Part shown: positions 1-64,000 of the stretch, one piece after another | How positions within the stretch are numbered: the stretch's first letter is position 1 | Layout: the number at the start of each line of letters is the position of its first letter | Source of the DNA: an uncultured Myxococcales bacterium | GTDB taxonomy: Bacteria; Myxococcota_A; UBA9042 | Length of the DNA stretch: 64,000 nt | NCBI GenBank assembly: GCA_903840165.1 | Contig: CAIMEY010000002.1 | Location: 133,109 to 197,108, forward strand | Reading direction: 5' to 3' | Translations under genes and position numbers: made by a program | The notes under the pieces: generated by a model | Databases searched by the model: none | What the model saw: only the letters and a program-made list of their open reading frames with translations | Told to the model about the DNA's origin: nothing

Positions 1-1243
1 GGCTCGGTCCGCCGACGCACAGGCCGTTCTTGCAGCCGTCCGCGACCGTGCAGGCGTTGTTGTCGCTGCAGGGCACGTTGTCAGCACCGGCCGGGAACAC
101 GCAGTTGCCGCTGTTGGGGTCGCAGGCATTGCTGGTGCAGGGGTTGTTATCATCGCAAGGGGTTGGCTTTCCAACGCAAATTCCAGCCGCGCAGGCATCA
201 ATGGTGCAGGCATTGCCATCGCTGCAGGGCCCACCCTCGAAGACGACTTGGCTGCAGGTGCCATTCTGGCAAGTATCTATGGTGCAAGGGTTATTGTCGT
301 TGCATTGGGCGTTTTGCTTGCACGGTGCCACGCAGTTGGCGATCGGCGCAAAGACGCACAAGCCCGTCTTGGGATCGCATTGGTCTTGCGTGCAGGCGTT
401 GCCGTCGTCGCAGGGCACGGCCGTGCCTGTGCAAGCCCCTGTTTTGCACGCATCTCCGGCCGTGCAGGCCAGGCCATCGCTGCAGGTGCTGCCGTCGGCG
501 ACTGCAGCATGGGCGCATTGACCAGTGGTGGCGTCACAACTGTCGATTGTACAAGGATTTTGGTCGTCGCAGACAGCCGGTGCGCCACCTTCACAGGCAC
601 CGCTGTTGCAGACATCGCCCAGCGTGCACAAGTTGTTGTCGCTGCAGGGATGTGCGGCGTTGACCGACACGCATTTGCCAGTCACCGCGTCGCATTTGTC
701 GTCGGTGCATGGGTTGTTGTCGTCGCAGGCCAGTTGGCTGGCGCCGCCGCAAACTCCATTGGCGCCGCAGACGTCGCCGGTCGTGCAGACGCTGCCATCA
801 TCGCAGGGGGCTCCTGCTGTGGCTACGTTGCTGCAAACCATGGCGGGGAAACTGCAATTGTCGGCTGTGCACGGATTCTTGTCGTCGCAATCGGCAGCCG
901 TTTGGCAAGCCGTCGGTGCCACGACATCCGGGCCCACGTCCACGCTGGGGAGGTCGGCTCCAGGGACATCGCCGGGGCTGGTGTCGGCATCAACTGCTGC
1001 AATATCAAGGGGTGGTGTCCCCGTGTCGCCACCGTCAGTCAGCGCAACATCGCCCCCGGTCTGACCGTCGACGCCGTCGCCGAGGACGCCATCAAGGTTG
1101 CCGTCGGCATCCGAGGACACGCCGGTGGTCGCCGGACCGGTGACAGGCGCGTCATTGGTGCAGCCAACTCCGCTCAGAATCAAGAGAAATCCAAGACAAC
1201 TATGGAGGGTCCAGCTTGTAGTCGTCTGCGTGGTGCGGGTCAT
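1..1243 (-). CDS. Cys-rich repeat (myxo-type disulfide repeat) lipoprotein, N-terminal part (gene runs off the left window edge)
   Basis: Minus-strand ATG at 1243 (plus-strand 'cat' 1241-1243). Hand translation gives MTRTTQTTTSWTLHSCLGFLLILSGVGC (signal peptide/lipobox-like), then a Asp/Gly-rich linker, then repeated C-x-D-x-N-x-C-T-x-D-x-C units (CDDKNPCTADNC, CDDNNPCTDDKCD, CDDQNPCTIDSCD...). The plus-strand ORFs 30..521 and 525..1064 are antisense artefacts of this gene. Not listed in the ORF track because it is open at the window edge. Confidence 0.7.
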   Translation of the reverse strand, partial: MTRTTQTTTSWTLHSCLGFLLILSGVGCTNDAPVTGPATTGVSSDADGNLDGVLGDGVDGQTGGDVALTDGGDTGTPPLDIAAVDADTSPGDVPGADLPSVDVGPDVVAPTACQTAADCDDKNPCTADNCSFPAMVCSNVATAGAPCDDGSVCTTGDVCGANGVCGGASQLACDDNNPCTDDKCDAVTGKCVSVNAAHPCSDNNLCTLGDVCNSGACEGGAPAVCDDQNPCTIDSCDATTGQCAHAAVADGSTCSDGLACTAGDACKTGACTGTAVPCDDGNACTQDQCDPKTGLCVFAPIANCVAPCKQNAQCNDNNPCTIDTCQNGTCSQVVFEGGPCSDGNACTIDACAAGICVGKPTPCDDNNPCTSNACDPNSGNCVFPAGADNVPCSDNNACTVADGCKNGLCVGGPS

Positions 1244-1542
1244 GGAGACTCCTTTGTGGCCCTGTTTTCCTTCGTGTAGGCCGAACACCCTGAGATTACA
1301 GGCGTCTTTTCCTGGTTGGCCCAGATTGACCGTTCGATGGCAGCGGCGAAGTATGGTGCAACCTGCTCGTCACCGCCAGACCAACCGTGCTAGTAGCCTA
1401 GACACTCCCGGCATGTGTTGCCACACGGCGCAAGCAAAGAATTGTAAAAAGAGGTCTGAGTTCGGAGCCCGATAGGCAACCGCGTTGCTCTTTGCTACCG
1501 TGTGCGCGCGGCGCCCCGCCTGGGCGAATTGCAGGAAGATTG

Positions 1543-2682
1543 ATGCGCTTTGCTGAACGATTCGCTAGTCCCGATGAATACTTAACTTTTGACGACGTCC
1601 TGCTGCAGCCCGCGCTGAGCGATGTGTTGCCGCACACAACTGACCTGACGGCCCAGGTGACGCGCCGGCAGCGGCTCGGCATCCCTGTGGTTGCCGCGGC
1701 GATGGATACGGTGACAGAATCACGACTTGCTATTGCTCTTGGCCAACTTGGCGGCCTAGGCGTAGTGCACAAGAACCTCTCAGAAGCGGCGCAGGCTGAC
1801 CATGTGGCTGCCGTCAAGGCCTTTGAGGTTCCGGAAAAAACCTTGTCCTCTGCGTGCTTGGCTAGGGACGGTCGCTTGGTATGCGCGGCTGCCGTTGGCG
1901 CTGGCGATGCGGCTCTTTCGCGGGCCGCTGCGATGGTGGCGGCGGGCGCTGATATCTTGGTGGTGGATACGGCCCATGGGCACTCGCGCAACGTCCTGAG
2001 GACCCTGGCGGACCTCAAGCAACGCTGGCCTCAACTAGAAGTCATTGCTGGCAATGTTGCCACTGCCGCGGCGGTAACTGCCCTGGTTCAGGCTGGCGCA
2101 GACGCCGTCAAGGTGGGCATTGGTCCTGGGTCCATTTGTACGACGCGGATTGTCGCTGGCGTCGGTGTGCCGCAACTATCGGCTGTCTTGGAGTGTGCTG
2201 AGGCCGCGCAAGTACACGGCATTCCAGTGATCGCTGATGGCGGTATTCGCTTCTCGGGCGACATGGTCAAGGCCCTGGCCGCGGGGGCCGGCACGGTGAT
2301 GCTGGGCTCCTTGCTCGCAGCGACCGAAGAAGCCCCTGGCGAATCCTTGCTGATCGACGGCCGAATTTGGAAACGCTACCGGGGCATGGGGTCTCTGGCA
2401 GCCATGGCCCAGGGGTCCAAAGACCGCTATTTTCAAGATCAAGTTCAAGAACCTGGCAAACTGGTGCCTGAAGGCGTCGAGGGACGTCTTGTCAGCCAAG
2501 GGCCTTTGGCGCAAGTGATTCACCTGTTGCTGGGCGGTCTTCGCTCCGGTATGGGCTATGTTGGCGCGGCCAACCTTGCGCAATTGCGGCGTGCGCGTTT
2601 CGTGCGCATGACCGGTTCGGGACTGCGAGAGAGCCACACCCATGAAATTGTTCTGACTTCGCAGGCACCCAATTACCGCTAG
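1543..2682 (+). CDS. guaB: IMP dehydrogenase family protein lacking the CBS (Bateman) subdomain
   Basis: [29 protein letters not shown]-terminus. [16 protein letters not shown] and [11 protein letters not shown] (catalytic Cys loop) motifs. Flap [20 protein letters not shown] ... [11 protein letters not shown] ... [12 protein letters not shown]. Only ~380 aa, because the ~110-aa CBS pair normally inserted after the first ~90 residues is absent. Start moved to the internal Met of the listed ORF 1492..2682 to match the canonical IMPDH N-terminus. Confidence 0.85.
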
Positions 2683-2790
2683 CAGATTCGGAAGTTGCGC
2701 GTCTAGCCGCGATGCCCCAGGCCCGTGACCGGCTGTGCTTTGCAAACCTTCACACTTCCGCGCCGTGCATGGCTATACTCACCGGACCGG

Positions 2791-2810
2791 CGTGCGCTAG
2801 ACTAAGCGCA
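2791..2810. promoter_or_regulatory. Perfect inverted repeat GTGCGCT-agacta-AGCGCAC just downstream of a TATACT -10-like hexamer (2773-2778); candidate operator for the giant Cys-repeat gene
   Basis: Read directly. 7-bp arms with a 6-nt spacer, lying ~45 bp upstream of the proposed start codon. The position relative to the putative -10 is that expected for a repressor operator. Confidence 0.3.
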
Positions 2811-2853
2811 CATCCGTCCGCTTGAGTTGAGTCTCCGTCTCGCCGAGGTTCTC

Positions 2854-5800
2854 ATGAATCCTATCGAAATGTCCTGTAAAATCAATGCCTATCGCATCTC
2901 CTTTCGCTTCGCCCAGGCGGGATTCTGGACGTCGCTTGCGGCCTTGGCGCTGCTGCTAGCTGGCTGCGGCAGCGACACGCCGGTCGCGGGAATTAGCGTT
3001 ATGGGCGATGCAACGGTCGACGCGGGACAAATTGACGGACTGACGACGGATTCTGACGTCTCGACTCCGGCAGACAGCACGGCTGTTGGCGGTGACGCCG
3101 TTGCTGTCGATGCAGTGGACACTCAAGATCTTGGAATTACGGATCAAATCGACATTGTCGCGCCTGATGCAGACGCAGTTGCCGATGACGCAGCGGACAT
3201 CCAGGTGCCCGATAACGGCGACTTGGACCAGGTTCCCCCTGACGGCTCGGATCAGGACGTCCCTCTGCTTGACGCCCAAGATGCTACGGTTACAGAGGAT
3301 TCCGACACGGGCGTTGAAGATTCTGCCACGGACTCGGGTTCCGCTGAACTGCCCATCGATCAAGACGTGCCGCCGCCGGCTTGCGTCACGGATACCGATT
3401 GCCCTGTCGCTGTAGGACTTTGCACCGGATCGGCCTGCGTTGCTGGCCAGTGCGTCGCCAAGGCTGCGGCCGATGGCACCGCCTGCGTGACTGCCGACGC
3501 GTGCACGGTCGGTGCCGTCTGCATCACAGGGCAATGCCTAGGGAATCTCAAGGTCTGCGACGACGGCAAGGTCTGCACGGACGATAGCTGCGACCCCGTC
3601 TCGGGGGCGTGCACCTTTGTGCCCAAGGCGGGCTGCACGGGCTGTAGTACCAACGCCGAATGCGATGACAAAAACGCTTGTACCGACGATAGTTGCAATG
3701 TCGCCTCCGGGGTTTGCAGCACTTCGGCCAAGGTGGACGGAGCCACTTGCGACGACGGCAACTTGTGCACGACGACCGACGCCTGCCAAAAGGGCGCGTG
3801 CATTGGTCAAGCAGTTGTTTGTAATGATAAAAACGCTTGCACCATCGACAACTGCGATGCCACGACCGGCAAGTGCCTCGCTACGAGCGAGCCCGATGCA
3901 ACCCCCTGCGACGACGGCAACGCTTGTACTACGGCCGATGCCTGCGCGGCTGGGAAATGCCTAGGAACAACAATAGTTTGTAATGACCAGATTTCTTGCA
4001 CCGCGGACAGCTGCGACGCCTTGACCGGCAAGTGTGTGTTTGCGGCGATCGCTGGTTGCGTGCCGGCCTGCCAAAGCAATGCCGACTGCAATGACCAAAA
4101 TGCTTGCACAACAGATAGTTGCACCGCCGGCAAGTGTGTTAGTGTCAATGCGGACGGTGCCGCCTGCGATGATGCCAACGCCTGCACCACCGGCGACGTC
4201 TGCACGGGTGGCAGTTGCGCCGGTGCCGCGATGGTTTGCGATGACGGAAATCCTTGTACAACAGATAGTTGCAAGAATGGTGCCTGTGGCTTTACCCAAC
4301 AGATCGGCCCCTGCGACGATGGCGACGCTTGCACCAACAATGACGTGTGCAAGGGGATCAAGTGCGTCGGCACGGCTCTGACCTGCAACGACAATAATCC
4401 TTGCACAACCGATGCTTGCGTGGCCGGTCAATGCAGCAGTTCGCCGATCAATGGCCCCTGCGACGACGGCGACGCCTGCACGTCTGCGGACTCGTGCCAG
4501 AACGGCAAATGCGTTGGCCTCGCCAAGGTTTGCGACGACGGCAACCCTTGCACCGCAGATGCCTGCCAAAATGGCGGCTGCGTCTTTGTCAACGCGGACG
4601 GAAAAGCCTGTGATGATGCCAATGTCTGTACTGCCGGCGACACCTGCACCGGCGGCCTATGCGTGGGCGGCGCTGCCACGGTCTGTGATGACAAAAACGT
4701 TTGCACGACGGATAGTTGCAACTCCAAGAAGGGTTGTGTCTTCATCAATGCCGATGGCACGCCTTGCGACGACGCCAATCCTTGCACCTCGCCCGATGCT
4801 TGCTCGGCTGCCAAGTGCGGCGGAACGTTGATTTCCTGCAGCGACAATGATCCTTGCACGGCCGATAGTTGCGACCCAGCGACCGGCAAATGCAGCTCCA
4901 AGCCGATTCTGGGCTGTGGCGACAACTGCGCGGCGAACAGCGACTGCAATGACAATAATGCTTGCACAACCGATACTTGTGTCGCGGGCAAGTGCTCGAT
5001 CGTCAACGCCGAGGGCTTGGCCTGCACCGACGGCAACGCGTGCACGCAAAATGACCTGTGCACGGGCGGCAAGTGCGTCGGCGGCACAGCTGTCAGCTGT
5101 GACGATGGAAACCCTTGCACCGTAGATACTTGCAACGCAGCGACCGGCAAATGCAGCAGCGTCAACGCCAGCGACGGCACGGTCTGCACCGACAATAACG
5201 TCTGCACCACCAGCGACCAATGCCTCGGCGGCAAATGCGCCGCCACACCCATTTTGTGCAACGATAACAACGTCTGTACCAGCGATGTCTGCGACCCTGT
5301 CAGCGGCAAGTGCGGCTACACGCCCGTGCAGGACGGCACGGCCTGTTCGGATGGCAACGCCTGCAGCCAAAATGACGCTTGTTCCAAGGGCACTTGCACC
5401 GGCCTAGCGGTCAACTGCGACGACGGCGACCCTTGCACCACGGACGCGTGCAACCCGCAGTCGGGCGCCTGCAGCCACACGGCCATTCCCAACTGCATCG
5501 CGCCCTGCAACAACAACAACCAGTGCAATGACAGTAATCCTTGCACAACCGATAATTGCGCTGCCGGCACCTGCGCCCACGCCGCCAACAATGCCGGTGC
5601 TTGCACGGACAATAACCTTTGCACAACCGATGGTTGCAGCGCGGGAAGCTGCGTGTCCGTCGCCATCGTCTGCGATGATAAGAATCCGTGCACGGTGGAC
5701 AAGTGCGACGTCGCCTCGGGGCAGTGCGTCAGCGCCGCTGGCCCGGACAACAGCGCCTGCGACGACGGAAACCCCTGTACTACGCCCGACTTATGCAAGG

Positions 5801-8619
5801 CGGGCAAGTGCACCGGGGCCGGCGCAGTTCTGTGCAACGATGGCGACCCCTGCACCACCGACGCCTGCGACGCGGCCACCGGCAAGTGCACGGCTTCGCC
5901 CATTCCCGGCTGCGGCGGAAACTGTGCAACGGTCCAAGATTGCAACGATAACAACGCCTGCACCAGCGATGCCTGCACCGCCGGCAAGTGCGTCAACACC
6001 GAGTTGACGGCAACGCCCTGCGACGACGGCAACGCCTGCACCAGCGGCGACGTTTGCACCACCGGCAAGTGCGCCGGACCAACGCCGAAGGTCTGCAACG
6101 ACAATAACACTTGCACAACAGATAGTTGCGACAAGGTCACCGGCAACTGCGTCTACACCAACGTTGCCGACGCAACCGCTTGCAATGACGGCCTTTTGTG
6201 CACAATTGGTGATGCCTGCACCGCGGGCAAGTGCGGTGGAACGGCAACCCCTTGTAATGACAACAATGCTTGCACGCTGGACGTGTGCAACCCCAACACG
6301 GGCATTTGCCAGTTTACGGCGATCCAGAACTGCGGCACGCCTTGCCTGACCGTTCAGCAGTGCAACGACAATAATGCTTGCACAACAGATGCTTGCACCA
6401 ACTTCCAGTGCGTTCACAAGCCCGCAGCCAATGGCGGTGCCTGCAGCGACAACAACCTCTGCACCACTGCCGACGCCTGCAACGCCGGTGTTTGCCAAGG
6501 CATAGCAACCACTTGCAACGACAACAATGTTTGCACCAATGACACCTGCCAAGCCGGCACGGGCAACTGCGTCTATGCCGCCGGAACCAATGGCAATCCG
6601 TGCAATGACAACAATCCCTGCACGTTGACGGACGCTTGCCAGGCGGGCACCTGCGTCGGCTCGGGCCTACTGCCTTGCAACGACAACAATGGTTGCACCC
6701 TGGATAATTGTGATGCCAAAAGCGGACTTTGCGTCTACGCGCCCATCAACGGCTGTGGTGGCAACTGCCTTGCGGCCAGCGACTGCGATGACAAGAATGC
6801 CTGCACGACCGACGCCTGCACGGCAGGCAAGTGCACCAACACCGCGCAAACAGGCACAAATTGTAGCGACGGCAATGCCTGCACCGTGGCTGACACCTGC
6901 CAAGCGGGCAACTGCATTGCTGGAAAGGCGGTCGCGTGCACGGACAACAACGTCTGTACCACGGACGCCTGCGATACCAATACGGGTTTGTGCGTCTACA
7001 CGGCCTTGGCTGCGGGCGCTCCGTGCACTGACGGCGTCGCCTGCACCAACGGCGACAACTGCACCGGCGGCAAATGCGTAGGCACCAATGTAGTTTGCAA
7101 CGACAATGACGCATGCACCACCGACGCGTGCGCAGCGGCGACGGGGCTCTGCGTCTACACGCCGATTGCTGGCTGCGGTGGCAATTGCATCCTGAATTTG
7201 CAGTGCAATGACCAAAACCCCTGCACCGGCGACGCTTGCACGGGCGGCAAATGCACCCACACCTTCCCGGCGGGCGGCAATTGCAATGACGGCAACGCTT
7301 GCACCACTGGCGACACTTGTGCCGGTGGCGTGTGCGCAGGTACACCCAAGGCGTGCAATGACAATAACCCTTGCACAACGGATGCTTGCAATGCAAACAA
7401 CGGCAACTGTGTCCACGCCGCTGCCGCTAACGGCACGGGCTGCGACGACGGCAACGCTTGCACAGGCGCTGACGCTTGCGCGGCTGGCACCTGCACGGGC
7501 GTGGCTACCAACCAGTGCAATGACAATAACGTTTGCACGACGGATGCTTGCAACACACTGACCGGTGTGTGCACCAACACCGCCATCGCCGGTTGCGGCA
7601 TCAAGTGCGTCCTCAACGCCGATTGCAATGATGGCAACAGCTGCACGACCGACGTCTGCACCGCCGGATCCTGCGTGATTACCAAGCTCAACGCCACGGC
7701 CTGCGAGGACGGCAACCTCTGCACCACCCTGGACACCTGCGTCACCGGCGTATGCACCTCGGGCAAGGCCGTGAATTGCAATGACAACAACGTTTGCACC
7801 ACGGAGGCTTGCGACGCCAAGACCGGCCTGTGCGCCGGCCAGAACGTCGCCAACGCAACGCCGTGCAATGACGGCACCAACTGCACCACCGGCGACGTCT
7901 GCACGACCGGCAAATGCGCTGGCAAAGCAGTGGTTTGCAACGACGGCAACCCGTGCACCCTGGACAGCTGCGGCGGCAACAACGGCAATTGCCAGTTCCA
8001 GGCCATCGCCAACTGCAACGCCAACTGCGCCAGCGATGCGCAGTGCGCCGACAACAACATCTGCACCACCAACACCTGCACTGCCGGCAAGTGCGCAGTG
8101 ACCTATGCCGACGGAACTCCTTGCACAGACAACAACTTGTGCACGGTTGGCGATATTTGCGCCATCGGTCGCTGCGTCGGCACCGCCACCAACTGTGACG
8201 ACGGCGTGGTCTGCACCACCGACACTTGCGTCGCGGCCAGTGGCGTTTGCAGCCACACAACCCAGCAAAATTGCGGACCTGCGTGCACACAGAATGCAAC
8301 GTGCAATGACAACAACGTCTGCACCGTCGACGCCTGCAACACCTACACCGGCAACTGCGTCAACCAGGCGATTCCCAACTGCAATCCGGTGCCCCAGTGC
8401 ACGCTCAACACCGACTGCAATGACAACAACGTCTGCACCCTGGACACCTGCAACGCCAGCAACGGACAGTGCGTGTTCACCAACATCCCGGGCTGTAATC
8501 CCAATGCCCAGTGCAAGTTGGACGCGGACTGTAACGACAACAACGTCTGCACGGTCGACTACTGCGACACCTTCAACAGCACCTGCCAGCACATCGTCTT
8601 GCAGGGCTGCGTGCCGTAG
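2854..8619 (+). CDS. Giant Cys-rich repeat lipoprotein (~45 tandem myxo-type C-x-D-x-N-x-C-T-x-D-x-C repeats)
   Basis: ORF 2827..8619 (1930 aa). GAGG sits 5 nt upstream of the ATG at 2854. N-terminus MNPIEMSCKINAYRISFRFAQAGFWTSLAALALLLAGCGS has a basic n-region, a hydrophobic core and an LLAGC lipobox. A D/T/V-rich acidic linker follows, then ~40-aa Cys repeats along the whole length (e.g. CDDGNPCTTDACD, CNDNNVCTTDAC). Antisense ORFs (e.g. 6667..8592) are artefacts. Confidence 0.9.
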   Translation: MNPIEMSCKINAYRISFRFAQAGFWTSLAALALLLAGCGSDTPVAGISVMGDATVDAGQIDGLTTDSDVSTPADSTAVGGDAVAVDAVDTQDLGITDQIDIVAPDADAVADDAADIQVPDNGDLDQVPPDGSDQDVPLLDAQDATVTEDSDTGVEDSATDSGSAELPIDQDVPPPACVTDTDCPVAVGLCTGSACVAGQCVAKAAADGTACVTADACTVGAVCITGQCLGNLKVCDDGKVCTDDSCDPVSGACTFVPKAGCTGCSTNAECDDKNACTDDSCNVASGVCSTSAKVDGATCDDGNLCTTTDACQKGACIGQAVVCNDKNACTIDNCDATTGKCLATSEPDATPCDDGNACTTADACAAGKCLGTTIVCNDQISCTADSCDALTGKCVFAAIAGCVPACQSNADCNDQNACTTDSCTAGKCVSVNADGAACDDANACTTGDVCTGGSCAGAAMVCDDGNPCTTDSCKNGACGFTQQIGPCDDGDACTNNDVCKGIKCVGTALTCNDNNPCTTDACVAGQCSSSPINGPCDDGDACTSADSCQNGKCVGLAKVCDDGNPCTADACQNGGCVFVNADGKACDDANVCTAGDTCTGGLCVGGAATVCDDKNVCTTDSCNSKKGCVFINADGTPCDDANPCTSPDACSAAKCGGTLISCSDNDPCTADSCDPATGKCSSKPILGCGDNCAANSDCNDNNACTTDTCVAGKCSIVNAEGLACTDGNACTQNDLCTGGKCVGGTAVSCDDGNPCTVDTCNAATGKCSSVNASDGTVCTDNNVCTTSDQCLGGKCAATPILCNDNNVCTSDVCDPVSGKCGYTPVQDGTACSDGNACSQNDACSKGTCTGLAVNCDDGDPCTTDACNPQSGACSHTAIPNCIAPCNNNNQCNDSNPCTTDNCAAGTCAHAANNAGACTDNNLCTTDGCSAGSCVSVAIVCDDKNPCTVDKCDVASGQCVSAAGPDNSACDDGNPCTTPDLCKAGKCTGAGAVLCNDGDPCTTDACDAATGKCTASPIPGCGGNCATVQDCNDNNACTSDACTAGKCVNTELTATPCDDGNACTSGDVCTTGKCAGPTPKVCNDNNTCTTDSCDKVTGNCVYTNVADATACNDGLLCTIGDACTAGKCGGTATPCNDNNACTLDVCNPNTGICQFTAIQNCGTPCLTVQQCNDNNACTTDACTNFQCVHKPAANGGACSDNNLCTTADACNAGVCQGIATTCNDNNVCTNDTCQAGTGNCVYAAGTNGNPCNDNNPCTLTDACQAGTCVGSGLLPCNDNNGCTLDNCDAKSGLCVYAPINGCGGNCLAASDCDDKNACTTDACTAGKCTNTAQTGTNCSDGNACTVADTCQAGNCIAGKAVACTDNNVCTTDACDTNTGLCVYTALAAGAPCTDGVACTNGDNCTGGKCVGTNVVCNDNDACTTDACAAATGLCVYTPIAGCGGNCILNLQCNDQNPCTGDACTGGKCTHTFPAGGNCNDGNACTTGDTCAGGVCAGTPKACNDNNPCTTDACNANNGNCVHAAAANGTGCDDGNACTGADACAAGTCTGVATNQCNDNNVCTTDACNTLTGVCTNTAIAGCGIKCVLNADCNDGNSCTTDVCTAGSCVITKLNATACEDGNLCTTLDTCVTGVCTSGKAVNCNDNNVCTTEACDAKTGLCAGQNVANATPCNDGTNCTTGDVCTTGKCAGKAVVCNDGNPCTLDSCGGNNGNCQFQAIANCNANCASDAQCADNNICTTNTCTAGKCAVTYADGTPCTDNNLCTVGDICAIGRCVGTATNCDDGVVCTTDTCVAASGVCSHTTQQNCGPACTQNATCNDNNVCTVDACNTYTGNCVNQAIPNCNPVPQCTLNTDCNDNNVCTLDTCNASNGQCVFTNIPGCNPNAQCKLDADCNDNNVCTVDYCDTFNSTCQHIVLQGCVP

Positions 8620-8711
8620 GTCCTGACCATCATCCTGATCGCCTTGGCGGACCGCGGACGTGCAAAATGTGCACTTCGCGGGCGCCGATCAAGCCTGCAG
8701 CAGGAGCGTTC

Positions 8712-10073
8712 ATGGCCCCGACAGTGCGGATGCGCGCGATTGTGTTGACATTTTCAGTGCTTGGCGCCTGCCATTCGGCCACCCCGGCGGCTCCATCCGC
8801 GTCTGCCGATGCCACGTCCTCAGATGGTACCACCACGGCGCAAGACATTGTTTCCTTAGGTGATTCACCAACAGCTGATACGGCAAAGGCTGATGCAGCA
8901 AGTGGCGACGTGACCACGACCAGTGGCGACGCGCAGGCCTTTGTGCCGACCGTTCATCCGGACCTGCCCCAAGTGCTCAACATGGGCGGAAAAGTTCTTA
9001 CTAATCCGCGTGTTGTGCCAGTGCTCTACAGCGATGACCCCTATGGCGCGGACGTGCAGAAACTCCTGCAGCAGATTGCAGCAAGTACCTATTGGCCAAC
9101 GATTGCCAGTGAGTACGGCGTCGGTCCTTTGCAAGTAGGTTCGCCGATTCTGCAATCCGGCAAGGCGCCGGCCAAGTTGGCAGAAGGCGACACGTTGGCG
9201 TGGCTGGACAAGGGCTTGGCAGATCCTAGCACGCCTTGGGGCAAGGTGGATGCGAACACCATCTATATGCTCGTGATTCCGCCGCAGACGGACTTCATTT
9301 CCGGTACAGGGAGTGACGCTGTGTCCTGTTGCGCGGACCGCGGTGGCTACCATGACGAAGTGCAGCTCGCCGGTACCTTGGTACCCTATGCCGTGGTTTG
9401 TGCCTGTGCTTACCCGGAGTTGGGACTCAATGCCTTGGACGACCTGACCTCGACCATTGCCCATGAACTCATCGAGGCCGCCACAGACCCCTTTAGCGTC
9501 AGCGCGCCGGCCTTCAGTCAGCAGAGCAACGCTGATGCCGCCTGGACCGATATTTCCGACGGCGAGGTAGGGGATCTCTGCGAATTTAATCAGGATAGCA
9601 ACATCCACGTTTCGGGCATTGATTACCTCGTCACCCGCAGTTGGTCCAACCTTGCGGCGGCGGCGGGTCATGAGCCCTGCCTGCCATCGCCCGACCCGGG
9701 GCCCTATTTCGCCGCGGCGCCTTTGGTCAAGGATACTGTGAACATTCTGGATTTCCTCGGCAATCCGGTGCAGGCCAAGGGTGTCAAGATTGGGCTGGGG
9801 CAAAGCCGCACGGTGGATGTGCAACTCTTTAGTGACGGGCCGGTTTCTGGGCCCTGGCAGGTCAAGGCCTATGATTTTGAACAGGAAATTCAAGGACAAG
9901 CCAAGCCCAAGCTGGCCTTCACCTGGGATAAGAGCACCGGCAACAACGGCGATGTGCTGCACCTAACCATCCAAGTGCTGGCAACGGATAGCAATTGGGG
10001 CGGAGAGCTGTTCCTCATCGAGTCCAAGCTCGGCAGTCGCACCAGTGAATGGATGGGCGTCGTTGGCCAGTAG
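8712..10073 (+). CDS. Hypothetical secreted lipoprotein
   Basis: ORF 8667..10073. Internal start MAPTVRMRAIVLTFSVLGACHS (signal peptide with LGAC lipobox). An A/S/T/D-rich linker is followed by a ~400-aa globular region with no motif I can assign (HELIEA is present but is not HExxH). Confidence 0.55.
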   Translation: MAPTVRMRAIVLTFSVLGACHSATPAAPSASADATSSDGTTTAQDIVSLGDSPTADTAKADAASGDVTTTSGDAQAFVPTVHPDLPQVLNMGGKVLTNPRVVPVLYSDDPYGADVQKLLQQIAASTYWPTIASEYGVGPLQVGSPILQSGKAPAKLAEGDTLAWLDKGLADPSTPWGKVDANTIYMLVIPPQTDFISGTGSDAVSCCADRGGYHDEVQLAGTLVPYAVVCACAYPELGLNALDDLTSTIAHELIEAATDPFSVSAPAFSQQSNADAAWTDISDGEVGDLCEFNQDSNIHVSGIDYLVTRSWSNLAAAAGHEPCLPSPDPGPYFAAAPLVKDTVNILDFLGNPVQAKGVKIGLGQSRTVDVQLFSDGPVSGPWQVKAYDFEQEIQGQAKPKLAFTWDKSTGNNGDVLHLTIQVLATDSNWGGELFLIESKLGSRTSEWMGVVGQ

Positions 10074-10194
10074 CAAGGCACCGCTGCGCCGCAGACGTAC
10101 AACCGGCAAAGAGCTTGAAAGGCAAATGGTTTAATGACTGCGCCCAGTGCGTAGGCACTGGGAAGCACGCAACCGCTCGTCGCTTCACGACCCC

Positions 10195-10386
10195 CAAGTA
10201 CCTCAAACCCGAAGTTCCTTGCGGGTTCGAGGCACAGTGTTGGCTTCTAGTTTCAGCGGGGCCCGCGGCCCCCCTCGCCCGCCCGCGAGGGCTCACCCCT
10301 GCGTTCGGCCGGGTCCCCGGCTGCAAAGTCCACAACGCCGAGTCCGTTGCGGTAACCCGCAAAGGACTTAGGGTTACGTGTACTAG
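10195..10386 (-). repeat. Copy A of a MITE/REP-like repeat element (CTAGTAC-type terminal inverted repeats, internal hairpins), inverted relative to copy B at 37559-37805
   Basis: The reverse complement of 10195-10386 aligns along its length with 37559-37805. Shared blocks: ctagtacacgtaaccc..., ...ccgcaggggtgagccc..gggcgggcg..., ...tgaaactagaagc.aacactgt.cctc.aacccg..aggaacttcgggtt.gagg. Terminal hairpins include cctcaaacccg/cgggttcgagg. The right end GTGTACTAG contains the TAG stop of the SPOR gene. Confidence 0.55.
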
Positions 10387-12191
10387 TTCGCCGTTTGAAT
10401 CAACACGGTTTCGCCGCCCACAGCCGTTTCAAAGCCCTTCTGCGCCGCCTTGGCAGCGGCCTGATCGGCAAAGGGCCCGAGGCGCACGCGGTAAAAGGTG
10501 CCCTTCTCGGGAACTTCGCCAGCAAATACAGCGGATTTCATGCCCTTGGCAGTCAGCATTTCGGCAAAGGAATCGGCGTCTGCCTGGGTCCGAAAGGACT
10601 TCACCTGCACCATCCACTTGCCGCCGGCATTCTTGTTGCCTGAGGCCGCCCCCTTGGCCTCGCCTTTTCTCTGCGGCTGAACTGCCTTGGCTGCGGCTTG
10701 GCGCTCTGCTTCTGCCTTTTCCTGCGCCGCCTTGTCCCTGTCTGCCCGGTCCTGGTCGGCCTTGGACTTGGCCGCCTTCTCCGCTTGAGCGCGCGCCTGG
10801 GCTTGTTTGGCCGCCACCTGCTCCTGTGCTTGCGCTTGCGCCTTGGCCGCCTTTTCCTCAGAGGCCTTCTGCTCGGCCGCCTTCAGGTTAGACTGCCTCT
10901 CAGATTCCTTCTTTCCTTTCAAAGCTTTGGCTGCTGCCACCTTGTCACGCTCGGCCTGGGCCTTGGCCGTCTTCTCGGCCGCAGCCTTTTCGGTCGCGGC
11001 CTTCTCTGCAGCTCGCTTGTCCGCTTCTTTCTTTTCTTTCGCAGCCTTTGCCGCAGCCACCTTGTCGCGCACAGCCTTGGCCTTGGCAGCCTTTTGCGCC
11101 AGCGCCTCTTGCTTAGCAGCCTTCTCCGCGGCAATTCGCTCGGCTTCTTCCTTTTCTTTCGTGGCCTTGGCTGCTGCCACCCTTTCCTTGGCCGCCTTTG
11201 CCTTGGCCGCCTTGTCAGCCAATGCCTTCTCCTTGGCGGCCTTCTGCGCTGCTAGGCGTACGGCGTCCGCTTGGGCCTCGGCCGCTCTTTCGGCTTCTGC
11301 CCTTTCTTTCGCGGCCTTGGCTGCTGCCGCCTTCTCGGCCGCGGCCTTTTCCTTGGCGGCCTTTTCTGTTGCAGCTTTGACGGCTTGCTGCCGTTCTCGG
11401 GCTTCCTTCTCCGCTTTAGCCCGTTGTTCTTCGGCCTTGCGTTCGGCTTCGGCCCGGGCGGCCGCGGCTTCCCGTTCAGCCTTGGCACGCAGTTCCGCTG
11501 CCTCACGTTCAGCTTTTACACGTAATTCTAAAGCCTTACGGTCCGCTTCGGCCTTGGCTTCTGCCGCACGTTTGGCCGCTGCAGCGTTCTCGAGCGCAGC
11601 CGCCTCCTGGGCTTTTGCAAGTTCAATCGCCGCCTTGCGCTTCGCCTCGGCCTCTGCCTTTGCCGCAGCTTCTTCCCGGGCTTTGCGTTCGGCAGCTGCT
11701 TTTTCCGCAGCGAGCCGTTCTGCCTGGGCCTTCCTTGCGGCGAGTTCCTTCTCTTCTGCAGCCTTTTCAGCAGCTTGAGCCGCGGCCGCACGACGGTCCG
11801 TCTCAGCCTTTTCAGCGGCGGCACGTTGGGCGGCGAGGGCTTGTTCGGGCACATCGGCGTGGGCACTTGCCGGCAGCATTTTAGCTACATGATCAGCAGG
11901 TTGCGGGAGTGGCTCTGGAGGCGGATTGAGCGGGGCCGGAATGATCGGGGCCTCCGCCTTTGCTCTAGGTGCCGCGGCAGGGGGAAGGGCAACCTCAGGC
12001 GTCGCCTCAGCTTTTGGCGGTGTCTGGCTGCCTTGCGCCACGGGTGGCGGCTCTTGACGGCCTAGGTGGTAGCCCACAGCGAACGTCACCGCCAGCGCCA
12101 CAGCACCGACGATGCCAAAGCGCAAAATGTCCCGCACTTCCAGGTGCAAAATCAAGCGTTCGCGCACGCGGTCAAAGTCGCGCAGGGCCAT
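10383..12191 (-). CDS. SPOR-domain protein (FtsN/DamX/TolA-like): N-terminal TM anchor, long Ala/Lys/Glu-rich repetitive helical region, C-terminal SPOR peptidoglycan-binding domain
   Basis: 602-aa ORF. MALRDFDRVRERLILHLEVRDILRFGIVGAVALAVTFAVGYHLG (TM segment). ~400 aa of degenerate AEKAAKEKA repeats. C-terminal WMVQVKSFRTQADADSFAEMLTAKGMKSAVFAGEVPEKGTFYRVRLGPFADQAAAKAAQ is a SPOR-domain signature. Confidence 0.85.
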   Translation of the reverse strand: MALRDFDRVRERLILHLEVRDILRFGIVGAVALAVTFAVGYHLGRQEPPPVAQGSQTPPKAEATPEVALPPAAAPRAKAEAPIIPAPLNPPPEPLPQPADHVAKMLPASAHADVPEQALAAQRAAAEKAETDRRAAAAQAAEKAAEEKELAARKAQAERLAAEKAAAERKAREEAAAKAEAEAKRKAAIELAKAQEAAALENAAAAKRAAEAKAEADRKALELRVKAEREAAELRAKAEREAAAARAEAERKAEEQRAKAEKEARERQQAVKAATEKAAKEKAAAEKAAAAKAAKERAEAERAAEAQADAVRLAAQKAAKEKALADKAAKAKAAKERVAAAKATKEKEEAERIAAEKAAKQEALAQKAAKAKAVRDKVAAAKAAKEKKEADKRAAEKAATEKAAAEKTAKAQAERDKVAAAKALKGKKESERQSNLKAAEQKASEEKAAKAQAQAQEQVAAKQAQARAQAEKAAKSKADQDRADRDKAAQEKAEAERQAAAKAVQPQRKGEAKGAASGNKNAGGKWMVQVKSFRTQADADSFAEMLTAKGMKSAVFAGEVPEKGTFYRVRLGPFADQAAAKAAQKGFETAVGGETVLIQTAN

Positions 12192-12284
12192 CGAATTCCT
12201 CGTGGCTCAGGGGGGCATCCTCGCCACTACTCGAATGTACGCCAATATCGCCAAAGGCCAAAGAATGTTGTCTTTTGCCGCGGT

Positions 12285-14279
12285 CTACGCGGTTGGCTCG
12301 GCGTCTTCTTGCAGCGACTGCATGCGGTCCGGCGCGGTGACGCCAAGTAGCTGTAAACCATTGTGGATCACATGCTTAAGCGCGAGCACCAGGCTCAGAC
12401 GCGCCTGGGTCAGCAGCAAATCATCACTGATTACACGGGCATCGGTCTTGCCGCGCGTGTAGTACGCGTGAAAGGCGCGGCAGGTGTCCAGCAGCCAGAA
12501 CGCCAGCTGATGGGGTTCACGCGCTTTGGCGGCGCGCGCAACAATCTCAGGGAATTCCGCCAAGATCATGCAGAGATTGCGCTCGTCATCCAGAGCCAAG
12601 CTGCGCAGTTCGGCGTGGGCCTGCCAGGGCTGCCCGGCTTCCTCCGCCTTACTCAGCACCGAGGCCAACCGCGCATGGCCGTATTGGACGTAGTACACCG
12701 GATTGTCCATTGAAGTTCGGCGGGCAATTTCCAAATCAAAATCAAGCTGTGCGTCCGCCTTGCGCATCAGGAAGAGAAAGCGCACAGCATTGCGGCCGCT
12801 GCTCGGCTCGGCCGTGGTCACTTCTTCGATCACGTCGCGCAGGGTCACAAACTCCCCGGAACGCTTGCCCATGGGCACTGGCTTGCCGTCCCGCAGCAGT
12901 GCAACCATTTGAACCAGCAGGACTTCTAGGCGATCGCCAGTCCAGCGTGCCGCCCGTGGATCGCCTTCTTGGCGGCGAAGGTCGCCCAAAGCCTGCAGCA
13001 CGCCCTGCAACCTGGGCACGTAGCCATGGTGATCGGCGCCCAAGATATTGATAAGATGATCAAATCCTCGAGCCAGCTTGTCGTCGTGGTAGGCAATGTC
13101 CGCGGCGAAATAGGTCGGCCGACCATCGGAGCGCAGAATGACCCGGTCCTTGCTGTCAAGGAAGCGGGCCGGCATGTCTTCGCGGGTGCCACGGAAGAAA
13201 ACGGCGCGCCCATGCAGGGTTTCGCCTTCTTCGTCAGCGCCGACGCTCTCTTGCTCATAGGCCCATTTGGCGGCCTGCAGGCGCTTGGCACAATCAGCGA
13301 CGGCATTTGCGCCTTGATTTTCAAGGCCATGCAGGGACCGCTCACTGAACCAACGGTCAAAGCCGATGCCGAGCAGGGCCAAGTCCGCCTTAATGCGCAA
13401 GAGCATTTGCTGCCAGGCGGCAATTGAAACACGGCGGTTGTCCGCACGACCCTCGGCATTTTCCGGTTCAGCTACGGCCCAGGCTGCGTCATCGTCCCAG
13501 CGCGCCTGATGGGCCGCCGCTGCGTACTCGCTCGTCACTGCAAAAGTCTCTGCAATCTGCGCAACGTAGCCGCCACGGTAGCCATCTTCTGGGAAACCTT
13601 TGGGAAATCCGGCAGGAAAGGCCACTGGATCGCCCTGGGCCCAGGTTGCCAGTGCCGACTGGCGAAGCGCTGATGCACGTAGCCAATGCCAAACACTTTC
13701 ACCTAGTTTGCCGATCTGATTGCCAACATTGTTGACATAATACTCCGTCGCCACCGCATAGCCCGAGGCCCGCAGCACCCGCGCCAGGGCATCACCCAAG
13801 ACGGCACCGCGCCCGTGGCCGACGTGCAATGGGCCGGTCGGATTGGCACTGACGAACTCCAGCAGCACACGTTCACCGGCTCCCGAACGGTTATTACCAT
13901 ACGTTTCAGGGGTGTGGAGCACATCGGTCACGGCCGACTGCCATGCGTTCGCAGCGAGCCGTAGGTTGACAAAGCCCGGGCCGGCCAGTTCCGCAGCGGC
14001 CAAAAGGCCATGCGTATCGGCCTGTTTTAAAAGCGCAATCAAGCGTTCTGCCACCGCGCGAGGATTGCTCTTGGCCACCTTAGCGAGTGAAAATGCCAAG
14101 TTGGTCGCAAGGTCGCCATGGCTTGCCTGCCGCGGACGCTCCAACGGCACCTGGCTAGGGGCGATCGCATCGGGGAAAAATCCTTCATGTACGCCAATTT
14201 CAATGGCATCAGCCACCAACTGGCGCACGCGTTGGTACAGGCCCGCAGGGGCAAGGGGGGCAGGGTGCAGGTCGCTCAT
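12285..14279 (-). CDS. argS: Arginine--tRNA ligase
   Basis: 664 aa. HIGH motif region FVSANPTGPLHVGHGRGAVLGDALARVL. N-terminal anticodon-binding region with HGDLATNLAFSLAK. Characteristic C-terminal DALR-like domain. Confidence 0.95.
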   Translation of the reverse strand: MSDLHPAPLAPAGLYQRVRQLVADAIEIGVHEGFFPDAIAPSQVPLERPRQASHGDLATNLAFSLAKVAKSNPRAVAERLIALLKQADTHGLLAAAELAGPGFVNLRLAANAWQSAVTDVLHTPETYGNNRSGAGERVLLEFVSANPTGPLHVGHGRGAVLGDALARVLRASGYAVATEYYVNNVGNQIGKLGESVWHWLRASALRQSALATWAQGDPVAFPAGFPKGFPEDGYRGGYVAQIAETFAVTSEYAAAAHQARWDDDAAWAVAEPENAEGRADNRRVSIAAWQQMLLRIKADLALLGIGFDRWFSERSLHGLENQGANAVADCAKRLQAAKWAYEQESVGADEEGETLHGRAVFFRGTREDMPARFLDSKDRVILRSDGRPTYFAADIAYHDDKLARGFDHLINILGADHHGYVPRLQGVLQALGDLRRQEGDPRAARWTGDRLEVLLVQMVALLRDGKPVPMGKRSGEFVTLRDVIEEVTTAEPSSGRNAVRFLFLMRKADAQLDFDLEIARRTSMDNPVYYVQYGHARLASVLSKAEEAGQPWQAHAELRSLALDDERNLCMILAEFPEIVARAAKAREPHQLAFWLLDTCRAFHAYYTRGKTDARVISDDLLLTQARLSLVLALKHVIHNGLQLLGVTAPDRMQSLQEDAEPTA

Positions 14280-14917
14280 CGGCTGTCGGTCACCGCGGGC
14301 TCAGGCCAGTTCCGCATAGGATAACTGGTTGAGCAGACAAGGGATCTCTGTCTTCCATGGCTGAGCGGGGCAAGATGCACCAGCAACGCAACCCAGTCAC
14401 CGCGTGATCCAGGCCGCGGCGAGGTGCGCAGAATAGCCCAGATTGGTCAGCATCGGCCACCACTACCCGTGCATCGCGTCGGCCATCGCCCCACACAGTC
14501 GGGGCCCGGCGGTCAGGCTCGGCAGCGATTCTGCTTGCAATGGCGGCAGTGGACACATCAAACTAGCTAACAAATAAAGGGAATTCGGGTAGATAGCGGC
14601 GACACGGTAGTCGGTTCTACGTCGGCCCGGCCAACTGAGCGGCGAACTGACCCCGGCGACCGAGCGCGTGCGCCGTTCTGCGGATACCGTGATCAACTCG
14701 GCGCCACCGGGCCCATCGTCGCCCAACCATGGACGCTTCGAGAGAGTATAACATCTTGGATTTGATGGTAAATAGCGTCTAACGTCTTCGGACTCAGCCG
14801 TGCCACCGTCAGCACCTCAAAGCGAACAGGCCTGACGCGAAGTGTCGCAGCCAAAAACTGGCCAACTTCGCGGCGTACGGTACCCTCAAGACCAGCCGCC
14901 GGGCCGAGTAGGGTGCC

Positions 14918-15736
14918 ATGTCGACCACGATCGCCCAGACGATGTCCTTTGAAATCAAGCTTCTCAAAGCCTTGGTGCGTTGGCCCATCCGCCTAATTGA
15001 TGCCGTGGGCGCGGCCGTCCTGTTCGCGAGCCAGGCTCTGTTGGCAAGCGTGCGTCCTCCCTATCGATACAGCAACTATATCGCGATCTTCGAGTTCGTC
15101 GGCGTCGGTTCCTTGGGCATCGTCTTGCTCACCGGGGCCTTCACCGGCGCCGTCTTTGCGATCCAGACGGCCATTGCCTTCGAACTGTTCAATGCCAAAA
15201 GTCTTATCGGCGGCAGCGTAGCCATGGCCCTACTGCGCGAGTTGGCCCCGAGCATGGGCGCGCTCATGGTGGCCGGACGCGTTGGTTCGGCGATGTGCAC
15301 GGAATTAGGGACAATGCGGGTAACTGAGCAAATAGACGCTTTGGAGACCATGGCGGTCGACCCCGTGCATTACCTCGTTGCGCCGCGCATCATCGCGTGT
15401 ACGTTGATGATGCCGATGCTAGCCGTCTGTTTCGCCGCGATTGGTCTCGCCGGCGCTTGGGTCGTGTCCACGCAACTGCTTGGCATTGATACGCAATCTT
15501 TCTTGAGCCGCATCGTGCTGTGGGTCAGGCCCTCGGACGTCCTCTGCACCGTAGTCAAGGGCACGTTTTTCGGCCTGATCATCGGCAGCATCGCCTCCTG
15601 GCGCGGCTTTCTCGCCACCGGTGGCTCGCGGGGCGTGGGCTTGGCGACGACCAGCACCGTGGTCACGTCGTCGGTGACCATCCTGCTGGTCGATTACCTC
15701 ATCACGTCGGTGTGGCTGCAGGTCTTCAAACGCTGA
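14918..15736 (+). CDS. mlaE: MlaE-family ABC transporter permease (phospholipid/lipid asymmetry maintenance)
   Basis: 272 aa. Multi-TM with the TEQIDALETMAVDP signature (MlaE EEIDAL motif). No mlaF/mlaD neighbours in the window. Confidence 0.85.
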   Translation: MSTTIAQTMSFEIKLLKALVRWPIRLIDAVGAAVLFASQALLASVRPPYRYSNYIAIFEFVGVGSLGIVLLTGAFTGAVFAIQTAIAFELFNAKSLIGGSVAMALLRELAPSMGALMVAGRVGSAMCTELGTMRVTEQIDALETMAVDPVHYLVAPRIIACTLMMPMLAVCFAAIGLAGAWVVSTQLLGIDTQSFLSRIVLWVRPSDVLCTVVKGTFFGLIIGSIASWRGFLATGGSRGVGLATTSTVVTSSVTILLVDYLITSVWLQVFKR

Positions 15737-15788
15737 ATCGCGCAATTAACGCGTTATTGCAAGAAGTTTGACCCTTGATATACAACGC

Positions 15789-17597
15789 TCATGGGGCGGC
15801 CAAACAGCGCAGCGCATCGATCGCCGTCGCGACCTGTTCGTCCGCCTTTTGCCGGGGAAAGAGCTCCGTCGCCGCCTGATGTCGCTGTTGCCGAGCTTGA
15901 GCGACACATGCCAAAAGCATCTTATTTGCAAGGGGATTGACCGTGGTACTACAGTTGTCGGCGGCTAGATGCTGACTCAAATCGGCCTCGCGCATGCCCG
16001 CAGCCTGAGCGCCGCCGAGTTCGCGCGTCGTCAGCACATCCGGCGTGACACCAACGGCTTGCAAACAACCGCCGGCCGGACCGTAGTACCGGGCGATCGT
16101 CACTTTGACGAAGTAGGGCGACGAAAACGGCCGAATCAGCTTCTGCATCGAGGCCTTGCCATACGTCTGATCGCCGACGATCAGAGCCCGGCCATTCTCG
16201 CGCAGTGCGGCCGTCAGCGCCTCGCAGGCTGACGCGCAGCCACCATTGACAAGAACAACCAGGGGTTGCAGCACATCGAACTCGTCCTTCTTGGCCGGCG
16301 CGACGATGTCCTCTTGGTTGCGCCGCTTGACGCGCACGATAGACCCCTGCCGCAGGAACAGGTCGGCCACGGCCACAGCTTCATCCAGCACGCCGCCGCC
16401 ATTGTCGCGCAGATCGAGAATCCACCCTTGAATCGGGGACTTGTCGCTGCGCATCGCTTGTTCCATGGCAGCCCAGGTCCGCAGGCCCGTCTTGTCGACG
16501 AACTCCGTCAAATGCAGCAAACCCACTTGATTCATACGCTGATCGCCGCGCGCCGCGATTCGCCACGCCTCGGCGTCGGGCGTCATCTCCACACGTCGTG
16601 TCAACGTCAGGTGTCGCGTGCGCTTGTCGCGCATGAGCCCCAGCACCACCTTGGTCCCCTCCTTGCCGCCCAGCGCTTTTTCCAGTTCGGGTGCGGACTT
16701 ACCTGTGGTCGGTTCCTTGTCCAGCGTCAGCAGTTGGTCCCCTACACGTACGTCCGCCTGCCACGCAGGGCTATTACGCGTCACATCATCAACCAAAATG
16801 CGGTCTTTCCCTGCCGGAGCTAGGTGAAGACCGACATCCGCTGTTGCGGCGGCCGTCACTGGCTGATTCACGCGCGTCCAAAACGCGGCAGAAACCAAGT
16901 CACTGTGGGCATCCAGGGCCTTGAGGTACGCAGAAGCTGCGTTAATCCAAGCGAAATCGGCTCCGCCCCCTGGCGCGCGTGCTTGTTCATCGCCGTTTTC
17001 AGGGGTTCGCGGGCCGCCCAATCCTTGGCGCAGTGCCTCGCGTTCCAGCCAGGCCATGGCACAGTCGAAGTCCTTGCGCGCAAAGCCAATTTTCGCCCAA
17101 GCCTGATCCACCAGCGCCTGCCGTTCGCGCACAACCTCGCGGTTTTGGGTCGTAGCTAGGCCCGGTTCGGGCCGCCACTGTTCCGCCGCCGGGGGAATCC
17201 GATGCATGACCACGCCGGTCATCGCGTGTCCCCCACACATCATCGGCTCGGCAACACCTGAGTAACGCCCATGATCTTCAGGCTTTTGCCCGCGATTGCT
17301 CAGGAATTCGGCAGGAAGCAACTCTGCTGTCGGTGTCAGGGTCCACAGCGCTCCGTTGGCCGCGCGAATCCAGGTTTGCGGCGAATCGGAAATAACATCA
17401 AGCCAGTTCTCAGCAGCCGTCTTGCGGACCTGCTCAAACTGCGTTGGGCCAAAAGTAACGCCGCGCCAGTCTTTGACGGTGCCGAGCAACGCCAAAGGTC
17501 GTGAAAAATCATCGGCATCTGCTGCCAACGCCACAGGGGGCAGGAGCAGTACCGCGCCCACTAGCAGCGAGGTTTGAAAAACGATGCGTGAATTCAT
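15789..17597 (-). CDS. S41-family C-terminal processing peptidase (Ctp/Tsp-like) with PDZ domain, secreted
   Basis: ORF 15789..17687. Start proposed at internal MNSRIVFQTSLLVGAVLLLPPVALAADA (signal peptide; minus ATG at 17597). ILDLRDNGGG, TYGKAS (catalytic Lys) and SASACE motifs, plus a PDZ-like segment. Confidence 0.85.
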   Translation of the reverse strand: MNSRIVFQTSLLVGAVLLLPPVALAADADDFSRPLALLGTVKDWRGVTFGPTQFEQVRKTAAENWLDVISDSPQTWIRAANGALWTLTPTAELLPAEFLSNRGQKPEDHGRYSGVAEPMMCGGHAMTGVVMHRIPPAAEQWRPEPGLATTQNREVVRERQALVDQAWAKIGFARKDFDCAMAWLEREALRQGLGGPRTPENGDEQARAPGGGADFAWINAASAYLKALDAHSDLVSAAFWTRVNQPVTAAATADVGLHLAPAGKDRILVDDVTRNSPAWQADVRVGDQLLTLDKEPTTGKSAPELEKALGGKEGTKVVLGLMRDKRTRHLTLTRRVEMTPDAEAWRIAARGDQRMNQVGLLHLTEFVDKTGLRTWAAMEQAMRSDKSPIQGWILDLRDNGGGVLDEAVAVADLFLRQGSIVRVKRRNQEDIVAPAKKDEFDVLQPLVVLVNGGCASACEALTAALRENGRALIVGDQTYGKASMQKLIRPFSSPYFVKVTIARYYGPAGGCLQAVGVTPDVLTTRELGGAQAAGMREADLSQHLAADNCSTTVNPLANKMLLACVAQARQQRHQAATELFPRQKADEQVATAIDALRCLAAP

Positions 17598-18484
17598 GTC
17601 ACCTGCCGTCGTCGCCAAATCGCAATGAAAATAAGGAGTAAGCTGAAAATCGCACCAACCGTCGTCCCCCGAGTTGCGGCGCTGCATCCGCCCGGGGCAG
17701 GCGTGGTGCCGCCGCTGCTGAGGTCGCTACCGCTGCTGCTGGCGTCGGTGGCTGGGCCGATGCTTGGGTCACACGTGGTGGTGTAGGCGTGGCAGATGCC
17801 GTCGCGATCGTCCTGGGCCAAGCTGCATTTCTCGCCTGGTTGCGCAGTGTTGAAGGCGTACATGGTCGCCTGCGCATCGGGGCTGTGGCCTAGTCCCAAG
17901 GCATGGCCCATCTCGTGCGTTAGCGTGTCGCACAAATTCACGCGTCCGGCTGAGCAGTTGCCGACGCAGAAGTCGTGGTCGACATCGTCAATCGCAATGT
18001 CCGCGTCGACCAGTTCGCCCGTGCTGAGGTTGGCTGTCACCACCGTTTGCGACAAGACCGAGACGCCAAAGGGCCAATTGGCTTTGATTGGAATGATGAA
18101 ATTGCCGTTCGGGCTATAGCCGGTGCACTTGCCCTGCGCATCCTTGCCGGTGCAGTCGGGCCCCAGGGTGTCGGTATGTGCAAACCCCTTGTTCTCTAGG
18201 GTAAATCCAATCGGATGGCTGGGGCAGGGCGTGCCCGGGACATTGGCTTTGGCACCTTGGCAGGTGTCGCACGCAACCGTTTGCCAAGAGACCATCGCGG
18301 CGTCGACCGTGGCTTGATAGTCGCCATCGGAAACTGTGTCTAGGCTGACATTTTGCAAGTGAAAATCAATGGTCGAGCCCAGCCAGCGCTCGCCGCAGCC
18401 CGTCCCCACTTGGGTCTGCACCCAAGCAAGCGCGGTCGACGGCAGCCAGAGCCACCCCAGGGCGATCGCGATTGGCCAACGCAT
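17594..18484 (-). CDS. Secreted metzincin zinc metalloprotease (matrixin/M10-like) with MYXO-CTERM sorting tail
   Basis: ORF 17594..18817. Start proposed at internal MRWPIAIALGWLWLPSTALA (signal peptide; minus ATG at 18484). HEMGHALGLGHS (HExxHxxGxxH) followed by an ATMYAF Met-turn. C-terminus GGCSAATRGTTVGAIFSLLLIFIAIWRRRQVT is a GC + hydrophobic helix + Arg cluster (MYXO-CTERM). The 4-bp overlap with the S41 peptidase start indicates an operon. Confidence 0.75.
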   Translation of the reverse strand: MRWPIAIALGWLWLPSTALAWVQTQVGTGCGERWLGSTIDFHLQNVSLDTVSDGDYQATVDAAMVSWQTVACDTCQGAKANVPGTPCPSHPIGFTLENKGFAHTDTLGPDCTGKDAQGKCTGYSPNGNFIIPIKANWPFGVSVLSQTVVTANLSTGELVDADIAIDDVDHDFCVGNCSAGRVNLCDTLTHEMGHALGLGHSPDAQATMYAFNTAQPGEKCSLAQDDRDGICHAYTTTCDPSIGPATDASSSGSDLSSGGTTPAPGGCSAATRGTTVGAIFSLLLIFIAIWRRRQVT

Positions 18485-18619
18485 GCAGTCCTCCGTCGCC
18501 AACCCTACCGGATCTTGGGTCCATTTGGCAAAGCCGCGCTCCTGGGAATGTCTTGCGGCCCTGCGGGGCTGACCCGTATGCTGGCGACGGGTCAAGCGCA
18601 CGGCGCCTGGGGTGAATAA

Positions 18620-19903
18620 GTGCATAAGAACTTGAAAGTCATGGCAATTCTTGGCGTCATGCTGGCCGTCTCTATGCTTGCGCCGTTGGGCGCGACGGCC
18701 TGGGCCAATGGTCGTTATCCAGCGGCGGGGCAACTGGTTGTCGACCCGATCGATGCCCAACGCATCGTGGTGCGGACCACCTTTGGCCTTTTGCAGACCA
18801 CCGATAACACCAAGCATTGGCAGTGGATTTGTGAAACTGCGGCGGGCTACGAGGACAATACGGACCCCTATTTCACCGTCGGCGGCAGTGGCGCCTTGGT
18901 CGTGGCGACGGCTACCGGCATGACGGTGAGCAGCGATCGCGGCTGTGTTTGGACGAAACTACCTGGATCAATGGGGCAATTGCCTGCCTATGACTTGGTG
19001 GTTTCGCTGTCGTCGCCCCTGAACATGTGGGCCGTGGACCAGAGCGACGGCGGCCTTCTGCAACTGCTGGCATCGACCGACGGTGGGCTACACTTTTCGC
19101 CACAGGGAGCAAAATTGCCTAGTGGCTTCAGCGCTCTAACCCTGGAAGTCGCGCCCTCCAATCCTCAGCGCATCTATGTCAGCGGCCAGCAGCAGCAGAC
19201 CCAGAGCGTGATCATGCGTAGCGACGATGGCGGCGCTTCCTGGCAGGCGTTACCGATGGATACGACCGATATTGTGGGCGATTTCGTTGGTGCTGTCGAC
19301 CCGCAACAGCCGGACCGCCTCTACGTGCGACGCAACACGGACACGGGGGATGCGCTGCTGTTCTCCAGTGATGCGGGGCTGACTTGGCAACAGGCCTTTG
19401 CCACCCCGGGGAAGTTGCTGGGGTTTGCGCTGTCCCCGGATGGTCAGACCGTGGCTCTTGGCGTAGTTGTCCCGCAATCGCCTGAATTGCGTGGGCTTTG
19501 GCTTGCCTCAAGCAGCGACATGGTGTTTCACAAGGTGCAGGATGTGCAGCCGACCTGCCTGACTTGGACCGCCCAAGGCCTGTGGATTTGCGCCCTGCAG
19601 TCCGTGGATCACTTTGTGCTCGGGCGTTCGGAGGACGCCGGCAAGTCCATCAAGCCGCTGCTGCAACTTGCTGACATCAAGCCACTGTCCTGTCCGGTCG
19701 GCACGCGCACAGCCAATGTCTGCCCTGCGGCTTGGACGCTCGTGGCCAAACAACTTGGTGTGGGTACCTCGCCAGTAGTTGCGCCGGCTCAGCCTATCTC
19801 TTCTGGATGTAATGGTTTTCGTGGGTCGTCGGCGATTGCTGTGCCGTGGCTGACCCTCATTTTGCTTCTGGCGCTCGGTCTGCGCACAAGGCGGGTGAAA
19901 TAG
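18620..19903 (+). CDS. Secreted BNR/Asp-box repeat beta-propeller protein with MYXO-CTERM sorting tail
   Basis: 427 aa. Signal peptide MHKNLKVMAILGVMLAVSMLAPLGATAWA. Repeated S-x-D-x-G-x-T/S-W motifs (SSDRGCVW, STDGGLHF, SDDGGASWQ, SSDAGLTWQ). C-terminus SGCNGFRGSSAIAVPWLTLILLLALGLRTRRVK is a MYXO-CTERM tail. Confidence 0.75.
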   Translation: MHKNLKVMAILGVMLAVSMLAPLGATAWANGRYPAAGQLVVDPIDAQRIVVRTTFGLLQTTDNTKHWQWICETAAGYEDNTDPYFTVGGSGALVVATATGMTVSSDRGCVWTKLPGSMGQLPAYDLVVSLSSPLNMWAVDQSDGGLLQLLASTDGGLHFSPQGAKLPSGFSALTLEVAPSNPQRIYVSGQQQQTQSVIMRSDDGGASWQALPMDTTDIVGDFVGAVDPQQPDRLYVRRNTDTGDALLFSSDAGLTWQQAFATPGKLLGFALSPDGQTVALGVVVPQSPELRGLWLASSSDMVFHKVQDVQPTCLTWTAQGLWICALQSVDHFVLGRSEDAGKSIKPLLQLADIKPLSCPVGTRTANVCPAAWTLVAKQLGVGTSPVVAPAQPISSGCNGFRGSSAIAVPWLTLILLLALGLRTRRVK

Positions 19904-19929
19904 GCCCACCTTGTGCGCGACCGCTGGCG

Positions 19930-22900
19930 CTACTTGCAGGCGCAGGCCGTGTCGAGCTTGTAGTCGCCCGCGTAGCCATCATAGCCATCGACAACGAACA
20001 AGTACTTGGAATCCTTGACCGCATTGAAGGTCACGGCCACGGTGCTGTTCATCATCAGGCCGCCGGCGAGGCAGGTCTTGCCGTCGCAGATCTTGCTGCC
20101 GTCGAGCACGAACAGGTCGAGGTAGCCCGGCGTCGTGCTGACCTTGGTCAAGGTCACAGTGATCGCACCAGTGCACGAAGCCGTGAAATCATACGTGTAT
20201 TCGTTGCCCGTCTCGGTGCCGTAGGTGTTGGCGGGGCAGACGTACGTGTCCACCTTGTCGGTGCTGCCCGTGCTGTCGCTGGTGTACTGGTCGCTGCTGC
20301 CACAGCTCATCGGGAAGTCGCCGACGCAGCCGGCCGCGCACGACGCATCGGCGGCGCAATCGCTGTCCGCACAGTCGGTTGTGCCGTCTTTGTCGTTGTC
20401 GATGCCGTCGTTGCAGATGGCTTCAGTGGCCGGAATCGGCGTGCAGCCGCAGTCGATCTTGATGTCATACTGACCGCTGTAGTTGTTGTAACCGTCGACA
20501 ACGATGTCGTATTTGGCACCCTTCTTGCCAGCGAACTTGACCGTCGCCGTTTTGCCGCCCATCAGGCCATGGGCAACGCAGCTGGAACCCGCGCACACTT
20601 GGCTGCCGTCAAGGACAAACAAGTCGAGGAATCCTGCGGCCGTAGACGTCTTGGTCAAGGTCACGGTCACGTCGCCGTCGCACTCGCCCAAGTAGGTGTA
20701 GGTGTATTCGCTGCCGGTTTCGTTGCCGAAGCTACCGTCTTTGCAGGTGTAGCTGTCAACGATGTCCGTGCTGCCGGCGCTGGCGTTGCCATAGGAATCC
20801 GTGCCGCCGCAGGTGAGCGGGAAGTCGCCACTGCACTGGCACACGGGGTTGGCCGCGCAATCGCTGTCGGCGCAATCGGTTTTGCCGTCTTTGTCGTTGT
20901 CGACCTTGTCATCGCAAATCGATTCCTTGCTGATGACGCAGGCGGGGTCCTTGGCGCAATCGCTGTCCGAGCAGTCGGTCTTGCCGTCCTGGTCATTGTC
21001 GATTTGGTCGGCGCACTTGGTCTCCGTGGTGACCTTGCAGGCGGCATCGGCAGCGCAATCGCTGTCATCACAGTCGGTTTTGCCGTCGCCATCGTTGTCG
21101 ATCTTGTCGGCGCAGAGGGTTTCCTTGCCGGCGCAAACCGCCTTGATCGTGTAATCGGACTTGACGGCATTGTAGCCATCGACCGCGAACAAGTACTTGT
21201 CGCCCTTCTTGACGCTGACGGTCTTGGTGGCCGCGTTGTTGCTCATCAGCGCGTGCGCGACGCAGGTATTGGCTGCGCAAGGTTTGGTGCCGTCGAGCAA
21301 GAACAAGTCAATGAACTCACTGGCGCTGCCCGTCTTGGTCAGCGTCACGGTCAAATCGCCTGTGCAATCAGCGGTGTAGGAGTAGGTCAGTTCCGGCCCT
21401 GTCTCATTGCCAGCGCTGCCGTCGGTGCAGGTCCAGGTGTTGACGACCTGGGTGCTGCCATTGCCGCCGTTGTTCCAGTTGTCGGCAACGCCAGACTTAA
21501 GCGTATACGAGGCCTTGCAGGAGCAGGCGGCATCAGCGGCGCAATCGCTGTCGGCGCAGTCGATCTTGCCGTCCTTGTCGTTGTCGATCTTGTCGCTGCA
21601 GAGCGTTTCCGTGCTGGTCGGCGCGCAGGCCGGATCCTTGGCGCAATCGCTGTCATTGCAGTCGGTTTTGCCGTCCTTGTCGTTGTCGATCTTGTCGGTG
21701 CAGTTGGCTTCGGTGCTCGGCGCGACGCAGGCGGGATCCTTGGCGCAATCGCTGTCGCCGCAGTCGGTTTTGCCATCCTTGTCGTTGTCGACCTTGTCGG
21801 TACAGTTGGTCTCAACGGTGGGTGTGCAAGCCAGATCGGCAGCGCAATCGCTGTCTTTGCAGTCGGTCAGGCCATCGGCATCGTTGTCGATCGTGTCGTT
21901 GCAGATGGTTTCCTTGCCGCCCGCGCAGCCGCACTGGATCTTGAGGGTGAAATCGGTGGCGAGATTGGCGTAACCGTCGACAACTACAAGGTACTTGGTG
22001 CCCTTCTTGGCGTCCTTGAGCGTCACGGTCGCCGCGTCGGTGCCCATCAAGTTGTGGGCAATGCAGGTGTTGGCCGCGCACGCCTTGCTACCATCGAGGA
22101 CGAAGAGGTCCAAGTAGCCAGATGCAGTGCCAATCTTCTGTAGCGAAATGGTCATCGCGCCATCGCATTCCGCGGTGACGTCGTACACCATTTCGGGGCC
22201 AGTTTCCTGATTGGCATTACCATCTTTGCAGGTGTAGCTGTCCAGGGCCTTGCTGCTGCCGGCGTCGCCGTTGTTGCCCTTGACCGAATCGCCGCAGATG
22301 TGGCTGCCGGCGCTCTGGCAGGTGGCCACAGGCACGTTGCAAGCGGCGGCCTTGGTACAATCGTCGTCGGCGCAGTCGGTATTGCCGTCGCCGTCATCGT
22401 CTTTCTTATTGGCGCAGTCCGCTTCGCACTGCTTGCCGCAGGCCGCGAACACTTCCTTGACGCAAACAGCGTCCCAGGCGGTGTCGCAGCAGTAGCCGTC
22501 GCCGCTCCAGTTCCCAGAAGCGTCTTTGGTTCCGCAGACTTTGGCAGCGCACGGGTCGCAGGCGGGGTCCAGTGGCTTGCCACCAGCGGCAGCGGCGCAG
22601 ACGTTGCAGGTCGCCTTGCACGCGGCATCAGCGGCGCAATCGGCGTCGTTGCAGTCGACTAAGCCATCGAGGTCATTGTCGATCTTGTCGGTGCAGTTGG
22701 TCTCGGTCTTGGGGGCCAAGCACTTGGCATCCTTGGCGCAGTCGCTGTCGTTGCAGTCGGTCTTGCCGTCTTTGTCGTCGTCGACCAAGTTGCCGCAGTT
22801 TGTCTCGACCGTCACGGCGCACGCGGCGTTGACCGCACAATCGTTGTCGGCGCAATCGGTTAGGCCGTCTTTGTCGTCGTCGATGCCATTGGTGCAGTTG

Positions 22901-23949
22901 ACTTCGCCGTTGGCGTTGCAGGCTGCATCCGCGGCGCAATCGTTGTCTTTGCAGTCGGTTGCGCCGTCCTTGTCGTCGTCAATGCCATTGGTGCAGTTGG
23001 CTTCCTTGGTCGGATTGGCGCAGGCCGCGTCGGCAGCGCAATCGTTGTCGGCGCAGTCCGTGGCGCCGTCCTTGTCGTCGTCAACGCCATTGGCGCAGTT
23101 GGTTTCCTTGGCGGGGATAGCTGCACACGCTGGGAAGGTCGCGCAATCACTGTCTTTGCAGTCGGTCTGACCGTCGCCGTCGTCGTCGATGTTGTTGGCG
23201 CAATCCGTTTCCGTCTTGCCAATCGCACACTTGGGGTCGGTGGCGCAGTCGTTGTCGGCGCAGTCGATGGCACCGTCGCAGTCGTCATCCTTGCCATCTG
23301 AGCAGTTGATTTCTTTGGTGTTTGCGCAGGTGCCGCTGCCGCCCTTGCAAACGCCGGCGACGCACAAGTCGCCCGTGGTCGTCGGGTCGCCGTCATCGCA
23401 GGGCTTGCCGTTGTTGGTGTACTGGCAACCGTTGGTAGAATCACAGGTTTCGTCGGTGCACGGGTTGTTGTCGTCGCAGTTGGCCTTGACGGTGCCGTTG
23501 CAGGTGCCGGCCGTGCAGACCGCTTGGCTGTAGCACATGTCGGCCGACTGGCAGTTGGTGCCGTCCGGGGCCGTGGCTGTTTGGCAAGTACCTGAACTTA
23601 CGTCACATTGGGCGACTTGGCAGGAGCCGACGTTGACCTTGCCGGTGCAATCGGCGTCGGTTTTGCAGCCGCCGCTCTGACTGCCTTGATCATCGGGGGT
23701 TTGCACGTCGTTGGTGCCGGTGTCGACCTTGGTCGTGTCGCCCGCCTTGGTGTCGCCTAGGTTCACGACGACGTCTTGTCCGCCGTTATTGTTGGCATTA
23801 TTGGTGGACGACTGCGTTCCGTTGCCGTCACTGCAGGCAGCTGCGAGCACAAGGCCAGCCGCAAGCAGGACGCGGGTACAGGCATTCAGGGCCGTGGAAG
23901 CGGGACGATGCATGGTAAGCTCCGAGAATGATTCTGAAAAAACCGGCAA
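19930..23949 (-). CDS. Giant multidomain lipoprotein: MopE-like/thrombospondin-type-3-like Asp/Cys calcium-binding repeats alternating with four pre-peptidase C-terminal (PPC)-like domains
   Basis: 1339 aa. Start at 23949 (MPVFSESFSELT) or 23913 (MHRPASTALNACTRVLLAAGLVLAAACSDG with LAAAC lipobox). More than 20 units of C-x-N/D-x-IDNDKDGKTDC-x-DSDCA-x-D-x-AC. Four ~120-aa modules with ...YTCKDGS.GNETG.E.TY... DLFVLDGS..C....C.AH.LM.... KY.FVVDGY......Y.I (PPC-domain-like). Confidence 0.85.
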   Translation of the reverse strand: MPVFSESFSELTMHRPASTALNACTRVLLAAGLVLAAACSDGNGTQSSTNNANNNGGQDVVVNLGDTKAGDTTKVDTGTNDVQTPDDQGSQSGGCKTDADCTGKVNVGSCQVAQCDVSSGTCQTATAPDGTNCQSADMCYSQAVCTAGTCNGTVKANCDDNNPCTDETCDSTNGCQYTNNGKPCDDGDPTTTGDLCVAGVCKGGSGTCANTKEINCSDGKDDDCDGAIDCADNDCATDPKCAIGKTETDCANNIDDDGDGQTDCKDSDCATFPACAAIPAKETNCANGVDDDKDGATDCADNDCAADAACANPTKEANCTNGIDDDKDGATDCKDNDCAADAACNANGEVNCTNGIDDDKDGLTDCADNDCAVNAACAVTVETNCGNLVDDDKDGKTDCNDSDCAKDAKCLAPKTETNCTDKIDNDLDGLVDCNDADCAADAACKATCNVCAAAAGGKPLDPACDPCAAKVCGTKDASGNWSGDGYCCDTAWDAVCVKEVFAACGKQCEADCANKKDDDGDGNTDCADDDCTKAAACNVPVATCQSAGSHICGDSVKGNNGDAGSSKALDSYTCKDGNANQETGPEMVYDVTAECDGAMTISLQKIGTASGYLDLFVLDGSKACAANTCIAHNLMGTDAATVTLKDAKKGTKYLVVVDGYANLATDFTLKIQCGCAGGKETICNDTIDNDADGLTDCKDSDCAADLACTPTVETNCTDKVDNDKDGKTDCGDSDCAKDPACVAPSTEANCTDKIDNDKDGKTDCNDSDCAKDPACAPTSTETLCSDKIDNDKDGKIDCADSDCAADAACSCKASYTLKSGVADNWNNGGNGSTQVVNTWTCTDGSAGNETGPELTYSYTADCTGDLTVTLTKTGSASEFIDLFLLDGTKPCAANTCVAHALMSNNAATKTVSVKKGDKYLFAVDGYNAVKSDYTIKAVCAGKETLCADKIDNDGDGKTDCDDSDCAADAACKVTTETKCADQIDNDQDGKTDCSDSDCAKDPACVISKESICDDKVDNDKDGKTDCADSDCAANPVCQCSGDFPLTCGGTDSYGNASAGSTDIVDSYTCKDGSFGNETGSEYTYTYLGECDGDVTVTLTKTSTAAGFLDLFVLDGSQVCAGSSCVAHGLMGGKTATVKFAGKKGAKYDIVVDGYNNYSGQYDIKIDCGCTPIPATEAICNDGIDNDKDGTTDCADSDCAADASCAAGCVGDFPMSCGSSDQYTSDSTGSTDKVDTYVCPANTYGTETGNEYTYDFTASCTGAITVTLTKVSTTPGYLDLFVLDGSKICDGKTCLAGGLMMNSTVAVTFNAVKDSKYLFVVDGYDGYAGDYKLDTACACK

Positions 23950-24285
23950 CTAGCCCCGGCTCTTGACGATCTGCCTGGCGCGAAGGGCGCAAGAGGATAC
24001 GGATCGGCCTGCCTGCGGTCAAGGGATTTCGTGCGCAAGGGACTTGGCGCGAGTCCGTTAAGGCCCAGCCCGCCTCACCGTCGCTTTCTGGCTGATGATC
24101 GAAGTAGGGGCGCAGGTCCTGCACATGGGCCGCGTGGTGATCGCCGGCACCGGCTCAGGTTGCGGGTCGTAGGCCAATCGAGCCGTCGCGCGGCGGTCGA
24201 TCACTGCAAAGGTCAGTCGTTGTAGGGGTTTGACCACTGCCCGCCATTGACAGTGCGGGCTTTGACCGTGCCCAAAGTGCACCTT

Positions 24286-24954
24286 CTAGAGGGCGGAATG
24301 CGCTTGGGGAAAGCGCTTTTCAGCATTTGGCTTCAGGGGCACGATCAGGTTGCGGAACTCGATCTCGCCCACGCCCTCGGCGTGGAAACTCTTGTCGACT
24401 TTGCCGTAGCGCGTGGTCGGTTTTGAATTCGTCTCCAGGGAACGCGGCTCAAGGCTACCGCACACGGTCAGGTCGACACCGCAGGGCACAAAGACTTCGC
24501 CAAAGAAATTGCCCTCTTCGCTGCCTAGGCCCCGATAGACCATCTTGGCGTTGGCATCCAGACAGTCGCCGATGGCGAAGTAGATGTAATAGTCCTCGCT
24601 AGCGGTGCGTCGTGGTCCTTCAAACTTGCCGCCAATCTCCACCTCGCAACTGCGCTTTTCTGTGCCGGAAACCGCTGTCGGCAGGGCAACAGCTGGCGTC
24701 GCCGGAGCCGCAATCACCACTGCGACGGGGTCGGCCTTGGCCAGTGCTGGCTTAGGTTCCTCTGACGCAATCGCGGGTTTGGGCATGCTAGGCGCCTCGG
24801 ACTTCTTGGTACAGGCACCCATGACCACGACCAGCAGGCCAATTAGCGCAAGGAGTTCAGCCCTTGGCGCGGTGCCAGCGTTGCCGATTGGCACAGGCGC
24901 ATCCAGGACAACCTTGAAATAACTAGGGATCTGTATCATTGGTTTGCACTCCAA
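24286..24954 (-). CDS. Hypothetical lipoprotein
   Basis: 222 aa. Internal start MIQIPSYFKVVLDAPVPIGNAGTAPRAELLALIGLLVVVMGAC (VMGAC lipobox) likely. No recognisable motif. 19-bp overlap with the upstream gene. Confidence 0.5.
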   Translation of the reverse strand: MECKPMIQIPSYFKVVLDAPVPIGNAGTAPRAELLALIGLLVVVMGACTKKSEAPSMPKPAIASEEPKPALAKADPVAVVIAAPATPAVALPTAVSGTEKRSCEVEIGGKFEGPRRTASEDYYIYFAIGDCLDANAKMVYRGLGSEEGNFFGEVFVPCGVDLTVCGSLEPRSLETNSKPTTRYGKVDKSFHAEGVGEIEFRNLIVPLKPNAEKRFPQAHSAL

Positions 24955-26483
24955 ACGAGGCTGCCGCGGCCCAGGCTAGGGGCGTCGGCGGTCGAACCGT
25001 CGCGGATGTCTGCCTGCAACGGCATGGCACGGCCGCCGCCGAAGACATACTGGTCCATTTGCTTGAGGTTTCCGGTCAGTACTAGGTCGACAAAGCCAGA
25101 CGCGCGAACGCTCGGGATGACGGCCTGGGCCAACGCAGGGGGCACCGTGGCGCGAATTTCGATCTTGCCGTCGACGACGCGTACGGGCACGGTCATCACG
25201 AATGGCGTGCTGCCCGGAACGAAGAGGTATGCGCGCAAGGTATCATTTTTGCTGTCTTTTCCGTCGGGAAGGATAGCGATTCGCGCCTCGCGGAACTGCC
25301 AACTGCCGACCAGCCACGCCGTGCTGCGAATGCGCGGCAGGATTCCGCGAATCATTAACACCGGCGCCGGGTTAGCGGGTACGGTCAGCTTGGCTTCAGC
25401 GGTGCCTCCTGCCGCCACGTCGATGGCAACCTCAGCGCCTGGAGCCACTTGCGCGACCACAGTTCCGTCCCGGCTGCCACTGTTCTTGACGGCAATGACG
25501 ACGTCGACGTCCTTTCCCCGTGCAAACACGGTCATCCGCGGCGCAATCCCGTCGACCTTGTGGGTTCGCAGTCCGAGTTCCCCATCAATTGCGTGTAGGT
25601 AGATGTCGGTCATACGCGTTGTCGGCAGCGCCTGCCACACGCGGCCGATCGCTTCTAGGGGCACGTCCGCGTCACAAGCCCGCTTATCCACGCCCAATTC
25701 GCGGCGGACAGGCTGGATGCCCACGACCTTGGCACTTGCTTCGCCGTCGCAGTCGAAGTGAAATTCCAGAATCAAACCAATCTTTTGCGTGCGCACCCCG
25801 CCGTGGGGCTGACACTGCGCTGTGTGGCTCAGCGTCAGATTCTGGCCGGGCAGCAGCAGTTGGCTGAGACGGTCGCCGCCGGCCAGTTCGACCTCAGCCA
25901 CCACTTGGTTTCGCGTCGGATTGTGCAGGATATATTTGAAAGTATAGTCTTTAGGCGTCAAGAACTTCCAACTGGTCGCTTGATTGCGCTTGAGCTCGTC
26001 CTGCAGCGCCTGTTGTGAAACGGTCGGGCCGCGCGGCTCCTCTTCCTCCGAAACCTGAGGCGATTCAACGGTGACCCACTGCGCGGCCTTGCTCGTCTGC
26101 ACGAGTTCTTGCAGGGCGTGCCACAGCGGGACACCGTCCGGCGTATCGGCCCGCGCTGCATAGAGATCGACTACCGTCTGCAGCGAGCACTCGCATTCCG
26201 GTTTTGGCTTGTCCGGCTTGCACTTGGGCAGCAGTCGCGCGCAGACCGACGCCACAGGCTCGCCACTGTTGGCCGCTGCCTGGTTGCGCGCCGCTACCGT
26301 CGGTCCGTCCATAACCACGCCATGGACGTTGGAACTGCTGCACCCGTCGGTCACCGCGAGCAGCAGGGCCAGCATCCCGGCCCACCGCAGAGCCAGCCGC
26401 GGAGCGCTGAGAACGGACAGAGAATTGCCACGAAAAATCGCGGAGATCGAGCGGAACTGTTGGAGCGTGAGGGGCGACAGCAT
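24936..26483 (-). CDS. Hypothetical secreted/lipoprotein (first gene of a two-gene operon divergent from the Ser/Thr kinase)
   Basis: 515 aa. N-terminal MLALLLAVTDGC lipobox-like signal. No recognisable catalytic motif. Confidence 0.55.
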   Translation of the reverse strand: MLSPLTLQQFRSISAIFRGNSLSVLSAPRLALRWAGMLALLLAVTDGCSSSNVHGVVMDGPTVAARNQAAANSGEPVASVCARLLPKCKPDKPKPECECSLQTVVDLYAARADTPDGVPLWHALQELVQTSKAAQWVTVESPQVSEEEEPRGPTVSQQALQDELKRNQATSWKFLTPKDYTFKYILHNPTRNQVVAEVELAGGDRLSQLLLPGQNLTLSHTAQCQPHGGVRTQKIGLILEFHFDCDGEASAKVVGIQPVRRELGVDKRACDADVPLEAIGRVWQALPTTRMTDIYLHAIDGELGLRTHKVDGIAPRMTVFARGKDVDVVIAVKNSGSRDGTVVAQVAPGAEVAIDVAAGGTAEAKLTVPANPAPVLMIRGILPRIRSTAWLVGSWQFREARIAILPDGKDSKNDTLRAYLFVPGSTPFVMTVPVRVVDGKIEIRATVPPALAQAVIPSVRASGFVDLVLTGNLKQMDQYVFGGGRAMPLQADIRDGSTADAPSLGRGSLVWSANQ

Positions 26484-26649
26484 CGGTGGGTCCGTCCTAG
26501 GAGAATCTCAGCGTAGCGCCCCAGCGCCCCCTCAGCAAGGGGCCTGGACCGATGTCCGTAACGGCACCAAAATACATTGTAATGTAAGCGATTTTTCGCC
26601 AAAGAAGCTCAGGCCAATTTCGGCGCAGTAGCCAGCGTCTGTCCAGCGC

Positions 26650-28101
26650 ATGCTCGATTTGCGGCGAGGTCGCCATCACGCTACGCTAGACCCCGTGCGA
26701 AACGAATTTCCTCAGCCTTTCGGTCCCTATGAACTCTTGCGCCGGGTCGGTCGCGGCGGTATGGCGGAAGTTTTCCTGGCCAAAGCGACCAGTGCGCGGG
26801 GTGACAAGCGCCTCGTCGCCCTCAAGCGCATGCACGCAACATTGTCCGAGGACCAAAGTGCCGTGGCGATGCTCATTGAAGAAGCGCGCCTGTGCATGCG
26901 CTTTCACCATGACAACATTGCCCAAACCTTTGAACTGGGCAACCACGATGGTGCCTATTTCTTCATCATGGAATACGTAGACGGCGTCGACCTCGGCACC
27001 GTCGGCAACCTGGTGGAGAGTAGGGGTACTTGCCTGGAACCCTCGATTGCGGCTTATGTTTGTGCCGCGATGGCCCGGGGCTTGGACTACGCGCACAACC
27101 TATGCGACGAGTCAGGGCAGCGCCTCGGTATCGTTCACCGCGATGTAAGTCCGCAAAATGTCTTGATTGGTCGTCATGGTGAGGTCAAGCTGATCGACTT
27201 TGGTGTCGCCAAGGTGGCGTCGCGCATTCAGCAGACCATGGCCGGGATTATCAAAGGCAAATACGCCTATATGAGTCCCGAGCAGGCCAGTGCTGAACCC
27301 GTGGATGCCCGCAGCGACGTCTTCTCGCTGGGCATTTGCATGCACGAATTGTTCAGTGGCCGTCCACTGTTTCGCGCCGTCGGTGCCGGTTCGCCTTACG
27401 CGATCCTCAGAGCGGTCCGCGACGACCCGATCACGCCCCTGCATGAGCTTGTTCCTGGGATTCCTTTGGAATTGTCTAGGATTGTTCACGCAGCCTTGGA
27501 ACGCGATGTGCAAAAGCGCACGCCTTCGGCTGGCCACTTGGCCGAGGAGTTGGAGGCGTGGCTGCGCAATTCGGCCCCCCGCCTCGACGCCCAGGGATTG
27601 TGCACTTATATCAGGCGCTTGGTTGAGGAGGCGCCCGCCGGTGCCTTGCCGCAGAACGCGATTGCGACGCCACCCCTGGCCAAGATGACCGGCGCGGAGT
27701 ACGAACCTTCGCAAATGAGCGTAGTTGCGGCTTCACCGCTCGAATTGGCGGAGGCCCACACGGTGGCCCGCCCTTCGCCGATGGCGCAGCCGCCAGCCTT
27801 GTCTAGGGGGCCTTCGCAGCAAGCCCTGCGCGCATCCGGCGAATTGGGACCCGCACGCCGTACGCCCGCACCGCAAAGCGTTCGCGTACAACCGGCTGTG
27901 TCTGCTGGACAATGGCAAAATGCCGATGGCCCTAGAGCGATTGCCGGTCCTCTGGCGGCCGCTTCCCAACCCGCCCAAGACCTGTCCTGGCGGCCCTCCC
28001 GGCGAGCAACCTTGCAATTTCTCTGGGTTGGGCTGGTCGCCCTGGTCTTCGCCTTAGGGTGGAGCGTGATCGCGACCCTGGTCAAGATCGGAAAACTATA
28101 G
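26650..28101 (+). CDS. Hanks-type Ser/Thr protein kinase with C-terminal tail anchor
   Basis: 483 aa. GRGGMAEVF (P-loop), VALKRM (Lys), HRDVSPQNVLI (catalytic loop), DFGVAK, YMSPEQ. Pro/Ala-rich linker and a single C-terminal TM helix LQFLWVGLVALVFALGWSVIATLV. Confidence 0.9.
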   Translation: MLDLRRGRHHATLDPVRNEFPQPFGPYELLRRVGRGGMAEVFLAKATSARGDKRLVALKRMHATLSEDQSAVAMLIEEARLCMRFHHDNIAQTFELGNHDGAYFFIMEYVDGVDLGTVGNLVESRGTCLEPSIAAYVCAAMARGLDYAHNLCDESGQRLGIVHRDVSPQNVLIGRHGEVKLIDFGVAKVASRIQQTMAGIIKGKYAYMSPEQASAEPVDARSDVFSLGICMHELFSGRPLFRAVGAGSPYAILRAVRDDPITPLHELVPGIPLELSRIVHAALERDVQKRTPSAGHLAEELEAWLRNSAPRLDAQGLCTYIRRLVEEAPAGALPQNAIATPPLAKMTGAEYEPSQMSVVAASPLELAEAHTVARPSPMAQPPALSRGPSQQALRASGELGPARRTPAPQSVRVQPAVSAGQWQNADGPRAIAGPLAAASQPAQDLSWRPSRRATLQFLWVGLVALVFALGWSVIATLVKIGKL

Positions 28102-28109
28102 GAAATCTC

Positions 28110-30434
28110 ATGGAATTGCGCACTATCGTCCGCTACGTGCGGGTGTCTGTGGTGCTCCTGGGCGTCTGTTTTGCGGCCTTGGGGGAAGCCGCTGTGTTGC
28201 AGACGCCTGCCGGTGGTAAAATCACCTTTGATCACAAGCATTTGTGTGGACAGGTGCCGGAGGGTTGGCAAGTGGATGCCGACCATCATGGCCTGCGTCC
28301 CGAACGAGACCTGGCGGCTGGCAGCTCCGCGGTCATCCATCTCGCCGCGGAAGGCACTGCTTGTACAGGCAAACTGACGGCAACAACGGTGGTGGCGACG
28401 GGGCCTTGGCCCCAGGTTGATCCGGGCAGCGTCACTTTCTGGCCGGATGAAGGTCGCGTCGAATTCAAGGGTTCCAACTTGCGCGGCGCTGTGGTCGTGT
28501 GGAGTCAGGGCAACCGCAGCGGTGAGGACGCGTGCCAGGATCCCACGCAGTTGGCTCATGCTGAACAGTGTAACACCGCAGTCGCACATGGATTATCCGC
28601 CGATGCGTGGCTCAGCGCCTTGCCCGCAGGATCGCGCCATGGCGAGGGTGTCGTCACCTTCGACCTTGCCGGCCGTCCTGTCGGTGCCGACCATGGCGTG
28701 TTGAGGCCAGCAAAGATCGTGTTGAATCGCGCGATTCCGAGCACCGGCGCCGTTGACCTGACCGATGGCCTTGGGCGCATTGCCTTGCCCCATCCGGAAT
28801 GCGTGGCCAGCGTCGATTGCGGGTCGGCGCGCTGTGAACTGGCGGACGGCGCAGTCCTAGTGCGGAGCGTGCCGGGCATCGCCACGGCCGTTAGTGTCAA
28901 AGTGCGCCTTTCTCCACATGTTTTTGTGGCGCGCGGTGACGGTTTCGACCAGCACCAGGCCGCGACCTTTACGCTGGCCCATTGCCCCATCACCTTGTTG
29001 TCCGGTCCGCCGATTCGCGACCTCGATGACGTCCGCGTGATCGTGCGCCTCGACCAACGTTGTTCCAAGGATCCGCGGCTTTTGCGCTGGACCGCCGATG
29101 GCGACCCGGTCGACGTGCTGCGCGTGGAGAAGGACGGTGACGCCCACGACGTCGTCCTGCGCGTCGGTCGGCTGGAGGACGACCACGTGACGCTGGCGGC
29201 CAGTCGCGCTGAACCCGATGCGCCGGTACTGGCGGTGCTCGCCGAGAAGACCCGAGTCCTGCCTCAACCACGGATGTTAATTGAGCTTTCTGGCTATGGT
29301 CCCATTGAGTTCATCCCCAAGAATCGCGGAGCGTTGGTTCGCCTAGCACCGATTGACGACCACACGCGGATGCACGTGCTGCCCGTGGAGGGCGTGTATT
29401 CCAGCAGTCCTCAGGCCGATGGTTGGCTGGTGCGCGGCAGTGATTTGTCTGGAGGTTCTGTGCAGTTGCGCCTTGCCGTTCGCGCCGATGGACTGCCGGC
29501 CGTGCTCCGTGGTGTCAACCTGGCGGTGCTTACCGACGTGGTGCAGAGGCCCGTGCGCGACGCGACGATGCCCGTTCCCCTGGCCGATAGCGGCGATCGC
29601 CCTGATTTGGTGGAGTTACTGTGCCAAGTGCCTGGAGGGCCCGACATGCGCCTTTTGCCGGGGCTGAGCCATATTGACTTTACGCAGAGGGATGGCTGTC
29701 GATTGGTGATTCATCGCGGGCGGTTGCGTCCCGAAGATGGCACCCAAGACTTGATGCTCGAGATCGACATTGCGGCCCTCGACGGCTCGCCCCGTCCATT
29801 GGGCAAGGTGGCTGACCGTATCCTTTTGCGCGCGGGGCCTGACGATAAAGTCTATTGGATCAAAGGGGTTCGCTCTGTCTTTGACCGAATCCAGGTCCGC
29901 CTGTACCACGTCATCGATGAGACGCGTTACCTCATTTCGCCCGAGGGTCGACCCGTGGCACCGGCCCTGCAGTGGTCCATCATCACGGGCACGGGGCGCG
30001 TGCGCTTTTACGCGACGGCGGCTTTTCCCACGGGCCTGTACCGCGTGACCAATCCGACAGGTCTTTTGACGTTAAATTTCGGGGTGATGTCGCGAATCGT
30101 CATTCTGGATAGCGAAGGGCGGGAGGGCCTCGTCGGCATTGAACTCGGTGCCATCGGCGTAGGCCTTGTCAGCACAAGCAGTTTGCCCAATTATCCTGCG
30201 ACATTGGCAACGGTTGCAGGTCTCGGTGTCAGCGTGCCCCTGGGCAATGCCGGGCAGCCGACTCAGGCCAGCCTCAACCTACATGCCTGGGTTTCTTACG
30301 AATGGCGTTCCGATTTCAAGTACTATCCCAGCGCCGCCGACGCAACGGCCGATACCCAGGGACACTGGGCACCTCACTGGGCCTTTATCTTCGGACCCAG
30401 CATTTCCATTGGTAATATTGGCACTGTGCTCTAG
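28110..30434 (+). CDS. Hypothetical secreted protein, translationally linked to the Ser/Thr kinase
   Basis: ORF 28059..30434. Signal-peptide start MELRTIVRYVRVSVVLLGVCFAALGEAAV at 28110, 8 bp after the kinase stop. No known motif. Confidence 0.6.
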   Translation: MELRTIVRYVRVSVVLLGVCFAALGEAAVLQTPAGGKITFDHKHLCGQVPEGWQVDADHHGLRPERDLAAGSSAVIHLAAEGTACTGKLTATTVVATGPWPQVDPGSVTFWPDEGRVEFKGSNLRGAVVVWSQGNRSGEDACQDPTQLAHAEQCNTAVAHGLSADAWLSALPAGSRHGEGVVTFDLAGRPVGADHGVLRPAKIVLNRAIPSTGAVDLTDGLGRIALPHPECVASVDCGSARCELADGAVLVRSVPGIATAVSVKVRLSPHVFVARGDGFDQHQAATFTLAHCPITLLSGPPIRDLDDVRVIVRLDQRCSKDPRLLRWTADGDPVDVLRVEKDGDAHDVVLRVGRLEDDHVTLAASRAEPDAPVLAVLAEKTRVLPQPRMLIELSGYGPIEFIPKNRGALVRLAPIDDHTRMHVLPVEGVYSSSPQADGWLVRGSDLSGGSVQLRLAVRADGLPAVLRGVNLAVLTDVVQRPVRDATMPVPLADSGDRPDLVELLCQVPGGPDMRLLPGLSHIDFTQRDGCRLVIHRGRLRPEDGTQDLMLEIDIAALDGSPRPLGKVADRILLRAGPDDKVYWIKGVRSVFDRIQVRLYHVIDETRYLISPEGRPVAPALQWSIITGTGRVRFYATAAFPTGLYRVTNPTGLLTLNFGVMSRIVILDSEGREGLVGIELGAIGVGLVSTSSLPNYPATLATVAGLGVSVPLGNAGQPTQASLNLHAWVSYEWRSDFKYYPSAADATADTQGHWAPHWAFIFGPSISIGNIGTVL

Positions 30435-30446
30435 CGTCACCGCTGA

Positions 30447-30458
30447 TTGGCTAGCCAA
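30447..30458. other. Perfect 12-bp palindrome TTGGCTAGCCAA in the 60-bp convergent gap
   Basis: Read directly. Lies between the stop of 28110..30434 (+) and the stop of 30496..32055 (-). Confidence 0.6.
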
Positions 30459-30495
30459 CATTGCCTGGGCCGGTGCCGCTGCCCACGAGAACGCG

Positions 30496-32055
30496 CTAGG
30501 GGACGGGCTGGCACACGGAGAAAGACGTGTCATCCAGCGGTGTTTCCTTGAAGTTCGGCGTGCACACCCACTTGGGGCAATCGGCATCGGTCGTGCATGC
30601 CTTGTTATTAGACGTGCACGAGCCCTTGTTGCACTGTCCCGCTAACGCTTTGCAATCACTGTCATCTTTGCACAAGTCGGCACAGCCAGACGCGGTGCAG
30701 AAGCCATTGGCGCACAGGTGGACCGGTCCGACTTGAGGGTCGGTGTTGCAGGGCATCGATCCTGCCGCCGCGACGCCACCCTGAGGGTCGTGGATTTGCG
30801 TGCCGCAGCGACTGACGAGACTGCCATAAACGGTAAAGATTCTGCAGGCTTCACCGATCGCGCAGTCCGAATTGTGCTGGCACAGCTGGAAATCTTCTCC
30901 AGGCTGGCACAGGGCGTAGGTGTCATTGTTCTTGACCTGAAAAGCCGTGTTTTCTTCGACACATCGAAACACCTTGCCGACTACGCCGTCCACCGAGCCG
31001 GTGCAGTCGCTGCTCGCAACCCCCGGATCCTCAATACCGTCCGCGCCTGCCGCACCGGTCGCGTTGTCTACCAAATCTGTAGAGATCTTGCAGGGTTTTG
31101 TGCAGACGCCGTGGGAGCAAAAAGCCGTGTCGCATAACGTGTTGAGGCAGTTGAGGTATTTCTTGACCTCGGACACGCCAGCATTGGCGGGTGGCTTGGG
31201 GCAGGTCTCGCCCGCACCGCATGGTTCGCCGTACTGCAGCAAGGACCCGGGCTTGGGTGTCACACACTTGGCACCTTCGCAGAACTGGTTGATGGCGCAG
31301 GAACCGCATGATTTGTTGCACTTTGTCTGCATCGGGCCGCATTGCACGGTGGCGGTGCAGGCGCAGTCGTCGACCGGTGGGACGCAGGCGTTGTTCTTGC
31401 AGACGTCGCCGGACTTGCAGACGCCACAACTATCGACGCAGCCGGGCAAAACGCCGCATTTGCCGGCCTTGCATTCGCATTTGGGGTCGGCCGCGCAGAC
31501 GTTGCTGACGCAGAGTTGGGCCGGACCGCAGTCGCCGCAGCTCTTGGTGCAGCCGTCGCCCGGGGGCACGCCGCATTCAACGCCGGCACAGCTGCATGTC
31601 GCTGTTTCGCAAGAGTTTGCCTTGCAAACTTCCTTGGCACCGCAGGAAAATGCGCAGAGTTTCTTGCAGCCGGGCAGGACGCCGCACTGCGTGGCTTTGC
31701 ATTGGCAGTTGGGGTTAGGTTCGCACTTGTAATTGTTGCATAATTCGTCGTCGCCGCAGCTGCCGCAGGGCTGGCTGCAGCCTGGGGGCGTGCCGCAGGT
31801 GAAACCGGTGCAACTGCAAGTGGTATTGCTGACTTCAAAGGCTGAGGTGCTGCCATCGGCGAGCCCGACGCCGTCCTTGAGTCCTGAACTGTCCCCGGAG
31901 CCAAAGCCGTCGAGGGCGGCATTGCCCGATGGGGCCGGGATTTGCGAACTACAGGCCGCGAGCGCCGTCAGCAGACACGCCAAGCCGAGATTTGCTTGCC
32001 AAAAAGCGCTTTTACACGCCGCCCTTGCTTGTTGTCCTTGGCTGTCCCGCGTCAT
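30496..32055 (-). CDS. Cys-rich repeat lipoprotein with C-x-C-x(3)-C-G-x-x-P-G-C-x(3)-C-G-x-C-x(6)-C-x-N-x-C repeats (distinct from the myxo-type repeat)
   Basis: 519 aa. LTALAACSS lipobox. At least 5 tandem units, e.g. CQCKATQCGVLPGCKKLCAFSCGAKEVCKANSC, CSCAGVECGVPPGDGCTKSCGDCGPAQLCVSNVC, CECKAGKCGVLPGCVDSCGVCKSGDVCKNNAC. Cys-rich C-terminal globular part. Confidence 0.7.
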   Translation of the reverse strand: MTRDSQGQQARAACKSAFWQANLGLACLLTALAACSSQIPAPSGNAALDGFGSGDSSGLKDGVGLADGSTSAFEVSNTTCSCTGFTCGTPPGCSQPCGSCGDDELCNNYKCEPNPNCQCKATQCGVLPGCKKLCAFSCGAKEVCKANSCETATCSCAGVECGVPPGDGCTKSCGDCGPAQLCVSNVCAADPKCECKAGKCGVLPGCVDSCGVCKSGDVCKNNACVPPVDDCACTATVQCGPMQTKCNKSCGSCAINQFCEGAKCVTPKPGSLLQYGEPCGAGETCPKPPANAGVSEVKKYLNCLNTLCDTAFCSHGVCTKPCKISTDLVDNATGAAGADGIEDPGVASSDCTGSVDGVVGKVFRCVEENTAFQVKNNDTYALCQPGEDFQLCQHNSDCAIGEACRIFTVYGSLVSRCGTQIHDPQGGVAAAGSMPCNTDPQVGPVHLCANGFCTASGCADLCKDDSDCKALAGQCNKGSCTSNNKACTTDADCPKWVCTPNFKETPLDDTSFSVCQPVP

Positions 32056-32228
32056 GGTCTACCTCCATTGTCTCGGTCTTGCCGGCTGGCGTTGGGTGCT
32101 GGCTGGCGTTGCTTGCCCCGTTGTTGCGTTCACGGCAGCGCCGCGGCTACTCGCCTTGACCAGTCAGCCTAGCGCGTTGCCCGACCCGACGCAAACAACG
32201 CGAATCTTACGGCATTACAAGCAGTTTC

Positions 32229-34043
32229 CTAAGCGTACAACCCTTCGATTTCCGCCGCATATCGGGTCGCGATGACTTTGCGCTTGATCTTCATGGTTGG
32301 CGTCAGTTCGCCGCCCTCGACCGAGAAATCGACCGGCAAGACTTTGAACTTCTTGATGGTTTGCACTTGGGCCAACCCGCGGTTGACGCGTTCGACCTCG
32401 TCCTGCAACCACCGGGCAAAATCAGCGTGATCGCGGGCACCGACTACGTCGATCCCCAACAGTTGCGCGACCATGGGTAGCTTTTCCTCATCCAAGGTCA
32501 GCAAGGCCGTCAGGTACCTGCGGCGGTCGCCGATGACGACAGCCTGGGAAATCGCTGTAATGGCCTTGAGTTGGGCTTCAATCAGCTGCGGAGCCACATT
32601 TTCTCCGCCGGCAGTAATCAGCAAATCCTTTTTACGATCAGTAATTTGCAGGAATCCGCGGTGGTCAATGGTGCCGACATCGCCGGAGTGCAGCCAGCCT
32701 TCGGCGTCGATGGCCTCGCGCGTCGCTTCCGGATTCTTGTAGTAGCCCATGCAGACGTGGCGGCCGCGCATGCCGATCTCACCATCGGCAAATACCTTCA
32801 ACTCTGCGTCAGGTAAGCAAAATCCAGCCTTGCCTGTGCTGTACCGACCGCTGACCGACAGCGTCGCCGGCCCGGTGCACTCACTCATGCCGTAGACTTC
32901 ATAGATTGGAATGCCCAAACTCAGGAAGAACTCAAGGGTATCCTTGCCAATGGGCGCTGCCGCCGTGATCTGCATCTGGCAACGGTCCAGACCAAGTGCT
33001 TGGCGAACATTATCAAATACAATGGCTTTGGCGATGCCGTACTGCAGCGACTTGGGCTCACCGCGTTGCTCAGCGTAGCCCCCTTGCAAGCCGACCTGCC
33101 GGGCCCAGCCGCTGAGCGCCTTCTTGAAGGTGCCATTGCCGGCTGCCATGATCTGAATCTTAGCCTGGATTTTCTCCCAAACCCGCGGCACGCCGAGAAA
33201 GTAGTGGGGCCGAGCTTCCCGAAGGTTCTCGCCCAATTTCTCCATACTTTCAGCAAAATAGACACAACCACCGAGGAACATCGGCCCATACAGACTGATG
33301 ATCTGCTCGGCGATGTGCGACAGGGGTAGGTAACTCAGCGTCACTGCCCCAGAATCGATGTCGAGGACCTTCATGGCGCTCTGGGCGGTCCAGGTGATGT
33401 TGTCGTGGCTGATCATCACCGCCTTGGGCTGACCCGTGGTGCCTGAAGTGTAGATAAGCGTACAAAGATCCTCTGGTTTTTGCGCGGCCAGGACGGTGTC
33501 CAAGTCGGCTTCGGTCACTTGGCGCCCGCGGGCCAGGAATTCGTCCCACGCCAGGACGCGCGGATCGTCGTCGTGGCCATGCATCAGCACCACATGGCTA
33601 AGCTTAGGCAATTCATGCCAAATCGTTTTGAACTTCGCTAGTTGAATCGCATCATCGACAACGACGAGCGGCGCCTCGCAATGGTCTGCAATGAACGAAC
33701 ATTGGGCCGCCGTACTGGTGGAATAGATGCCAGCTGGTACGCAACTAGCTAAAATAGAACCAATATCAGCAAAGAACCATTGGGGACAGTTCTGACCAAT
33801 GATGGCGATGCCGGAACCGCGGGGAATCGACAGGGACAGCAGACCGCGGGCAAAAAGCCGTGCTTTGTCGCGGTATTCGCGCCAGGTGGTCGTTTGCCAC
33901 AGGCCATCACGCTTGACCTTGAGCGCTGGCTGGTCGCCCCAGGCCCTTGCGGTCTGGTCGAGGATCTCTGCAATTCGTTTGCCCGATTGTTCCACGCGAA
34001 CCTCCCGCAAGTACGCACGATGTTTAGCACACCTTGGCACCAT
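32229..34043 (-). CDS. fadD: Long-chain-fatty-acid--CoA ligase (AMP-dependent synthetase)
   Basis: ORF 32229..34124. Start at internal MVPRCAKH (minus ATG 34043). AMP-binding motif IYTSGTTGQPKAVMISH. ...GYGMSECTG..., C-terminal ...ITDRKKDLLITAGGENVAPQ... and PTMKIKR. Confidence 0.9.
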   Translation of the reverse strand: MVPRCAKHRAYLREVRVEQSGKRIAEILDQTARAWGDQPALKVKRDGLWQTTTWREYRDKARLFARGLLSLSIPRGSGIAIIGQNCPQWFFADIGSILASCVPAGIYSTSTAAQCSFIADHCEAPLVVVDDAIQLAKFKTIWHELPKLSHVVLMHGHDDDPRVLAWDEFLARGRQVTEADLDTVLAAQKPEDLCTLIYTSGTTGQPKAVMISHDNITWTAQSAMKVLDIDSGAVTLSYLPLSHIAEQIISLYGPMFLGGCVYFAESMEKLGENLREARPHYFLGVPRVWEKIQAKIQIMAAGNGTFKKALSGWARQVGLQGGYAEQRGEPKSLQYGIAKAIVFDNVRQALGLDRCQMQITAAAPIGKDTLEFFLSLGIPIYEVYGMSECTGPATLSVSGRYSTGKAGFCLPDAELKVFADGEIGMRGRHVCMGYYKNPEATREAIDAEGWLHSGDVGTIDHRGFLQITDRKKDLLITAGGENVAPQLIEAQLKAITAISQAVVIGDRRRYLTALLTLDEEKLPMVAQLLGIDVVGARDHADFARWLQDEVERVNRGLAQVQTIKKFKVLPVDFSVEGGELTPTMKIKRKVIATRYAAEIEGLYA

Positions 34044-34213
34044 GAACAATCGTCGATTGGCAAAAAGAACCGCAGCCTTTGGTCGCCTCACAGGCCTGAG
34101 CGGTCCGACTCTGGCGATGACCATGCCAAAGTATGCAAAGTTTGCGCAATATGCCTCAGCCGCGCCTTGGGTTCTGCTACAACCAACTCATTGGCTGCTT
34201 TGGGAGCGCGCAG

Positions 34214-34456
34214 ATGTCGAAGATGACCTTGCAACTCGACGAGACCACCCACGCACTGCTGCGGGCCCGCGCGACTTGTCAAGGGACCACGGCAGCGAGT
34301 TTGGTTCAAGATTTCATTGCCTTGCTGGCCCACGCGCCGTCGAGTCGTATCGAAGCCAGCCGCTTGCTGCTCCAGGCGTTGAATCCCGCAGCTTCGTCGG
34401 ACCTGGAGACCTTGACCGACGCCTCAGCCCAGGTTCGCCTGCGCCGGGTGCGCTGA
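34214..34456 (+). CDS. Small ribbon-helix-helix (CopG/antitoxin-like) DNA-binding protein, solitary
   Basis: Internal start MSKMTLQLDETTHALLRARATCQGTTAASLVQDFI matches the RHH N-terminal beta-strand plus helix pattern. No toxin partner nearby. Uncertain. Confidence 0.4.
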   Translation: MSKMTLQLDETTHALLRARATCQGTTAASLVQDFIALLAHAPSSRIEASRLLLQALNPAASSDLETLTDASAQVRLRRVR

Positions 34457-34530
34457 GACCGAAACGGGCTGAGACGGCAACGGGCTGAGACGGCAACGGG
34501 CTGAGGCGGCAACGGGCTGAGCCGGGCTCC
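34453..34530. repeat. 16-bp direct tandem repeat x4.8 (CTGAGACGGCAACGGG)
   Basis: Units at 34453-68, 34469-84, 34485-500, 34501-16 plus a partial unit. Begins at the RHH ORF stop codon and ends at the dnaB stop codon. Read directly. Confidence 0.85.
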
Positions 34531-36191
34531 TAACGATCGCCGACATACTCGTCGTTGATGTGCTGGTCACGATTAGAAAATCGCACGAACTTGCCATCAA
34601 AATGCAGTTCCACGGTGCCCAGTTCCCCCGCGCGGTGCTTGGCGATGATCAGCTCTGCGTTGAATGGATTCTTGGAATTGTCGTAGACATGTTCTCTGAA
34701 GATAAATGAAATAATATCAGCGTCCTGCTCGATGGCGCCGGACTCGCGCAGGTCGCTCATCATTGGCCTCTTGTCCTCTCGCCGCTCGACACTGCGGTTG
34801 AGCTGAGATAGGGCCAGCACGGTGCACTTGAGCTCCTTGGCTAAATGCTTGAGACCGCGGGAGTTTTCGCTGATCACTTGCTCGCGGCTCGTCTCCTTGC
34901 CGCCCGAACCATTCATTAGCTGCAGGTAATCGACGACGACCAGATCGACCGGGTGCTGCATCGCCATCCGCTTGGCCCGGGCACGAATGTCCACCAGGGT
35001 TGCCCCGGGCGTGTCATCGATCATCACGGTAAGGCCCGAGAGTTCTTCAGCCGTTTCAATGAGTACAGCTTCTTCGTCTTGATTGAACTGACCTGTACGA
35101 ATCCGCGTCAGTTCGACGCCGGCACGTGACGACAGCAAGCGTTGGACCAACTGCTCCTTGCCCATTTCTAAACTGAACAAAAGCACGCCGTTGCGCTGGC
35201 CCGGCGTTTCAGGGTGAAGCCTTGGCCGCCTCGCCACCTCAAGGGCCAAGTTCAACGCAAATGCGGTCTTGCCCATCGCGGGTCGCGCGGCCAGAACGAT
35301 GAGGTCGGTGCGGTGCAGGCCGTGGAGGATGTGATCGAGGCCGCGGTAACCGGTTGAAATGCCGGTCATCTCACCGCCGCGCGCCTTGGCGGCCATGAGT
35401 TCGCTCCACACATCGGTGACGACGTCGCTGATGTGCGTGGAATCCTGGCGGACCGAGCCGCGCAGGACTGAAGCAACCTCGGTTTCCACGGCGCCGATGA
35501 ACTCGTCTGGGTCTAACGCTCCGGAATACCCCAGGGTTTGGACCTTTTGCAAGGCGGTGAGCGTGAGCCGCACGCGCGCCAGCCCCGCGATCCGCTTGGC
35601 ATAGTGCTCCACGGACTGAGTATTTCCAACAAAATCACCCAGTTCGACCAAGTAGCTAAGGTCCAAAGTCCCTAGCTCACCCTGGGACTCCAGGTCCGCG
35701 AGCACAGAAATGCCATCGGTGGGCAGGCTTGAGGCGTACAAGCGGGCCATCGAGCCAAACAACGCCTTGTGCCGGGACTCAAAAAAATCCTCTGGTTTCA
35801 CTTTGTCGATAGTGAGTTGGATGCACGTGGCGTCGAGCAGGCAGGCACCAAGCAGCGCGCGCTCAGTGCGCACATCGGACGGCGGCCTCAAAGCCTGAGC
35901 TTCTGGGCGTAGTCGCGTTGTGCCTGAGCGCTGGTAGGGCGGCCGCGGGCGAAGTGGTTGAGTCTCGGCCTGCTCCGCAAATGCTTGAGCGGAAAAGCTA
36001 TCGGCGTCGCCTTCCGGCCCAAAGCCATGCAAGACTGCGGTAGTCAGCGGTGGTTCCTCCCCGCCCGCAGCCGGCGCGGCCTCATCCCCTGGGTCACTGG
36101 GGTCGAAGAAGCCGAAATGTGGCTCAGTCGCCAGATCCGGGCCAGCAATATTGGCGGCAATTTGTTCTATCGAGTCCGGGTATATTGGCAT
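34530..36191 (-). CDS. dnaB: Replicative DNA helicase DnaB (with ~95-aa acidic/Pro-rich N-terminal extension if the ATG is correct)
   Basis: 553 aa. Walker A ARPAMGKTAFALNLA, ...LVVVDYLQLM..., C-terminal helicase motifs. DnaB N-domain begins at PPSDVRTERALLGACLLD. No in-frame ATG closer, so a GTG start (V of DVRTE) is possible. Confidence 0.9.
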   Translation of the reverse strand: MPIYPDSIEQIAANIAGPDLATEPHFGFFDPSDPGDEAAPAAGGEEPPLTTAVLHGFGPEGDADSFSAQAFAEQAETQPLRPRPPYQRSGTTRLRPEAQALRPPSDVRTERALLGACLLDATCIQLTIDKVKPEDFFESRHKALFGSMARLYASSLPTDGISVLADLESQGELGTLDLSYLVELGDFVGNTQSVEHYAKRIAGLARVRLTLTALQKVQTLGYSGALDPDEFIGAVETEVASVLRGSVRQDSTHISDVVTDVWSELMAAKARGGEMTGISTGYRGLDHILHGLHRTDLIVLAARPAMGKTAFALNLALEVARRPRLHPETPGQRNGVLLFSLEMGKEQLVQRLLSSRAGVELTRIRTGQFNQDEEAVLIETAEELSGLTVMIDDTPGATLVDIRARAKRMAMQHPVDLVVVDYLQLMNGSGGKETSREQVISENSRGLKHLAKELKCTVLALSQLNRSVERREDKRPMMSDLRESGAIEQDADIISFIFREHVYDNSKNPFNAELIIAKHRAGELGTVELHFDGKFVRFSNRDQHINDEYVGDR

Positions 36192-36920
36192 AATTACGTC
36201 CGAATCCAGGGCGTTTGGGGCTGCTGCCTCGTGCTTCTTGGGGCCAGTGTAGCCCTGCGCGCCGGCCCCGCCAGCGCGATCAGCACGAGCCTACGCGTCA
36301 TGCGAAGTTGGCGATTCCGCCCTCGCCGCGTCATGCACATGAGAAGTGGAATCGATTGAAATTACGATAAAATTGCCGTTCTACCATCGACAGACCGACG
36401 ATCCGAGCCCGGTGGTTTAGGATTATCGCCCAGTCCTGCCTACTTGAAAGGGAGGTGCGCCTTGGCCGCCCGGGCTGTGTGATCCGCTCGGTCTGAACGA
36501 CATGACTACATCTGCTTAATATAGAAGCGAAATGCTCGAACTCGGGGGCCTGATCGATCCCGGGACCCAGGCGTGCGCGCCTCCCCGGCCAGTCCAGGTC
36601 GACCTGTTGGGCCGGCCACCTCGCAAAGAGCCGTTGCATCCCGAGCCACAATTCGCAATACTGCAGGCTGCTGATTGAGTTGCGCTGCCGCATTCCGCCG
36701 CGCCGCCCACCAGCGATCCCGCGCTCCTGACGCAAGACCGCTTTCACCGGATCAACCGGCCAGCCTCTGCGCAAGAGTTCGTTTCCTGAATGGACTGCTG
36801 CACCGCAAAGGCGGTGCGGCCAAGGCCCGCGGCCAGCCCTCCGGCCTGCCCCTGTTTGAGCGCAAGGCAGCTGAAAAAAGGAACAGTTAGCCATAGTTGC
36901 TCGTGCCCGTGGAGAGATGC

Positions 36921-37562
36921 ATGTATCAGGTTGGCGATGAAACCGAAGGCTTTTGCCCGCGCTGCCGCCTCAACACCTACCAAGTCATTGCCGCCACCGA
37001 TGGTGAAACAATCCAGTCGGTTGCGTGCCGCACCTGTCGCAATACCTTCGCGCATCGGCGGGAGGTCACAGAACAAGAAGTTCGCCAAAACAACCTGAAG
37101 AAGCTGGCAAAAATGCAAAAGTCGAGAATGCCGTCCCCCGCCCCAGAAGTGCTGACCCGCGGACGACGAAAAGTGAGTGATTTTGACCGCCAACTGCAAG
37201 CACTGGCTCAGCTCAATGGCCGAGATCCAGTCGAACAAGTGCAGGAATTGTCTGCAGATGCCCGGGCACGCAGCGCGGTGTCCCAAGCCGCCTCAGGCAC
37301 AGCCGCGACCGTCGAGCCCGCAACCAGTGGCGCTGCATTGGAGAATCAGGCCCCCGGCGAGCGCTGGAAGGCATTGACGGCTCCTCTAGGCTGGCGCGAT
37401 GGCAAGCCCTACAGCGCGCAAAAAACCTATAAAGAGGGCGATGTTGTGCTGCACAAAGCCCTGGGAATGGGCATTGTCGAGCAGGTCGTTCACGATCACG
37501 CCTGCCTAGTACTGTTTCGCGATTCGCAGACGGTGCTGGAAATGGCAACTCCGCTGAGCTAG
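36921..37562 (+). CDS. Hypothetical protein with N-terminal Cys4 zinc-ribbon (CPRC...CRTC)
   Basis: ORF 36897..37562. MYQVGDETEGFCPRCRLNTYQVIAATDGETIQSVACRTCRNTF, then a low-complexity linker and a C-terminal ~60-aa conserved-looking domain. Its TAG stop lies within the CTAG terminus of repeat copy B. Confidence 0.5.
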   Translation: MYQVGDETEGFCPRCRLNTYQVIAATDGETIQSVACRTCRNTFAHRREVTEQEVRQNNLKKLAKMQKSRMPSPAPEVLTRGRRKVSDFDRQLQALAQLNGRDPVEQVQELSADARARSAVSQAASGTAATVEPATSGAALENQAPGERWKALTAPLGWRDGKPYSAQKTYKEGDVVLHKALGMGIVEQVVHDHACLVLFRDSQTVLEMATPLS

Positions 37563-37805
37563 TACACGTAACCCCAAGTGCTTTCCGGCAACCCGCAAGG
37601 CCCTTGGGGTTGTGGACTTTTAGCCGGGGCCGGCCGACCGCAGGGGTGAGCCCGCACGGGCGGGCGGGGGAGGACTCCGCGGTGCGCGCAGCGCATGAGC
37701 TGTGCCAAGTCTGGCACGGCGAAAGTGGAGATGGCGCGCCCCCTTGAAACTAGAAGCAAACACTGTTCCTCTAACCCGCCAGGAACTTCGGGTTAGAGGT
37801 ACTAG
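37559..37805 (+). repeat. Copy B of the MITE/REP-like repeat element (CTAGTAC ... GTACTAG termini; ~55-bp extra internal segment relative to copy A)
   Basis: Starts ctagtacacgtaaccccaag, ends cctctaacccgccaggaacttcgggttagaggtactag (11-bp perfect stem). A nested 9-bp stem aaccccaag/cttggggtt lies near the left end. A central G-rich block ggggtgagcccgcacgggcgggcggggg is shared with copy A. Confidence 0.55.
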
Positions 37806-37835
37806 CTTCGGAGAACTGTCTTAAAACACGCAATG

Positions 37836-38651
37836 TTAGGCGTGGACGATTGTGCGCAAACCCGCTGCACCGTCGATATAGGCAGCCACGGCGTCGTCGT
37901 CCTTGTATCCGACAATCGCCACTTGCTTGGCCCCGAGGCGCAGGATTTCAGCGACCTCTTCGAGCTTGGCCACCATGCCGCCGTGCACCGCACCTGAGCT
38001 GATCAACTGAGGAATTTCGTCAGCGCTCAGCTCGGCGATGTGGCTCGCCGGGTCAGCTAGCTCGCGGAATACGCCTGGCACGCCGGTGACGAGCACCACG
38101 TCGTCGATTTTCGCCGCCTTGACCAAGGCCGTTACCAGGGTATCCGCATTGAGATTGAGCAGTTGGCCACACGGATCGCAGACCAGGGACGATAGAACCG
38201 GCACATAATCGCCCTGCCACAACGTCTGCAGCAAGCGGCCATCGGCATGGACCACATCGGCAACTAGACCAAAATCAACGGGTTCAGCCTCGCCGGCCAC
38301 TTCGCGCGGGGGCCTTTTGCGTCCGACGACCAGCAGACCACTCGCCGCCGGGAACGCTACGGCAGGCAGTCCCGCGCCCAAACACGCCGCTAGCAGTGCC
38401 GGAGCCACTTCGCCGCCCATCGCCAAGGTCACGGCTTGCAGCATCGCCGCATCGGTCACCCGGCGTCCACCGCGAAAAACAGAGTCGATTCCAAGCCTTT
38501 TTCCCATCGCCGTGATCTGCGGGCCAGCGCCGTGAACGACGCAGAGGTGCACGCCGCGCTCATGCACGCCAGCGAGGTCCGCGGCCAAGCGATCCCGATC
38601 CTCTTGTTTCTGAAGCGTTTCTCCGCCCACTTTCACCAGTACTTTGCGCAT
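37836..38651 (-). CDS. argB: Acetylglutamate kinase
   Basis: 271 aa. KVGGE..., VVHGAGPQI, ...AVHGGMVAKL motifs typical of N-acetylglutamate kinase. Confidence 0.9.
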   Translation of the reverse strand: MRKVLVKVGGETLQKQEDRDRLAADLAGVHERGVHLCVVHGAGPQITAMGKRLGIDSVFRGGRRVTDAAMLQAVTLAMGGEVAPALLAACLGAGLPAVAFPAASGLLVVGRKRPPREVAGEAEPVDFGLVADVVHADGRLLQTLWQGDYVPVLSSLVCDPCGQLLNLNADTLVTALVKAAKIDDVVLVTGVPGVFRELADPASHIAELSADEIPQLISSGAVHGGMVAKLEEVAEILRLGAKQVAIVGYKDDDAVAAYIDGAAGLRTIVHA

Positions 38652-38797
38652 CTCCTACTCCTCGTGTCCCAGTCCCGTTGGGGCGTGGCGTCCCGGTCAA
38701 TCCTCTGTCCTTGGGCACCCTTGACTGACATGACCCGCTCGTCGTTCGAAGTCGCCTCCATGCCGTCCCGCATCGACTCTTGGCGGTTGCAGGGCGC

Positions 38798-39862
38798 CTA
38801 TGGCCAAGGCTTGCGGGACAAAAGTCCAGTGTATTCATCAAGGCCGAGCATGAGATTGAGCGATTGGATGGCCTGCCCAGCGCCGCCCTTGATCAAGTTG
38901 TCGAGTGCCGAGTGCATGACCACGGTACGCCGGCCGTCACGAACGATTTCCCCATATGTTGCAGCAATTTCTACGTACATTGAGCTGGCAACGGCATTGA
39001 CCTCGGGCAGGCGACCGCTGAGCACGCGGATCAGCCGATGCCCAGAAAAACATTGGTGGAGTGCGGCCTTGAGCTCTGTCTTGCTTACCTCGGCAGGAAT
39101 TTCTGCATAGCAGGTCGTCAGAATGCCGCGCACCAGGGGGGCCGAGACGGGCACGAAGTCGAGGGTTACATCACGCCCGCCACTTTGCCGAAGATTCTGT
39201 TCCACTTCAGGGACATGCTGATGATTGAGCGGTTTGTACGCGCGCAGGGTCTGGGCGCGAAGAGGATGGTGCGTGCCCAGGGCCGGATTGGCCCCTGAAC
39301 CGGAAGAACCTGTCATTGCAGTCACTTGCAGGCGTCCTTGCAGCCAGCCGGCCTTGGCCAGGGGCAGCAGCGCCAAGGTGATCGCCGTAGCAAAGCAGCC
39401 AGGGGATGCCACAGCCTGAGCACCTTGAATCGCTTGGCGATTCATCTCCGGCAGGCCGTACACAAACTGCCCGAGCCGCTGCGGTTGGGGGTGGGCGGCC
39501 TCGTAGTAGGTCTGGTAGAGCGATGCATCCAAGAGGCGATAATCACCCGACAAATCGATCACGCGCAGGCCCAAATCGACGTAGGCCGCGACGATGTCAG
39601 CGCTCACGCGGTGGGGCAGTCCGACGCAGACCAAATCTGCATGGGGCGCCACTTCGGCCGGCGCCAGATCCTCGATAATCAGGTCGGTTAGACCCGCCAG
39701 GGAAAGGTGAACATCGTCTAAGTGCTTGCCAATGCTGTCTTTTGCCACCAATTTGGTCACGGCCACGGCCGGGTGCACCAGCAGGTGTCGCAGTAGTTCG
39801 GCGCCGCCATAGCCTGTTGCACCGACCACGGCGACACGAATCGGGAAATTCTCTTGTCTCAT
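38798..39862 (-). CDS. argC: N-acetyl-gamma-glutamyl-phosphate reductase
   Basis: 354 aa. N-terminal Rossmann VAVVGATGYGGAELLRHL. Active-site SPGCFATAITLAL. 146-bp gap to argB on the same strand. Confidence 0.9.
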   Translation of the reverse strand: MRQENFPIRVAVVGATGYGGAELLRHLLVHPAVAVTKLVAKDSIGKHLDDVHLSLAGLTDLIIEDLAPAEVAPHADLVCVGLPHRVSADIVAAYVDLGLRVIDLSGDYRLLDASLYQTYYEAAHPQPQRLGQFVYGLPEMNRQAIQGAQAVASPGCFATAITLALLPLAKAGWLQGRLQVTAMTGSSGSGANPALGTHHPLRAQTLRAYKPLNHQHVPEVEQNLRQSGGRDVTLDFVPVSAPLVRGILTTCYAEIPAEVSKTELKAALHQCFSGHRLIRVLSGRLPEVNAVASSMYVEIAATYGEIVRDGRRTVVMHSALDNLIKGGAGQAIQSLNLMLGLDEYTGLLSRKPWP

Positions 39863-40027
39863 CCTTGGTTCTCCCTGGTCCTTAGGGACCTGAGCCTTCG
39901 GCGACGGGCGCGTTCGCCTGTCTGCCTGCGACCTACACTTCTGTCAAGGTTCTTCATGGAAATCAATGGTTGGCAGCAGTCCGCGCTGACGTCGCGGCGG
40001 TGTGTGCCGCTCCGGCGCTGGGCGACC

Positions 40028-43000
40028 TCACGTCTCCAGCAGGGCCGCGCGCGCTTCCTTGTGCCCTGGTACCAGAGCCAGCGCATCCTCAAAGCAACTG
40101 CGGGCTTGGGCCGTTTGCTTACGCTTGAGGCGACAATTGCCCATGCCGACAAAGGCATCTGCGCGCACTTGCGCCTTGGTGCCAGGTCGTCGCGCCACCG
40201 CGTCAAAGAGCCTCATCGCTCGGTCCATGTCGCCAGCGCCAAGGTGAGCCCGTGCACAACCAAGGATCGCCTCTTGCTCATCTACCTGAATTTCCAAAGC
40301 TTGGTGGTAGTGGGTCCGCGCCGCCGCATAATCGTGCGCACCCTCAGCCGCATGGCCCGCCTGGATCAACCGAGCAAATCGCCCGGAATCGTCCAGGGTT
40401 TCATGCGCCAAGAGCCACTGGCTTAGCTGCAACGCCGCATGGAAGTCGCCGCTTGCTTGTAGCAGTGGCAGCAGCAGCGCATCGAGTTGCACGGTATCGC
40501 CGCCCAGGACATGGGCTTTTCGCAATGTGCTTGTCGCTTCCGTAACTTGCCCCAACTGCAGTTGAACCTGGCCCAGTTCAACATGCAAATCAAGCAGTTC
40601 ACCGCCCAACTCGAGGCGCAGCGTCGACCGTCCATCGCCATCTGCCAAGGCGTTGATCCACTGACGCAGCGATTCTGCTAATGCTTCATGGGAGTTCCGT
40701 GCCGCATAAAGGTCGCACAGCTTGCGCCGCGCCGCCCAGCGCTTCGGGTCCAGGCTCAAGAGCCGCTGATATTCCTTGATGGCCTTGCCCGGATTGTTCT
40801 GGCGTGTCGCATACAGGTCCGCCAATTGCTGATGCAGAACAATCTGTTCCTGTGGGTCTTTGCTGTCCCGCAGCAGCGCTTCCAGGCCCGTCAACGCCTG
40901 CTGCGCGTCGCCACTGCTGGCCTGCATCAAGCGTTGCACGTGGCGGGTAGCAGGATCACTCGGCGCAGATTTCAGCAGCAATTGCATGTGCTTGTCTGCG
41001 CTTGCTTCGTCATTCAGCTCCGTGAGCAGCACGCGAATCAGTTGCGCTTGCAGGGCGACGTGCCCGTCCTTGCGGGCCTCCTTGGCTAGGCGGTGCTCCG
41101 CGGCTTGGACCCAGGCGGCCCAGACCCGATGCTGATCGGCGATTCGCAGCAATTCATCAACAAGTACGGGGTTTTCAGCGTCATCCCCGAGGGCCGTCCT
41201 CAGCGCCTCGCAGGCCCCGTTGCCGTCTCCCCGCTCCGAACGCGCCTGCGCCAAACGCCGCAGGGTCAGCGTGCGCGTCGGCCCTGGCTGTAAGTGCTTA
41301 GCACGCAAGGCATAGAGCGGTTCCAGGCGTCGCGCCTCGTGGCCGGCTTGGCGCTCGAGGAACACAAAAGCCTCATCGTGGCCAGGGTCAGCGCGAAATG
41401 CTTCTTCATACAGGTCGTTGGCTCGATCTGCGTTCTTCAACTCGCGTGCCTGCAACCGCGCGGCTTCACAAAGGTGATCTGCACGCTCGACCGACCCGGC
41501 TGTGATGCGTGCAAGGACGACCAGGCTAGCTGCTAATGCCTGGGGATCATTGCGATCGCGCAGCAAATCAACGAGTTCCGCGTGGGCCTGTGGGTCATGG
41601 GCATCTAGGTCGCATAAGGCGCGCAGGGCGGCAACAGCGTCGTCCAGCTTGTCCAAAGTGCGAGCCAGACCCGCCACCCGGTGCAGGCCTAGGCGTTTCC
41701 GGTCTAAATTTTCAAGCCTTGCCACTCGACTCTGCCAAGCGCCGAGCAGGTCGGTCCAGCGTTCAGCCGCATCGTAGAGCGTCTCTAGCATCTCAAATGC
41801 ATCGTCATCTTCAGGGCTTCCCTGCACTAGGGTAACGAGGTGCCCCTCTGCCTTCTTGGTATCTCCCGCTTCAATCGCCTGTTGCGCTGCATAATGAAGG
41901 ACTTGCGCGAGATCACTGGGCGAAAGCGGTGCCGCCAGCACGGCAGCTGTTGCCTCAGCCAGCACGACACTGTCCTGGGGAAGCCGGGCAGCGTGGCGAA
42001 GTGCCAGCCACGTTGCGACGGACGGACTCGCACGCAGGGCGGCCGCCAGCGCTTGCACACCGTGGCCCAGATTGCTGGCGTGATTGGTTTCAATCCACGT
42101 GATTTCTTTGGCAATTTCCGACTGAGCTGCCGAATTCTGCGCCTTTTGCAGCTTGACCTGCAGCAGTTGCAGCACGCCGTCCCATTGCTGAGCGCCGCGC
42201 AAAAGCGGTTCGAGTTCGGCCAGGGCCTCGGCCTGCGTCGCCGGTTCAGCCGCCAACTGTAGGCCCAGGGCGACGGCGTCCGATTGCGTGGGATCGACGC
42301 GGAGCACATCGAGGACTAGGCGAAGCGTTTGGCGAGGTCGGCCGAGGAACCGTTCAATATCAGCAAGTTCCAAGCGCCACGCATTGACGTCGCCGGTTCC
42401 GAGCATGATCGCACGGGCCAGGTCTCGACCCAGCGCCGCTGCATCCCCAGACTCGCGACGGCAGGCCAACGTCGCTTCGCAGGCGTCCAAGTTGTCGGAG
42501 TCCTGGTCCCAGACCAGCGTCCATAAGTCAGCAGCTCGACTAGATAATCCGGCTTCTCGGCCAGCACCTGCGGCCAAGGATACCGCGTCGGACATGGCCT
42601 CGGGCGGTACCTCTTCGGCCGAAAGGGCGTCAAAGACTTGGTCCAGCCAAGCCTCGACCAAGTTGCCAGTGCGGGCGATATCCGAAGAAAGCGCAATCGC
42701 TTCAAGCGGTTCAACGCCATCGCGCACCTGGTCCATCAGCAAATCCAAGGCGTCTTGGTGTTGGCCAAGGTCATCGGCCACAGCCGAAGCCAGTGCCCGA
42801 CCTGCAGCCCCGCGCTCGGAGGCGGGCAGGGCAGCAAGCGCCATTTGCTGAATCTTCACAGCGAGATCGGCATGGCCTACTTCGCGAAGAATGGGCACTA
42901 GGGTCTCAGACGTTGCCGCCAGTAAGCCCTCATGGGATGCGTGGCTATTGAGAAATGCCCACAACTCAGCACTTTGCGGTGCAACAATAACGACTTGCGC

Positions 43001-46000
43001 CAAGTGACCGACGGCATCGCCGACATCCTCGGCCTGCAGGGCTAGCGCCGCGGCCTCTACACGCAAGGGTACAGAATCTAAGTCGTTCATGCCCTCGAGT
43101 GCATCGAGCCATGCCAATCGAGCCGCACCGATGTCGCCGACCTTGGTGAGCGCCCGCGCGTGCAGCACACGCATCGCCGCATGGTTTGGCTCTGCTTGTA
43201 GGACTCGCTGCGCAGCCAACAGTGCCTCAGGCCACCGGTTTTGTGCCGCCAGGGCCGTTGCGACCGCCGCAGACTCAGCCGCTTGCAGTCGATCTCCCAG
43301 GCGCCGCCCAAGGTCAATAAGCAGTTGTTGATCCAGCTGTTCCATGGCAACAGCCAAACGCGCGCGCAGGGGAGCCTCGGCCTGCGGACTCAGGGCCAGG
43401 GCGGCGTCGAGGGCGTGGATCTGATCGCCCACATCCTCGGTCAACGCCGCGATTTCCAACCAGAGTTCGGCTGCTGCGTCAGGCGTCTTGTCTTGCAGTT
43501 GCTCGGCCCGCGTTTGCAGGTGGTGGCGCAGCGCCTCCGCATCGCCTTGAGCCCGTGCGTCCGCCTCGAGCCAAGCCTGCGCCGGGGCCTGATCTGAAGT
43601 AGATGCTGCCAAAAGCCCGGCAAATACGCGGGCTTGCTCGGTCAGCTCCTCATGTCCCCGGGCCAGCGCAAAGCCGGTTTGTGCAATCGCGTCGGCGTCT
43701 TCGCGCCCGGCATCGGCGATGTCGAGCAAGCTCGCCGTGGCGACTGCGGCAGAATCTACTGATTGTGCTACAGTTTCAAGCGCTTGCAATACTGAATGAA
43801 TGGGTGCCGGGGTCAAAGCCTGCAGCAACCATTGCAGGGCCTGATCGGCATCCTTCAAATGATCGCGTGCGAAAATGCCTAATTCCAACCAATTATCGCG
43901 GGCTTGCGCAGGCTCGAGGTACTCACTCGCCAGCAAATGGGCTTGAAGCCATGAGTCGGGGTCTCGGTCCGGATTCACGTCGGCTAAACGCCATTGAATC
44001 GCCGTCTTGGCTTGGTCCGGCTTCAGCTCGGCAAGGCTCATGGCCAAGCGCGTCACTGCTTCACTGGTCGCCCTGGTTTCTGCCCCCAGATCACGAATTT
44101 CAGCAATGGCGGCAAAGAGTTCAGGCGCAGCATTCTGTTCGATCAGTTGGCGGGCCAGCAGGCGCAGCACCGTGGGCTGATCCCCTTGCTGCCTAGCCTG
44201 GGCCAGGGCCTGCTGAACGCGCGCAGCATCCTGACCACGTAGCGCATCGGCTTGTTCGTCCAAGCCCGCGGAATGCGCCATTTGCGTTGCAATTTCAAGC
44301 CAATGTGATGCATCTGCCGCGCCGGGTTCCGCCTGCAAGAGCTCATCGATCAAAGCGAAGCCTGCAGCGCTCTGTCCGAGGTAACGGTGCAGAATCTGTG
44401 CTAGTTCTACCTGAACCTGTTGGTGCTGCTGGACCGTTCCCGTGCGCAGCAGACTCAGACGCAGGTGGTCGGCCAGACGCGGCCAACGGTCGCTCTCGGG
44501 TAGCTCCTGTAACGCCGCGGCGCGCAAGGCGAAAGCCTCGTCGTGGTGCGCGTCCTGAGCCAGAACCAGGTCGAGCACATCGACCATCCGCGCAAAATCA
44601 TTGCGGGCATAGGCGCGTTCGGCCAACTTCAGGCGCTCGGCCGTTCTCTGCTGATCATCGGCAAGCCATTGACTTGCATCGCGAACGATGTCGTCGATGT
44701 CGCCGCCTTGGTCCATCGCGTCTGCAAGGCGGAGCACCTCAGCCACGGCTCTGTTGTGCCACGTGCCGTCCAGCAGGGGCAGCCACGTGCCCAAGGCCGC
44801 GCCAAGGTCGTGCAGGGAATTCTCAAACACGGACGCTAGGTTGGCGCGGATCTCTTGCTGTGAATTGCCCTCGGAAATCGGCACGGTTGCCAGGAGTCCC
44901 TGCAAAGCAGCGGCTTGTGTGGCAAAATCGCCGCGATCTCGTGCTGATTCGGCCCACAAGTTGAGGGCAAAATGCACGACCTGCGGATCGCCAGATTCAC
45001 TGAGATTCTGAAGGGTTGCGTCGCTTAGCTTGGGCTCAACTAGCAGGGCCAAACGCTTGACGGCGCTCTTGGCGGCCTCCGCGGTCGGGGCGCTGGCCAG
45101 AAAAGTGCAGGCCGCAGTAAAGGCGCCAGCAATATCAGATTGTTGTGCCTCGCGCAGCGCAATCAAACGTTGCCACGCGGCGCCATCACCGGCCTCGCCC
45201 CGGCGTTGCAGGACGGTCGCCAAACTGGCCGTGTCACCGCGCATGTCGAGCAACTGCTCGAGGCGATCGGCCTGAATCGACAGGGAAAGATCGACCCCAG
45301 CCTCGGCCGATTTCAGCCAATTACCAAGGGCTTGCGTGGCTGCTTGGTCCTGTCCAGGATCGCTGTCCAGCGCCTGCAGCCAGTGGTCCAGCGCGGCGCG
45401 CGGATCGGCTCCCCGCTCAAGGAGATCCGCCAATTCAAGACGCCAAATCTGTAGTTGCGCCGCATCCACATCCGCTGCCGGTTGCTTGAGGCGCAACTGC
45501 AGTTCGGTCGCTAGGGCCTGGGGCGTGTCCCATTGGCGAATGGCATCAAGAACCGCCGCGGCAACTTCCTGACTTTCGGGAAGATTCTCGCGCGCGCGCC
45601 TCAAAGCATCCAGCGCCTCAGCGGGGGATTGCCGCTCATCGCTGTGCAGGGCCGCCAGGCGCAGCCAACTCATCATGCGATCGTCGGCACTTAGGTCGGC
45701 GACGATTCGCTGCTCGAGCGCCAAAGCCAGCGCGTCCAAGTCATTGGATTCACGCAGTAATGTCTCAAGCTCTTCGTGCAAATCGTGGCGATCGGGCACC
45801 AGCTCCAAGAGCCATCTCAACACGATGGCGGCCAGGTCGCGGTCGCCCTGCCCAAGCGCGCGCTGCACCGTCAATTGCCCCAAAACTACAGCTTTTTGGC
45901 GGTCTTGCAGGACCGTCACCTCGTCCTGGGGCGCAAGGCCCAGGGCTGCACAGGCTAGGCCCGTCCATTCGCCCGGCCTCTCGGCTGCATCGGCCAAATC

Positions 46001-49000
46001 TGCAGCGAGTTGCCAGCGAGAAAAGGCTGTCGGATCAACGCGTAAGACCGGCAGTAACCCGTCCAGGGCGCGTCCAGGGTCGCTCGCTTGCAACTGCAGA
46101 GCCAGGTCATCGGCGCGCAGGGCCCTCTTGGTGGGATCTGTCTCGGCAAGCTGCAGAATTTCCTGGCATATCAACGCTTCCTGATCGCGGCCTTGGCGTT
46201 CCAGCACCGGCAGCAGGGCGGCTGCCAGTGGCGCGTGCTTGGCCTGCAGATCCAGCCGACTCTGGGCGATACTGATCAATTCAAGTTGTTGATCAAGGAG
46301 TTCATCAACATCGCCCATCTCACGCACAAGACTCAGCACCGCCGCGGGGACAGGTGCATCCACCGGCGTCTGGCTCAACCGGTCCACCGCGGCTTGGAGG
46401 CGGGCTGCCTGATGTTCAGCTGATAATTCAAGGACTTGATCGAGTGCGTTCTGCCACGCCAGTTGGCCAGCGTCCGTCGCGGTGCCGTCTTTTGGCGCCA
46501 GGGCTCGGGCCAGACCGATGCGGCCTTCGGCTGAGGCAGGGTCATGGGCAAGCAGTTGCGCGTAAAGGTCAGCGACAAGTGCCTGATCATGAAGGGAAAT
46601 ATCCGCTTGCTCAGCAGCTCGCAGCAGCCATTGGCTGCGTTCAGGCCCAGTGCTGAGGCTGGCACGGCGGCGCAGCGAGTCGACCACAGTAGCCCAGTCC
46701 CCTTGCGAGGCTGCGATTTCCTGGCGAATATCAAGGAGTTCTGGCTGGTCGGCGCCTTGGGCGTCATCGCTGGAGGCCAGGGCCCTTTGCACCGCGCGGG
46801 CAGCCAGGTCGAAATCTTCATGCTTGATGCTAAGTTGCGCAATCTGTCGCCACAGCGGCGCCAGGGCCTGACGCACCGAGGCATCATCTCCCGCGGAATC
46901 CTGTGCAATTTCAGCCCACGCGGCCAATCGGTCGGCAGTTCCTGCACCTTGACCGGCCAGGACGGCGAGTTCGGCGTAGCGACCGCACCAATGAATCGCC
47001 TGGGCGATCTCGGCGTCCACCAGGAGCTCTTCAGCCAATTCCGCTGCATATTCGCTGGCTTGCTCGGGCATTTGCACCCGCGCACAGGCCTCGATTCGCT
47101 GTAGACGCCAGGCTCGGCCCGTGGTCGACGGATCCCCAGCGCACAGGGCATCCAGGGCTTCCAGTTCGAGGCCCGCAATGTGGGCCTTGACCGCGAAATC
47201 CAAAAGCATTTGTGCGGCAGCTTTCACATCTTCCCCGGCCGACGAACCAATGCTGATCGTCGACCTCAAGGCATGGCCGGCGACCAGTGCCGCCCGTTCC
47301 AATTGGTCCGGGCAAGAAGCCAGCGCCCGCGCAGCCTGGGTCTGCAGATCGGCGCGCAGTTTGGTGGCATCGGCCGCCAGGCGTGATTCGCAGTCCTGGG
47401 CAAAAGCTGCAAAATCTTCAGCACCTGCGGGCGTGTCGGCAAAAAGGCTTCGTGCCGTCTGCACCTGTCCACCGAGGACTTGGGCCCGGGCCAGCAGAGA
47501 AACAGCCACGTCGTGGTGTGGGTTCAGGGCGTGGAGCTGCGTCGCCGTCGCCAAGGCTGCTGGCGAATCGCCCAGGACTTCATCTTGCAACGTCGCAAGT
47601 TGGCTGAGGAATTGGCATTTTGTCGCCGAATCTTGGCCGGGTGCCTGCACTTGCGCCTGCAGGGCAGCGGCAAGGGCCTCGGCCTGATCGCCACTGGCGC
47701 ACAATCGCGTCAATGCCTGTAATGACAAGGTGTTGCCAGGTGAAACAGCGAGGTGAAGCTCAAACAAGCGCACAGCGATCGGTTCGCTCAGTTCCTCAGC
47801 AAGAATCGCTGCTTCACGCAGGTACTCACTCAGCGTGGTCGGCACACCCGCCGTCCAGCGCCCTGTCAGGTCGGCCGCCGTCACTTGGCGCACGTCTTGC
47901 TGCAGTTGAGCCGTGATGAGGCCAAGGTAAGCCCGTAAAAGTGCACTGGAATCACCGCGGTCTCGCAGAGCGGTCAGCCAAGCCTGCGCGACGCCTGCGT
48001 GGTTCGGGGCGTGGGCGGTGGCGCGCTCCAACGCTGCCAACTGGGCCGCAGCATTCCCTTGTTGTCCATAAACATCAGCTAGTTGCAGTAGCCATGGCAC
48101 CAAGGCCGCCGCATCGCCACCAGCAGCAACTGCGGCCTCCAGGATGGCTACAGCCTCATCGGGATTTGCTGCAGCGACCGAGGCCTCGACGGCTTGGGCA
48201 TGGCCTGGTGCTAGGGCAAGTACCTGAGTCCAAGCTTGTTTTGCCAGGGCAGCATCCGCCAGAGGTCCTTGAGGGTCGTGCAGTGCTGCCACCCGTGCCA
48301 GGATTGAAGCGGCGCGCTGCAGGGCGGAAGCGTCGAGCGCGGCCCGGTTCACAAGCGCTCGCACAGCGCGGTCTAGGAGCTCACGCAGGGCCTGCCAACG
48401 GCCTTGCTGCTGATAGAGCCGTTCCAGAGCCGTAGTTGCTTCGACCTGATCGGGCTGCACCGTGAGCACGCGCTGCCAAGCTTCCACGGCGCGATCGGGA
48501 GTGGCCAACGGGCCTTCGCACAAGCGCGCGATTTCAGAAGCAATTCGAATGACTTCACGACCTTCGCTCACGGCCAAACGCTGCGTGAGGGCCACCAAGA
48601 GCCGCTTGTGATCGCCGGAGTCCCGGTACCAGTTCTCAAAGAAGTTCAGGGCTTCAGCGTTGTGTGGCGCAAGGGTTCGCACGCGACGCAATTGCCGTTC
48701 GGCCTTGTCTAGCTCGGACTTCTCCTGCGTTTCGCGATAGCGATCCTGCGCAACCCAGGAAAGTGCAAGGCAAATTACAGCTTCACCTTCGCGATCCCTC
48801 TCGCGCACGGCATCGGCCCGCAGCTTGTCTAGGGCAGACTCGAGCCCTTCGCCCGCAGCCAACACGCCGGTGACAAGGTGGCGCGCCCGCAGCACTTGAT
48901 CATCGGGCAACGCTTGGCACAGCACGGTGAGGGCCACGTGAGCGGCACCCGGCAAGGTGCGATCCACGTCATGCAGGTTGGCCAATTCGTCGGCCAGCGG

Positions 49001-49822
49001 CAAACGTTGGGCCGGCGAGGCCTGCGAATTCAGGCAGGCAACCAAGGCCTTAGCCAACTCGTCGCGGTCGCCGGTCGCTCTGGCGACTTCCACCCAACGT
49101 GGCGTAATTTCACCAATAGATTCAGTCGTTCCGCTGCTTGCCGTCAGCAACTCTACCGCATCGGCCAGAACGGCTGCGGCATCGGCCAGAGGTTCCTCCC
49201 CGTCGATGAGTAATTCCGCATAACCTACAAGGATTTGCGCTCGGTCTTCTTCCGGTGCCTCGGCAATCGCAAGACGTTGTCCAGCCAAAAGGGCCTGGCG
49301 ATCCTGCTGCTGTTGGGTCGCGATATCATGCAAGTCTGCAATTTCAGAGTTGTCTGGCTGGAGCTTGGCCAATTGCGCCAGCGCTACCAACGCCGATTGA
49401 CCGTGCCCGCGCTGGACATGGCTCTGCGCCGCCCGCAGCCAGGACTCCGCTTTGGCATCCGGATCGGTGTCGAGGTCTGCTATGGAATCAATGAGGTTTC
49501 CCAGGCGATTGAGGCGTGCGAAGGCCTCGTCCTGCTCCGCCAGGACAAGGAGACGCTTGCCGGTCGCGGGCGTTGGATGCAGGCGAAAGGATTCGCGAAA
49601 TAGGTCAAGCGCCCGGCCAGGATCCTGGGCAAAGACACAGCGAGCGGCGCGATCTAACAAGGCTGCACGCACGGCAGGGTGCGGTTCGGCCGAGGCCAGC
49701 GCTAGCAACTGCCCGGCGGCAAACTCTCGCGGCTCTGGTCCGGCATTCTGGCGCAGAAGAGCAGCAATTTCAAGGATGTCTTGTTCACTCGGTGGCGGCG
49801 TGGCGCCGGGGCTCTGCAGCAT
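40028..49822 (-). CDS. Giant (3264 aa) Ala/Leu/Asp/Glu/Gln/Arg-rich alpha-helical repeat (TPR-like solenoid) protein of unknown function
   Basis: Single uninterrupted 9.8-kb ORF. No signal peptide or TM. Compositionally helical throughout. C-terminus has clear TPR-like repeats (...YHQALEIQVDEQEAILGCARAHLGAGDMDRAMRLFDAVARRPG...ARSCFEDALALVPGHKEARAALL). Ends 165 bp upstream of argC on the same strand. Confidence 0.85.
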   Translation of the reverse strand: MLQSPGATPPPSEQDILEIAALLRQNAGPEPREFAAGQLLALASAEPHPAVRAALLDRAARCVFAQDPGRALDLFRESFRLHPTPATGKRLLVLAEQDEAFARLNRLGNLIDSIADLDTDPDAKAESWLRAAQSHVQRGHGQSALVALAQLAKLQPDNSEIADLHDIATQQQQDRQALLAGQRLAIAEAPEEDRAQILVGYAELLIDGEEPLADAAAVLADAVELLTASSGTTESIGEITPRWVEVARATGDRDELAKALVACLNSQASPAQRLPLADELANLHDVDRTLPGAAHVALTVLCQALPDDQVLRARHLVTGVLAAGEGLESALDKLRADAVRERDREGEAVICLALSWVAQDRYRETQEKSELDKAERQLRRVRTLAPHNAEALNFFENWYRDSGDHKRLLVALTQRLAVSEGREVIRIASEIARLCEGPLATPDRAVEAWQRVLTVQPDQVEATTALERLYQQQGRWQALRELLDRAVRALVNRAALDASALQRAASILARVAALHDPQGPLADAALAKQAWTQVLALAPGHAQAVEASVAAANPDEAVAILEAAVAAGGDAAALVPWLLQLADVYGQQGNAAAQLAALERATAHAPNHAGVAQAWLTALRDRGDSSALLRAYLGLITAQLQQDVRQVTAADLTGRWTAGVPTTLSEYLREAAILAEELSEPIAVRLFELHLAVSPGNTLSLQALTRLCASGDQAEALAAALQAQVQAPGQDSATKCQFLSQLATLQDEVLGDSPAALATATQLHALNPHHDVAVSLLARAQVLGGQVQTARSLFADTPAGAEDFAAFAQDCESRLAADATKLRADLQTQAARALASCPDQLERAALVAGHALRSTISIGSSAGEDVKAAAQMLLDFAVKAHIAGLELEALDALCAGDPSTTGRAWRLQRIEACARVQMPEQASEYAAELAEELLVDAEIAQAIHWCGRYAELAVLAGQGAGTADRLAAWAEIAQDSAGDDASVRQALAPLWRQIAQLSIKHEDFDLAARAVQRALASSDDAQGADQPELLDIRQEIAASQGDWATVVDSLRRRASLSTGPERSQWLLRAAEQADISLHDQALVADLYAQLLAHDPASAEGRIGLARALAPKDGTATDAGQLAWQNALDQVLELSAEHQAARLQAAVDRLSQTPVDAPVPAAVLSLVREMGDVDELLDQQLELISIAQSRLDLQAKHAPLAAALLPVLERQGRDQEALICQEILQLAETDPTKRALRADDLALQLQASDPGRALDGLLPVLRVDPTAFSRWQLAADLADAAERPGEWTGLACAALGLAPQDEVTVLQDRQKAVVLGQLTVQRALGQGDRDLAAIVLRWLLELVPDRHDLHEELETLLRESNDLDALALALEQRIVADLSADDRMMSWLRLAALHSDERQSPAEALDALRRARENLPESQEVAAAVLDAIRQWDTPQALATELQLRLKQPAADVDAAQLQIWRLELADLLERGADPRAALDHWLQALDSDPGQDQAATQALGNWLKSAEAGVDLSLSIQADRLEQLLDMRGDTASLATVLQRRGEAGDGAAWQRLIALREAQQSDIAGAFTAACTFLASAPTAEAAKSAVKRLALLVEPKLSDATLQNLSESGDPQVVHFALNLWAESARDRGDFATQAAALQGLLATVPISEGNSQQEIRANLASVFENSLHDLGAALGTWLPLLDGTWHNRAVAEVLRLADAMDQGGDIDDIVRDASQWLADDQQRTAERLKLAERAYARNDFARMVDVLDLVLAQDAHHDEAFALRAAALQELPESDRWPRLADHLRLSLLRTGTVQQHQQVQVELAQILHRYLGQSAAGFALIDELLQAEPGAADASHWLEIATQMAHSAGLDEQADALRGQDAARVQQALAQARQQGDQPTVLRLLARQLIEQNAAPELFAAIAEIRDLGAETRATSEAVTRLAMSLAELKPDQAKTAIQWRLADVNPDRDPDSWLQAHLLASEYLEPAQARDNWLELGIFARDHLKDADQALQWLLQALTPAPIHSVLQALETVAQSVDSAAVATASLLDIADAGREDADAIAQTGFALARGHEELTEQARVFAGLLAASTSDQAPAQAWLEADARAQGDAEALRHHLQTRAEQLQDKTPDAAAELWLEIAALTEDVGDQIHALDAALALSPQAEAPLRARLAVAMEQLDQQLLIDLGRRLGDRLQAAESAAVATALAAQNRWPEALLAAQRVLQAEPNHAAMRVLHARALTKVGDIGAARLAWLDALEGMNDLDSVPLRVEAAALALQAEDVGDAVGHLAQVVIVAPQSAELWAFLNSHASHEGLLAATSETLVPILREVGHADLAVKIQQMALAALPASERGAAGRALASAVADDLGQHQDALDLLMDQVRDGVEPLEAIALSSDIARTGNLVEAWLDQVFDALSAEEVPPEAMSDAVSLAAGAGREAGLSSRAADLWTLVWDQDSDNLDACEATLACRRESGDAAALGRDLARAIMLGTGDVNAWRLELADIERFLGRPRQTLRLVLDVLRVDPTQSDAVALGLQLAAEPATQAEALAELEPLLRGAQQWDGVLQLLQVKLQKAQNSAAQSEIAKEITWIETNHASNLGHGVQALAAALRASPSVATWLALRHAARLPQDSVVLAEATAAVLAAPLSPSDLAQVLHYAAQQAIEAGDTKKAEGHLVTLVQGSPEDDDAFEMLETLYDAAERWTDLLGAWQSRVARLENLDRKRLGLHRVAGLARTLDKLDDAVAALRALCDLDAHDPQAHAELVDLLRDRNDPQALAASLVVLARITAGSVERADHLCEAARLQARELKNADRANDLYEEAFRADPGHDEAFVFLERQAGHEARRLEPLYALRAKHLQPGPTRTLTLRRLAQARSERGDGNGACEALRTALGDDAENPVLVDELLRIADQHRVWAAWVQAAEHRLAKEARKDGHVALQAQLIRVLLTELNDEASADKHMQLLLKSAPSDPATRHVQRLMQASSGDAQQALTGLEALLRDSKDPQEQIVLHQQLADLYATRQNNPGKAIKEYQRLLSLDPKRWAARRKLCDLYAARNSHEALAESLRQWINALADGDGRSTLRLELGGELLDLHVELGQVQLQLGQVTEATSTLRKAHVLGGDTVQLDALLLPLLQASGDFHAALQLSQWLLAHETLDDSGRFARLIQAGHAAEGAHDYAAARTHYHQALEIQVDEQEAILGCARAHLGAGDMDRAMRLFDAVARRPGTKAQVRADAFVGMGNCRLKRKQTAQARSCFEDALALVPGHKEARAALLET

Positions 49823-50177
49823 CGAAGCTCCGTCGCGCGGGCGTAAGGTGTGGCCCGCCGTTCTGGCGCGGTGCCGTCGTCCAGCAGCTGGCTCGACGGG
49901 CGACGATCGGCGATTTGCTCAAGGAATTCGCATGGCCACCCGACCATTCGCGCCCCTCCGTGAGGGCATACCGCCTCGTGCTGCGCAGTCTAGCCTTGCG
50001 CTAGCGTCCCCGCAACCTGCCGATCCGCCCGGCGATCCATTGCTTTGCAGCCCGACGCGGCGCACGGGCCGTGTTTAGGCACTTGGCGATCAGCGGCCGG
50101 CAAGCCGGGGACGTGCCCTCGGCTTTGGGCAACACTGGCGCAGTGGCTCCCGCATTGTGCCCAAATTCAGGAATCAT

Positions 50178-50513
50178 CTAGCGGACGTATTTGTCCTCAA
50201 GCCGCACTACGTCGTCGAGTTCCGGCGTCGATACTTCCACCAGACGCACATCGCAGTCGTCGGCACCGAAGCGATGCACTGTGCCCGGCGTGACGTGAAA
50301 GACCTCTCCGGGCTTGAGGAATCGGACTTCGGGCGGGTTGCGCCCCACTTCTAGCCTGAGGATGCCTTCTAGCACGCAGACCGTTTCCTCTTTGCGTTCA
50401 TGGTATTGACGCGAAAGAATCTCGCCGCGGCGAATGACCAGAAACTTGCCGGCGTACCGCGACGTCTCCGCCCAAATTTCTTCATGTCCCCAAGGCTTTT
50501 CAACGACGCGCAT
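50178..50513 (-). CDS. Cupin-domain protein
   Basis: Start at internal MRVVEKPWGHEEIWAE (minus ATG 50513). G(x)5HxH(x)nE-like cupin motif region (...QYHERKEETVCVLEG...VFHVTPGTVHR). Confidence 0.6.
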   Translation of the reverse strand: MRVVEKPWGHEEIWAETSRYAGKFLVIRRGEILSRQYHERKEETVCVLEGILRLEVGRNPPEVRFLKPGEVFHVTPGTVHRFGADDCDVRLVEVSTPELDDVVRLEDKYVR

Positions 50514-50660
50514 GAACCTCTCCTTTGCCCGGCAGCGGCGATTGCCGCCAAAACCGGGAGACACTGACAACAACTGACCCGGACGCGCAGCGACGCCGAG
50601 TGCACCTAAACTGCAGTAAGTAGCTGAAATTTAGGCCAATAGCCCGACCCAACTTTGGCC

Positions 50661-51134
50661 CTAACCCATCGACGCGGGCCTTTGCGTCTTGAGGCGCACG
50701 GTCACCTCCGTTCGCCACTGGTCGGCCGGCAATTCATCATGCGGTCCAACAAGATAGACCTCGGTGGCCCCTTCCGCTAGCAGCCAGCGGTGGTCATCCA
50801 CCCAGGTGGACAGTGCGTCGTAGGCTCGGCCAATATCCTGATACGAACCAACGTGTTGCGCGACAGCAACGTGGGCAGGCGGCAGCATCGTCGTGCGCAG
50901 ATCGGCCGTTGCCGGGAATTCTTCAGCCACGGGCACGCAGATGCGCGCGTTCACTGCACCGGGGTCCTGCGTATCGGCCGCGTACAAGGCCATAGGCGGT
51001 CCCTGAGGGACAGCGCCCGCCCGGTGAACCGCCGCCAAGAGCGCGCGGACCGCTTCAGCAATGCCTTCACTGGCACCGCAATAGCTCTGAAACGCCACGC
51101 GAACTGCTGGATAGATTGCCTCTTGCACTGCCAC
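50661..51134 (-). CDS. GyrI-like small-molecule-binding domain protein
   Basis: 157 aa. ...VRVAFQSYCG...PMALYAAD...ICVPV... ATEVYLVGPHDELPADQWRTEV pattern resembling effector-binding (GyrI/AraC-E) domains. Confidence 0.55.
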   Translation of the reverse strand: MAVQEAIYPAVRVAFQSYCGASEGIAEAVRALLAAVHRAGAVPQGPPMALYAADTQDPGAVNARICVPVAEEFPATADLRTTMLPPAHVAVAQHVGSYQDIGRAYDALSTWVDDHRWLLAEGATEVYLVGPHDELPADQWRTEVTVRLKTQRPASMG

Positions 51135-51325
51135 GTAGTTGGTCCCCCCGGTCCGCGGTCCAGTCTAGCCTTCAGAGGTGGCAATTACAAGCGAAACTCT
51201 TGGACGGTTTGACAGGCAGGAGGGCCTTGGCGATCCTCAGCCGGTTGCCATCGACGGGCAGTCGTCCGTGGTTCCATAGGTTTTTGGGCCGCAACTGCCA
51301 TGCCGGCCGCGGCTTGAGAGGGTGA

Positions 51326-51970
51326 ATGCGCCGTTTGGCTATGGGATCGTTGTGGATTGGCTTGATGCTGACGGTGGCCACTGCGGCGTGCAGTGGTGCC
51401 TCTAGCAATGAGATATCCTTAGAGAATTTGCCGCAGACCGATGGCATTCGGCATACGATTTCCCAGAGTCGAGCAAGCGTCCTCATTCCAAAGGGTTGGC
51501 GAATTGCCGCGCCCACTTCGTGGCTGAGGCAGGTAGCGCCAGAGTTAGCAATTCTCTTGCACATTGAGCGATTGCCTGAGCCCGAGGGTGGAGCTCAGAC
51601 CTACGTCGACCGGATGATTGCCGACACGACCAGCGCCGGCGAGGCCGACATAGAGTCCGACCGTCGCGTGCGCCTAGGCGATTTGGACGCGCGCTTGGTG
51701 CAAACCGTTGAGCTGCGCGGTGCAGCGCCTAAGGCTTTGTGGAGTTTGGTCGTTAGCGCCGAAGATGGCATGTGGCTGGCCAGTGTTCTTGGCCCCGTAA
51801 GTGATCTGCGCGCCAAGCGTTCCGAGGTGATGGCTGCGCTGCTGTCCCTGAGGATCGACGCGCCGCCAGGGGCTCCGCGTCAGGATGGTAGGCCCTTGCC
51901 TCCAGAGCTGGAACTCGAGTTGCCAGAGGCGGTTACGCCCAGCGAGAGCTCGGCGCCACCAAGGAAGTAG
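51326..51970 (+). CDS. Hypothetical lipoprotein
   Basis: 214 aa. MRRLAMGSLWIGLMLTVATAACSG signal/lipobox-like N-terminus. No other motif. Confidence 0.5.
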   Translation: MRRLAMGSLWIGLMLTVATAACSGASSNEISLENLPQTDGIRHTISQSRASVLIPKGWRIAAPTSWLRQVAPELAILLHIERLPEPEGGAQTYVDRMIADTTSAGEADIESDRRVRLGDLDARLVQTVELRGAAPKALWSLVVSAEDGMWLASVLGPVSDLRAKRSEVMAALLSLRIDAPPGAPRQDGRPLPPELELELPEAVTPSESSAPPRK

Positions 51971-52084
51971 GCCTTGGTTAGGGACCCGGAAAGCCTGGTT
52001 GATTGTGCGCGGGCGCGTCCTGATATTTAGGAAAAATCAAGTGTTGTGATGCGCTTGGGGCATTTCACGTCGCCCGGGCTAGTG

Positions 52085-52738
52085 CTAAAATGCCCAGCCA
52101 ACGGCCGCGCGCACCATCGGCAGCAGGAGCCAGGCATTGGCGACTTCACCTGGCGCGTTGGCGTTGTGGGTAAACTGGCTGATTTGCATCATTTCTAGAC
52201 CCGCATCGCCATCCACGGTCAGTCCGAAGGGCCAAATGTAGCGTCCGCCCAAGTGAACGCCACCACCGGTGCCCCCCCCCTCGGCCGTGTAGCCGGTGAG
52301 CGAAGATTTGTTAGAAATGCCAAGCAATTGCGCGCCAATGCGTAGGCCCCGGTCAAAGGTGCCGACCACGTAATAGTTGCCGCCGGCGCCGAGACCGAAC
52401 GAACGGATGTTGTCCAGCGCCGTTTGGCCATACGTGTTGGACACGGTCTGTCCCTGGTACAGAATGCCAAGATGGCCAAATAACGTGAATTTTGGATCCG
52501 TCACGTACTCGGCGCTGAGGCCCATCCAGGGCAGGACTGGCGCGGTGCCGTCGGACTGGTTGACGCGCATGGCAAAACTGCCGACGCCCACAGCGAGCCA
52601 GTGCGGGCGGTTGGGCCGGGAAATGGCTTCCGGCTCGGGGTCTTTGCCCCAGTTGTCGTCATTGGCCCAGGCGAGGCTGGCCAGTGGCAGCGAAACAAGT
52701 AGTGAAATCAGTGCTATCCAGGGGTTGATACGGCTCAT
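52085..52738 (-). CDS. Small outer-membrane beta-barrel protein
   Basis: ORF 52085..52912. Start at internal MSRINPWIALISLLVSLPLASLAWA (signal peptide; minus ATG 52738). Alternating hydrophobic beta-strand pattern, Gly-rich loops, C-terminal aromatic ...AVGWAF. Confidence 0.65.
   Translation of the reverse strand: MSRINPWIALISLLVSLPLASLAWANDDNWGKDPEPEAISRPNRPHWLAVGVGSFAMRVNQSDGTAPVLPWMGLSAEYVTDPKFTLFGHLGILYQGQTVSNTYGQTALDNIRSFGLGAGGNYYVVGTFDRGLRIGAQLLGISNKSSLTGYTAEGGGTGGGVHLGGRYIWPFGLTVDGDAGLEMMQISQFTHNANAPGEVANAWLLLPMVRAAVGWAF
52272..52280. repeat. C9 homopolymer (G9 on the coding strand) inside the OMP gene, encoding Glu-Gly-Gly-Gly
   Basis: Read directly: g-ccccccccc-t at 52271-52281. 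It is the longest homopolymer I noticed in the window. Confidence 0.9.
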
Positions 52739-52853
52739 AGCCACCTCCGGCGAAAGGCAATCGCGACGCTTGAAAGGCCATGGGCGCAGGTCGCTAGTTT
52801 CGTTTGAAATTGCAGTCTTTTTTCGCCATGGTGGCGGTCCATACTGCCCAGGC

Positions 52854-54245
52854 TTAGTGGCCACCCCGTCCCGGTCTGACGTTCCACAGCGTAGAGATGA
52901 GGACGCTGCCAATCAAGGCAAAGACAATGGGTGCAAAGGCCCAGACTTTCCAGCCATATCCGTCGAGCAGTCGGCCCATTCCGATGCCAACGATGGAGCC
53001 GGCGAGGTACTGGGCGCCGTCAAAGAGGCCGGCTGCCGTCGCGACCGCCTTGCGTCCGCCGAAGTCCATCGAGGCAGCGCCACCGACCATGGAGTGCGCC
53101 GCCTGGATGCATAGCGAGACCAGGATCAGCATCGTCATTGAAATCCAAGGGGAAGGTGCGAAATTGTCGGCCGAGCCGAGCAGGGCCAAACAAATGGCCT
53201 GACCGATGAAGGCAAAGGCGATCACCGGGGCGCGGCGGGCACCGAAGACCCGATCGGAGACGTTGCCTGCGATCAAGCCACCGATAATGGCGGCCACAGG
53301 CATGCCCACGGAAGCGATTTGGTAGGGAAGGAAATGACCTAAGGCCTTGGGATCAATGTGATAGACGTTGCTGAAGTACTTGGCCCACCAATGGTCCACT
53401 GAGTTGCGCACAAAGCCGATCATCATCGATGACAGGGCGATGACCCACATGGTCCGATTTGCAAAGACCTTTTTCAGGACAAATCCCATCGTGGCAGGAG
53501 CTTCGGCCTCTTCTTTGGTCAGGTCGCCGGTGTCAAATTCGCCTAACCCAGCATCGGCCGGGCTGTTTTCAACCATCGCGCGGTTGGCAAAGAACAGAAG
53601 GGCCAGTGCGGTGGCGGGCACCCAAAACACGTATTGCCAAGGCAAGAAGGCCAAGATGAACGGGCCGACCGAGAAGGCCAGGGTACGGCCTGACTGGATC
53701 ATGATGCCGAATATACCTGCAAAACTACCGCGTTCTGAGACGTGGAACCAGTGGGCATTGATCTTGACGATGGAAAGTGCGCCAAAGGACTGAAAGTAGT
53801 GGTTGAGGCCCCACAAGATCGCGAAAACATTGATCGCAGCGGCCGTTGATAGGCCGAATTGCAAAGTAGCCGGCGTGACCACAGACTTGGCATCTGGGGT
53901 CCAAATGGCGGCCTTGTTCAGCATTAAATAGCCGAAACCAAAGAGTAAGTTGAAAACGGCCGAGCCCGCGCTGCCGATGAGGATGGCGCGCTTGCCGCCG
54001 AACTTGTCCGCCAAGGGCCCGTTGAGGAAAACCGAAAAGGCGTAGACGATGGTGCCGGCGGAAATGACCGTGCCTAACTGCGTGTTAGTCCAGCCAAATG
54101 TCGATGCCAAGTAGGCTGACACGGCGCTGAAGTTGTAGCGGCCCATGTAGAAAAAGCCGTACATCATGCCGAGGAGTAGCCAGTTTTGGACCCGTCGCCG
54201 ACGGAAGGCCGGAGTCAGGCGCGCTGAGAGTTCCGAATTCACCAA
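52854..54245 (-). CDS. MFS transporter, organophosphate:Pi antiporter (GlpT/UhpC-like) family
   Basis: 463 aa, 12 predicted TM. LLGMMYGFFYMGRYNFSAV motif region typical of the OPA family. Confidence 0.8.
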   Translation of the reverse strand: MVNSELSARLTPAFRRRRVQNWLLLGMMYGFFYMGRYNFSAVSAYLASTFGWTNTQLGTVISAGTIVYAFSVFLNGPLADKFGGKRAILIGSAGSAVFNLLFGFGYLMLNKAAIWTPDAKSVVTPATLQFGLSTAAAINVFAILWGLNHYFQSFGALSIVKINAHWFHVSERGSFAGIFGIMIQSGRTLAFSVGPFILAFLPWQYVFWVPATALALLFFANRAMVENSPADAGLGEFDTGDLTKEEAEAPATMGFVLKKVFANRTMWVIALSSMMIGFVRNSVDHWWAKYFSNVYHIDPKALGHFLPYQIASVGMPVAAIIGGLIAGNVSDRVFGARRAPVIAFAFIGQAICLALLGSADNFAPSPWISMTMLILVSLCIQAAHSMVGGAASMDFGGRKAVATAAGLFDGAQYLAGSIVGIGMGRLLDGYGWKVWAFAPIVFALIGSVLISTLWNVRPGRGGH

Positions 54246-54469
54246 AGGGGCCTCCTAAGAATCGTGCGCAGCCCATGCGGGTGCGGCCCAAGGCGTAGTA
54301 ACACAAGCGGTTGCGGCAAGTGTCAAGTGCGGCTGGCGGCTCTGTCGCGCTTGTTCCGCGCCCAACCGCGGCACAGTCCTTGGCCTAGCATTGCACGGAG
54401 ATGCACGCACTGGTCGACCGATAACTGGCCATCGCGGCAGATTGCCGTACCATTGAGCTTTGCCCCGAG

Positions 54470-56134
54470 GTGAGTGTGGCGAAGACCGTTTCTGGACAAC
54501 CTCTGCAATCTCAAGCGGAACCACCGCCGAGTGCGACCGATTGCTCGGTTCCTTCAGCGCTCTTGAGCGCCGCAGATGCTGGAATCGCTTCAGGGAATCC
54601 CAGCGATCACGATGACACCGAACCCCACCTGCGCGTTGCCGTGCATGACCGTTCCCGCCTGGAATGGGTGGCGACGGTGCCCCTTGCTCCCCGTGGCAAA
54701 TCAAGGACTTGGGAGATTGTGCTAGAGGCCGATGTTGCCGATGCGATCTGGGTGCCTCACCAACCTTGGGACCATTTCCAAGTGCGCACGCGGCTGACAA
54801 GTCCGCTGCTCCAGCCGGGGCGACGCCAAGCGGGGCCGGCCATCGACCAACTCCGCCGCCGGGGTCTCGCTGCGGTGCATGAGCTCAAGTTGGCGACAAG
54901 ATTGCCGATGCGCATCCTCGAACAGGCGCGGCGTCGCGATCGCACCCTGACCGAGGCCGAAGCCGACTCCGTGATCGTCGCCCTGCATCAGGCGGTGCAG
55001 CGTGCGCAAACTGCCCGTGTGAGTTGGGATTATTTGGTCGATGCCGGTAGCGAGTCCCTGGTGACCGAACAGCGATTGGTCGACGAGTTTTTGTCCTGCC
55101 AAATCCTGATGCTTATCACGCGTTTGACCCAGGCGATGCGCGGACGCGAGATGGTGGGAAGGGCGGCTAAGCCGTTGAAAAGTATCGATGGATCGGTGGC
55201 GCGGCTGGACGCAGCCCTGGCCGACGCGATCTTGGAAGAGCAGGCGTATCGGCGGCGTGTCGGCGTTTCGGCCTATCGGATTCGCGGGCCCCATGACGTT
55301 GAGGTGTACCTCAATCGGGCTGCTGCGCTCAAAAAACACTTTCAGCAAGCGCTGTTCCTAGATGCCCACGCCTACATGCTCGATGCCCGTCTGCGCAACT
55401 GGATCGCCGTCATGGTGGCGATGGTGGCGTCGACGTTCTACTTTGCCGGCCAGATCTGGGTACTTAACGCGGCGATGTCGACGGCGCAGACCACCGTTTC
55501 CCTGGCGATTGCCTGTCTTATCGCGGCCTTGGTCTATGCCGCCAAGGATCGCATCAAAGAAGTCGGCCGGGATTGGGTCGTTCGCCGCGTGAAGAACAGT
55601 TACGCCAATCGAATCGCTAACTTGCATTTGCAGGCGCGCATGGACCCCGAGCAAACAAAGCTCGCCACGGCCCGGGAAACCATCACGGTGACCAAGCGGC
55701 TGGAGCCCGACGTCCTCAATCCCGACCTGGGCCGGACCGCCGCCGTGCACCAGATCATCGTGCGCGAACATCTCAAGCATTCGGGCTTGAAGGTGCTTCA
55801 TGATCAAGGGCTTACGGGGCTCAAGCACGTCTTTCGCTATGACTTATCACCTTTGTTCGACAAGTTGGATGATCAAGCCAAGCAAGTGCCCGTGCTGACT
55901 TCCGAAGGCGTGCGGACCATGGCCGCGGCGCGGGTCTATTCCCTGTCGCTGCGCGTCACACTGCGTGAAGTCGGCGGAACGACGTTGATTACCGAGACGG
56001 GCGAACTGCTTCTGCGCCGCCGAGGGTTGATCCGCTTTGTGCGCGGCAACACGGCCAAAGCCAAGCAAGCGGAAGCCAAGGCTGTGGAACGCACGCCGCT
56101 GCCACTGCGCGCTCGCTTTGCCCTGCCGACTTAG
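54470..56134 (+). CDS. Hypothetical membrane protein
   Basis: 554-aa ORF. Two adjacent hydrophobic helices in the middle (NWIAVMVAMVASTFYFAGQIWVLNAAMS / VSLAIACLIAALVYAA). No recognisable motif. Start uncertain. Confidence 0.45.
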   Translation: MSVAKTVSGQPLQSQAEPPPSATDCSVPSALLSAADAGIASGNPSDHDDTEPHLRVAVHDRSRLEWVATVPLAPRGKSRTWEIVLEADVADAIWVPHQPWDHFQVRTRLTSPLLQPGRRQAGPAIDQLRRRGLAAVHELKLATRLPMRILEQARRRDRTLTEAEADSVIVALHQAVQRAQTARVSWDYLVDAGSESLVTEQRLVDEFLSCQILMLITRLTQAMRGREMVGRAAKPLKSIDGSVARLDAALADAILEEQAYRRRVGVSAYRIRGPHDVEVYLNRAAALKKHFQQALFLDAHAYMLDARLRNWIAVMVAMVASTFYFAGQIWVLNAAMSTAQTTVSLAIACLIAALVYAAKDRIKEVGRDWVVRRVKNSYANRIANLHLQARMDPEQTKLATARETITVTKRLEPDVLNPDLGRTAAVHQIIVREHLKHSGLKVLHDQGLTGLKHVFRYDLSPLFDKLDDQAKQVPVLTSEGVRTMAAARVYSLSLRVTLREVGGTTLITETGELLLRRRGLIRFVRGNTAKAKQAEAKAVERTPLPLRARFALPT

Positions 56135-56338
56135 GGACCAGCGTGCCAGGATAGCTGCCTGTAAGCACTTGGGATTGTTCGCTGCTAGCCAGGGCGTCGG
56201 CGGTTGCTTGGGCACACCTGCCTGCGCGATGAACCTTTCCCGTCGCCGCGGCAACCTAAGTAGTAGACTGGGTTGCAAGGCAGGCGGCCCAGCGATGCTA
56301 GGTGGTTGTCGCAACGGTTCCGCCACGCCCTGAGGCCC

Positions 56339-56971
56339 CTCATGATCGCAGCAGTGCCAGACAGGGATGATGCGGTGGATGCTGACGCCATTGATTTGGC
56401 GCTGGTTTCTTCCTATCAGCGCGGCAATGGTCATGCGCTGGCTGAGATCTATCGTCGCCACGGGCGCCGCGTGGAGTCCGTGGCCCGCAACATGATCGGG
56501 CCTTCTAGTGAACTTGAAGATATTGTTCAGGATGTCTTCATCGAATTGCAGCGCGCGCTGTGTAAGTTTCGCGGCGACTGTCGCTTTACAACCTGGCTGC
56601 ACCGAATTACCGTCAATGTTTCGCTGATGTACCTGCGCAAGGGGCGACGACGGGGCTGGCTGCGCTGGATTGGCCTGGACACGCCCGCGGGGAGTCCGGC
56701 GCTGGCTCGGTCAGCCAATGTCGAGAATCGCTATGACGCCCGCGATGTCTGTCGTCAACTGTATGATATTCTGGGTAAAATACCTGAAAAGAAACTGGTC
56801 GTCTTTGTGCTGTTCGAACTCGAAGGCATGCCCCAGGAAGAGATCGCGGCCAGTCTGCAGATTTCAGTCAATACCGTGAAATCACGTTTGTTTCATGCAC
56901 GCCAAGAGGTCTTCGAGTTGGCTAGGTCCCGGGGAATTCTGCCGCCCCATGCCTTGCAGGTCGTCAAGTAG
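56339..56971 (+). CDS. ECF-type RNA polymerase sigma-70 factor
   Basis: ORF 56273..56971. Internal start MIAAVPDRDD. Region 2 (DIVQDVFIELQRALCKFRGDCRFTTWLHRITVNVSLMYLR) and region 4 (LVVFVLFELEGMPQEEIAASLQISVNTVKSRLFHARQ). Confidence 0.85.
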   Translation, partial: LMIAAVPDRDDAVDADAIDLALVSSYQRGNGHALAEIYRRHGRRVESVARNMIGPSSELEDIVQDVFIELQRALCKFRGDCRFTTWLHRITVNVSLMYLRKGRRRGWLRWIGLDTPAGSPALARSANVENRYDARDVCRQLYDILGKIPEKKLVVFVLFELEGMPQEEIAASLQISVNTVKSRLFHARQEVFELARSRGILPPHALQVVK

Positions 56972-57000
56972 GCGTCGCACGCCGCGTTATAGGTGAGTCC

Positions 57001-58317
57001 ATGACCACGGAAATGCTACAGAATCAGAGCTGTTTGCCGACAAGCTGTCCCGGCCAAGGTGGTTGGTTGCAACTGCTTTCGGAGCGCGGGTCAAGCGATC
57101 CGCTGCTGGCGCAGCCGCAACTGGCTGAACACTTGGCGAATTGCCCTGCTTGCCAAGCGGAAGTGGCCGATGTTCGGCGATTTCAGACCCTGCTGCTGCG
57201 TGGAAAAACGCCGCAATTGAGCGCAGAACAGCGGCAAGTGACCGAAGCCCGGGTCCGCGAGTTGGCGGCGGCTTGGTCGGCCCCGCCTCGGCTATCGCAG
57301 CGTTGGGTGTGGGGCGTGGCGATCGCGGCCGCAGCGGCGGTGGTAGCCATCGTCGGGCGACCGTATGTTGTGGAACATGCGCAGCAGCAAGAGCTTTGGC
57401 AGAAGCAGCTCGTCGCGGCAACCCTGCCGACAGCGGACAAGCCCGGGCCGGGAATTCGCAGCAGCGCTGTCGAAGGATCGCTGGAAGTGGCCAATCGCGA
57501 TGGCACTTGGCATCCGATGCAGCCTGGTCAGGTTGTGCAGGCTGGGATGCGGTTGCGCGCGGGTGCGACGGCAGCGCGCCTGCTTGTTCCCGGGCGCTTT
57601 GAGCTAAATCTCCAGGCGCATGCGGAGTTAGATGTCTTGGCGACCACGCCGAGCAGCGCCGTTTCTCCGGGCGATGCCGCCCTGCGATTGCGCTCGGGCG
57701 AGGTCGATTGCGCGGTAGAAAAGCTCAACCCTCCTCAGCGATTCATCGTAATGTTTGGTGGTTATCGGGCATCTGTGGTCGGAACTCGATTCGCGGTCCA
57801 GCACGCCATGGCGAGCGCCGGGCTGCAAGTGCAGGTGACCGAAGGGGCCGTGCGCGTGGATCAGGCCGAAGATTGGTGGCATGGCCCCAGCGGTGACACG
57901 GTGACGACGGTCCATGCAGGTCAACGATGGCGCATGGATGGCGGTCGATTGTCCTTGGAACCCATGGCCTTGTCATTGGCCCAGCCTCAATCGGGCCAGC
58001 CTGCTGGGGTCCCGAAAGCGGCGCAATTGAGCGGCTCAGCTCCGGCAGGAGCAGCGATCGGTGGTGAAGATTCAACTGCAATTCCTGTAGGTTCCATGAG
58101 TATTCCCGGTGGGGCCGTTGGCACGACCGTGCGCAGTCGGATTCCCGTCGGCCGCGAGGCAGCGGTGCGCGACGCCCTTGGCAGCGACAGTGCTGGGTCT
58201 GGAGAAACTGGCGATCAAGCTAAGGAAAATCAACCGATTCACCGCAAGCGCAACATCTTGATTGAAGTGCCGCCGCAGGTGATGGGGCCCGAGGAAGGCT
58301 TTGCGGGGCCCCACTAA
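57001..58317 (+). CDS. Anti-sigma factor: N-terminal zinc-binding ZAS motif, single TM, periplasmic FecR-like domain
   Basis: 438 aa. HLANCPACQAE (HxxxCxxC). TM WVWGVAIAAAAAVVAIVG. FecR-like FIVMFGGYRASVVGTRFAVQH...VQVTEGAVRV. 29 bp downstream of the ECF sigma gene. Confidence 0.8.
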   Translation: MTTEMLQNQSCLPTSCPGQGGWLQLLSERGSSDPLLAQPQLAEHLANCPACQAEVADVRRFQTLLLRGKTPQLSAEQRQVTEARVRELAAAWSAPPRLSQRWVWGVAIAAAAAVVAIVGRPYVVEHAQQQELWQKQLVAATLPTADKPGPGIRSSAVEGSLEVANRDGTWHPMQPGQVVQAGMRLRAGATAARLLVPGRFELNLQAHAELDVLATTPSSAVSPGDAALRLRSGEVDCAVEKLNPPQRFIVMFGGYRASVVGTRFAVQHAMASAGLQVQVTEGAVRVDQAEDWWHGPSGDTVTTVHAGQRWRMDGGRLSLEPMALSLAQPQSGQPAGVPKAAQLSGSAPAGAAIGGEDSTAIPVGSMSIPGGAVGTTVRSRIPVGREAAVRDALGSDSAGSGETGDQAKENQPIHRKRNILIEVPPQVMGPEEGFAGPH

Positions 58318-58384
58318 TCCGAGCTAGGCGAACCGAGCGCCGGTAAGTCGTTGCGGCATTGCGTGTCAGTGGTGCCCAGCGCTT

Positions 58385-58888
58385 TCACAGGTCGACGCCG
58401 ACTCCCGATCCCCAATACCAAATGACGTGAATGCCAGCAATCCCGGCGGTTTTGCTGCCTAATTGCTCGACTCCGGCGCGCAAATCGATGCCGCGTTTGC
58501 GGGTGGGGCGATACGCTAGGCTGGCCTCCAAGCGCCCGACTAGATTGACGCTTTGGTCGTGATTCTTGCTGTTTACGATCGGATCGGTGACTGAGCCGAG
58601 ACCCACGCCAGCGATAAGGCTGGGGATCCAGGTCAGCGCGTCAATCACCACGCGTGCATCGGCCGTAGCGCTGAGGTCACCTGAGGACGCGGAAGAAAAG
58701 CGCGTATGGCCGCGAACGGACACGCCGAAAGCCCAAAAGTCCGAAACGTTTTTAAGCAGTTGCCCCTCGGCACCTAGGCGAGTCAGGTCCCCACCAACGC
58801 CTAGGGACAGCTCGCCTTCTTTGGCCGACGCATGGGCAAGCCCAGGGCAAAGCAGGAGAAATAGGAACACAAAAACAAGTCGTTGCAT
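58385..58888 (-). CDS. Small secreted/outer-membrane protein (beta-rich), translationally coupled to ligA
   Basis: 167 aa. Signal peptide MQRLVFVFLFLLLCPGLAHA. Its ATG overlaps the ligA TGA (ATGA). Confidence 0.5.
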   Translation of the reverse strand: MQRLVFVFLFLLLCPGLAHASAKEGELSLGVGGDLTRLGAEGQLLKNVSDFWAFGVSVRGHTRFSSASSGDLSATADARVVIDALTWIPSLIAGVGLGSVTDPIVNSKNHDQSVNLVGRLEASLAYRPTRKRGIDLRAGVEQLGSKTAGIAGIHVIWYWGSGVGVDL

Positions 58889-61152
58889 CAGATTGCCTGT
58901 GTCAGGACCGGTAAGGCCTGCGCGTCGAGGTCGGCCCAGAATTGCGCCTCAGCGACGATGGCGATTCTGCCACCCGAGGCTTTGAGTTTACGGGCTTTTT
59001 TCAATTTTGACGATGGGTCGGCTGCCTCGAGTTCATCGGCACCAACCACCAGCAGCGTCGTCTCGGCCGTCACATCGGAACCCGCGGTAGCACCAAGACT
59101 CTGGATGCGCTTCTGGGCATCTCTTCGCAGCATCCTTTCTAGTTTTCCCGTAAATACAATGATGTGACCCGAAAGCGGGCCGTCCAGGGACTCTTGGCCC
59201 ACCGGCTGCGAAATCGTCATGAATTCGAGGAGTCGATCGATTAGGGCCCCTTGGGCGCGCATGCCCATGGCGACCTGAAGCGCGGACATTTTCAGGCCCT
59301 TGCGCTTGGCCCAGTCTGCCAGCCTCTTGTCCAGGGCCTGCAACCGGGTACGGGCATCCGAGGCCATGGACAGCGCCGCGCCTTCGGTCGACGCCTCGGT
59401 CTCGGCCTTGACAATCCCCAGCAAGGCCCCGAGTTCAAAGGCATTCATCGCCCGAAGATCGCCCAGCTGCGCCGTCGCTGCCAGTCGCTGGGCCGACTGC
59501 TTGCCCAGGGTCGGAATACCCAAACTCGTAAGAAATCTAGGCAGATCAACGTTGCGACAGCGCTGCACCTGCCCGATCAGCTTGGCAGCACTGGTCTTGC
59601 CTAGGCCTGGAAGTCCTTCAAGTTGTTGCTCTTTGAGCTGGAACAGGTCGGCCGCATCCCCAACCAAGCCGGAGCTCACCAGTAGGTCGATGACCTTTTC
59701 GCCAAAGCCATCCATCTCCAATTCGCTACAAAAATGAAGGACTTGCTCGCGAATGACCACTGTGCAGCCTCCTTCGCGGCTACAACGCAGCACCAAGCGA
59801 TCGGCCTCAGTGGCCAATTCACTCGGTCGCATCCGCAAACGCCTTGGAATCGCAGGACTTCCACAAGAGGGGCATTGCTCTGGCACCCGCAGCAGTTCGG
59901 TGCCTCCCCCCAGATTGCGTTCCAGGTGGGGAATGACGCCGCCCTTGCGTGAAACCACGATCGTATCGCCGCGATGCAGATTCAGTTCTTTGAAATTGCT
60001 AAGATTATGCAGGCTCGATCGGCTGATCGACGCGCCAGCCAAGAGCACAGGCGTAAAAAGCGCCACCGGCGTGATCGTGCCCGACCGCGACACGTTCCAG
60101 TGCACGTCGACAAGGCGGGTCTGGTCCTCATCGGCCGTGAATTTCCATGCAATTGCCGAGCGAGGATGGTGGTCACTGGCGCCGAGGCGACGATGCATCT
60201 GCAGGTCAGCCAGTTCAAAGACGACGCCGTCTGCCTCAAAATCCCAGGAGTTGCGGGCCATTGCCATGGTACTAAACGCTGCCATGGCCTGATCGCCCGG
60301 GATCTCTTGCCATGGAGCCGGCGTAAGGCCAAGGGTCTGGGCAAAGGCCAGGCGGTCGGCCTTGGACGGCAGGTCGAGACCGACGACATCGTAGGCGAGA
60401 AAATGCAGCGAATCCAGTGGTATGGATGCCGTCAGCTCGGTCTTCAGCAGGCCCGCGGCTAGGTTGCGCGGATTGGAGAACTGATCGGCCACGGCGGCAA
60501 ACAGGCTCAAGGGCACGTAGACTTCGCCGCGAATCTCGACGCCGCCCTTGGCCAGCGCTGCCGGAATAGTCCTTGGAATGCCAGAGGCTTGCAGAACGTT
60601 TCGCGTCACATCCTCGCCGACGCGGCCATCCCCTCGCGTCGCGCCGCGGACCAGTTGTCCGTCGCTGTCGTAGCGAATACTGCAAGCCAAACCGTCGATT
60701 TTCGGCGTCATCACCAGCCGCGCTTGGGGGCTGCGGGCCGTCCATTGGTCAAACTTTTCCTGCTGCTGCCGCCGTTGTCCAATAGCGGCCTGCACTTTGG
60801 CATCATCGCCGCGGGGGATGCGGATTCGCGTTGCGCGCTTCTCGCCGCACTCAGACTCCCAAATGCCGCCAAGCCAATTCTCAAACTCGCTAACATCGTT
60901 ACATTTTTCCAGCGATAACATCGCCCGCTCGTGCACGACTTTGTCGCCGGTCACCGGGGCCCCGACTTGCCCAAGCACCGGATGGCCCGGCTCTAGCCGT
61001 CGCAGCGAGGCCACCAGGCCATCAAACTGCGCATCGCTGATTTCTGGCTTGCCGTCGCGGTGATAAGCCACGTTGTGGTGGGCAACCTGCGCGGCCAGTT
61101 GCTCAATATCCACGGCTGGTTGCAAAAGGTCATTGAGGCTTGCTTGACTCAT
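58888..61152 (-). CDS. ligA: NAD-dependent DNA ligase
   Basis: ORF 58888..61353. Canonical N-terminus at internal MSQASLNDLLQPAVDIEQLAAQVAHHNVAYHRDGKPEISDAQFDGL (minus ATG 61152). KIDGLA adenylation Lys. ATRGDGRVGEDVT. Zn-finger CPSCGS. HhH and C-terminal BRCT region. Confidence 0.9.
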   Translation of the reverse strand: MSQASLNDLLQPAVDIEQLAAQVAHHNVAYHRDGKPEISDAQFDGLVASLRRLEPGHPVLGQVGAPVTGDKVVHERAMLSLEKCNDVSEFENWLGGIWESECGEKRATRIRIPRGDDAKVQAAIGQRRQQQEKFDQWTARSPQARLVMTPKIDGLACSIRYDSDGQLVRGATRGDGRVGEDVTRNVLQASGIPRTIPAALAKGGVEIRGEVYVPLSLFAAVADQFSNPRNLAAGLLKTELTASIPLDSLHFLAYDVVGLDLPSKADRLAFAQTLGLTPAPWQEIPGDQAMAAFSTMAMARNSWDFEADGVVFELADLQMHRRLGASDHHPRSAIAWKFTADEDQTRLVDVHWNVSRSGTITPVALFTPVLLAGASISRSSLHNLSNFKELNLHRGDTIVVSRKGGVIPHLERNLGGGTELLRVPEQCPSCGSPAIPRRLRMRPSELATEADRLVLRCSREGGCTVVIREQVLHFCSELEMDGFGEKVIDLLVSSGLVGDAADLFQLKEQQLEGLPGLGKTSAAKLIGQVQRCRNVDLPRFLTSLGIPTLGKQSAQRLAATAQLGDLRAMNAFELGALLGIVKAETEASTEGAALSMASDARTRLQALDKRLADWAKRKGLKMSALQVAMGMRAQGALIDRLLEFMTISQPVGQESLDGPLSGHIIVFTGKLERMLRRDAQKRIQSLGATAGSDVTAETTLLVVGADELEAADPSSKLKKARKLKASGGRIAIVAEAQFWADLDAQALPVLTQAI

Positions 61153-61528
61153 GGGCACCTTGATCGTGGACGGGCCCTCACGGTGGGCCAGTGGGTTCTG
61201 CCGCAGCGGCATCTTGCCCGATGCCCGCAGGACTGTTAGTTTGTCGCGCGTTGTCCACTGCCCGCGGCCGGTCTGCACCGGATCTGCAGCGGGGAGCGGC
61301 ACAATCCAATCGACCCCGCGCGGCTCATCGATTGGCGGCGCTGCCTCGGTCAACTGCAGGTAATGACAGCAGTATTACGCGAGATTTCGACGGCATGGGC
61401 CGCGCGTGTCGCTGGGCTGCGTCGTCGCTGCTAGGTGGTGCTCAGCATCATCCTTCGCGCTGCGTTGGAATCATAACCTCGCTTCACTTTGGGCTTTTGC
61501 CTGGGGTAGCGTTTCATGCCAGACCCAC

Positions 61529-61602
61529 GTCCCCGTAGCTCAGAAGGATAGAGCGTTCGCCTCCTAAGCGAAAGGCCACAGGTTCGATTCCTGTCGGGGA
61601 CG
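61529..61602 (+). tRNA. tRNA-Arg (anticodon CCT)
   Basis: GTCCCCGTAGCTCAGAAGGATAGAGCG-TTCGC-CTCCTAA-GCGAA-AGGCCACAGGTTCGATTCCTGTCGGGGACG. 7-bp acceptor stem GTCCCCG/CGGGGAC. Anticodon loop CT-CCT-AA. GTTCGATTC T-loop. CCA not encoded. Confidence 0.85.
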
Positions 61603-61688
61603 CCCGCATGACGGTCCGGCCCACGCCGAGTCCTGCCCCTATTACCCAGCGGCTTGACCGCAACTTCGTCCGCCAAAGGCACCAAAGT

Positions 61689-62966
61689 ATGAGTGAAATT
61701 GAGTCTCCTGCCGCTGATCCTGAATCAGCCGTGCCCCCATCGACCCATGTGCCCCAGACTGAGCTCGCCTTTGAGGAACTGCCCATTCCGGCGCAAATCC
61801 TTCGTGGTTTGGATGACTTAGGCTTTGCCCGCTGCACGCCGATTCAGGCCCGCTCGCTGCCCCACACCTTGCATGGCGCGGACCTAGCCGGCCAAGCGCA
61901 GACGGGGACGGGCAAGACGGCGGCCTTCTTGATCACGATTTTCAAGGAGTTGCTAGAGACTGAGCGCGTCCACCCCACGGCGCCTCGGGCAGTCGTTGTC
62001 GCGCCGACCCGAGAGTTGGCGCTGCAAATTGCCAAAGATGCCGGGGATGTGGGCAAGCATTGCCACTTTCGCACAGTAGCTGTGTTTGGCGGCATGGATT
62101 GGGAAAAGCAGGCCAAAGTGCTCGAGGGCACGGTCGACTTGGTCGTCGGCACGCCTGGGCGCATGATGGACTATATGCGCAAAAAATACTTGGACTTGCG
62201 CCATGTTCAAGTGGTCGTGGTCGATGAAGCCGACCGGATGTTCGACATGGGGTTCGTCGCGGACATTCAGTACATCCTGGGGCACTGTTCGCCTGACCGT
62301 CAGACGCTTTTGTTTTCTGCGACGCTGAGTTACGAGGTCATGCGCCTGGCTCACCAATACATGCGCGAGCCCGTGCAGATTCGCGTTGAGCCCGAGCAAG
62401 TCACGGCCAAGAACGTCGAACAGCGCCTGTACCACGTCTCTGAGCGTGAGAAGATGCCGTTCCTCCTGTATTTGCTGGAGAAACATCAGCCGCGCAAGGC
62501 GCTTGTGTTCATCAATACCAAGCGCGCTGGTGAATGGCTGAACTTTAAGTTGTTTCACAATGGCTGGAATTCTGAGTACATGTCAGGCGATATCGCGCAA
62601 AAGAAGCGCCTGCGCCTGGTCGAAGAATTCCGCGAGGGCAAGATTGAGGTCCTGGTCGCAACCGACGTAGCTGCGCGTGGTCTGCATGTGGATGATGTTG
62701 ATCTTGTAGTGAATTTTGACTTGCCGCTGGATGCCGAAGATTACGTGCACCGCATTGGCCGTACCGGACGCGCAGGCCAGAAAGGCTTGGCCCTGGCCCT
62801 GGCCGACGAGGCGTTGGTCGAAAAGCTAGCCGCCATCGAAAAGTACATCGGTCAGAAGCTGCCCGCGGAAATCCATACGCGTGACATGCTGTTAGACGAC
62901 TTGAGTCCGAGTTTCCGTGAAACGGTGCTCAAACACCGGCCGCCACCGCCGCGCCGGCGCCGTTGA
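61689..62966 (+). CDS. DEAD-box ATP-dependent RNA helicase
   Basis: ORF 61608..62966. Start at internal MSEIESPA (clears the tRNA). Q-motif GFARCTPIQ. Walker A AQTGTGKT. PTRELA. DEAD (VVVDEADRM). SAT. HRIGRTGRAG. C-terminal basic tail. Confidence 0.9.
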   Translation: MSEIESPAADPESAVPPSTHVPQTELAFEELPIPAQILRGLDDLGFARCTPIQARSLPHTLHGADLAGQAQTGTGKTAAFLITIFKELLETERVHPTAPRAVVVAPTRELALQIAKDAGDVGKHCHFRTVAVFGGMDWEKQAKVLEGTVDLVVGTPGRMMDYMRKKYLDLRHVQVVVVDEADRMFDMGFVADIQYILGHCSPDRQTLLFSATLSYEVMRLAHQYMREPVQIRVEPEQVTAKNVEQRLYHVSEREKMPFLLYLLEKHQPRKALVFINTKRAGEWLNFKLFHNGWNSEYMSGDIAQKKRLRLVEEFREGKIEVLVATDVAARGLHVDDVDLVVNFDLPLDAEDYVHRIGRTGRAGQKGLALALADEALVEKLAAIEKYIGQKLPAEIHTRDMLLDDLSPSFRETVLKHRPPPPRRRR

Positions 62967-63006
62967 GGATGGCTGCGCGTGCTGGGCTTGCCTCGTCGAC
63001 CTGGGC

Positions 63007-63035
63007 TTGACACCTGCATCACTGCTGCCCATACT
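63007..63035 (+). promoter_or_regulatory. Sigma-70-like promoter (TTGACA-17 nt-CATACT) upstream of tRNA-Leu
   Basis: TTGACA at 63007-63012, 17-nt spacer, CATACT at 63030-63035. ~85 nt upstream of the tRNA 5' end. Confidence 0.35.
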
Positions 63036-63119
63036 GTCCGCCGCTTGCAGACACCTGCGCGGTGCGAGCGGGCAAGGCGAGGAGAGGCCCCTGTGCAGGC
63101 AAACTCCTTGAAAGTCCAT

Positions 63120-63203
<84 letters not shown>

Positions 63204-63281
63204 CCCCAACTGACCTGCTGCAAGCGCCACTGGTATCCAACCAAGTGGCGCTTTGCGTTTTTGCCGCAGACGGCGGGACTT

Positions 63282-63830
63282 ATGCGTCTGATAGACCTCT
63301 CGATGACGCCCGTGGCCACGACGATTTCGCATGGATTATCGTGGATTGGCATGGTGCTTCTCCTCCTGGCGGGGCCTCTGAGTTGCGCCAAGTCAGGGCC
63401 GGAACGACATCTCGAACAGGCGGAAGCGCAACTCAAGGATGCGCTTGACCTTTTACGCCAAGCGCATGGCAAGCAGCGGGCTTTGCTGGCGGCGACCCTT
63501 GCCTACCGCGCCGATCATGGGGCTCAGATCCAAGCGTTGCGCGTGCACGGCGGCGAAATTCTCAATCAACTCAATGGCGATGAGCGCATTCACTGGCAGA
63601 CCGAGTCGCAGAACCGCCTCTCGCCCGTGCTAGCGCAAATTGAACTGGCGAGTCAGCAATTCCTGATTCCGGAGCAGGCTTTGGCTGTGGTGATGCCCCT
63701 GCTGGTCCAAGCCACGCCCAAGGCGACCGGCCAAAGGCCTTGGCTGCCGCCGGTGCCGCCTTCGCCCTTTGAACAATCAGGACCTGCGCCAGGCCTGCCA
63801 GGGGCTCATTCGCCTGGGAGTGCGCCATGA
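63282..63830 (+). CDS. Hypothetical secreted/membrane-anchored protein
   Basis: ORF 62979..63830 overlaps the tRNA. Internal start MRLIDLSMTPVATTISHGLSWIGMVLLLLAGPLSC (signal/anchor) at 63282 is more plausible. Its stop overlaps the lnt ATG (ATGA). Confidence 0.45.
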   Translation: MRLIDLSMTPVATTISHGLSWIGMVLLLLAGPLSCAKSGPERHLEQAEAQLKDALDLLRQAHGKQRALLAATLAYRADHGAQIQALRVHGGEILNQLNGDERIHWQTESQNRLSPVLAQIELASQQFLIPEQALAVVMPLLVQATPKATGQRPWLPPVPPSPFEQSGPAPGLPGAHSPGSAP

Positions 63831-64000
63831 TCGCCCTGACGAACTGGCTCTTGGCCACGCTGTCGGGCGTACTGGTGTTTCTGGCCTTTCCCAGCTGGAA
63901 TATCCATTATCTCGCATGGTTTGCTTATGTTCCTTTGCTCGTGGCTGCGCGCAACGCGACGGTGCGCCAGGCCTTTGTGATCGGCCTGTGGGCGGGGACC
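63827..64000 (+). CDS. lnt: Apolipoprotein N-acyltransferase, N-terminal fragment (continues past the window end)
   Basis: MIALTNWLLATLSGVLVFLAFPSWNIHYLAWFAYVPLLVAARNATVRQAFVIGLWAGT matches the Lnt N-terminal TM region pattern (LAFPP..L..LAW.ALVPLL). Confidence 0.7.
   Translation, partial: MIALTNWLLATLSGVLVFLAFPSWNIHYLAWFAYVPLLVAARNATVRQAFVIGLWAGT

Follow-up and report, generated by a model that had tools for sequence, protein, structure and literature searches.

RESULTS

Genes at the locus

The window (the whole stretch of DNA analyzed, 64,000 nucleotides from an uncultured Myxococcales bacterium) opens with two very large genes for cysteine-rich proteins, here called genes A and B, that lie on either side of a guaB-like IMPDH gene. 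Gene A (positions 2854 to 8619, plus strand) is a complete open reading frame of 1921 codons without interruption, and GAGG sits 5 nt upstream of its ATG. Its product, a Dicty_CTDC-repeat lipoprotein, contains 278 cysteines in 1921 aa (14.5%); the same protein has been called in public ENA assemblies and is identical in sequence in those that carry it. The bacterial population is present in freshwater samples (ENA ERZ1426621, ERZ27313597, and ERZ18667900). By sequence pattern, a signal peptide with a canonical lipobox (...AALALLLAG-C38) occupies positions 2854 to 2967. The lipobox cysteine lies rather late for a lipoprotein signal at position 38, and a translation start at Met6 would make it C33. 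There follows an acidic linker (residues 39 to 176; 2968 to 3381), defined by its composition, with 35 acidic residues (32 Asp and 3 Glu) and no Lys or Arg in 138 aa. The remainder of the protein (residues 177 to 1921; 3382 to 8616), here called the rod, holds an even number of cysteines (276) in 63 to 68 modules whose median spacing is 26 aa. Its modules are of two alternating types, and it carries 188 Asp or Glu residues versus 57 Lys or Arg residues. Repeat alignment delimits six regular super-repeats of ~140 aa within the rod (residues 855 to 1694; 5416 to 7935), each made up of five four-Cys modules plus one two-Cys C-x3-C insert and thus having 22 invariant cysteines. A C-terminal cap (8194 to 8616) of ~38-aa units ending in ...GC-x-x was recognized by alignment with B and with P0012, an ortholog of B, and is conserved among all three proteins. 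The only notable tandem DNA repeat (114 bp, 2.4 copies, 74% matches; 8302 to 8571) lies within this cap. The protein ends in ...LQGCVP, without a hydrophobic tail.

Gene B runs on the minus strand from an ATG at position 1243, with AAGGAG 5 nt upstream, and continues past the start of the window. Its 5' part (1 to 1243) comprises 414 of 1374 codons, with the remainder beyond the window start. The full-length gene, encoding 1374 aa, is found in a near-identical contig (L084:4266-8390, minus strand) that differs from the window at 1 base in 1300. The signal peptide and lipobox of B (MTRTTQTTTSWTLHSCLGFLLILSGVG-C28; 1160 to 1243, minus strand) were also assigned by sequence pattern; the lipobox (...FLLILSGVG-C28) is relaxed rather than canonical, having Gly at position -3. 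The acidic linker (residues 29 to 112; 908 to 1159, minus strand) again stands out by composition, with 16 Asp and no Lys or Arg in 84 aa. Eleven four-Cys modules of the repeat array fall within the window (residues 113 to 414; 1 to 907, minus strand), and cysteine makes up 11.8% of the part of B encoded there. Full-length B has 44 to 45 modules, an even number of cysteines in the mature protein (194), and a C terminus (...LVGCK) that likewise lacks a hydrophobic tail. As a pattern match, both A and B fit PROSITE PS51257: a positively charged N-terminal region, a hydrophobic stretch, and a lipobox, [LVI..][ASTVI..][GAS]-C within about 15 to 35 residues.

A divergent intergenic spacer of 299 bp (1244 to 1542) separates the start of gene B from that of the IMPDH gene. 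A consensus scan found no promoter-like sites, and a terminator scan found terminator-like sites in numbers no higher than those expected from shuffling. The IMPDH gene (1543 to 2682, plus strand; PF00478, TIGR01302) encodes a 379-aa guaB-like protein without a CBS/Bateman module. Its PF00478 match (483 bits) covers positions 2 to 345 of 345, the active-site Cys loop is present, and a Pfam search returned no CBS match. The score against TIGR01302 (440.7 bits) falls under the cut-off (481.5), in keeping with the absence of the CBS (Bateman) region of ~100 positions; residues 101 to 350 of the query align to profile positions 201 to 449. IMPDH models outscore GMP reductase models by far for this gene, and the 379-aa protein has likewise been called in public assemblies. 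The gene content given in a preliminary description of this DNA therefore holds: lipoprotein-type signals and acidic linkers in both giant genes and a CBS-less IMPDH gene bracketed by them, with B divergent from it.

Repeat family

The only Pfam family found in A and B at an E value of ≤0.01 was PF00526 (Dicty_CTDC, the "Dictyostelium (slime mold) repeat"), which scored 467.1 bits over 30 stretches of A and 112.9 bits over 6 stretches of the window part of B (gathering score, 27 bits). The motif C-x-D-x-N-x-C-T-x-D-x-C, which the preliminary description had reported as common to both genes, has 62 occurrences in the window, every one of them within A or B; a six-frame search of the other ~55 kb gave no occurrence. 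The 160 loci collected by IMPDH-based scans of genome and metagenome contigs served as a negative background, and no motif cluster (two or more matches) was found in 162 unrelated loci (about 2.3 Mb). The repeating unit, previously put at ~40 aa, is instead a module of four cysteines with a median spacing of about 26 aa. Behind the linker, each protein is a single unbroken array of these modules and has no further domain that could be recognized. All 22 cysteines of the super-repeat are invariant over 58 super-repeats drawn from several proteins, and set positions of every module (D3, T8, D10, and so on) carry nearly invariant Asp, Asn, and Thr.

Other repeat families and sorting signals were considered and rejected. 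TIGR02232, the family to which the repeats had been ascribed, matched neither A nor the window part of B at an E value of ≤10, nor full-length B at ≤0.01, while a positive control, P0095, scored 64.4 bits with the same NCBIfam library (cut-off, 20.8 bits). The NCBIfam library as a whole gave zero matches in A or B; among its models, NF033662 matched neither protein. MYXO-CTERM sorting was set aside on the same grounds and for want of a hydrophobic C-terminal tail. EGF/laminin repeats gave no Pfam match at an E value of ≤0.01, and in a profile search of the PDB, fibrillin appeared only at an E value of 0.39. Thus, the repeats do belong to a family other than the one first proposed, as the preliminary description had allowed for in naming what would speak against it, but that family is not EGF/laminin and, although named, is not well characterized. 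Taken together with the alignments described below, these results make it very probable that A and B are Dicty_CTDC-repeat lipoprotein paralogs with a conserved module count.

A profile search retrieved 28,054 representative proteins, some of which reach about 6,500 aa; A and B are ordinary members of this very large bacterial family. In relatives, NHL, subtilase, PKD, LTD, or P-domain modules adjoin the same array, and a lipobox-like signal plus an acidic linker was found in 64 of the 120 best homologs, as counted with a crude regular expression. In one relative, a gene for a MopE-like Cu-binding protein adjoins a Dicty_CTDC gene. In the literature library searched, bacterial Dicty_CTDC proteins surfaced solely as a domain label mentioned in passing, in a preprint on a bacterial teneurin.

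Predicted structure

An AlphaFold2 model of one super-repeat (residues 994 to 1133 of A) was obtained with a pLDDT of 95.6 and a pTM of 0.66. It consists of nearly all short hairpin strands, with one four-residue helix, and the Dicty_CTDC modules are accordingly predicted, with high confidence, to be short beta-hairpins. The best Foldseek match of the model was to the heavy chain of the Entamoeba Gal/GalNAc lectin, within its Cys-rich region, although this match was weak (E value, 6e-3; probability, 0.91; TM-score, 0.27; 21% identity). Foldseek returned no significant structural match to the model in the PDB, and sequence searches of the PDB likewise gave nothing significant, the Entamoeba lectin included. 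In that lectin, a Cys-rich region forms an elongated arm made rigid by interdomain disulfides (PMC12948311). The arm is built from small hairpin modules of ~20 residues with intermodule disulfides (PMC12948311), and the super-repeat model likewise shows hairpin modules; unlike A and B, the lectin is a type I membrane protein of a eukaryote and has a globular core together with a lectin light chain.

Paralogs, orthologs, and genomic setting

Residues 113 to 1373 of B are collinear with residues 692 to 1919 of A (51% identity, 3% gaps), which bears out the earlier view that the two genes are paralogs. A third paralog, of 2930 aa and with the same N-terminal architecture, lies about 4 kb past the start of the window. 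B and its ortholog P0012 are both 1374 aa long and are collinear from end to end at 58% identity (30 gap columns), with 194 of about 195 cysteines aligned. At the DNA level, repeats within and between genes A and B are no more than 68 to 72% identical over 200 to 480 bp, and the longest exact repeats, within and between the two genes, are 25 to 27 nt. The repeat DNA of A and B is old and diverged. Since the repeat DNA is diverged, the exact matches are short, and B and P0012 share their length and cysteine framework, module number appears to be conserved. Judged from these alignments, the cysteine framework and module count are conserved both between paralogs and between species, and there is no sign of a variable locus driven by recombination.

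The adjacency of A and B to guaB looks incidental. P0012 lies between genes for MgtC and for a chromate transporter, and no IMPDH gene occurs near it; where relatives retain the ArgRS-SPOR gene pair, neither the giant gene nor the IMPDH gene is found beside that pair. Scans of genome and metagenome contigs based on the IMPDH gene gave best relatives at 56 to 66% identity, none of them close. The earlier picture of a locus built around guaB is thus not sustained, and we regard the IMPDH gene as a neighbor, not a demonstrated part of a system. An origin of the region in a mobile element or island was considered and is unlikely, as the window, which carries ArgRS, DnaB, LigA, and Asd, belongs to the core chromosome. 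The window also contains another acidic Cys-repeat lipoprotein gene (19930 to 23913, minus strand; NF033662, 408.7 bits), whose product opens with one or two Dicty_CTDC-like modules.

DISCUSSION

We lean toward an explanation in which A and B are paralogous, lipid-anchored, disulfide-stiffened rods of the cell surface or matrix, with fixed length. Export would proceed through Sec, and lipidation would fall on Cys38 of A and Cys28 of B, as the N-terminal sequence patterns of both proteins suggest. The residues at position +2, Gly in A and Thr in B rather than Asp or Lys, point to sorting to the outer membrane, where both proteins would then be placed. The remaining cysteines (276 in A and 194 in B) would all be oxidized to disulfides in the periplasm; an even count in the mature protein is as expected if every cysteine is disulfide paired. 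The module array would then be a rod, long, stiff, and resistant to proteases, borne on a flexible acidic tether either on the cell surface or within the extracellular matrix, and proteins that consist of the rod only, as A and B do, would make up a surface coat or matrix. The length of the array would be fixed by selection and not varied through recombination. The most likely role of the array is that of a structural rod or spacer, given the analogy with EcmA and EcmB and given that in many bacterial relatives the same array is joined to enzymatic or binding domains; that A and B themselves serve as a surface rod or matrix component is, on the same analogy, about evenly balanced.

[quoted passage not shown] A and B resemble these proteins (EcmA/EcmB and PsiA/PdiA) in having a four-Cys module of ~24 aa with a C-x-D-x-N-x-C-T-x-D-x-C core and, as their signals predict, in being secreted proteins composed of nearly all tandem modules behind a signal peptide. 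They differ in being bacterial, in carrying a lipobox and an acidic tether where the dictyostelid proteins have a plain signal peptide, in the strict alternation of their module types, and in their ~140-aa super-repeats with the extra C-x3-C insert. The bacterial family, with its 28,054 representatives, vastly outnumbers the 6 to 15 proteins per dictyostelid genome. Among bacterial systems, TIGR02232 (myxo_disulf_rpt, Pfam DUF4215) also comprises Cys-rich, acidic, tandem extracellular repeats of Myxococcota-type bacteria, and the Cys-rich repeats of Myxococcus TraA are believed to make up a stalk on which a receptor domain is displayed (PMC13184517); A and B belong to another repeat family and lack both a MYXO-CTERM tag and a PA14 domain. 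NF033662 (acid_disulf_rpt, acidic double-disulfide repeat) is, like the repeat of A and B, an acidic four-Cys tandem repeat found in a lipoprotein, but the two families are distinct, and globular domains break up the NF033662 arrays. Arrays of calcium-binding EGF or laminin-type EGF domains, such as those of fibrillin, are likewise long rods of disulfide-knotted modules with conserved Asp and Asn, with 6 to 8 cysteines in 40 to 60 aa versus 4 in ~26 aa.

Other readings of the locus differ over its variability and over where the rods reside. The preliminary description had taken A and B to be TIGR02232 repeat proteins encoded by duplicated genes around guaB, where recombination among repeats and among paralogs would alter the number or sequence of the repeats and so provide surface variation. 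That two paralogs lie inside 9 kb with a third about 4 kb on, that A and B are highly repetitive in architecture, and that the A cap contains the 114-bp tandem repeat (8302 to 8571) would all suit such a locus. Nevertheless, the TIGR02232 model passes over A and the window part of B even at an E value of 10 while it recognizes P0095, the repeat DNA is diverged and its exact shared stretches are short, the module register is kept between A and B with 3% gaps and between B and an ortholog of equal length that is only 58% identical, the A protein is the same across the assemblies that carry it, and the guaB adjacency is missing at P0012 and in relatives. We consider this reading largely refuted and very improbable. 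If the rods are lipid anchored, they could instead face the periplasm, from the inner leaflet of the outer membrane or from the inner membrane, and serve as a periplasmic scaffold or spacer. This is the default orientation of proteobacterial lipoproteins, no surface-export signal is known in the lineage, and a search of NCBIfam (MYXO-CTERM included) revealed no C-terminal sorting tag in A or B. However, going by the module count, 45 to 65 modules would, if extended, span many times the width of the periplasm; relatives join the array to NHL, PKD, subtilase, and LTD domains, which are typically extracellular; and the eukaryotic members are extracellular matrix proteins. A periplasmic location therefore seems unlikely to us.

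The remaining alternatives accept an exposed rod or bear on its chemistry. As an adhesin or a stalk for contact-dependent recognition, the rod would project its terminal cap to prey, kin, or polysaccharide, much as the stalk of TraA does with PA14. Conservation of the cap in A, B, and P0012 would fit this role, as would the joining of Cys-repeat stalks to PA14 or other binding domains in dictyostelid and bacterial proteins and the grouping of the source lineage with Myxococcota-like metagenome-assembled genomes, as judged from the submitter names of ArgRS homologs; yet A and B have no recognizable binding domain, the cap does not differ in module type from the remainder of the rod, and no conserved partner gene adjoins them, so that we give an adhesin only a small share of the probability. 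A further proposal is that the Cys, Asp, and Asn residues are ligands for Ca2+, Cu, Zn, or Fe, with the proteins acting in metal buffering or storage or being stiffened by Ca2+. It can point to the Asp, Asn, and Thr residues nearly invariant at set positions of each module, to the very acidic A rod (188 acidic versus 57 basic residues), to another acidic Cys-repeat lipoprotein (NF033662) in the window, and to the MopE-like Cu-binding protein beside a Dicty_CTDC gene in a relative. Against sequestration stand the even cysteine count of the exported, mature proteins, as for full disulfide pairing, and the confidence of the AlphaFold2 model without a ligand, and we judge it quite unlikely; stiffening assisted by Ca2+ is compatible with the surface-rod explanation and is no rival to it. 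The conserved Asp, Asn, and Thr of each module could nonetheless mean metal binding, an observation that counts against a purely structural role.

The locus itself is ordinary, holding two among many Dicty_CTDC-repeat lipoprotein genes in a lineage full of them. Its value lies in the family: a repeat of slime mold matrix proteins proves to be very abundant in uncultured bacteria, and its structure model is very confident although no relative has been solved. The family is a clean target for structure determination. It also raises the questions of how a bacterial cell folds proteins containing over 100 disulfides and of whether the matrix modules of social amoebae and of social or predatory bacteria have a shared origin. 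As a speculation that we hold to be improbable as a whole, Dicty_CTDC arrays may form an undescribed, disulfide-cross-linked rod layer or matrix of uncultured Myxococcota-like bacteria with a new fold, and EcmA/EcmB and their dictyostelid relatives would share the module with such bacteria through transfer between kingdoms, the bacterial pool being the larger and possibly the ancestral one. The Dicty_CTDC and TIGR02232 repeats can also occur together: P0095 has both types in one protein.

Two giant lipoprotein genes flank an IMPDH gene

Gene A (2854-8619, plus strand) is an uninterrupted open reading frame for 1921 aa, with GAGG 5 nt before its ATG. Its paralogue B lies on the minus strand and runs from an ATG at 1243 past the window start, with 414 codons inside the window; AAGGAG stands 5 nt upstream of that ATG. 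The exact A protein was found in ENA metagenome assemblies. One contig, L084, which overlaps the window and extends past its start, differs from it by 1 base in 1300 and hence represents the same population; full-length B, read from it, is 1374 aa. L084 also carries a third giant paralogue (L084:1-1255, minus strand, ~4 kb beyond the window start) of 2930 aa, with a lipobox (LWLMA-C) at the N terminus, an acidic linker, and Dicty_CTDC modules; between it and B stand genes for an ATP-grasp protein and a PP2C/cNMP-binding phosphatase. The guaB-like IMPDH gene (1543-2682, plus strand, 379 aa) lies between A and B, as had been described: B and IMPDH are divergent and 299 bp apart, and 171 bp separate the IMPDH stop from the start of A. 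The whole window belongs to the core chromosome and includes genes for ArgRS, DnaB, LigA, Asd, and a DEAD helicase.

A and B are arrays of 4-Cys Dicty_CTDC modules

Cysteine makes up 14.5% of A (278 residues) and 11.8% of the window part of B. Loosened to C-x-[DN]-x-[NDG]-x-C-[TS]-x(1,2)-[DN]-x-C, the motif originally noticed matched 62 times in the window, always inside A and B, and not once in the remaining ~55 kb when every frame was scanned; among 162 unrelated loci (~2.3 Mb), no cluster of two or more matches was found. The Cys-repeat observation thus holds, at a level far above that expected by chance. Both proteins open with a lipoprotein-type signal and an acidic linker, in agreement with the first reading. 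The lipobox is canonical in A (...AALALLLAG-C38) and relaxed at -3 in B (...FLLILSGVG-C28), and the linkers that follow the lipobox Cys (138 aa with 35 Asp/Glu in A, 84 aa with 16 Asp in B) contain no Lys or Arg. Pfam and NCBIfam revealed no further recognizable domain and no C-terminal sorting tag in either protein. After the lipobox Cys, the Cys count is even in both (276 in A, 194 in B). The basic unit is a 4-Cys module, repeated at a median interval of 26 aa instead of the ~40 aa first proposed, and there are 63-68 modules in A and 44-45 in B. Two module types alternate, C-x-D-x-N-x-C-T-x-D-x-C...G-x-C and C-x-D-G-N-x-C-T-x-x-D-x-C-x-x-G-x-C. Four Gly-rich inserts (e.g., GGGGGGPGGG) occur in B and are absent from A.

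The repeats had been assigned to TIGR02232 (myxo_disulf_rpt), but NCBIfam gave no family at an E value of ≤0.01 for A or for B, whether B was searched as its window part or at full length. Even at E≤10, for which A and the window part of B were searched, B matched nothing and A matched only LptM, nonsignificantly (E=7.4). The TIGR02232 model was present and working in the same library, since the control protein P0095 matched it at 64.4 bits, and the assignment to TIGR02232 is rejected. [quoted passage not shown] EGF and laminin repeats are also rejected; their Pfam models matched neither protein, and a super-repeat profile searched against the PDB returned fibrillin only, at a nonsignificant E of 0.39.

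Residues 855-1694 of A form six regular ~140-aa super-repeats, each consisting of five modules and a 2-Cys C-x3-C insert. When A and its long top-listed homologues were scanned, 41 of these proteins contained the super-repeat. The alignment of 58 copies shows 22 invariant Cys and, at fixed positions in the modules, a nearly invariant Asp, Thr, and Asp. AlphaFold2, given A residues 994-1133 and the 58-sequence alignment, returned a model with a mean pLDDT of 95.6 (≥90 for 133 of 140 residues) and a pTM of 0.66, in which the predicted fold is nearly all short beta-hairpins. Foldseek found no PDB match to this model at E≤0.001. The nearest structure, a weak match (E=6e-3; probability, 0.91; TM-score, 0.27; 21% identity), is the Cys-rich region of the Entamoeba Gal/GalNAc lectin heavy chain, whose small modules make up an arc plus an extended arm "rigidified by interdomain disulphide bonds" (PMC12948311). 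A 2021 survey placed Dicty_CTDC among repeat families without known structure (PMC8078820).

Module number appears to be conserved

Residues 113-1373 of B align collinearly with residues 692-1919 of A (51% identity, 3% gaps). This alignment bears out the proposed paralogy, indicating that A and B are whole-gene paralogues beyond mere possession of a common repeat, and A therefore amounts to a B-like rod with ~515 extra N-terminal residues of modules. P0012, an orthologue encoded by another organism, is 58% identical to B over the full length; each protein has 1374 aa, and their alignment contains just 30 gap columns and keeps 194 of about 195 Cys in register.

The preliminary description saw in the duplicated repeats a locus whose repeat number or sequence may vary by recombination. 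The repeat DNA is at most 68-72% identical over 200-480 bp (within A, within B, or between the two), the longest exact shared stretches are 25-27 nt, and Tandem Repeats Finder reported just a diverged 114-bp repeat (2.4 copies) toward the 3' end of A, plus a trivial one of 18 bp. The A protein is identical across the assemblies that carry it, which may not be fully independent. Together with the two collinear alignments, these results argue for long-term conservation of module number, and the recombination model is largely refuted.

The IMPDH neighbor is most likely incidental

The IMPDH matched the whole PF00478 model, and Pfam found no CBS domain; in TIGR01302, query residues 101-350 align with profile positions 201-449, at a score under the equivalog cutoff. 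As first suggested, it is by these alignments a genuine CBS-less form, without the CBS/Bateman module. Similarly short IMPDH genes are scattered across unrelated lineages (Saccharibacteria, Anaerolineaceae, Bacteriovoracaceae, Puniceicoccales, and Limosilactobacillus rudii), which suggests that the module was lost repeatedly and independently or that the short form spread.

A locus built around guaB has no counterpart in the relatives compared. The P0012 gene is flanked by genes for MgtC and a chromate transporter; its locus lacks IMPDH and carries two more Dicty_CTDC genes within 14 kb. The ArgRS-SPOR pair (window 10383-14279) persists in relatives with 66-68% identity in ArgRS, and neither a giant gene nor IMPDH lies beside it there. 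The loose motif was found at 0 of 160 other IMPDH loci. Because of these three results, the bracketing of guaB is confined to this lineage and is most likely incidental. Promoter and terminator scans gave no call deciding cotranscription of IMPDH and A.

A large bacterial family in a Myxococcota-like host

A search with A returned >4,420 proteins at E≤1e-10, nearly all with PF00526, most of 1,500-3,300 aa, and almost all without a name or "hypothetical"; those named come from MAGs labeled Myxococcales, Deltaproteobacteria, Myxococcota, Planctomycetes, and Phycisphaerales. Many join the array to NHL, LTD, subtilase, PKD, P-domain, or DUF4215. When 1.84 billion cluster representatives were searched with the super-repeat profile, the matches numbered 28,054 at E≤1e-3 (16,207 of them at E≤1e-10 and 6,238 at E≤1e-30) and reached a length of 6,486 aa. 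By a crude regular expression, an acidic linker comes after a lipobox-like signal in 64 of the 120 best matches. The domain family is already known and is labeled automatically in databases, and A and B are new members; in the literature searched, bacterial members appear only as a domain label in a figure legend. Interest is modest for the A/B locus and somewhat greater for the bacterial family overall.

The window ArgRS is 59-70% identical to proteins of "Myxococcales bacterium" and "Deltaproteobacteria bacterium" MAGs, and the next relatives, after a gap, reach ≤48% (Desulfuromonas and similar taxa); this places the host in an uncultured Myxococcota-like lineage. ENA record names of the type BUCK21-1_SAMEA... 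would point to a metagenome data set from a stratified lake. Each genome of the host lineage appears to carry a greatly expanded set of Dicty_CTDC genes. On the contigs of P0012 and of P0132, a protein from a relative, several Dicty_CTDC genes are scattered among housekeeping genes. One such gene in relatives adjoins guaA (GMP synthase) and a gene for a MopE-like Cu-binding protein; other copies are found in the vicinity of genes for a WD40 Ser/Thr kinase and an OmpA/TSP_3 protein.

A proposed surface rod

The features that sequence and model show in A and B are a lipobox signal, an acidic tether, an unbroken 4-Cys hairpin array, an even Cys count, and a conserved framework and module number. 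We propose that both proteins would be exported by Sec and lipidated and that all Cys pairs (138 in A, 97 in B) would be oxidized in the periplasm; metal binding by these proteins has a lower probability. Lipoprotein sorting at +2 follows an Asp rule in E. coli and a Lys rule in Myxococcus. Since the +2 residues are Gly and Thr, A and B would be sorted to the outer membrane. A long, stiff, protease-resistant rod would then be displayed at the surface or in a matrix; a periplasmic location is less probable.

The main analogy is with dictyostelid EcmA and EcmB, signal-peptide proteins made of Dicty_CTDC repeats, which belong to the matrix and are believed to strengthen the stalk (PMC4406040; PMC4931340, Table 4); the Cys-rich stalk of Myxococcus TraA is a second (PMC13184517). 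In relatives, the same array is joined to catalytic or binding domains, so its own role is most likely that of a rod or spacer. Proteins that are rod only, like A and B, would then make up a coat or matrix, a role to which we give more weight than to that of an adhesin stalk.

Other genes in the window

Directly downstream of A, 8712-10073 (plus strand) encodes 453 aa with the N-terminal design of A and B, a lipobox-type signal (...FSVLGA-C) followed by an acidic Ser/Thr/Asp-rich linker; its globular domain has no family (NCBIfam, none; otherwise a weak DUF6643 match only). A functional link to A and B is possible. A further Cys-rich lipoprotein (19930-23913, minus strand; 1327 aa; signal ...VLAAA-C) begins with one or two Dicty_CTDC-like modules and then has 16 copies of NF033662, the "acidic double-disulfide repeat" (408.7 bits), in an array broken up by four ~130-aa globular domains; the protein has no Pfam match at E≤0.001. 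The SPOR-domain protein (10383-12191, minus strand; 602 aa) contains a ~450-aa low-complexity Ala/Lys/Glu-rich (AEKAAKEK-type) segment, which accounts for the AT skew of -0.6 at 10.5-12 kb; in relatives with the conserved ArgRS-SPOR pair, it is far shorter (309-328 aa). A 3264-aa open reading frame (40028-49822, minus strand) has C-terminal TPR matches only, leaving ~2,900 residues without a family match. A few kilobases from the repeat genes, a matrixin-like (M10) metallopeptidase gene (17594-18817, minus strand) adjoins one for an S41/PDZ tail-specific protease (15789-17687, minus strand).

Follow-up and report, generated by a model that had tools for sequence, protein, structure and literature searches.

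A hairpin-rich intergenic element with CTAG-bounded inverted-repeat ends, a candidate member of an undescribed MITE family in an uncultured freshwater bacterium

Correia elements of Neisseria and the ERIC/IRU elements of enterobacteria are orphan MITEs (non-autonomous DNA transposons) that are flanked by TA and co-transcribed with neighbouring genes. They occur in tens to hundreds of copies per genome. REP/BIME elements are located in convergent intergenic gaps. The target of IS630 is the dinucleotide TA within CTAG, according to Tenzen & Ohtsubo (1991) as cited in PMC2170065, and the IS5-type element MITEPsy1 duplicates CTAG (PMC3189936).

Here we analysed a stretch of 64,000 nucleotides (from here: the window) from an uncultured bacterium that has a GC content of 61% and was repeatedly assembled from freshwater-lake metagenomes. 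Within this window, a short DNA element that is non-coding, rich in hairpins and bounded by inverted repeats is present in two copies, from here on A and B. No described repeat or RNA family matching this element was found. On balance, we lean towards the view that both copies are members of a previously undescribed MITE family, probably one with a CTAG/TA target that is IS630-like or IS5-like.

Like the Correia and ERIC/IRU elements, the window element lies in intergenic sequence near gene ends, has no known transposase and a strong hairpin potential, and possibly affects mRNA 3′ ends. Unlike them, it is documented in two copies only, in 72.4 kb of host DNA, and has no sequence similarity to either. 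With IS630 and the IS630/Tc1-mariner MITEs it has in common that it is short and non-coding with imperfect terminal inverted repeats (TIRs), and its CTAG-embedded ends fit a TA duplication. Its interior differs from that of IS630-derived MITEs in forming a GC-rich multi-hairpin core instead of a simple fold-back, and neither an IS630-family transposase nor an insertion sequence with its ends was found in the collections searched. The likeness to MITEPsy1 and the IS5 group, in which 4 nt (CTAG or YTAA) are duplicated (PMC3189936), concerns the CTAG target, the size of 100–250 bp and the TIR length of about 18–21 nt, and copy B is equally compatible with an outer CTAG that represents a 4-bp duplication. 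However, the IS5-type end of MITEPsy1, GGAAGGTCTGAAAAAGCC, is unrelated to the TIR of the window element, copy A is flanked by CTAG on one side and by CTTG on the other, and no IS5-type partner was found. The attribution to IS630/Tc1-mariner, which had been made in a reading of the sequence alone, is not favoured over an origin from IS5-type elements, which duplicate CTAG (PMC3189936).

Copy A (10195..10386, 192 nt) is read 5′ to 3′ on the − strand and copy B (37559..37805, 247 nt) on the + strand, where it fills all but 30 nt of its intergenic gap. The two copies are in opposite orientation and 27 kb apart, and their neighbour genes are unrelated. An alignment by MAFFT of A (10386..10195) with B (37559..37805) extended from end to end, with 161 matches, 28 mismatches and 61 gap columns, corresponding to 85.2% identity over the 189 ungapped columns. 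The E values in blastn were 1e-25 (left 131 nt) and 4e-16 (right 66 nt), and nhmmer had the same outcome. The homology along the whole length that the sequence-only reading had claimed for 10195–10386 and the reverse-complemented segment 37559–37805 can be taken as established, and a formally insignificant alignment, which it had named as a possible refutation, did not materialise. The similarity breaks off precisely at the outer CTAG, which in A reads CTTG on the right side, and the flanks beyond are unrelated. As the copies have diverged by 15%, there is no sign of recent activity.

The TIR of the element is the 21-nt sequence CTAGTACnnnTAACCCnAAGT, with 17/21 positions matching between the left and right ends in B and 15/21 in A. 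In B, the left TIR (37559..37579, + strand) reads CTAGTACACGTAACCCCAAGT and the right TIR (37785..37805, − strand), read inward, CTAGTACCTCTAACCCGAAGT; the left end can be written as CTAGTAC-ACG-TAACCC-C-AAGT and the reverse complement of the right end as CTAGTAC-CTC-TAACCC-G-AAGT. In A, the left TIR (10366..10386, − strand) is CTAGTACACGTAACCCTAAGT and the right TIR (10195..10215, + strand), again read inward, is CAAGTACCTCAAACCCGAAGT, in which the outer CTAG has degenerated to CTTG/CAAG. The bounds are thus CTAG...CTAG in B and CTAG...CTTG in A. The TIR had previously been described as CTAGTAC. This heptamer indeed heads the ends, but it is too short, since the real TIR comprises 21 nt, and the right end of A carries CAAGTAC instead, with one mismatch to CTAGTAC. 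Because CTAG is palindromic, a target duplication of TA or CTAG is separable from the element's own ends only where an empty site is available.

Both copies lie between convergent genes. The gap containing A is bounded by the ORF 8667–10073 (+ strand) and an ORF for a SPOR-domain protein at 10383–12191 (− strand; Pfam SPOR, E = 1e-16), the gap containing B by an ORF for a Zn-ribbon-like protein with a CxxC...CxxC arrangement at 36897–37562 (+ strand) and by argB at 37836–38651 (− strand). The left CTAG contains the TAG stop codon of the abutting gene at both copies, of the SPOR gene in A (10385–10383) and of the Zn-ribbon-like gene in B (37560–37562), so that the convergent gaps and the CTAG-supplied stops reported in the sequence-only reading were seen again. 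Relative to the upstream gene that it abuts, A is oriented in the same way as B. The tetranucleotide CTAG is rarer in the window than expected, with 122 sites in 64 kb compared to 225 calculated from the base composition.

Single heptamers of the same sequence occur elsewhere in the window. A further CTAGTAC is located at 37506, inside the Zn-ribbon-like gene and 53 nt before copy B, at chance level, and a lone GTACTAG at 25079 is likewise within chance expectation; neither has an adjacent TAACCC motif. Outside the element, at 10143–10162 and 70 nt past the stop codon of ORF 8667–10073, there is a perfect 8-bp hairpin, CCCAGTGC-GTAG-GCACTGGG, which is likely the 3′-end structure of that ORF.

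The interior of the element consists of conserved blocks that are separated by short GC-rich hairpins. Identical in A and B are the blocks CTAGTACACGTAACCC, GCAGGGGTGAGCCC, CGGGCGGGCG and TGAAACTAGAAGC, and the hairpins stand between GTTGTGGACTTT, GCAGGGGTGAGCCC and TGAAACTAGAAGC. Following the left end, there is a long imperfect subterminal hairpin (B 37566..37614, + strand; A 10331–10379, − strand), in which one compensatory change from C-G to G-C distinguishes the copies. It is followed by a conserved core composed of GTTGTGGACTTT, a GCCGGGG/CCGGC hairpin and GCAGGGGTGAGCCC (B 37609..37653, + strand; A 10289–10336, − strand). Further to the right, a conserved block richer in A and T, TGAAACTAGAAGC, contains an internal CTAG (B 37745..37757, + strand; A 10243–10255, − strand). 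The right subterminal hairpin, CCTCTAACCCG-loop-CGGGTTAGAGG, has a stem of 11 bp (B 37768..37799, + strand; A 10201–10232) and differs in one pair, U-A in one copy and G·U in the other, with the G·U on the element strand. This is the 11-bp hairpin CCTCkAACCCG/CGGGTTwGAGG that both copies have in common, and together with the named blocks it was located in A and B as the sequence-only reading had stated. In the left hairpin, the conserved motif TAACCCnAAGT belongs to the stem; in the right hairpin, part of it falls into the loop. The interior CTAG was also considered as the border of a nested small element; this was rejected as the 55-nt right part lacks inverted ends of its own.

The difference in length between the copies is mainly due to one event, as 58 of the 61 gap columns correspond to a single GC-rich insertion of 58–59 nt that is present only in B (37675..37733, + strand) and lengthens a GGGGG/CCCCC stem apically. 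The insertion has its own hairpin, GTGCCA-AGTC-TGGCAC. One Logan contig (L020) stops at the edge of the insertion (37737), within the 8-nt palindrome GGCGCGCC. A reading frame that is open and conserved in both copies was not found.

The window was extended by 8.4 kb upstream, taken from another assembly by exact-protein look-ups, giving the 72.4 kb mentioned above. Sensitive searches of the window and this upstream part returned neither a third copy nor a fragment. All assemblies of the host species contain both copies at identical spacing, and among them we found neither an empty site nor any presence/absence polymorphism. For the Zn-ribbon-like protein next to the element, the nearest orthologue has 54% identity and a different synteny; the element was not found after orthologues of this gene in relatives, which at 54% identity or less and without synteny are too distant to inform. 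Two assemblies are broken on both sides of A and two contigs end inside B. These breaks were considered as a sign of high copy number, but this was rejected: the megahit contigs of another assembly end exactly in hairpin loops, one in the hairpin at 10143–10162 (position 10151) and one in the right hairpin of the element (position 10211), which is an artefact of the assembly of palindromes and does not constitute evidence for a repeat.

The search for further copies and for a partner transposase covered several public collections. The TIR pattern was used to scan 185,579 species-representative genomes (GTDB) and the JGI metagenome collection, and the host genome is not included in either. In the JGI metagenomes, the TIR pattern detected only elements of the Chloroflexi type described below plus chance matches. 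In IMG/VR, the TIR and three interior patterns gave chance matches only, and among 72,556 plasmids (PLSDB) blastn of copy B returned nothing above chance and there was no TIR match. All open frames of the two copies were also joined into a 750-aa chimeric query, which at E ≤ 10 had no match among 5.8 billion proteins and so did not reveal spurious ORFs that could stem from further copies. No transposase was found between CTAGTACnnnTAACCC ends in the GTDB representative genomes, the JGI metagenomes, IMG/VR or PLSDB, and no transposase domain in the 26 window ORFs scanned. Searched for as a string in the literature, the terminus led only to unrelated primers.

In the GTDB genomes, the TIR pattern occurred nine times, each time on another contig, in one Ardenticatenaceae (Chloroflexota) metagenome-assembled genome (MAG), CAZRIB01 (L004–L006, L008, L009, L012, L015, L016 and L018); it was also detected in a further Chloroflexi MAG and in one Alphaproteobacteria MAG, besides about six chance matches. 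In addition to the nine loci, two other Chloroflexi contigs carry the Chloroflexota element, which is also recorded at L013/L027 and L028. The Chloroflexota element comprises 87–120 nt, and its left end CTAGTACACGTAACCCGAAGTCC is identical to the left end of copy A in 22 of 23 positions, including three positions that were unconstrained in the search pattern. Where complete, the copies have GTACTAG as their right end and form a single long hairpin along their entire length. The first 65 nt on the left hardly vary (CTAGTACACGTAACCCGAAGTCCGTATACCGTTTTCCGACGAAATTACCAGAGG); after them come GGATTAC/GAATTAC/TGAATAC heptamers whose number differs between copies, and the element finishes on the right with GGGTACTAG or in degenerate form. 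Contig ends harbour many of these copies, as is observed for multi-copy repeats. Three of about ten copies resemble the window element also in that their left CTAG contributes the TAG stop of the gene upstream. About eight copies are co-oriented with the neighbouring gene and three are not, a bias that is not significant. This fold-back repeat is apparently undescribed as well. Apart from its terminus it differs from the window element in its smaller size, its single long hairpin, its GGATTAC-like heptamers, a GC content of about 50% and a non-homologous interior.

The Alphaproteobacteria MAG CAVTGA01 contains a 72-nt palindromic element (L010, 4938–5009) that starts with CTAGTACCCCTAACCCGAAGTTC and ends with CACTAG. 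Its start is identical to the inward-read right end of copy B in 22 of 23 positions, and the element is bounded by CTAG...CTAG and forms a 12-bp hairpin (z = −3.5). No Rfam family matched the Chloroflexota or Alphaproteobacteria elements at E ≤ 1. The interiors of both are unrelated to that of the window element, with the ends alone in common. Short, structurally different repeats in distant lineages that have only an end of about 21 nt in common are what one expects where this end is bound by a transposase that spreads horizontally. Such sharing of nothing but a terminus across lineages is unlike an RNA gene.

This last point bears on a reading of the element as a structured non-coding RNA, either a structure in the 3′ UTR or an sRNA that arises by processing of the mRNA upstream, which we hold to be unlikely. 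According to it, the element strand (− for A, + for B) is co-transcribed with the gene whose stop codon it holds and serves in mRNA 3′-end stabilisation or in the termination of convergent transcripts, and the CTAG ends possibly form a closing helix. Such a role agrees with the identical orientation of both copies to the abutting upstream gene, and the element strand folds below shuffled controls, with z = −4.0 for A and −4.5 for B. The hairpins are kept at 15% divergence, with the C-G to G-C and the G·U to U-A changes; in a GCCC/GGGC hairpin the loop differs (TCGC versus GCAC) and the stem is kept, the 58-nt insertion lengthens an existing stem, and no difference occurs in the blocks between the stems. 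Differences between A and B thus fall partly into loops or are compensated in stems, which selection on a structure would bring about too. However, the compensatory changes amount to 2 base pairs in a comparison of two sequences and have no statistical weight, and perfect runs of 12–21 nt are expected at 85% identity. The strand test was uninformative, as the RNAalifold consensus energy was alike on both strands (−60.3 versus −61.5 kcal/mol). When the whole window was compared with Rfam at the gathering threshold, only two tRNAs passed, and copy B gave chance matches only at E ≤ 10, the best with 19.5 bits against a threshold of 65.9. Neither a sigma-70-like promoter in either gap nor, on either strand of the two gaps, a terminator-like site with hairpin and U-tract was found, although in GC-rich bacteria terminators can lack the U-tract, so that a terminator-like effect is still conceivable. 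Against an RNA also speak relatives with about 50% identical orthologues that lack the element after the same gene, and the terminus with 22 of 23 identical positions on the structurally different Chloroflexota fold-backs is hard to explain by RNA structure alone. On the bidirectional terminator or sRNA that the sequence-only reading had offered as an alternative, the evidence decides neither way; a U-tract terminator, a sigma-70 promoter and an Rfam family are missing. A bolder reading would be that the 21–23-nt terminus CTAGTACnnnTAACCCnAAGT marks an undescribed cross-phylum group of elements, present in this lineage, in Chloroflexota and in Alphaproteobacteria, that home to CTAG where it holds a TAG stop codon. 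Those of this lineage would bring along a conserved RNA with several hairpins, co-transcribed as 3′ UTR of the gene at which they insert, and would thus be mobile 3′-UTR modules with a function in mRNA 3′-end formation or stability, moved by a transposase still to be linked to such ends; we regard this as quite improbable.

The placement in convergent gaps, as for REP/BIME, and the subterminal hairpin directly after the conserved heptamer at each end would also suit a REP/REPIN-like element, in which two inverted hairpin modules headed by CTAGTAC are mobilised as single-stranded DNA by a RAYT or an IS200/IS605-type Y1 transposase. This is very unlikely in our view, because TAACCCnAAGT is kept as a sequence and not in its hairpin geometry, being in the stem on the left and partly in the loop on the right, and the Chloroflexota relatives lack a local end hairpin and fold end to end. 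Moreover, the element, at 190–250 nt and with its complex interior, far exceeds REP doublets in size, and no RAYT or other Y1 transposase was seen in the window. It is possible, too, to think of A and B as the relic of a single duplication of an intergenic segment within this 27-kb neighbourhood, neither mobile nor part of a family. Only two copies in 72.4 kb, placed 27 kb apart, and none in two large public collections are what such a relic predicts, but the host genome is not in the scanned collections. The flanking sequences and genes are unrelated, the copies are inverted, the bounds fall exactly on CTAG at the inverted-repeat ends and the same terminus is found on multi-copy repeats in other phyla, all of which leave a relic with a very small probability indeed.

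The assignment to a MITE family has the strongest support of these readings. Both copies (192 and 247 nt) have the small size, below about 500 bp, and the absence of a conserved ORF that characterise MITEs, and they have TIRs with 17/21 (B) and 15/21 (A) matching positions; none of the defining features of MITEs that were tested failed. What the sequence-only reading had proposed in this respect gains from the 21-nt TIR, the sharp CTAG bounds and the multi-copy terminus across phyla, while the search for a transposase with matching ends remained without a hit. The homology, the inverted ends, the sharp CTAG bounds, the lack of coding capacity and the recurrence of the terminus on multi-copy repeats are observations, whereas mobility, the kind of transposase and a possible influence on transcripts are inferences. 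In the proposed mechanism, a transposase encoded elsewhere in the genome would bind the ends of about 21 bp, CTAGTACnnnTAACCCnAAGT, and the element would be inserted by cut-and-paste into the palindromic target CTAG, upon which either TA (in the style of IS630/Tc1-mariner) or CTAG (in the style of IS5) would be duplicated. The element proper may start with G and end with C, according to the scheme C-TA-[GTAC...GTAC]-TA-G, by which both junctions would again become CTAG. As a consequence of these terminal nucleotides, an insertion into a C-TAG stop would rebuild the TAG and hence be harmless. Insertions within genes would be lost, which would account for survivors that are placed on stop codons between convergent genes. 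In this mechanism, the internal hairpins rich in GC would be cargo, with a possible secondary use as 3′-end structures for the flanking mRNAs.

If confirmed, the window element would define a new MITE family with an end sequence common to at least three distant bacterial lineages and a preference for TAG stops. Its recognition would be of use in the annotation of MAGs, in which such repeats break assemblies and create false ORFs, and in tracing the horizontal spread of the partner transposase. It would also provide an example from nature of insertions by which a stop codon is both hit and restored. Bacteria commonly contain orphan MITEs of such a general type, so that no long-standing question is opened by it.

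Some further features of the window and its upstream extension may be mentioned. Three giant, secreted-looking proteins of 1930, at least 2930 and 1374 aa are encoded at window positions 2827–8619 and, upstream, at positions 1–2566 and 5577–9701 of L033. The 1930-aa protein of the window has Cys-rich CxDxNxCTxDxC repeats (Pfam Dicty_CTDC, E = 1e-30). A TPR-type protein of 3264 aa is encoded at 40028–49822. Towards the end of the window, two tRNA genes at 61529–61602 (70.9 bits) and 63120–63203 (57.3 bits) flank a DEAD-box helicase gene (61608–62966). The mechanically called ORF 62979–63830 overlaps the second of these tRNA genes, so that its true start must lie later.

Follow-up and report, generated by a model that had tools for sequence, protein, structure and literature searches.

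The 64,000-nt window, by which we mean the whole stretch of DNA analysed here, harbours two copies of a short noncoding repeat, whose ends form imperfect inverted repeats of ~33 nt and which is probably a lineage-specific, MITE-like non-autonomous element. The MITE-like signature consists of the short noncoding unit, the inverted ends, the CTAG flanks, a length variant in the centre, and the presence of dispersed copies with unrelated flanks. A reading made from the letters of the window had already proposed a MITE, and the inverted ends, the CTAG flanks of copy B, the small noncoding unit, the dispersed copies and the central indel all favour that proposal. The mobility of the element is an inference from these features. 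Most likely the element is an ordinary kind of bacterial feature, situated in a harmless intergenic gap.

Bounds, inverted ends and length variants of the repeat

A repeat search of the window paired copies A and B in three inverted collinear blocks, namely 10197-10266 with 37734-37803 (89%), 10269-10312 with 37630-37673 (89%), and 10325-10389 with 37556-37620 (80%). BLAST E-values of the three blocks within the window range from 2.7e-17 to 8e-5, which is far beyond chance. Pairwise alignment of the two copies gave 160 matches and 27 mismatches over 187 aligned positions, corresponding to 85.6% identity. The repeat pair described in the sequence-only reading is thus real, and the coordinates proposed there for copy B are identical to the refined bounds (Table 1). 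The likeness between the copies begins at the CTAG at 37559 and stops at the CTAG that ends at 37805, being abrupt at both ends. The copies lie 27 kb apart, and the sequences flanking them are unrelated. Of the 274 nt that separate the zinc-ribbon gene from argB, copy B takes up the greater part.

Table 1. Coordinates of the repeat copies, their parts and the neighbouring genes in the window
Feature	Position	Strand	Description
Copy B, whole element	37559-37805	+	247 nt; nhmmer full profile E=1.8e-83
Copy A, whole element	10195-10386	-	192 nt; orientation opposite to copy B
Left flanking CTAG	37559-37562	+	possible target duplication, or else the outer end of the inverted repeat; the zinc-ribbon ORF stops at its TAG
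Left terminal inverted repeat, ~33 nt	37559-37591	+	22/33 matches to the reverse complement of 37773-37805
Right terminal inverted repeat, with flanking CTAG 37802-37805	37773-37805	+	end profiles and shuffle test
Left extended hairpin	37567-37614	+	outer stem CGUAACCCCAAG/CUUGGGGUUGUG, inner hairpin 37580-37601; -26.8 kcal/mol predicted
9-bp stem AACCCCAAG/CTTGGGGTT	37570-37578 / 37603-37611	+	part of the left outer stem
Central GC-rich block, common to copy A	37622-37675	+	BLAST 37 nt, 92%, E=3.9e-9; profile search
B-only segment TCCGCGGTGCGCGCAGCGCATGAGCTGTGCCAAGTCTGGCACGGCGAAAGTGGAGATG	37676-37733	+	58 alignment columns without counterpart in copy A; net +55 nt
Least GC-rich conserved block TGAAACTAGAAGCNAACACTGT	37745-37766	+	kept between copies
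Right hairpin CCTCTAACCCG-(10 nt)-CGGGTTAGAGG	37768-37799	+	about -18 to -23 kcal/mol, z=-4.2
Zinc-ribbon-like gene, co-oriented upstream	36921-37562	+	213/221 aa, two CxxC pairs; no Pfam family above threshold
argB, convergent	37836-38651	-	amino-acid kinase family PF00696, E=3e-35; argC-like gene adjoins
SPOR-domain gene by copy A	10383-12191	-	PF05036, E=1e-16
453/468-aa gene, convergent, other side of copy A	ends 10073	+	

In both copies the terminal inverted repeats are located at the exact ends of the repeat unit. Copy B begins with CTAGTACACGTAACCCCAAGT..., and the reverse complement of its right end reads CTAGTACCTCTAACCCGAAGT..., with agreement at 22 of the 33 positions; the inverted ends of copy A agree at 25 of 33. 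None of 20,000 shuffles equalled the inverted-end match of copy A or of copy B. A profile of the left ends picks up the right ends in inverted orientation (E=0.039), and the converse search works too. The motif CTAGTACACGTAACCC is present exactly at both left ends and, at 3 mismatches, at the right end of copy B, where the chance expectation is 0.13.

CTAG borders copy B at either end; in copy A it is present at the left end, with CTTG at the right. The layout of copy B corresponds exactly to C-TA-[GTAC...GTAC]-TA-G; in copy A the left TA has TT as its counterpart at the right end. The flanking CTAG is palindromic and continuous with GTAC, and could belong to the inverted repeat instead of being a target duplication. 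Taken as target duplications, the flanks of copy B would fit an IS630-type duplication of TA and an IS5-type duplication of CTAG equally well.

Copy B had been credited with an insertion of ~55 bp. The net difference of 55 nt holds, but the 70-nt string quoted for it overruns into the GC-rich flanks shared with copy A, and the junction of the B-only segment is ambiguous by a few bases. Folded alone, this segment gives a closed two-hairpin Y module (-28.6 kcal/mol, MFE frequency 0.59), which occupies the position of the 3-nt loop of a 6-bp GC hairpin in copy A. BLAST detected no further copy of the segment in the window and ~40 kb of extra same-genome sequence. A nested copy of another repeat was rejected as its identity, given that the same-genome sequence obtained holds no second copy. 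From the alignment, the extra segment is best read as an indel between subfamilies. It is situated at the apex of the central stem, where MITE subfamilies usually differ in length. Copies A and B would then be two length variants, of which B retained or acquired a self-folding module of 55-58 nt at that apex.

Two assembly breaks were observed next to the copies. A Logan contig from run ERR4194714 breaks at 37737, where the B-only segment gives way to the shared right module, and a scaffold from another sample breaks at 10165, 30 nt outside copy A. These breaks may be induced by repeats or variants, or may merely reflect coverage.

Predicted folds, gene ends and stop codons

Every terminal repeat contains its own hairpin in both copies. 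In copy A, the left hairpin reads GTAACCC-12 nt-GGGTTAC and its right counterpart CCTCGAACCCG-10 nt-CGGGTTTGAGG, with the two units in mutually inverted orientation. The sequence-only reading had assigned nested hairpins to copy B, and the predicted fold bears them out, with an inner hairpin within the 9-bp stem AACCCCAAG/CTTGGGGTT. This stem surrounds 24 nt, which themselves fold as the inner hairpin, and not a loop of 15 nt as quoted earlier. It had also been described as additional in copy B. The stem is real but not new to B, as seven of its nine pairs are also found in copy A in a two-sequence consensus fold; judged from the two sequences, it appears to be ancestral and better preserved in copy B. 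One inner pair of the left hairpin shows a compensatory G-C to C-G change in copy A. In the right hairpin, one U-A to G-U change is found in copy A, so that the pairing is preserved only in RNA of the element strand.

The whole-element fold was compared with shuffles. Copy B has z=-3.7 on the element strand and z=-3.3 on the opposite strand, and copy A has z=-3.65. The fold energies of the element strand and the opposite strand are -128 and -117 kcal/mol, respectively; good folding on both strands is what is expected of a DNA palindrome. For both copies, a pairing is predicted between an internal ACTAG (37748-37752), which belongs to the conserved block TGAAACTAGAAGC, and CTAGT at the left end (37559-37563); this pairing would enclose the left two-thirds of the element as one domain.

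The stop codon TAG of the zinc-ribbon ORF (37560-37562) corresponds to bases 2-4 of the element and lies inside the first CTAG, and the stop of argB (37836-37838, minus strand) lies 30 nt from the element end. The placement of copy B between these genes, overlapping the zinc-ribbon stop and 30 nt from argB, had been described before and is confirmed. Similar to copy B, copy A begins at the stop TAG of the SPOR gene (10385-10383), in the same arrangement of stop and element, and both copies occupy gaps between convergent housekeeping genes. In the upstream reading frame, the conserved left terminus of both copies has a second stop soon after the first, TAG TAC ACG TAA (37560-37571, and 10385-10374 on the minus strand). 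The same TAG TAC ACG TAA in the upstream frame is also present on the metagenome contig OEIV010009457.1.

The zinc-ribbon-like family is small, with ~30 database clusters and no Pfam model, and is always found as the divergent neighbour of dnaB. Eleven out of the seventeen aligned homologues end in ...LER at the C-terminus, and a twelfth ends in ...VDR. The zinc-ribbon protein of the window is 4 residues shorter and ends in ...PLS exactly at the element start.

Among 38 stop codons of a rough ORF set in the window, 23 are TAG, 12 are TGA and 3 are TAA. In database gene calls of same-genome loci, TAG accounts for 8 of 14 and 5 of 6 stops. The loci of two relatives are also TAG-rich (6/17 and 7/15). 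In a bacterium with 61% GC, TGA is normally the dominant stop, and the TAG-dominated stops found here are unusual for such a genome. The window contains 27 noncoding CTAG sites, three of them inside element bodies, and seven of the other 24 consist of C plus a TAG stop codon. Since TAG is the commonest stop in the genome, many tolerated CTAG sites are C plus a TAG stop, which under the MITE reading would account for the overlap with stop codons at both copies. By our own estimate, the occurrence of the same element end on a co-oriented stop in both copies has p of roughly 0.04-0.09 when a tolerated CTAG site and the orientation are drawn at random. This coincidence of stop and orientation is mildly notable and hints at something beyond neutral insertion.

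The sequence-only reading had suggested that copy B might define the 3' ends of both the zinc-ribbon and the argB transcripts. A consensus scan for intrinsic terminators, defined as a GC-rich hairpin followed by a U tract, was empty for both strands of 37559-37805. After the left hairpin there is only GACUUUUAG. On the minus strand, as read from argB, the right hairpin precedes the loosely U-rich AACAGUGUUUGCUUCUAGUUUC, which corresponds to the conserved internal block. An intrinsic terminator was rejected as the identity of the element, as the consensus scan was empty and the hairpins are followed by no canonical U tract. A weak terminator or an exonuclease block at the right hairpin, read from the argB side, is conceivable from the predicted structure. 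On these predictions, a role of the element as the 3' end of both transcripts is neither supported nor refuted. Read-through transcripts from the flanking genes would contain very stable hairpins, and stabilisation or ending of the transcript is possible as a by-product.

Relatives, further copies and other identities

The search with BLAST and nhmmer detected no third copy in ~104 kb of the same genome, including ~40 kb beyond the window from three contigs, which were reached through proteins encoded at the window edges and through a paralogue on a separate contig. This same-genome set left out four looked-up loci of other organisms, three with 66% GC and one with 70% GC. Proteins identical to argB and the zinc-ribbon protein of the window were found only in a series of ENA/NCBI metagenome assemblies; one of these is ERZ1426836, in which a 280-kb contig contains the locus, and the longest contig encoding the zinc-ribbon protein measures 525 kb. 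In the same-species contigs, copy B is unchanged and the spacing is identical at both loci. The closest zinc-ribbon homologues are 54% identical; at their loci the pairing of dnaB with the zinc-ribbon gene is kept and the downstream gene is different. No trace of the element was found at the zinc-ribbon loci of relatives, in which the downstream spacers are 42-95 nt long.

Exact-pattern scans for an internal 22-mer of the element gave 0 matches in the genome collection and 0 in the metagenome collection, and two exact-pattern scans of the viral collection gave 0 matches. BLAST revealed no match to the element among plasmids. The 3'-end motif has two matches in the genome collection, one inside a Butyrivibrio gene, which we judge to be chance, and the other at the start of a Solirubrobacteraceae contig. 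In the latter, the right-end motif GGAACTTCGGGTTAGAGGTAC is present at positions 4-24 of the stored locus of the Solirubrobacteraceae MAG contig CAWFKF010000051.1. The start of this locus probably coincides with the start of the 33-kb contig, and contig ends often lie within repeats. A single match of GGAACTTCGGGTTAGAGGTAC at a contig start is at about chance level.

The 5'-end motif has one match in the metagenomes, on contig OEIV010009457.1. Locus positions 721-760 of this contig contain CTAGTACACGTAACCCGAAGTCC, which matches the left end of copy A at 22 of 23 positions and whose first bases coincide with the TAG stop that ends a co-oriented ORF of 233 aa (23-724). The likeness to the left end is gone after ~25-38 nt, the structure is unremarkable (z=-1.5), and a profile search of the locus found no inverted partner of the left end. 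By our estimate, a single match of 20 bases is roughly at chance level for the size of the collection, and the coincidence with a stop codon makes it a lead, not evidence. The match may represent a distant relative of the left terminus, or chance.

At gathering thresholds, a scan of the whole window with Rfam 15 detected only two tRNAs. A permissive Rfam scan of 37400-37950 gave a best score of 19.5 bits against a threshold of 65.9 bits, on the wrong strand. A known RNA family was rejected, as both Rfam scans lacked a credible match. A protein-coding element was rejected as well, as the ORFs are inconsistent in frame between the copies; a search of 5.8 billion proteins with the 74-aa translated frame of copy A returned no homologue. 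No transposase gene was identified in the window or in the same-genome extensions that were fetched.

Possible origins of the element and other features of the window

Under the MITE reading, a DDE transposase encoded elsewhere in the genome would recognise the inverted repeats and insert the element at CTAG. Insertion would duplicate the central TA, as in the IS630/Tc1 type, or the entire CTAG, as in the IS5 type. Insertions within genes would be lost, and the survivors would remain in promoter-free gaps between convergent genes. Such an insertion history predicts the empty sites GAGCTAGCTT for copy B, at the zinc-ribbon/argB locus, and GAACTAGGGG for copy A, at the SPOR locus. Counted against a MITE are the presence of only two copies in ~104 kb, the lack of a transposase gene in the window and of any insertion sequence known to us with matching ends, the possible membership of the flanking CTAGs in the inverted repeat, the coincidence of stop and orientation, and the U-A to G-U change, which pairs only in RNA of the element strand.

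Several described systems resemble the element. It shares with MITEs of the IS630/Tc1-mariner group, such as RUP of Streptococcus pneumoniae and Correia/NEMIS (TA target), a length of ~100-250 bp, the noncoding nature, inverted ends, strong hairpins and a location at gene ends. Correia elements are known to affect transcripts. The flanks found here are compatible with duplication of TA within CTAG, in the form C-TA-[GTAC...GTAC]-TA-G. In contrast to those MITEs, the present element has an apparently low copy number and a hairpin in each inverted repeat; no sequence similarity to described elements and no IS630-type transposase were found. A preference of IS630 for TA within 5'-CTAG-3' is reported by Tenzen & Ohtsubo 1991, a reference listed in PMC2170065. 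MITEPsy1 inserts at CTAG/YTAA with a 4-nt duplication (PMC3189936). The CTAG/CTAG flanks of copy B fit the target rule of this MITE, a derivative of the IS5-family ISPsy2 in Pseudomonas syringae. However, MITEPsy1 is 100 nt long with unrelated ends (GGAAGGTCTGAAAAAGCC), whereas the element described here is 192-247 nt long, with ~33-nt repeats that start with (C)TAGTACACGTAACCC.

The element shares with ERIC/IRU sequences a size of 100-250 bp, an imperfectly palindromic structure, a place in transcribed intergenic regions and the existence of length variants. The ERIC/IRU length variants reportedly arise via internal insertions and deletions at fixed positions. ERIC/IRU sequences differ in that they are unrelated in sequence and belong to a different host lineage, and in that the ends described here fit a CTAG target. 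REP, BIME and REPIN sequences associated with RAYT also possess inverted hairpin units at gene 3' ends, with possible stabilisation of the upstream mRNA. Unlike them, the element lacks the GTAG head and has a low density; its spacer is much longer, and its termini are true inverted repeats flanked by CTAG.

The stop codons and folds also bear on a different explanation, in which the element is a functional 3'-UTR RNA module. Such a module, which may still be mobile, would supply a stop codon (TAG, with an in-frame TAA two codons on) and, through its hairpins, would terminate or stabilise the transcript and keep the convergent gene insulated. We consider this explanation unlikely and retain it mainly on account of the coincidence of stop and orientation: both copies, as well as the candidate left end on OEIV010009457.1, begin at a co-oriented TAG stop. 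With n=2, that coincidence reaches just p=0.04-0.09 given the TAG-rich stops. The fold of the element strand beats shuffles (z=-3.7 and -3.65) and is slightly better than that of the opposite strand (-128 vs -117 kcal/mol), but the opposite strand folds nearly as well, as it would in a DNA palindrome. The two pair changes in copy A, the compensatory G-C to C-G and the U-A to G-U, count in favour of such a module, as does the most conserved internal block, which becomes a U-rich stretch after the right hairpin when read from argB; against this, the terminator scan called no canonical site, Rfam gave no match, and the 42-95-nt spacers of relatives suffice without the element. A bolder version is more doubtful still. 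It supposes a mobile "3'-end cassette", an orientation-specific module that joins TAG stops, adds the back-up stop TAG-TAC-ACG-TAA and a structured RNA tail, sets the transcript 3' ends or stability of both convergent genes in a lineage whose stops are unusually rich in TAG, and has a left terminus common to distant bacteria, the last point being a hint from the OEIV010009457.1 match.

The hairpins in each terminal repeat, the mutual inversion of the units, and the intergenic site at gene 3' ends would also suit a REP/REPIN-like doublet, moved on single-stranded hairpins by a RAYT (an IS200/IS605-like Y1 transposase) without target duplication. REPs are said to carry a conserved GT(A/G)G head; the head found here is TAGTACACG. 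The units lie ~125-180 nt apart, far longer than in REPINs, the density is low (2 in ~104 kb), no RAYT gene was seen in the window, and the inverted repeat extends right to the ends of the element, where the CTAG flanks are of the sort usual for DDE elements. This origin is accordingly very improbable. The least probable of the explanations considered is a non-mobile duplicate, that is, a single intergenic sequence copied once by recombination or gene conversion and belonging to no family. Only two copies were found, and the public collections scanned yielded no relatives apart from one left-end match of 21-23 nt. However, the boundaries are sharp at identical termini with unrelated flanks on both sides, inverted ends and CTAG flanks are unexpected from a segmental duplication, and the copies are 14% diverged, in opposite orientation and 27 kb apart.

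If the MITE reading is right, the element would represent an undescribed small transposon family in a poorly sampled uncultured lineage, and the oversized 274-nt spacer between two core genes would be explained. The repeat is also of a kind able to break assemblies. If the stop-anchored, co-oriented placement held across many copies, the element would be a natural mobile supplier of gene 3' ends, providing a stop and a structured tail.

The window also encodes giant cysteine-rich repeat proteins, at 1-1300 (minus strand), 2827-8619 (plus strand) and 19930-23949 (minus strand), and most repeat families of the window stem from these proteins. In database gene calls, PF00526 (Dicty_CTDC) is assigned to homologues of the 2827-8619 ORF, and the gene at 20-24 kb has a repeat period of 99-102 nt. 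On the 280-kb contig of ERZ1426836, database gene calls break the giant repeat genes up into many short ORFs, whereas in other assemblies and in the window they are single ORFs of 1374-2930 aa, which suggests frameshift errors or collapse of the repeats in that assembly. A tRNA-Leu(CAG) gene at 63119-63206 overlaps a long spurious ORF (62979-63830). A tRNA-Arg(CCT) gene at 61528-61605 is located directly upstream of a DEAD-box helicase gene, for which the database-called start is 61689 and not 61608.

Follow-up and report, generated by a model that had tools for sequence, protein, structure and literature searches.

To our knowledge, GltI/AgmK (MXAN_4863), part of the Agl-Glt gliding and bacterial focal-adhesion machinery of Myxococcus xanthus, is the only giant bacterial tetratricopeptide repeat (TPR) scaffold to have been placed in any functional context, and there, too, the role is just modelled. 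GltI is a giant cytoplasmic TPR protein of 3822 aa, whose published model spans ~1100 Å and combines TPRs with a large helical C-terminal domain (PMC11761067). The locus studied here lies in a 64-kb window (the whole stretch of DNA that was analysed, 64,000 nucleotides) and likewise encodes a giant (>3000 aa), cytoplasmic, TPR-rich Myxococcota protein. However, neither this protein nor its orthologues carry a large non-TPR helical C-terminal domain, and the gene is not in or beside a glt G1 cluster (gltD-E-F-G-H-I-J). Altogether, we consider it rather probable that the gene product is an acidic cytoplasmic TPR-solenoid scaffold or spacer, a paralogue of the GltI/AgmK-type scaffold, whose gene order has become fixed in its lineage. 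The features of the locus are given in Table 1.

Table 1. Features of the giant-gene locus (positions of the window; residues are those of the giant protein)
Feature	Positions	Strand	Size	Basis
GyrI-like small-molecule-binding protein	50661..51134	minus	157 aa	Pfam PF06445, E=3e-15
Small cupin (mannose-6-phosphate-isomerase C-terminal type)	50178..50573	minus	131 aa	Pfam PF01050/PF07883
Upstream intergenic of giant gene, likely promoter region	49823..50177	minus	355 nt	
Giant gene	40028..49822	minus	3264 aa	One ATG-to-stop ORF, 3264 codons plus stop
Conserved N-terminal module (residues 1-500)	48323..49822	minus		Orthologue alignment; AF2 of 1-700
Variable middle (residues ~1501-2400)	42623..45322	minus		Orthologue alignment
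Conserved C-terminal module (residues 2401-3264)	40028..42622	minus		Orthologue alignment; AF2, pLDDT 90.2
Library-TPR-recognised region (residues ~2937-3260)	40043..41014	minus		Pfam TPR_2/TPR_1/TPR_8/TPR_19; NCBIfam; PDB
Spacer, giant stop to argC start	39863..40027	minus	165 nt	
argC (N-acetyl-gamma-glutamyl-phosphate reductase)	38798..39862	minus	354 aa	TIGR01850, E=4e-106, above cut-off
argB (acetylglutamate kinase)	37836..38651	minus	271 aa	TIGR00761, E=3e-44, 151.2 bits vs cut-off 151.3

The first-pass annotation, made from the sequence, had described an all-helical repeat protein rich in A, L, D, E, Q and R, with TPRs at its C terminus and neither a signal peptide nor an enzymatic domain, and on all these points the analysis agreed with it. 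Alanine makes up 19.6% of the residues, leucine 15.2%, and Asp, Gln, Arg and Glu 6.6 to 8% each, for a net charge of about -179. By sequence, the protein belongs to the TPR clan, curated Pfam models scoring above their thresholds (TPR_2, 40.2 bits for a cut-off of 27; TPR_1, 33.8 for 27.8; TPR_8, 34.4 for 25.7; TPR_19, 30.6 for 25); the families matched are all of TPR type, and the best-scoring stretches all fall within residues 2962-3254, those of the four models just named at 2997-3254. The same C-terminal region gave partial NCBIfam matches to PrsT, BatC and MamA (the last from residue 2937) and is the part matched by designed CTPR chains in the PDB sequence search. Searches of Pfam, NCBIfam, PADLOC and PDB sequences returned TPR matches only, with no enzymatic domain; the PADLOC match, generic and at E=1e-4, led us to reject a defense-system reading. 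No signal peptide or transmembrane segment was found either, the highest 19-residue Kyte-Doolittle mean (1.74) being that of an Ala-rich segment with Asp and Glu inside.

The AF2 model of residues 1-700 (pLDDT 81) consists entirely of helical hairpins, and that of residues 2401-3264 is an uninterrupted hairpin solenoid of 48 helices; in both models, which together cover 48% of the protein, the only helices are of 12 to 18 residues and pair into hairpins. Both stretches thus form a superhelix of tandem antiparallel hairpins, and the top Foldseek matches of both modules are all TPR/HAT solenoids. For the middle (residues 701-2400), periodicity is the line of evidence, and the 17-, 54- and 70- to 73-residue pattern is the same there as elsewhere. 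Over the protein, the lags that stand out are 17, 36-37, 54 and 70-73, a helical-hairpin, TPR-like pattern, whereas lag 7 is null (z from -2.0 to +1.0); a coiled-coil reading was therefore rejected, and the "leucine-alanine heptads" of the first-pass annotation are a misdescription, because the periodicity is ~17/36/72 residues. We propose that the protein probably folds from end to end as one very long TPR-like alpha-solenoid, as the two models and the periodicity suggest.

Conservation and length were examined in related genomes. Full-length, collinear orthologues of ~3009 to 3916 aa, at 33 to 45% identity, were found in more than 20 species-level uncultured Myxococcota metagenome-assembled genomes (MAGs), mostly from freshwater lakes and with records titled Myxococcales or Myxococcota; the retrieved loci number 27, in Myxococcota MAGs of lakes and groundwater. 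Scanning the genome collection with peptides of the single protein found no relative, and no search patterns could be drawn from a broad alignment of 25 sequences because of its divergence, whereas patterns from a 10-orthologue alignment worked. The protein is thus not a one-off curiosity; it is a member of a conserved orthologous group within a Myxococcota superfamily of TPR giants. Against its orthologues, the N-terminal module is nearly indel-free, with identity of ~0.42 to 0.62 per 100-aa block, and holds at ~373-458 a family signature (AERxxRRVRTLxP..EAL.FFE..YR..GDHKRLL...GPLATPxRAVEAWQRVL..QPD) that is recognisable in paralogous groups too. The C-terminal module has no indels and an identity of 0.33 to 0.60. 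In contrast, identity is lowest in the variable middle (0.16 to 0.35), where orthologues carry large insertions and deletions, including insertions at two sites averaging ~230 and ~190 residues, and from which most of the length range arises. The wider block of residues 701-2400 is also the most acidic part of the protein (net -120).

An exhaustive phmmer search with the giant protein gave 1888 matches, 274 of them at E<1e-30 and nearly all of 3000 to 4600 aa, from TPR proteins of Myxococcota, Myxococcales, Polyangia or Bradymonadales. It replaced word-index searches, which missed the query's own cluster and performed poorly (four weak matches for residues 1-800, three for a 12-sequence profile, seven fragments for the GltI-type C-terminal domain) because the index was swamped by A/L-rich words. 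Clustering resolved five main groups. A ~350-aa non-TPR C-terminal domain is present in all 47 proteins of groups 3 and 4 and absent from groups 2, 5 and 6: in BLAST with the C-terminal 469 aa of the Lujinxingia giant, full-length matches occurred in groups 3 and 4 only, the TPR portion alone matching the other groups. When the profile of the window protein's orthologues was aligned by hhalign with that of group 3 (probability 100%, E=2e-132, 3141 columns, 17% identity), template columns 3308-3875 were left unaligned. E-values are inflated here by repeat-protein similarity and, with an identity of 17%, the distant kinship with the GltI type rests mainly on the shared architecture and the N-terminal signature.

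In Lujinxingia litoralis and on a second contig, a group-3 giant directly follows homologues of GltE (2e-46), CglF/GltF (2e-16) and GltG (8e-118), the arrangement, with GltE, CglF and GltG homologues directly upstream, being that of loci L035 and L039. These glt-linked giants match the M. xanthus G1 cluster with its glt genes (PMC3169522, PMC11761067). From this linkage and the published description, we infer that the groups with the C-terminal domain (3 and 4) are the M. xanthus GltI type; among the cluster members, which are MAG proteins and that of L. litoralis, M. xanthus GltI was not found by name. Three other group-3 loci have no adjoining glt genes, and none was found beside giants P0076, P0022, P0146, P0136, P0023 and P0187. 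Moreover, one genome (GCA_018813065.1) has giants of both group 3 and group 6, which argues that the groups are paralogues. The GltI type would accordingly be one of several paralogous branches of the superfamily, of which GltI/AgmK is, as we read it, the sole characterised member.

The protein could alternatively be the GltI/AgmK orthologue of its lineage, moved away from the other glt genes and acting as a platform that clusters Agl-Glt motors by binding GltG at its FHA domain and GltJ at its GYF domain. We regard this as improbable. It would account for the size class, the cytoplasmic TPR solenoid and the phylum, all as in GltI (PMC11761067), and for the phmmer and hhalign similarity to the glt-linked Lujinxingia giant, and a gene away from its partners would not be out of place, since several Myxococcota have dispersed glt genes and three group-3 giants are likewise not glt-linked. 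But the protein is without the ~350-aa domain that every group 3/4 protein carries, and it clusters apart from them, with a normalised similarity of 0.013 to P0115 and of 0.196 inside its own group. No Glt/Agl model matched among the window ORFs scanned, and no glt or agl gene was found in the 10-kb flanks of the orthologue loci that were compared with the genes around the giant in the window; the invariant neighbours are instead argC-argB and the cupin. Different-group giants also coexist in one genome. Without the C-terminal domain and without glt linkage, the window protein is better placed as a paralogue than as GltI itself.

As the first-pass annotation had noted, argC follows the giant stop after 165 nt on the same strand, with argB next. 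The order cupin, giant, argC, argB was found in every orthologue locus with enough flank, the cupin keeping its place immediately upstream wherever the upstream flank is available and the GyrI-like gene keeping its own, upstream of the cupin, in a subset of loci. Across 23 loci, the gaps in the giant-argC-argB block measure 16 to 183 nt (giant-argC) and -1 to 146 nt, and the genes beyond argB vary by lineage (dnaB in the window, argG and prs in locus L003). The arrangement has the features of an operon, namely one strand, short spacers, no terminator-like site between the giant gene and argC and an order kept across species, and the giant gene is probably co-transcribed with argC-argB. Nevertheless, the length of the 165-nt spacer, in which no terminator-like site was found, and the solitary TTGACA hexamer that it carries, with no -10 to match, leave room for an independent argC promoter. 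GGGAG precedes the argC ATG. No match to the sigma-70 consensus was found in the 355-nt region upstream of the giant gene; the promoter and terminator scan was uninformative, giving fewer matches than in shuffled sequence. Elsewhere, the window encodes Myxococcota signature families (an MXAN_5808-type peptidase, a myxosortase-dependent protease and Dicty_CTDC).

This synteny raises the possibility, which we also hold to be doubtful, of a functional tie to arginine biosynthesis, with the giant scaffolding or regulating ArgC and ArgB in a metabolon or by sequestration. Such a tie would explain why three genes, which keep one order and share one strand across more than 20 species, with spacers down to 16 to 21 nt, are never separated while the genes further downstream depend on the lineage. 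However, we know of no case in which arginine enzymes have a TPR partner of 3000 aa, the genes around giants of the paralogous groups are unrelated and include no arg gene, and the pairing of argC with argB is common by itself. Moreover, synteny extends in part upstream, to the cupin, GyrI-like and MFS genes, so that common descent in a single clade may be what has kept the entire block together, and conserved synteny can be neutral there.

A structural protein that is exported or associated with the envelope, in the manner of an adhesin or an S-layer protein, is less probable still. Among the giant proteins of bacteria, many are extracellular (bioRxiv 10.1101/2023.11.21.568195), and two large Cys-rich repeat proteins of a kind typical of myxobacterial surfaces are also encoded in the window; yet no signal peptide, lipobox, transmembrane segment, sorting tag or domain of beta-rich or Ig-like type was found in the giant protein, by composition it is a soluble, acidic and helical protein, the TPR solenoid runs throughout the modelled 48%, and the characterised relative, GltI, is cytoplasmic.

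Lastly, the gene is genuine. The 3264-aa ORF, reported by the first-pass annotation with no strand stated and located here on the minus strand, has GGAG 5 nt ahead of its ATG and recurs at identical length in at least four independent metagenome assemblies, with differences of 1 to 3 nt; an exact look-up of the protein gave no match, and these copies were reached via the neighbouring ArgC. Since no tandem or dispersed DNA-level repeats were found in the gene, nothing of that kind is there to cause misassembly, and a recent internal duplication was likewise rejected (weak protein self-similarity, three matches, and no DNA repeats). An assembly artefact or an untranslated, spurious high-GC frame, for which one could cite the long spurious ORFs of high-GC genomes and the many 100- to 270-aa ORFs that overlap the locus in other frames, has next to no probability, as far as sequence evidence reaches being already refuted by a 9.8-kb frame far beyond chance, by the independent assemblies, by full-length orthologues with conserved end modules and by confident AF2 models. 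The identical-length copies, the lack of DNA repeats and the end-to-end collinearity of the orthologues point to a real gene under selection, and the frameshifts that the first reading had named as a danger are excluded. Its remark that the ORF is among the largest plausible for a bacterium was overstated, the protein's own family reaching 4623 aa and predicted bacterial proteins of up to 85,804 aa having been reported (bioRxiv 10.1101/2023.11.21.568195).

Returning to the preferred reading, the giant protein is most likely not an enzyme but a scaffold or spacer for protein-protein interactions. The first-pass annotation had wondered about a cytoplasmic scaffold; the cytoplasmic, acidic TPR solenoid free of export signals stands, and the scaffold role is probable from the fold, a reading to which nearly every long TPR protein would be open. 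By proportion to the GltI model, the solenoid would be ~90 to 100 nm long. Its conserved, indel-free ends (residues 1-500 and 2401-3264) may dock specific partner proteins, while the variable middle, gaining and losing repeats, could set the spacing between partners or offer repeated low-specificity binding surfaces. This combination suggests a molecular ruler or a multivalent platform, and the protein would represent, in lake Myxococcota, a giant TPR superfamily found across the phylum.

A more far-reaching though unlikely extension, to which we give somewhat more weight than to the alternatives above, is that a second giant TPR "ruler" lineage, distinct from GltI, has stayed in an operon with argC-argB throughout the history of the planktonic lake clade. 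If true, this would amount to a new cytoplasmic megastructure, whose docking ends are conserved and whose spacer varies in length, or to the physical or regulatory coupling of such a structure to arginine synthesis. More broadly, our study frames the question of what ~100-nm cytoplasmic solenoids do in bacteria, given that the GltI type is one branch among several, that more than one branch can occur per genome and that the gene order of one branch does not vary among the abundant uncultured Myxococcota of lakes, its fixed link to argC-argB being an unexplained regularity. For annotation, the C-terminal domain separates "GltI-type" giants from the other giants named "tetratricopeptide repeat protein".

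Among known proteins, the best structural matches of both modules are eukaryotic TPR/HAT scaffolds (IFT-A TTC21B/IFT139, Ski3, Ctr9, Prp6 and the OGT TPR domain; Foldseek E from 1e-8 to 1e-13), superhelical hairpin arrays that organise multi-protein complexes; the likeness is of fold class alone (10 to 18% identity, TM-scores of 0.1 to 0.4) and implies no homology, and these scaffolds are three to four times shorter than the window protein. Closer are the uncharacterised giants of groups 5 and 6 (NUN12530.1, 3825 aa, from a Myxococcales MAG; MCD6497835.1, 3731 aa; MBU0553488.1, 3823 aa), which have the same N-terminal signature motif, are, like the window protein, devoid of the GltI-type C-terminal domain and are collinear with it at ~330-1100 and ~2490-3254 (22 to 25% identity), but are longer (~3700 to 3840 aa), have another middle, belong to other Myxococcota lineages and stand among unrelated, non-conserved neighbours with no argC-argB link. 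GltI/AgmK differs from the window protein in its ~350-aa C-terminal domain (the comparison being made via Lujinxingia-type giants), in its separate sequence cluster and in its gltD-E-F-G-H-J neighbours, where the window protein is fixed beside argC-argB; canonical TPRs are also far less well matched in the window protein (E=2e-9 with the MamA model, where the Lujinxingia giant reaches 3.5e-79). Yet sequence and profile similarity to the glt-linked GltI-type giants is detectable, and both GltI and the window protein are Myxococcota proteins made of a single, non-enzymatic cytoplasmic chain of more than 3000 residues, nearly all TPR-like hairpins of which library TPR models match a short stretch only, with the multivalent scaffold as the role proposed for each.

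The first-pass annotation had described a giant repeat ORF lying 165 bp before argC on the same strand, and the gene stood up as such (see the table), with one qualification: at 3264 aa, the protein is well short of the bacterial upper limit and not, as had been stated, among the largest plausible for a bacterium. The suspicion of an assembly artefact is countered by the occurrence of the same 3264-aa gene, found via the neighbouring ArgC, on contigs of several independent metagenome assemblies (one contig of 280 kb); the two readable copies show 1 and 3 nt changes relative to the window sequence in 9795 nt, with the frame kept. Moreover, neither tandem nor significant dispersed DNA repeats were found in the gene, so that collapsed or expanded repeats need not be suspected; the repeats of the protein are old and have diverged.

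Features of the window and of related loci (window coordinates unless a retrieved locus is named)
Feature	Coordinates	Strand	Remarks
Giant TPR-like gene	40028..49822	-	Single ATG-to-stop frame, 3264 codons, no interruption
Motif ahead of the giant		-	GGAG, 5 nt before the ATG
Intergenic region 5' of the giant		-	355 nt, directly upstream of the ATG
argC	38798..39862	-	TIGR01850, E=4e-106; starts 165 nt past the giant stop
argB	37836..38651	-	TIGR00761, E=3e-44, 151.2 bits (cut-off 151.3); after argC
dnaB	34530..36191	-	553 aa, beyond argB; ~95 additional N-terminal residues, a real extension or an over-long ORF start
Cupin	50178..50573	-	131 aa; upstream of the giant
GyrI-like protein	50661..51134	-	Upstream of the giant
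Cys-rich repeat protein	2827..8619	+	1930 aa; 23 Dicty_CTDC repeats (Pfam, E=1e-143)
Acidic repeat protein	19930..23949	-	1339 aa; 15 'acidic double-disulfide' repeats (NF033662, E=2e-125); no Pfam match
Myxosortase-dependent metalloprotease family member	17594..18817	-	NF041905, E=1e-18, below cut-off
S41 peptidase	15789..17687	-	Related to the MXAN_5808 family
NAD-dependent DNA ligase	58888..61353	-	821 aa; ~195 residues ahead of the adenylation domain, a real extension or an over-long ORF start
tRNA gene	61529..61602	+	
tRNA gene	63120..63203	+	
283-aa ORF	62979..63830		Probably spurious
glt G1-like cluster and giant	L035 151..22330		Lujinxingia litoralis
glt G1-like cluster and giant	L039 641..22345		Second contig
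FHA, PP2C phosphatase, FHA genes	L033 23039..25460		3 kb downstream of the group-6 giant P0146

Elsewhere in the window, the metalloprotease family member and the S41 peptidase serve as taxonomic markers supporting its Myxococcota origin. The 1930-aa protein is a large repeat protein of a type usual in Myxococcota-like genomes. The 283-aa ORF, listed mechanically, contains the second of the two tRNA genes, hence its probable spuriousness.

The giant is rich in Ala (19.6%) and Leu (15.2%), with abundant Asp, Gln, Arg and Glu, and carries a net charge of about -179. Searches of Pfam, NCBIfam, PADLOC and PDB sequences returned TPR-type matches only, the strong ones all within residues ~2937-3260, plus one designed-CTPR chain at residues 368-494; no hydrophobic N-terminal stretch or TM-like segment was found. 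The helical composition, C-terminal TPR and lack of signal peptide or enzymatic motif noted at first pass thus hold. The proposed 'leucine-alanine heptads' do not, since hydrophobicity recurs at ~17/36-37/54/70-73 residues, as in helical hairpins/TPR, with no lag-7 signal. AlphaFold2 with family alignments modelled residues 1-700 (mean pLDDT 81) and 2401-3264 (mean pLDDT 90) as unbroken arrays of short hairpin helices with no other domain; both models find their top PDB matches among TPR/HAT scaffolds from large complexes (IFT-A TTC21B, Ski3, Ctr9, Prp6 and the OGT TPR domain). The middle, outside the modelled segments, has the same periodicity as the rest, and a repeat profile derived from the giant's own sequence matches it. 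Across the aligned orthologues, conservation is good at residues 1-500 and 2401-3264 (identity to the window sequence averages 0.33-0.62 per 100-aa block), and these stretches are practically free of indels. Conservation is lowest at residues 1500-2400 (0.16-0.35), where large insertions and deletions account for the length range of the orthologues, estimated at 3009-3894 aa across loci. Block 701-2400 accounts for the bulk of the negative charge (-120).

Residues 1-1200, run with phmmer exhaustively against 1.84 billion representatives, yielded 1888 matches (274 at E<1e-30), and nearly all proteins among the matches listed are 3000-4600 residues long. About 20 proteins match the window protein collinearly over its entire length, with 33-45% identity. 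A pattern scan derived from a 10-orthologue alignment, covering one genome per GTDB species, returned 27 loci from species other than that of the window (nearest locus, 52% identity in the best segment), all from uncultured MAGs, mostly of lakes (Baikal, Mendota, Tanganyika, Zurich, Erken, Loclat, and further Swedish and Finnish lakes) and also of groundwater. Their record titles read Myxococcales, Myxococcota or Deltaproteobacteria, save three (CAYHHL01, CAMDBH01 and CAYURO01) titled 'Klebsiella pneumoniae' or 'uncultured Enterobacteriaceae'; the locus in these is of the Myxococcota type (cupin, giant, argC, argB), and their names appear to be wrong. Cupin, giant, argC and argB lie in this order on one strand in every orthologue locus with sufficient flank, with spacers of 16-183 nt (giant to argC) and -1 to 146 nt (argC to argB), and lineages differ in the genes beyond argB. 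This conserved order, the tight spacers and the lack of any terminator-like hairpin between giant and argC in the window make co-transcription with argC-argB plausible.

When 152 giants were compared all against all, using collinear chaining, five main groups emerged: group 2 with a small sister group (the orthologues of the window protein), groups 3 and 4, group 5 (13 proteins) and the large group 6 (~3730-aa proteins). A conserved non-TPR C-terminal domain of ~350 residues is present in every member of groups 3 and 4 and in no other giant. The groups are paralogues, since one Myxococcota MAG (GCA_018813065.1) encodes both a group-3 giant of 4623 aa with this domain and a group-6 giant of 3823 aa without it. 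Of the other groups, group 5 is the nearest to the window protein, whose N-terminal (~330-1100) and C-terminal (~2490-3254) stretches are collinear with group-5 proteins at ~23% identity; an N-terminal signature around 'AE..FRR.R...P....L.FYE.YY....DW.RL......GPL..P.KAIEAW.RVL...P.H' is common to the window protein and groups 5 and 6. Against the group-3 profile, hhalign gave a probability of 100% over 3141 columns at 17% identity, stopping short of the C-terminal domain, and because repeat proteins inflate such scores we claim homology at the superfamily level only. Only the invariant and tight gene order hints at a functional tie of the giant to arginine synthesis. The neighbours of giants in the other groups are unrelated and unconserved. 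In a single case, FHA and PP2C phosphatase genes lie near a group-6 giant; they are perhaps relevant, as an FHA domain is a predicted binding partner of GltI, the giant TPR scaffold of Myxococcus xanthus gliding.

Group 3 bears on this scaffold through gene context. In the cultured Bradymonadales species Lujinxingia litoralis, the group-3 giant WP_111729458.1 is directly preceded, in order, by homologues of a 1105-aa TPR protein, GltE (NF033758, 2e-46), CglF/GltF (2e-16), GltG (NF033760, 8e-118), an AgmX/PglI C-terminal-domain protein and a 309-aa TPR protein. The cluster recurs on a second, related contig as ~1100-aa TPR, GltE, CglF/GltF, GltG and small TPR, the AgmX/PglI-tail protein belonging to the first, and both clusters run directly into giants of 4109-4114 aa with the non-TPR C-terminal domain. 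Such a layout is that of gltD-E-F-G-(H)-I, the G1 cluster of M. xanthus (PMC3169522), and we infer that groups 3 and 4 are of the GltI/AgmK type. No glt linkage was found at three other group-3 loci, and neither Pfam nor NCBIfam holds a model for the group-3 C-terminal domain or for GltI.

The best-supported reading is that the window giant is a cytoplasmic, non-enzymatic TPR scaffold, paralogous to GltI-type proteins. Probably transcribed together with argC-argB, it would offer its conserved ends as docking sites for partners, while the acidic middle could act as a spacer of variable length. That it is the GltI orthologue itself has a low probability, as it lacks both defining features tested, C-terminal domain and glt context; export or a surface location finds no support in the sequence. 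The giant does not represent a novel class of protein, since GltI is a precedent for giant TPR scaffolds and databases already list orthologues under the name 'tetratricopeptide repeat protein' (e.g., MFZ4576827.1). The novelty lies in recognising that abundant uncultured lake Myxococcota have a separate, conserved subfamily paralogous to GltI, which combines an architecture of its own (conserved ends, a variable middle and no ~350-residue C-terminal domain) with an invariant linkage to argC-argB.
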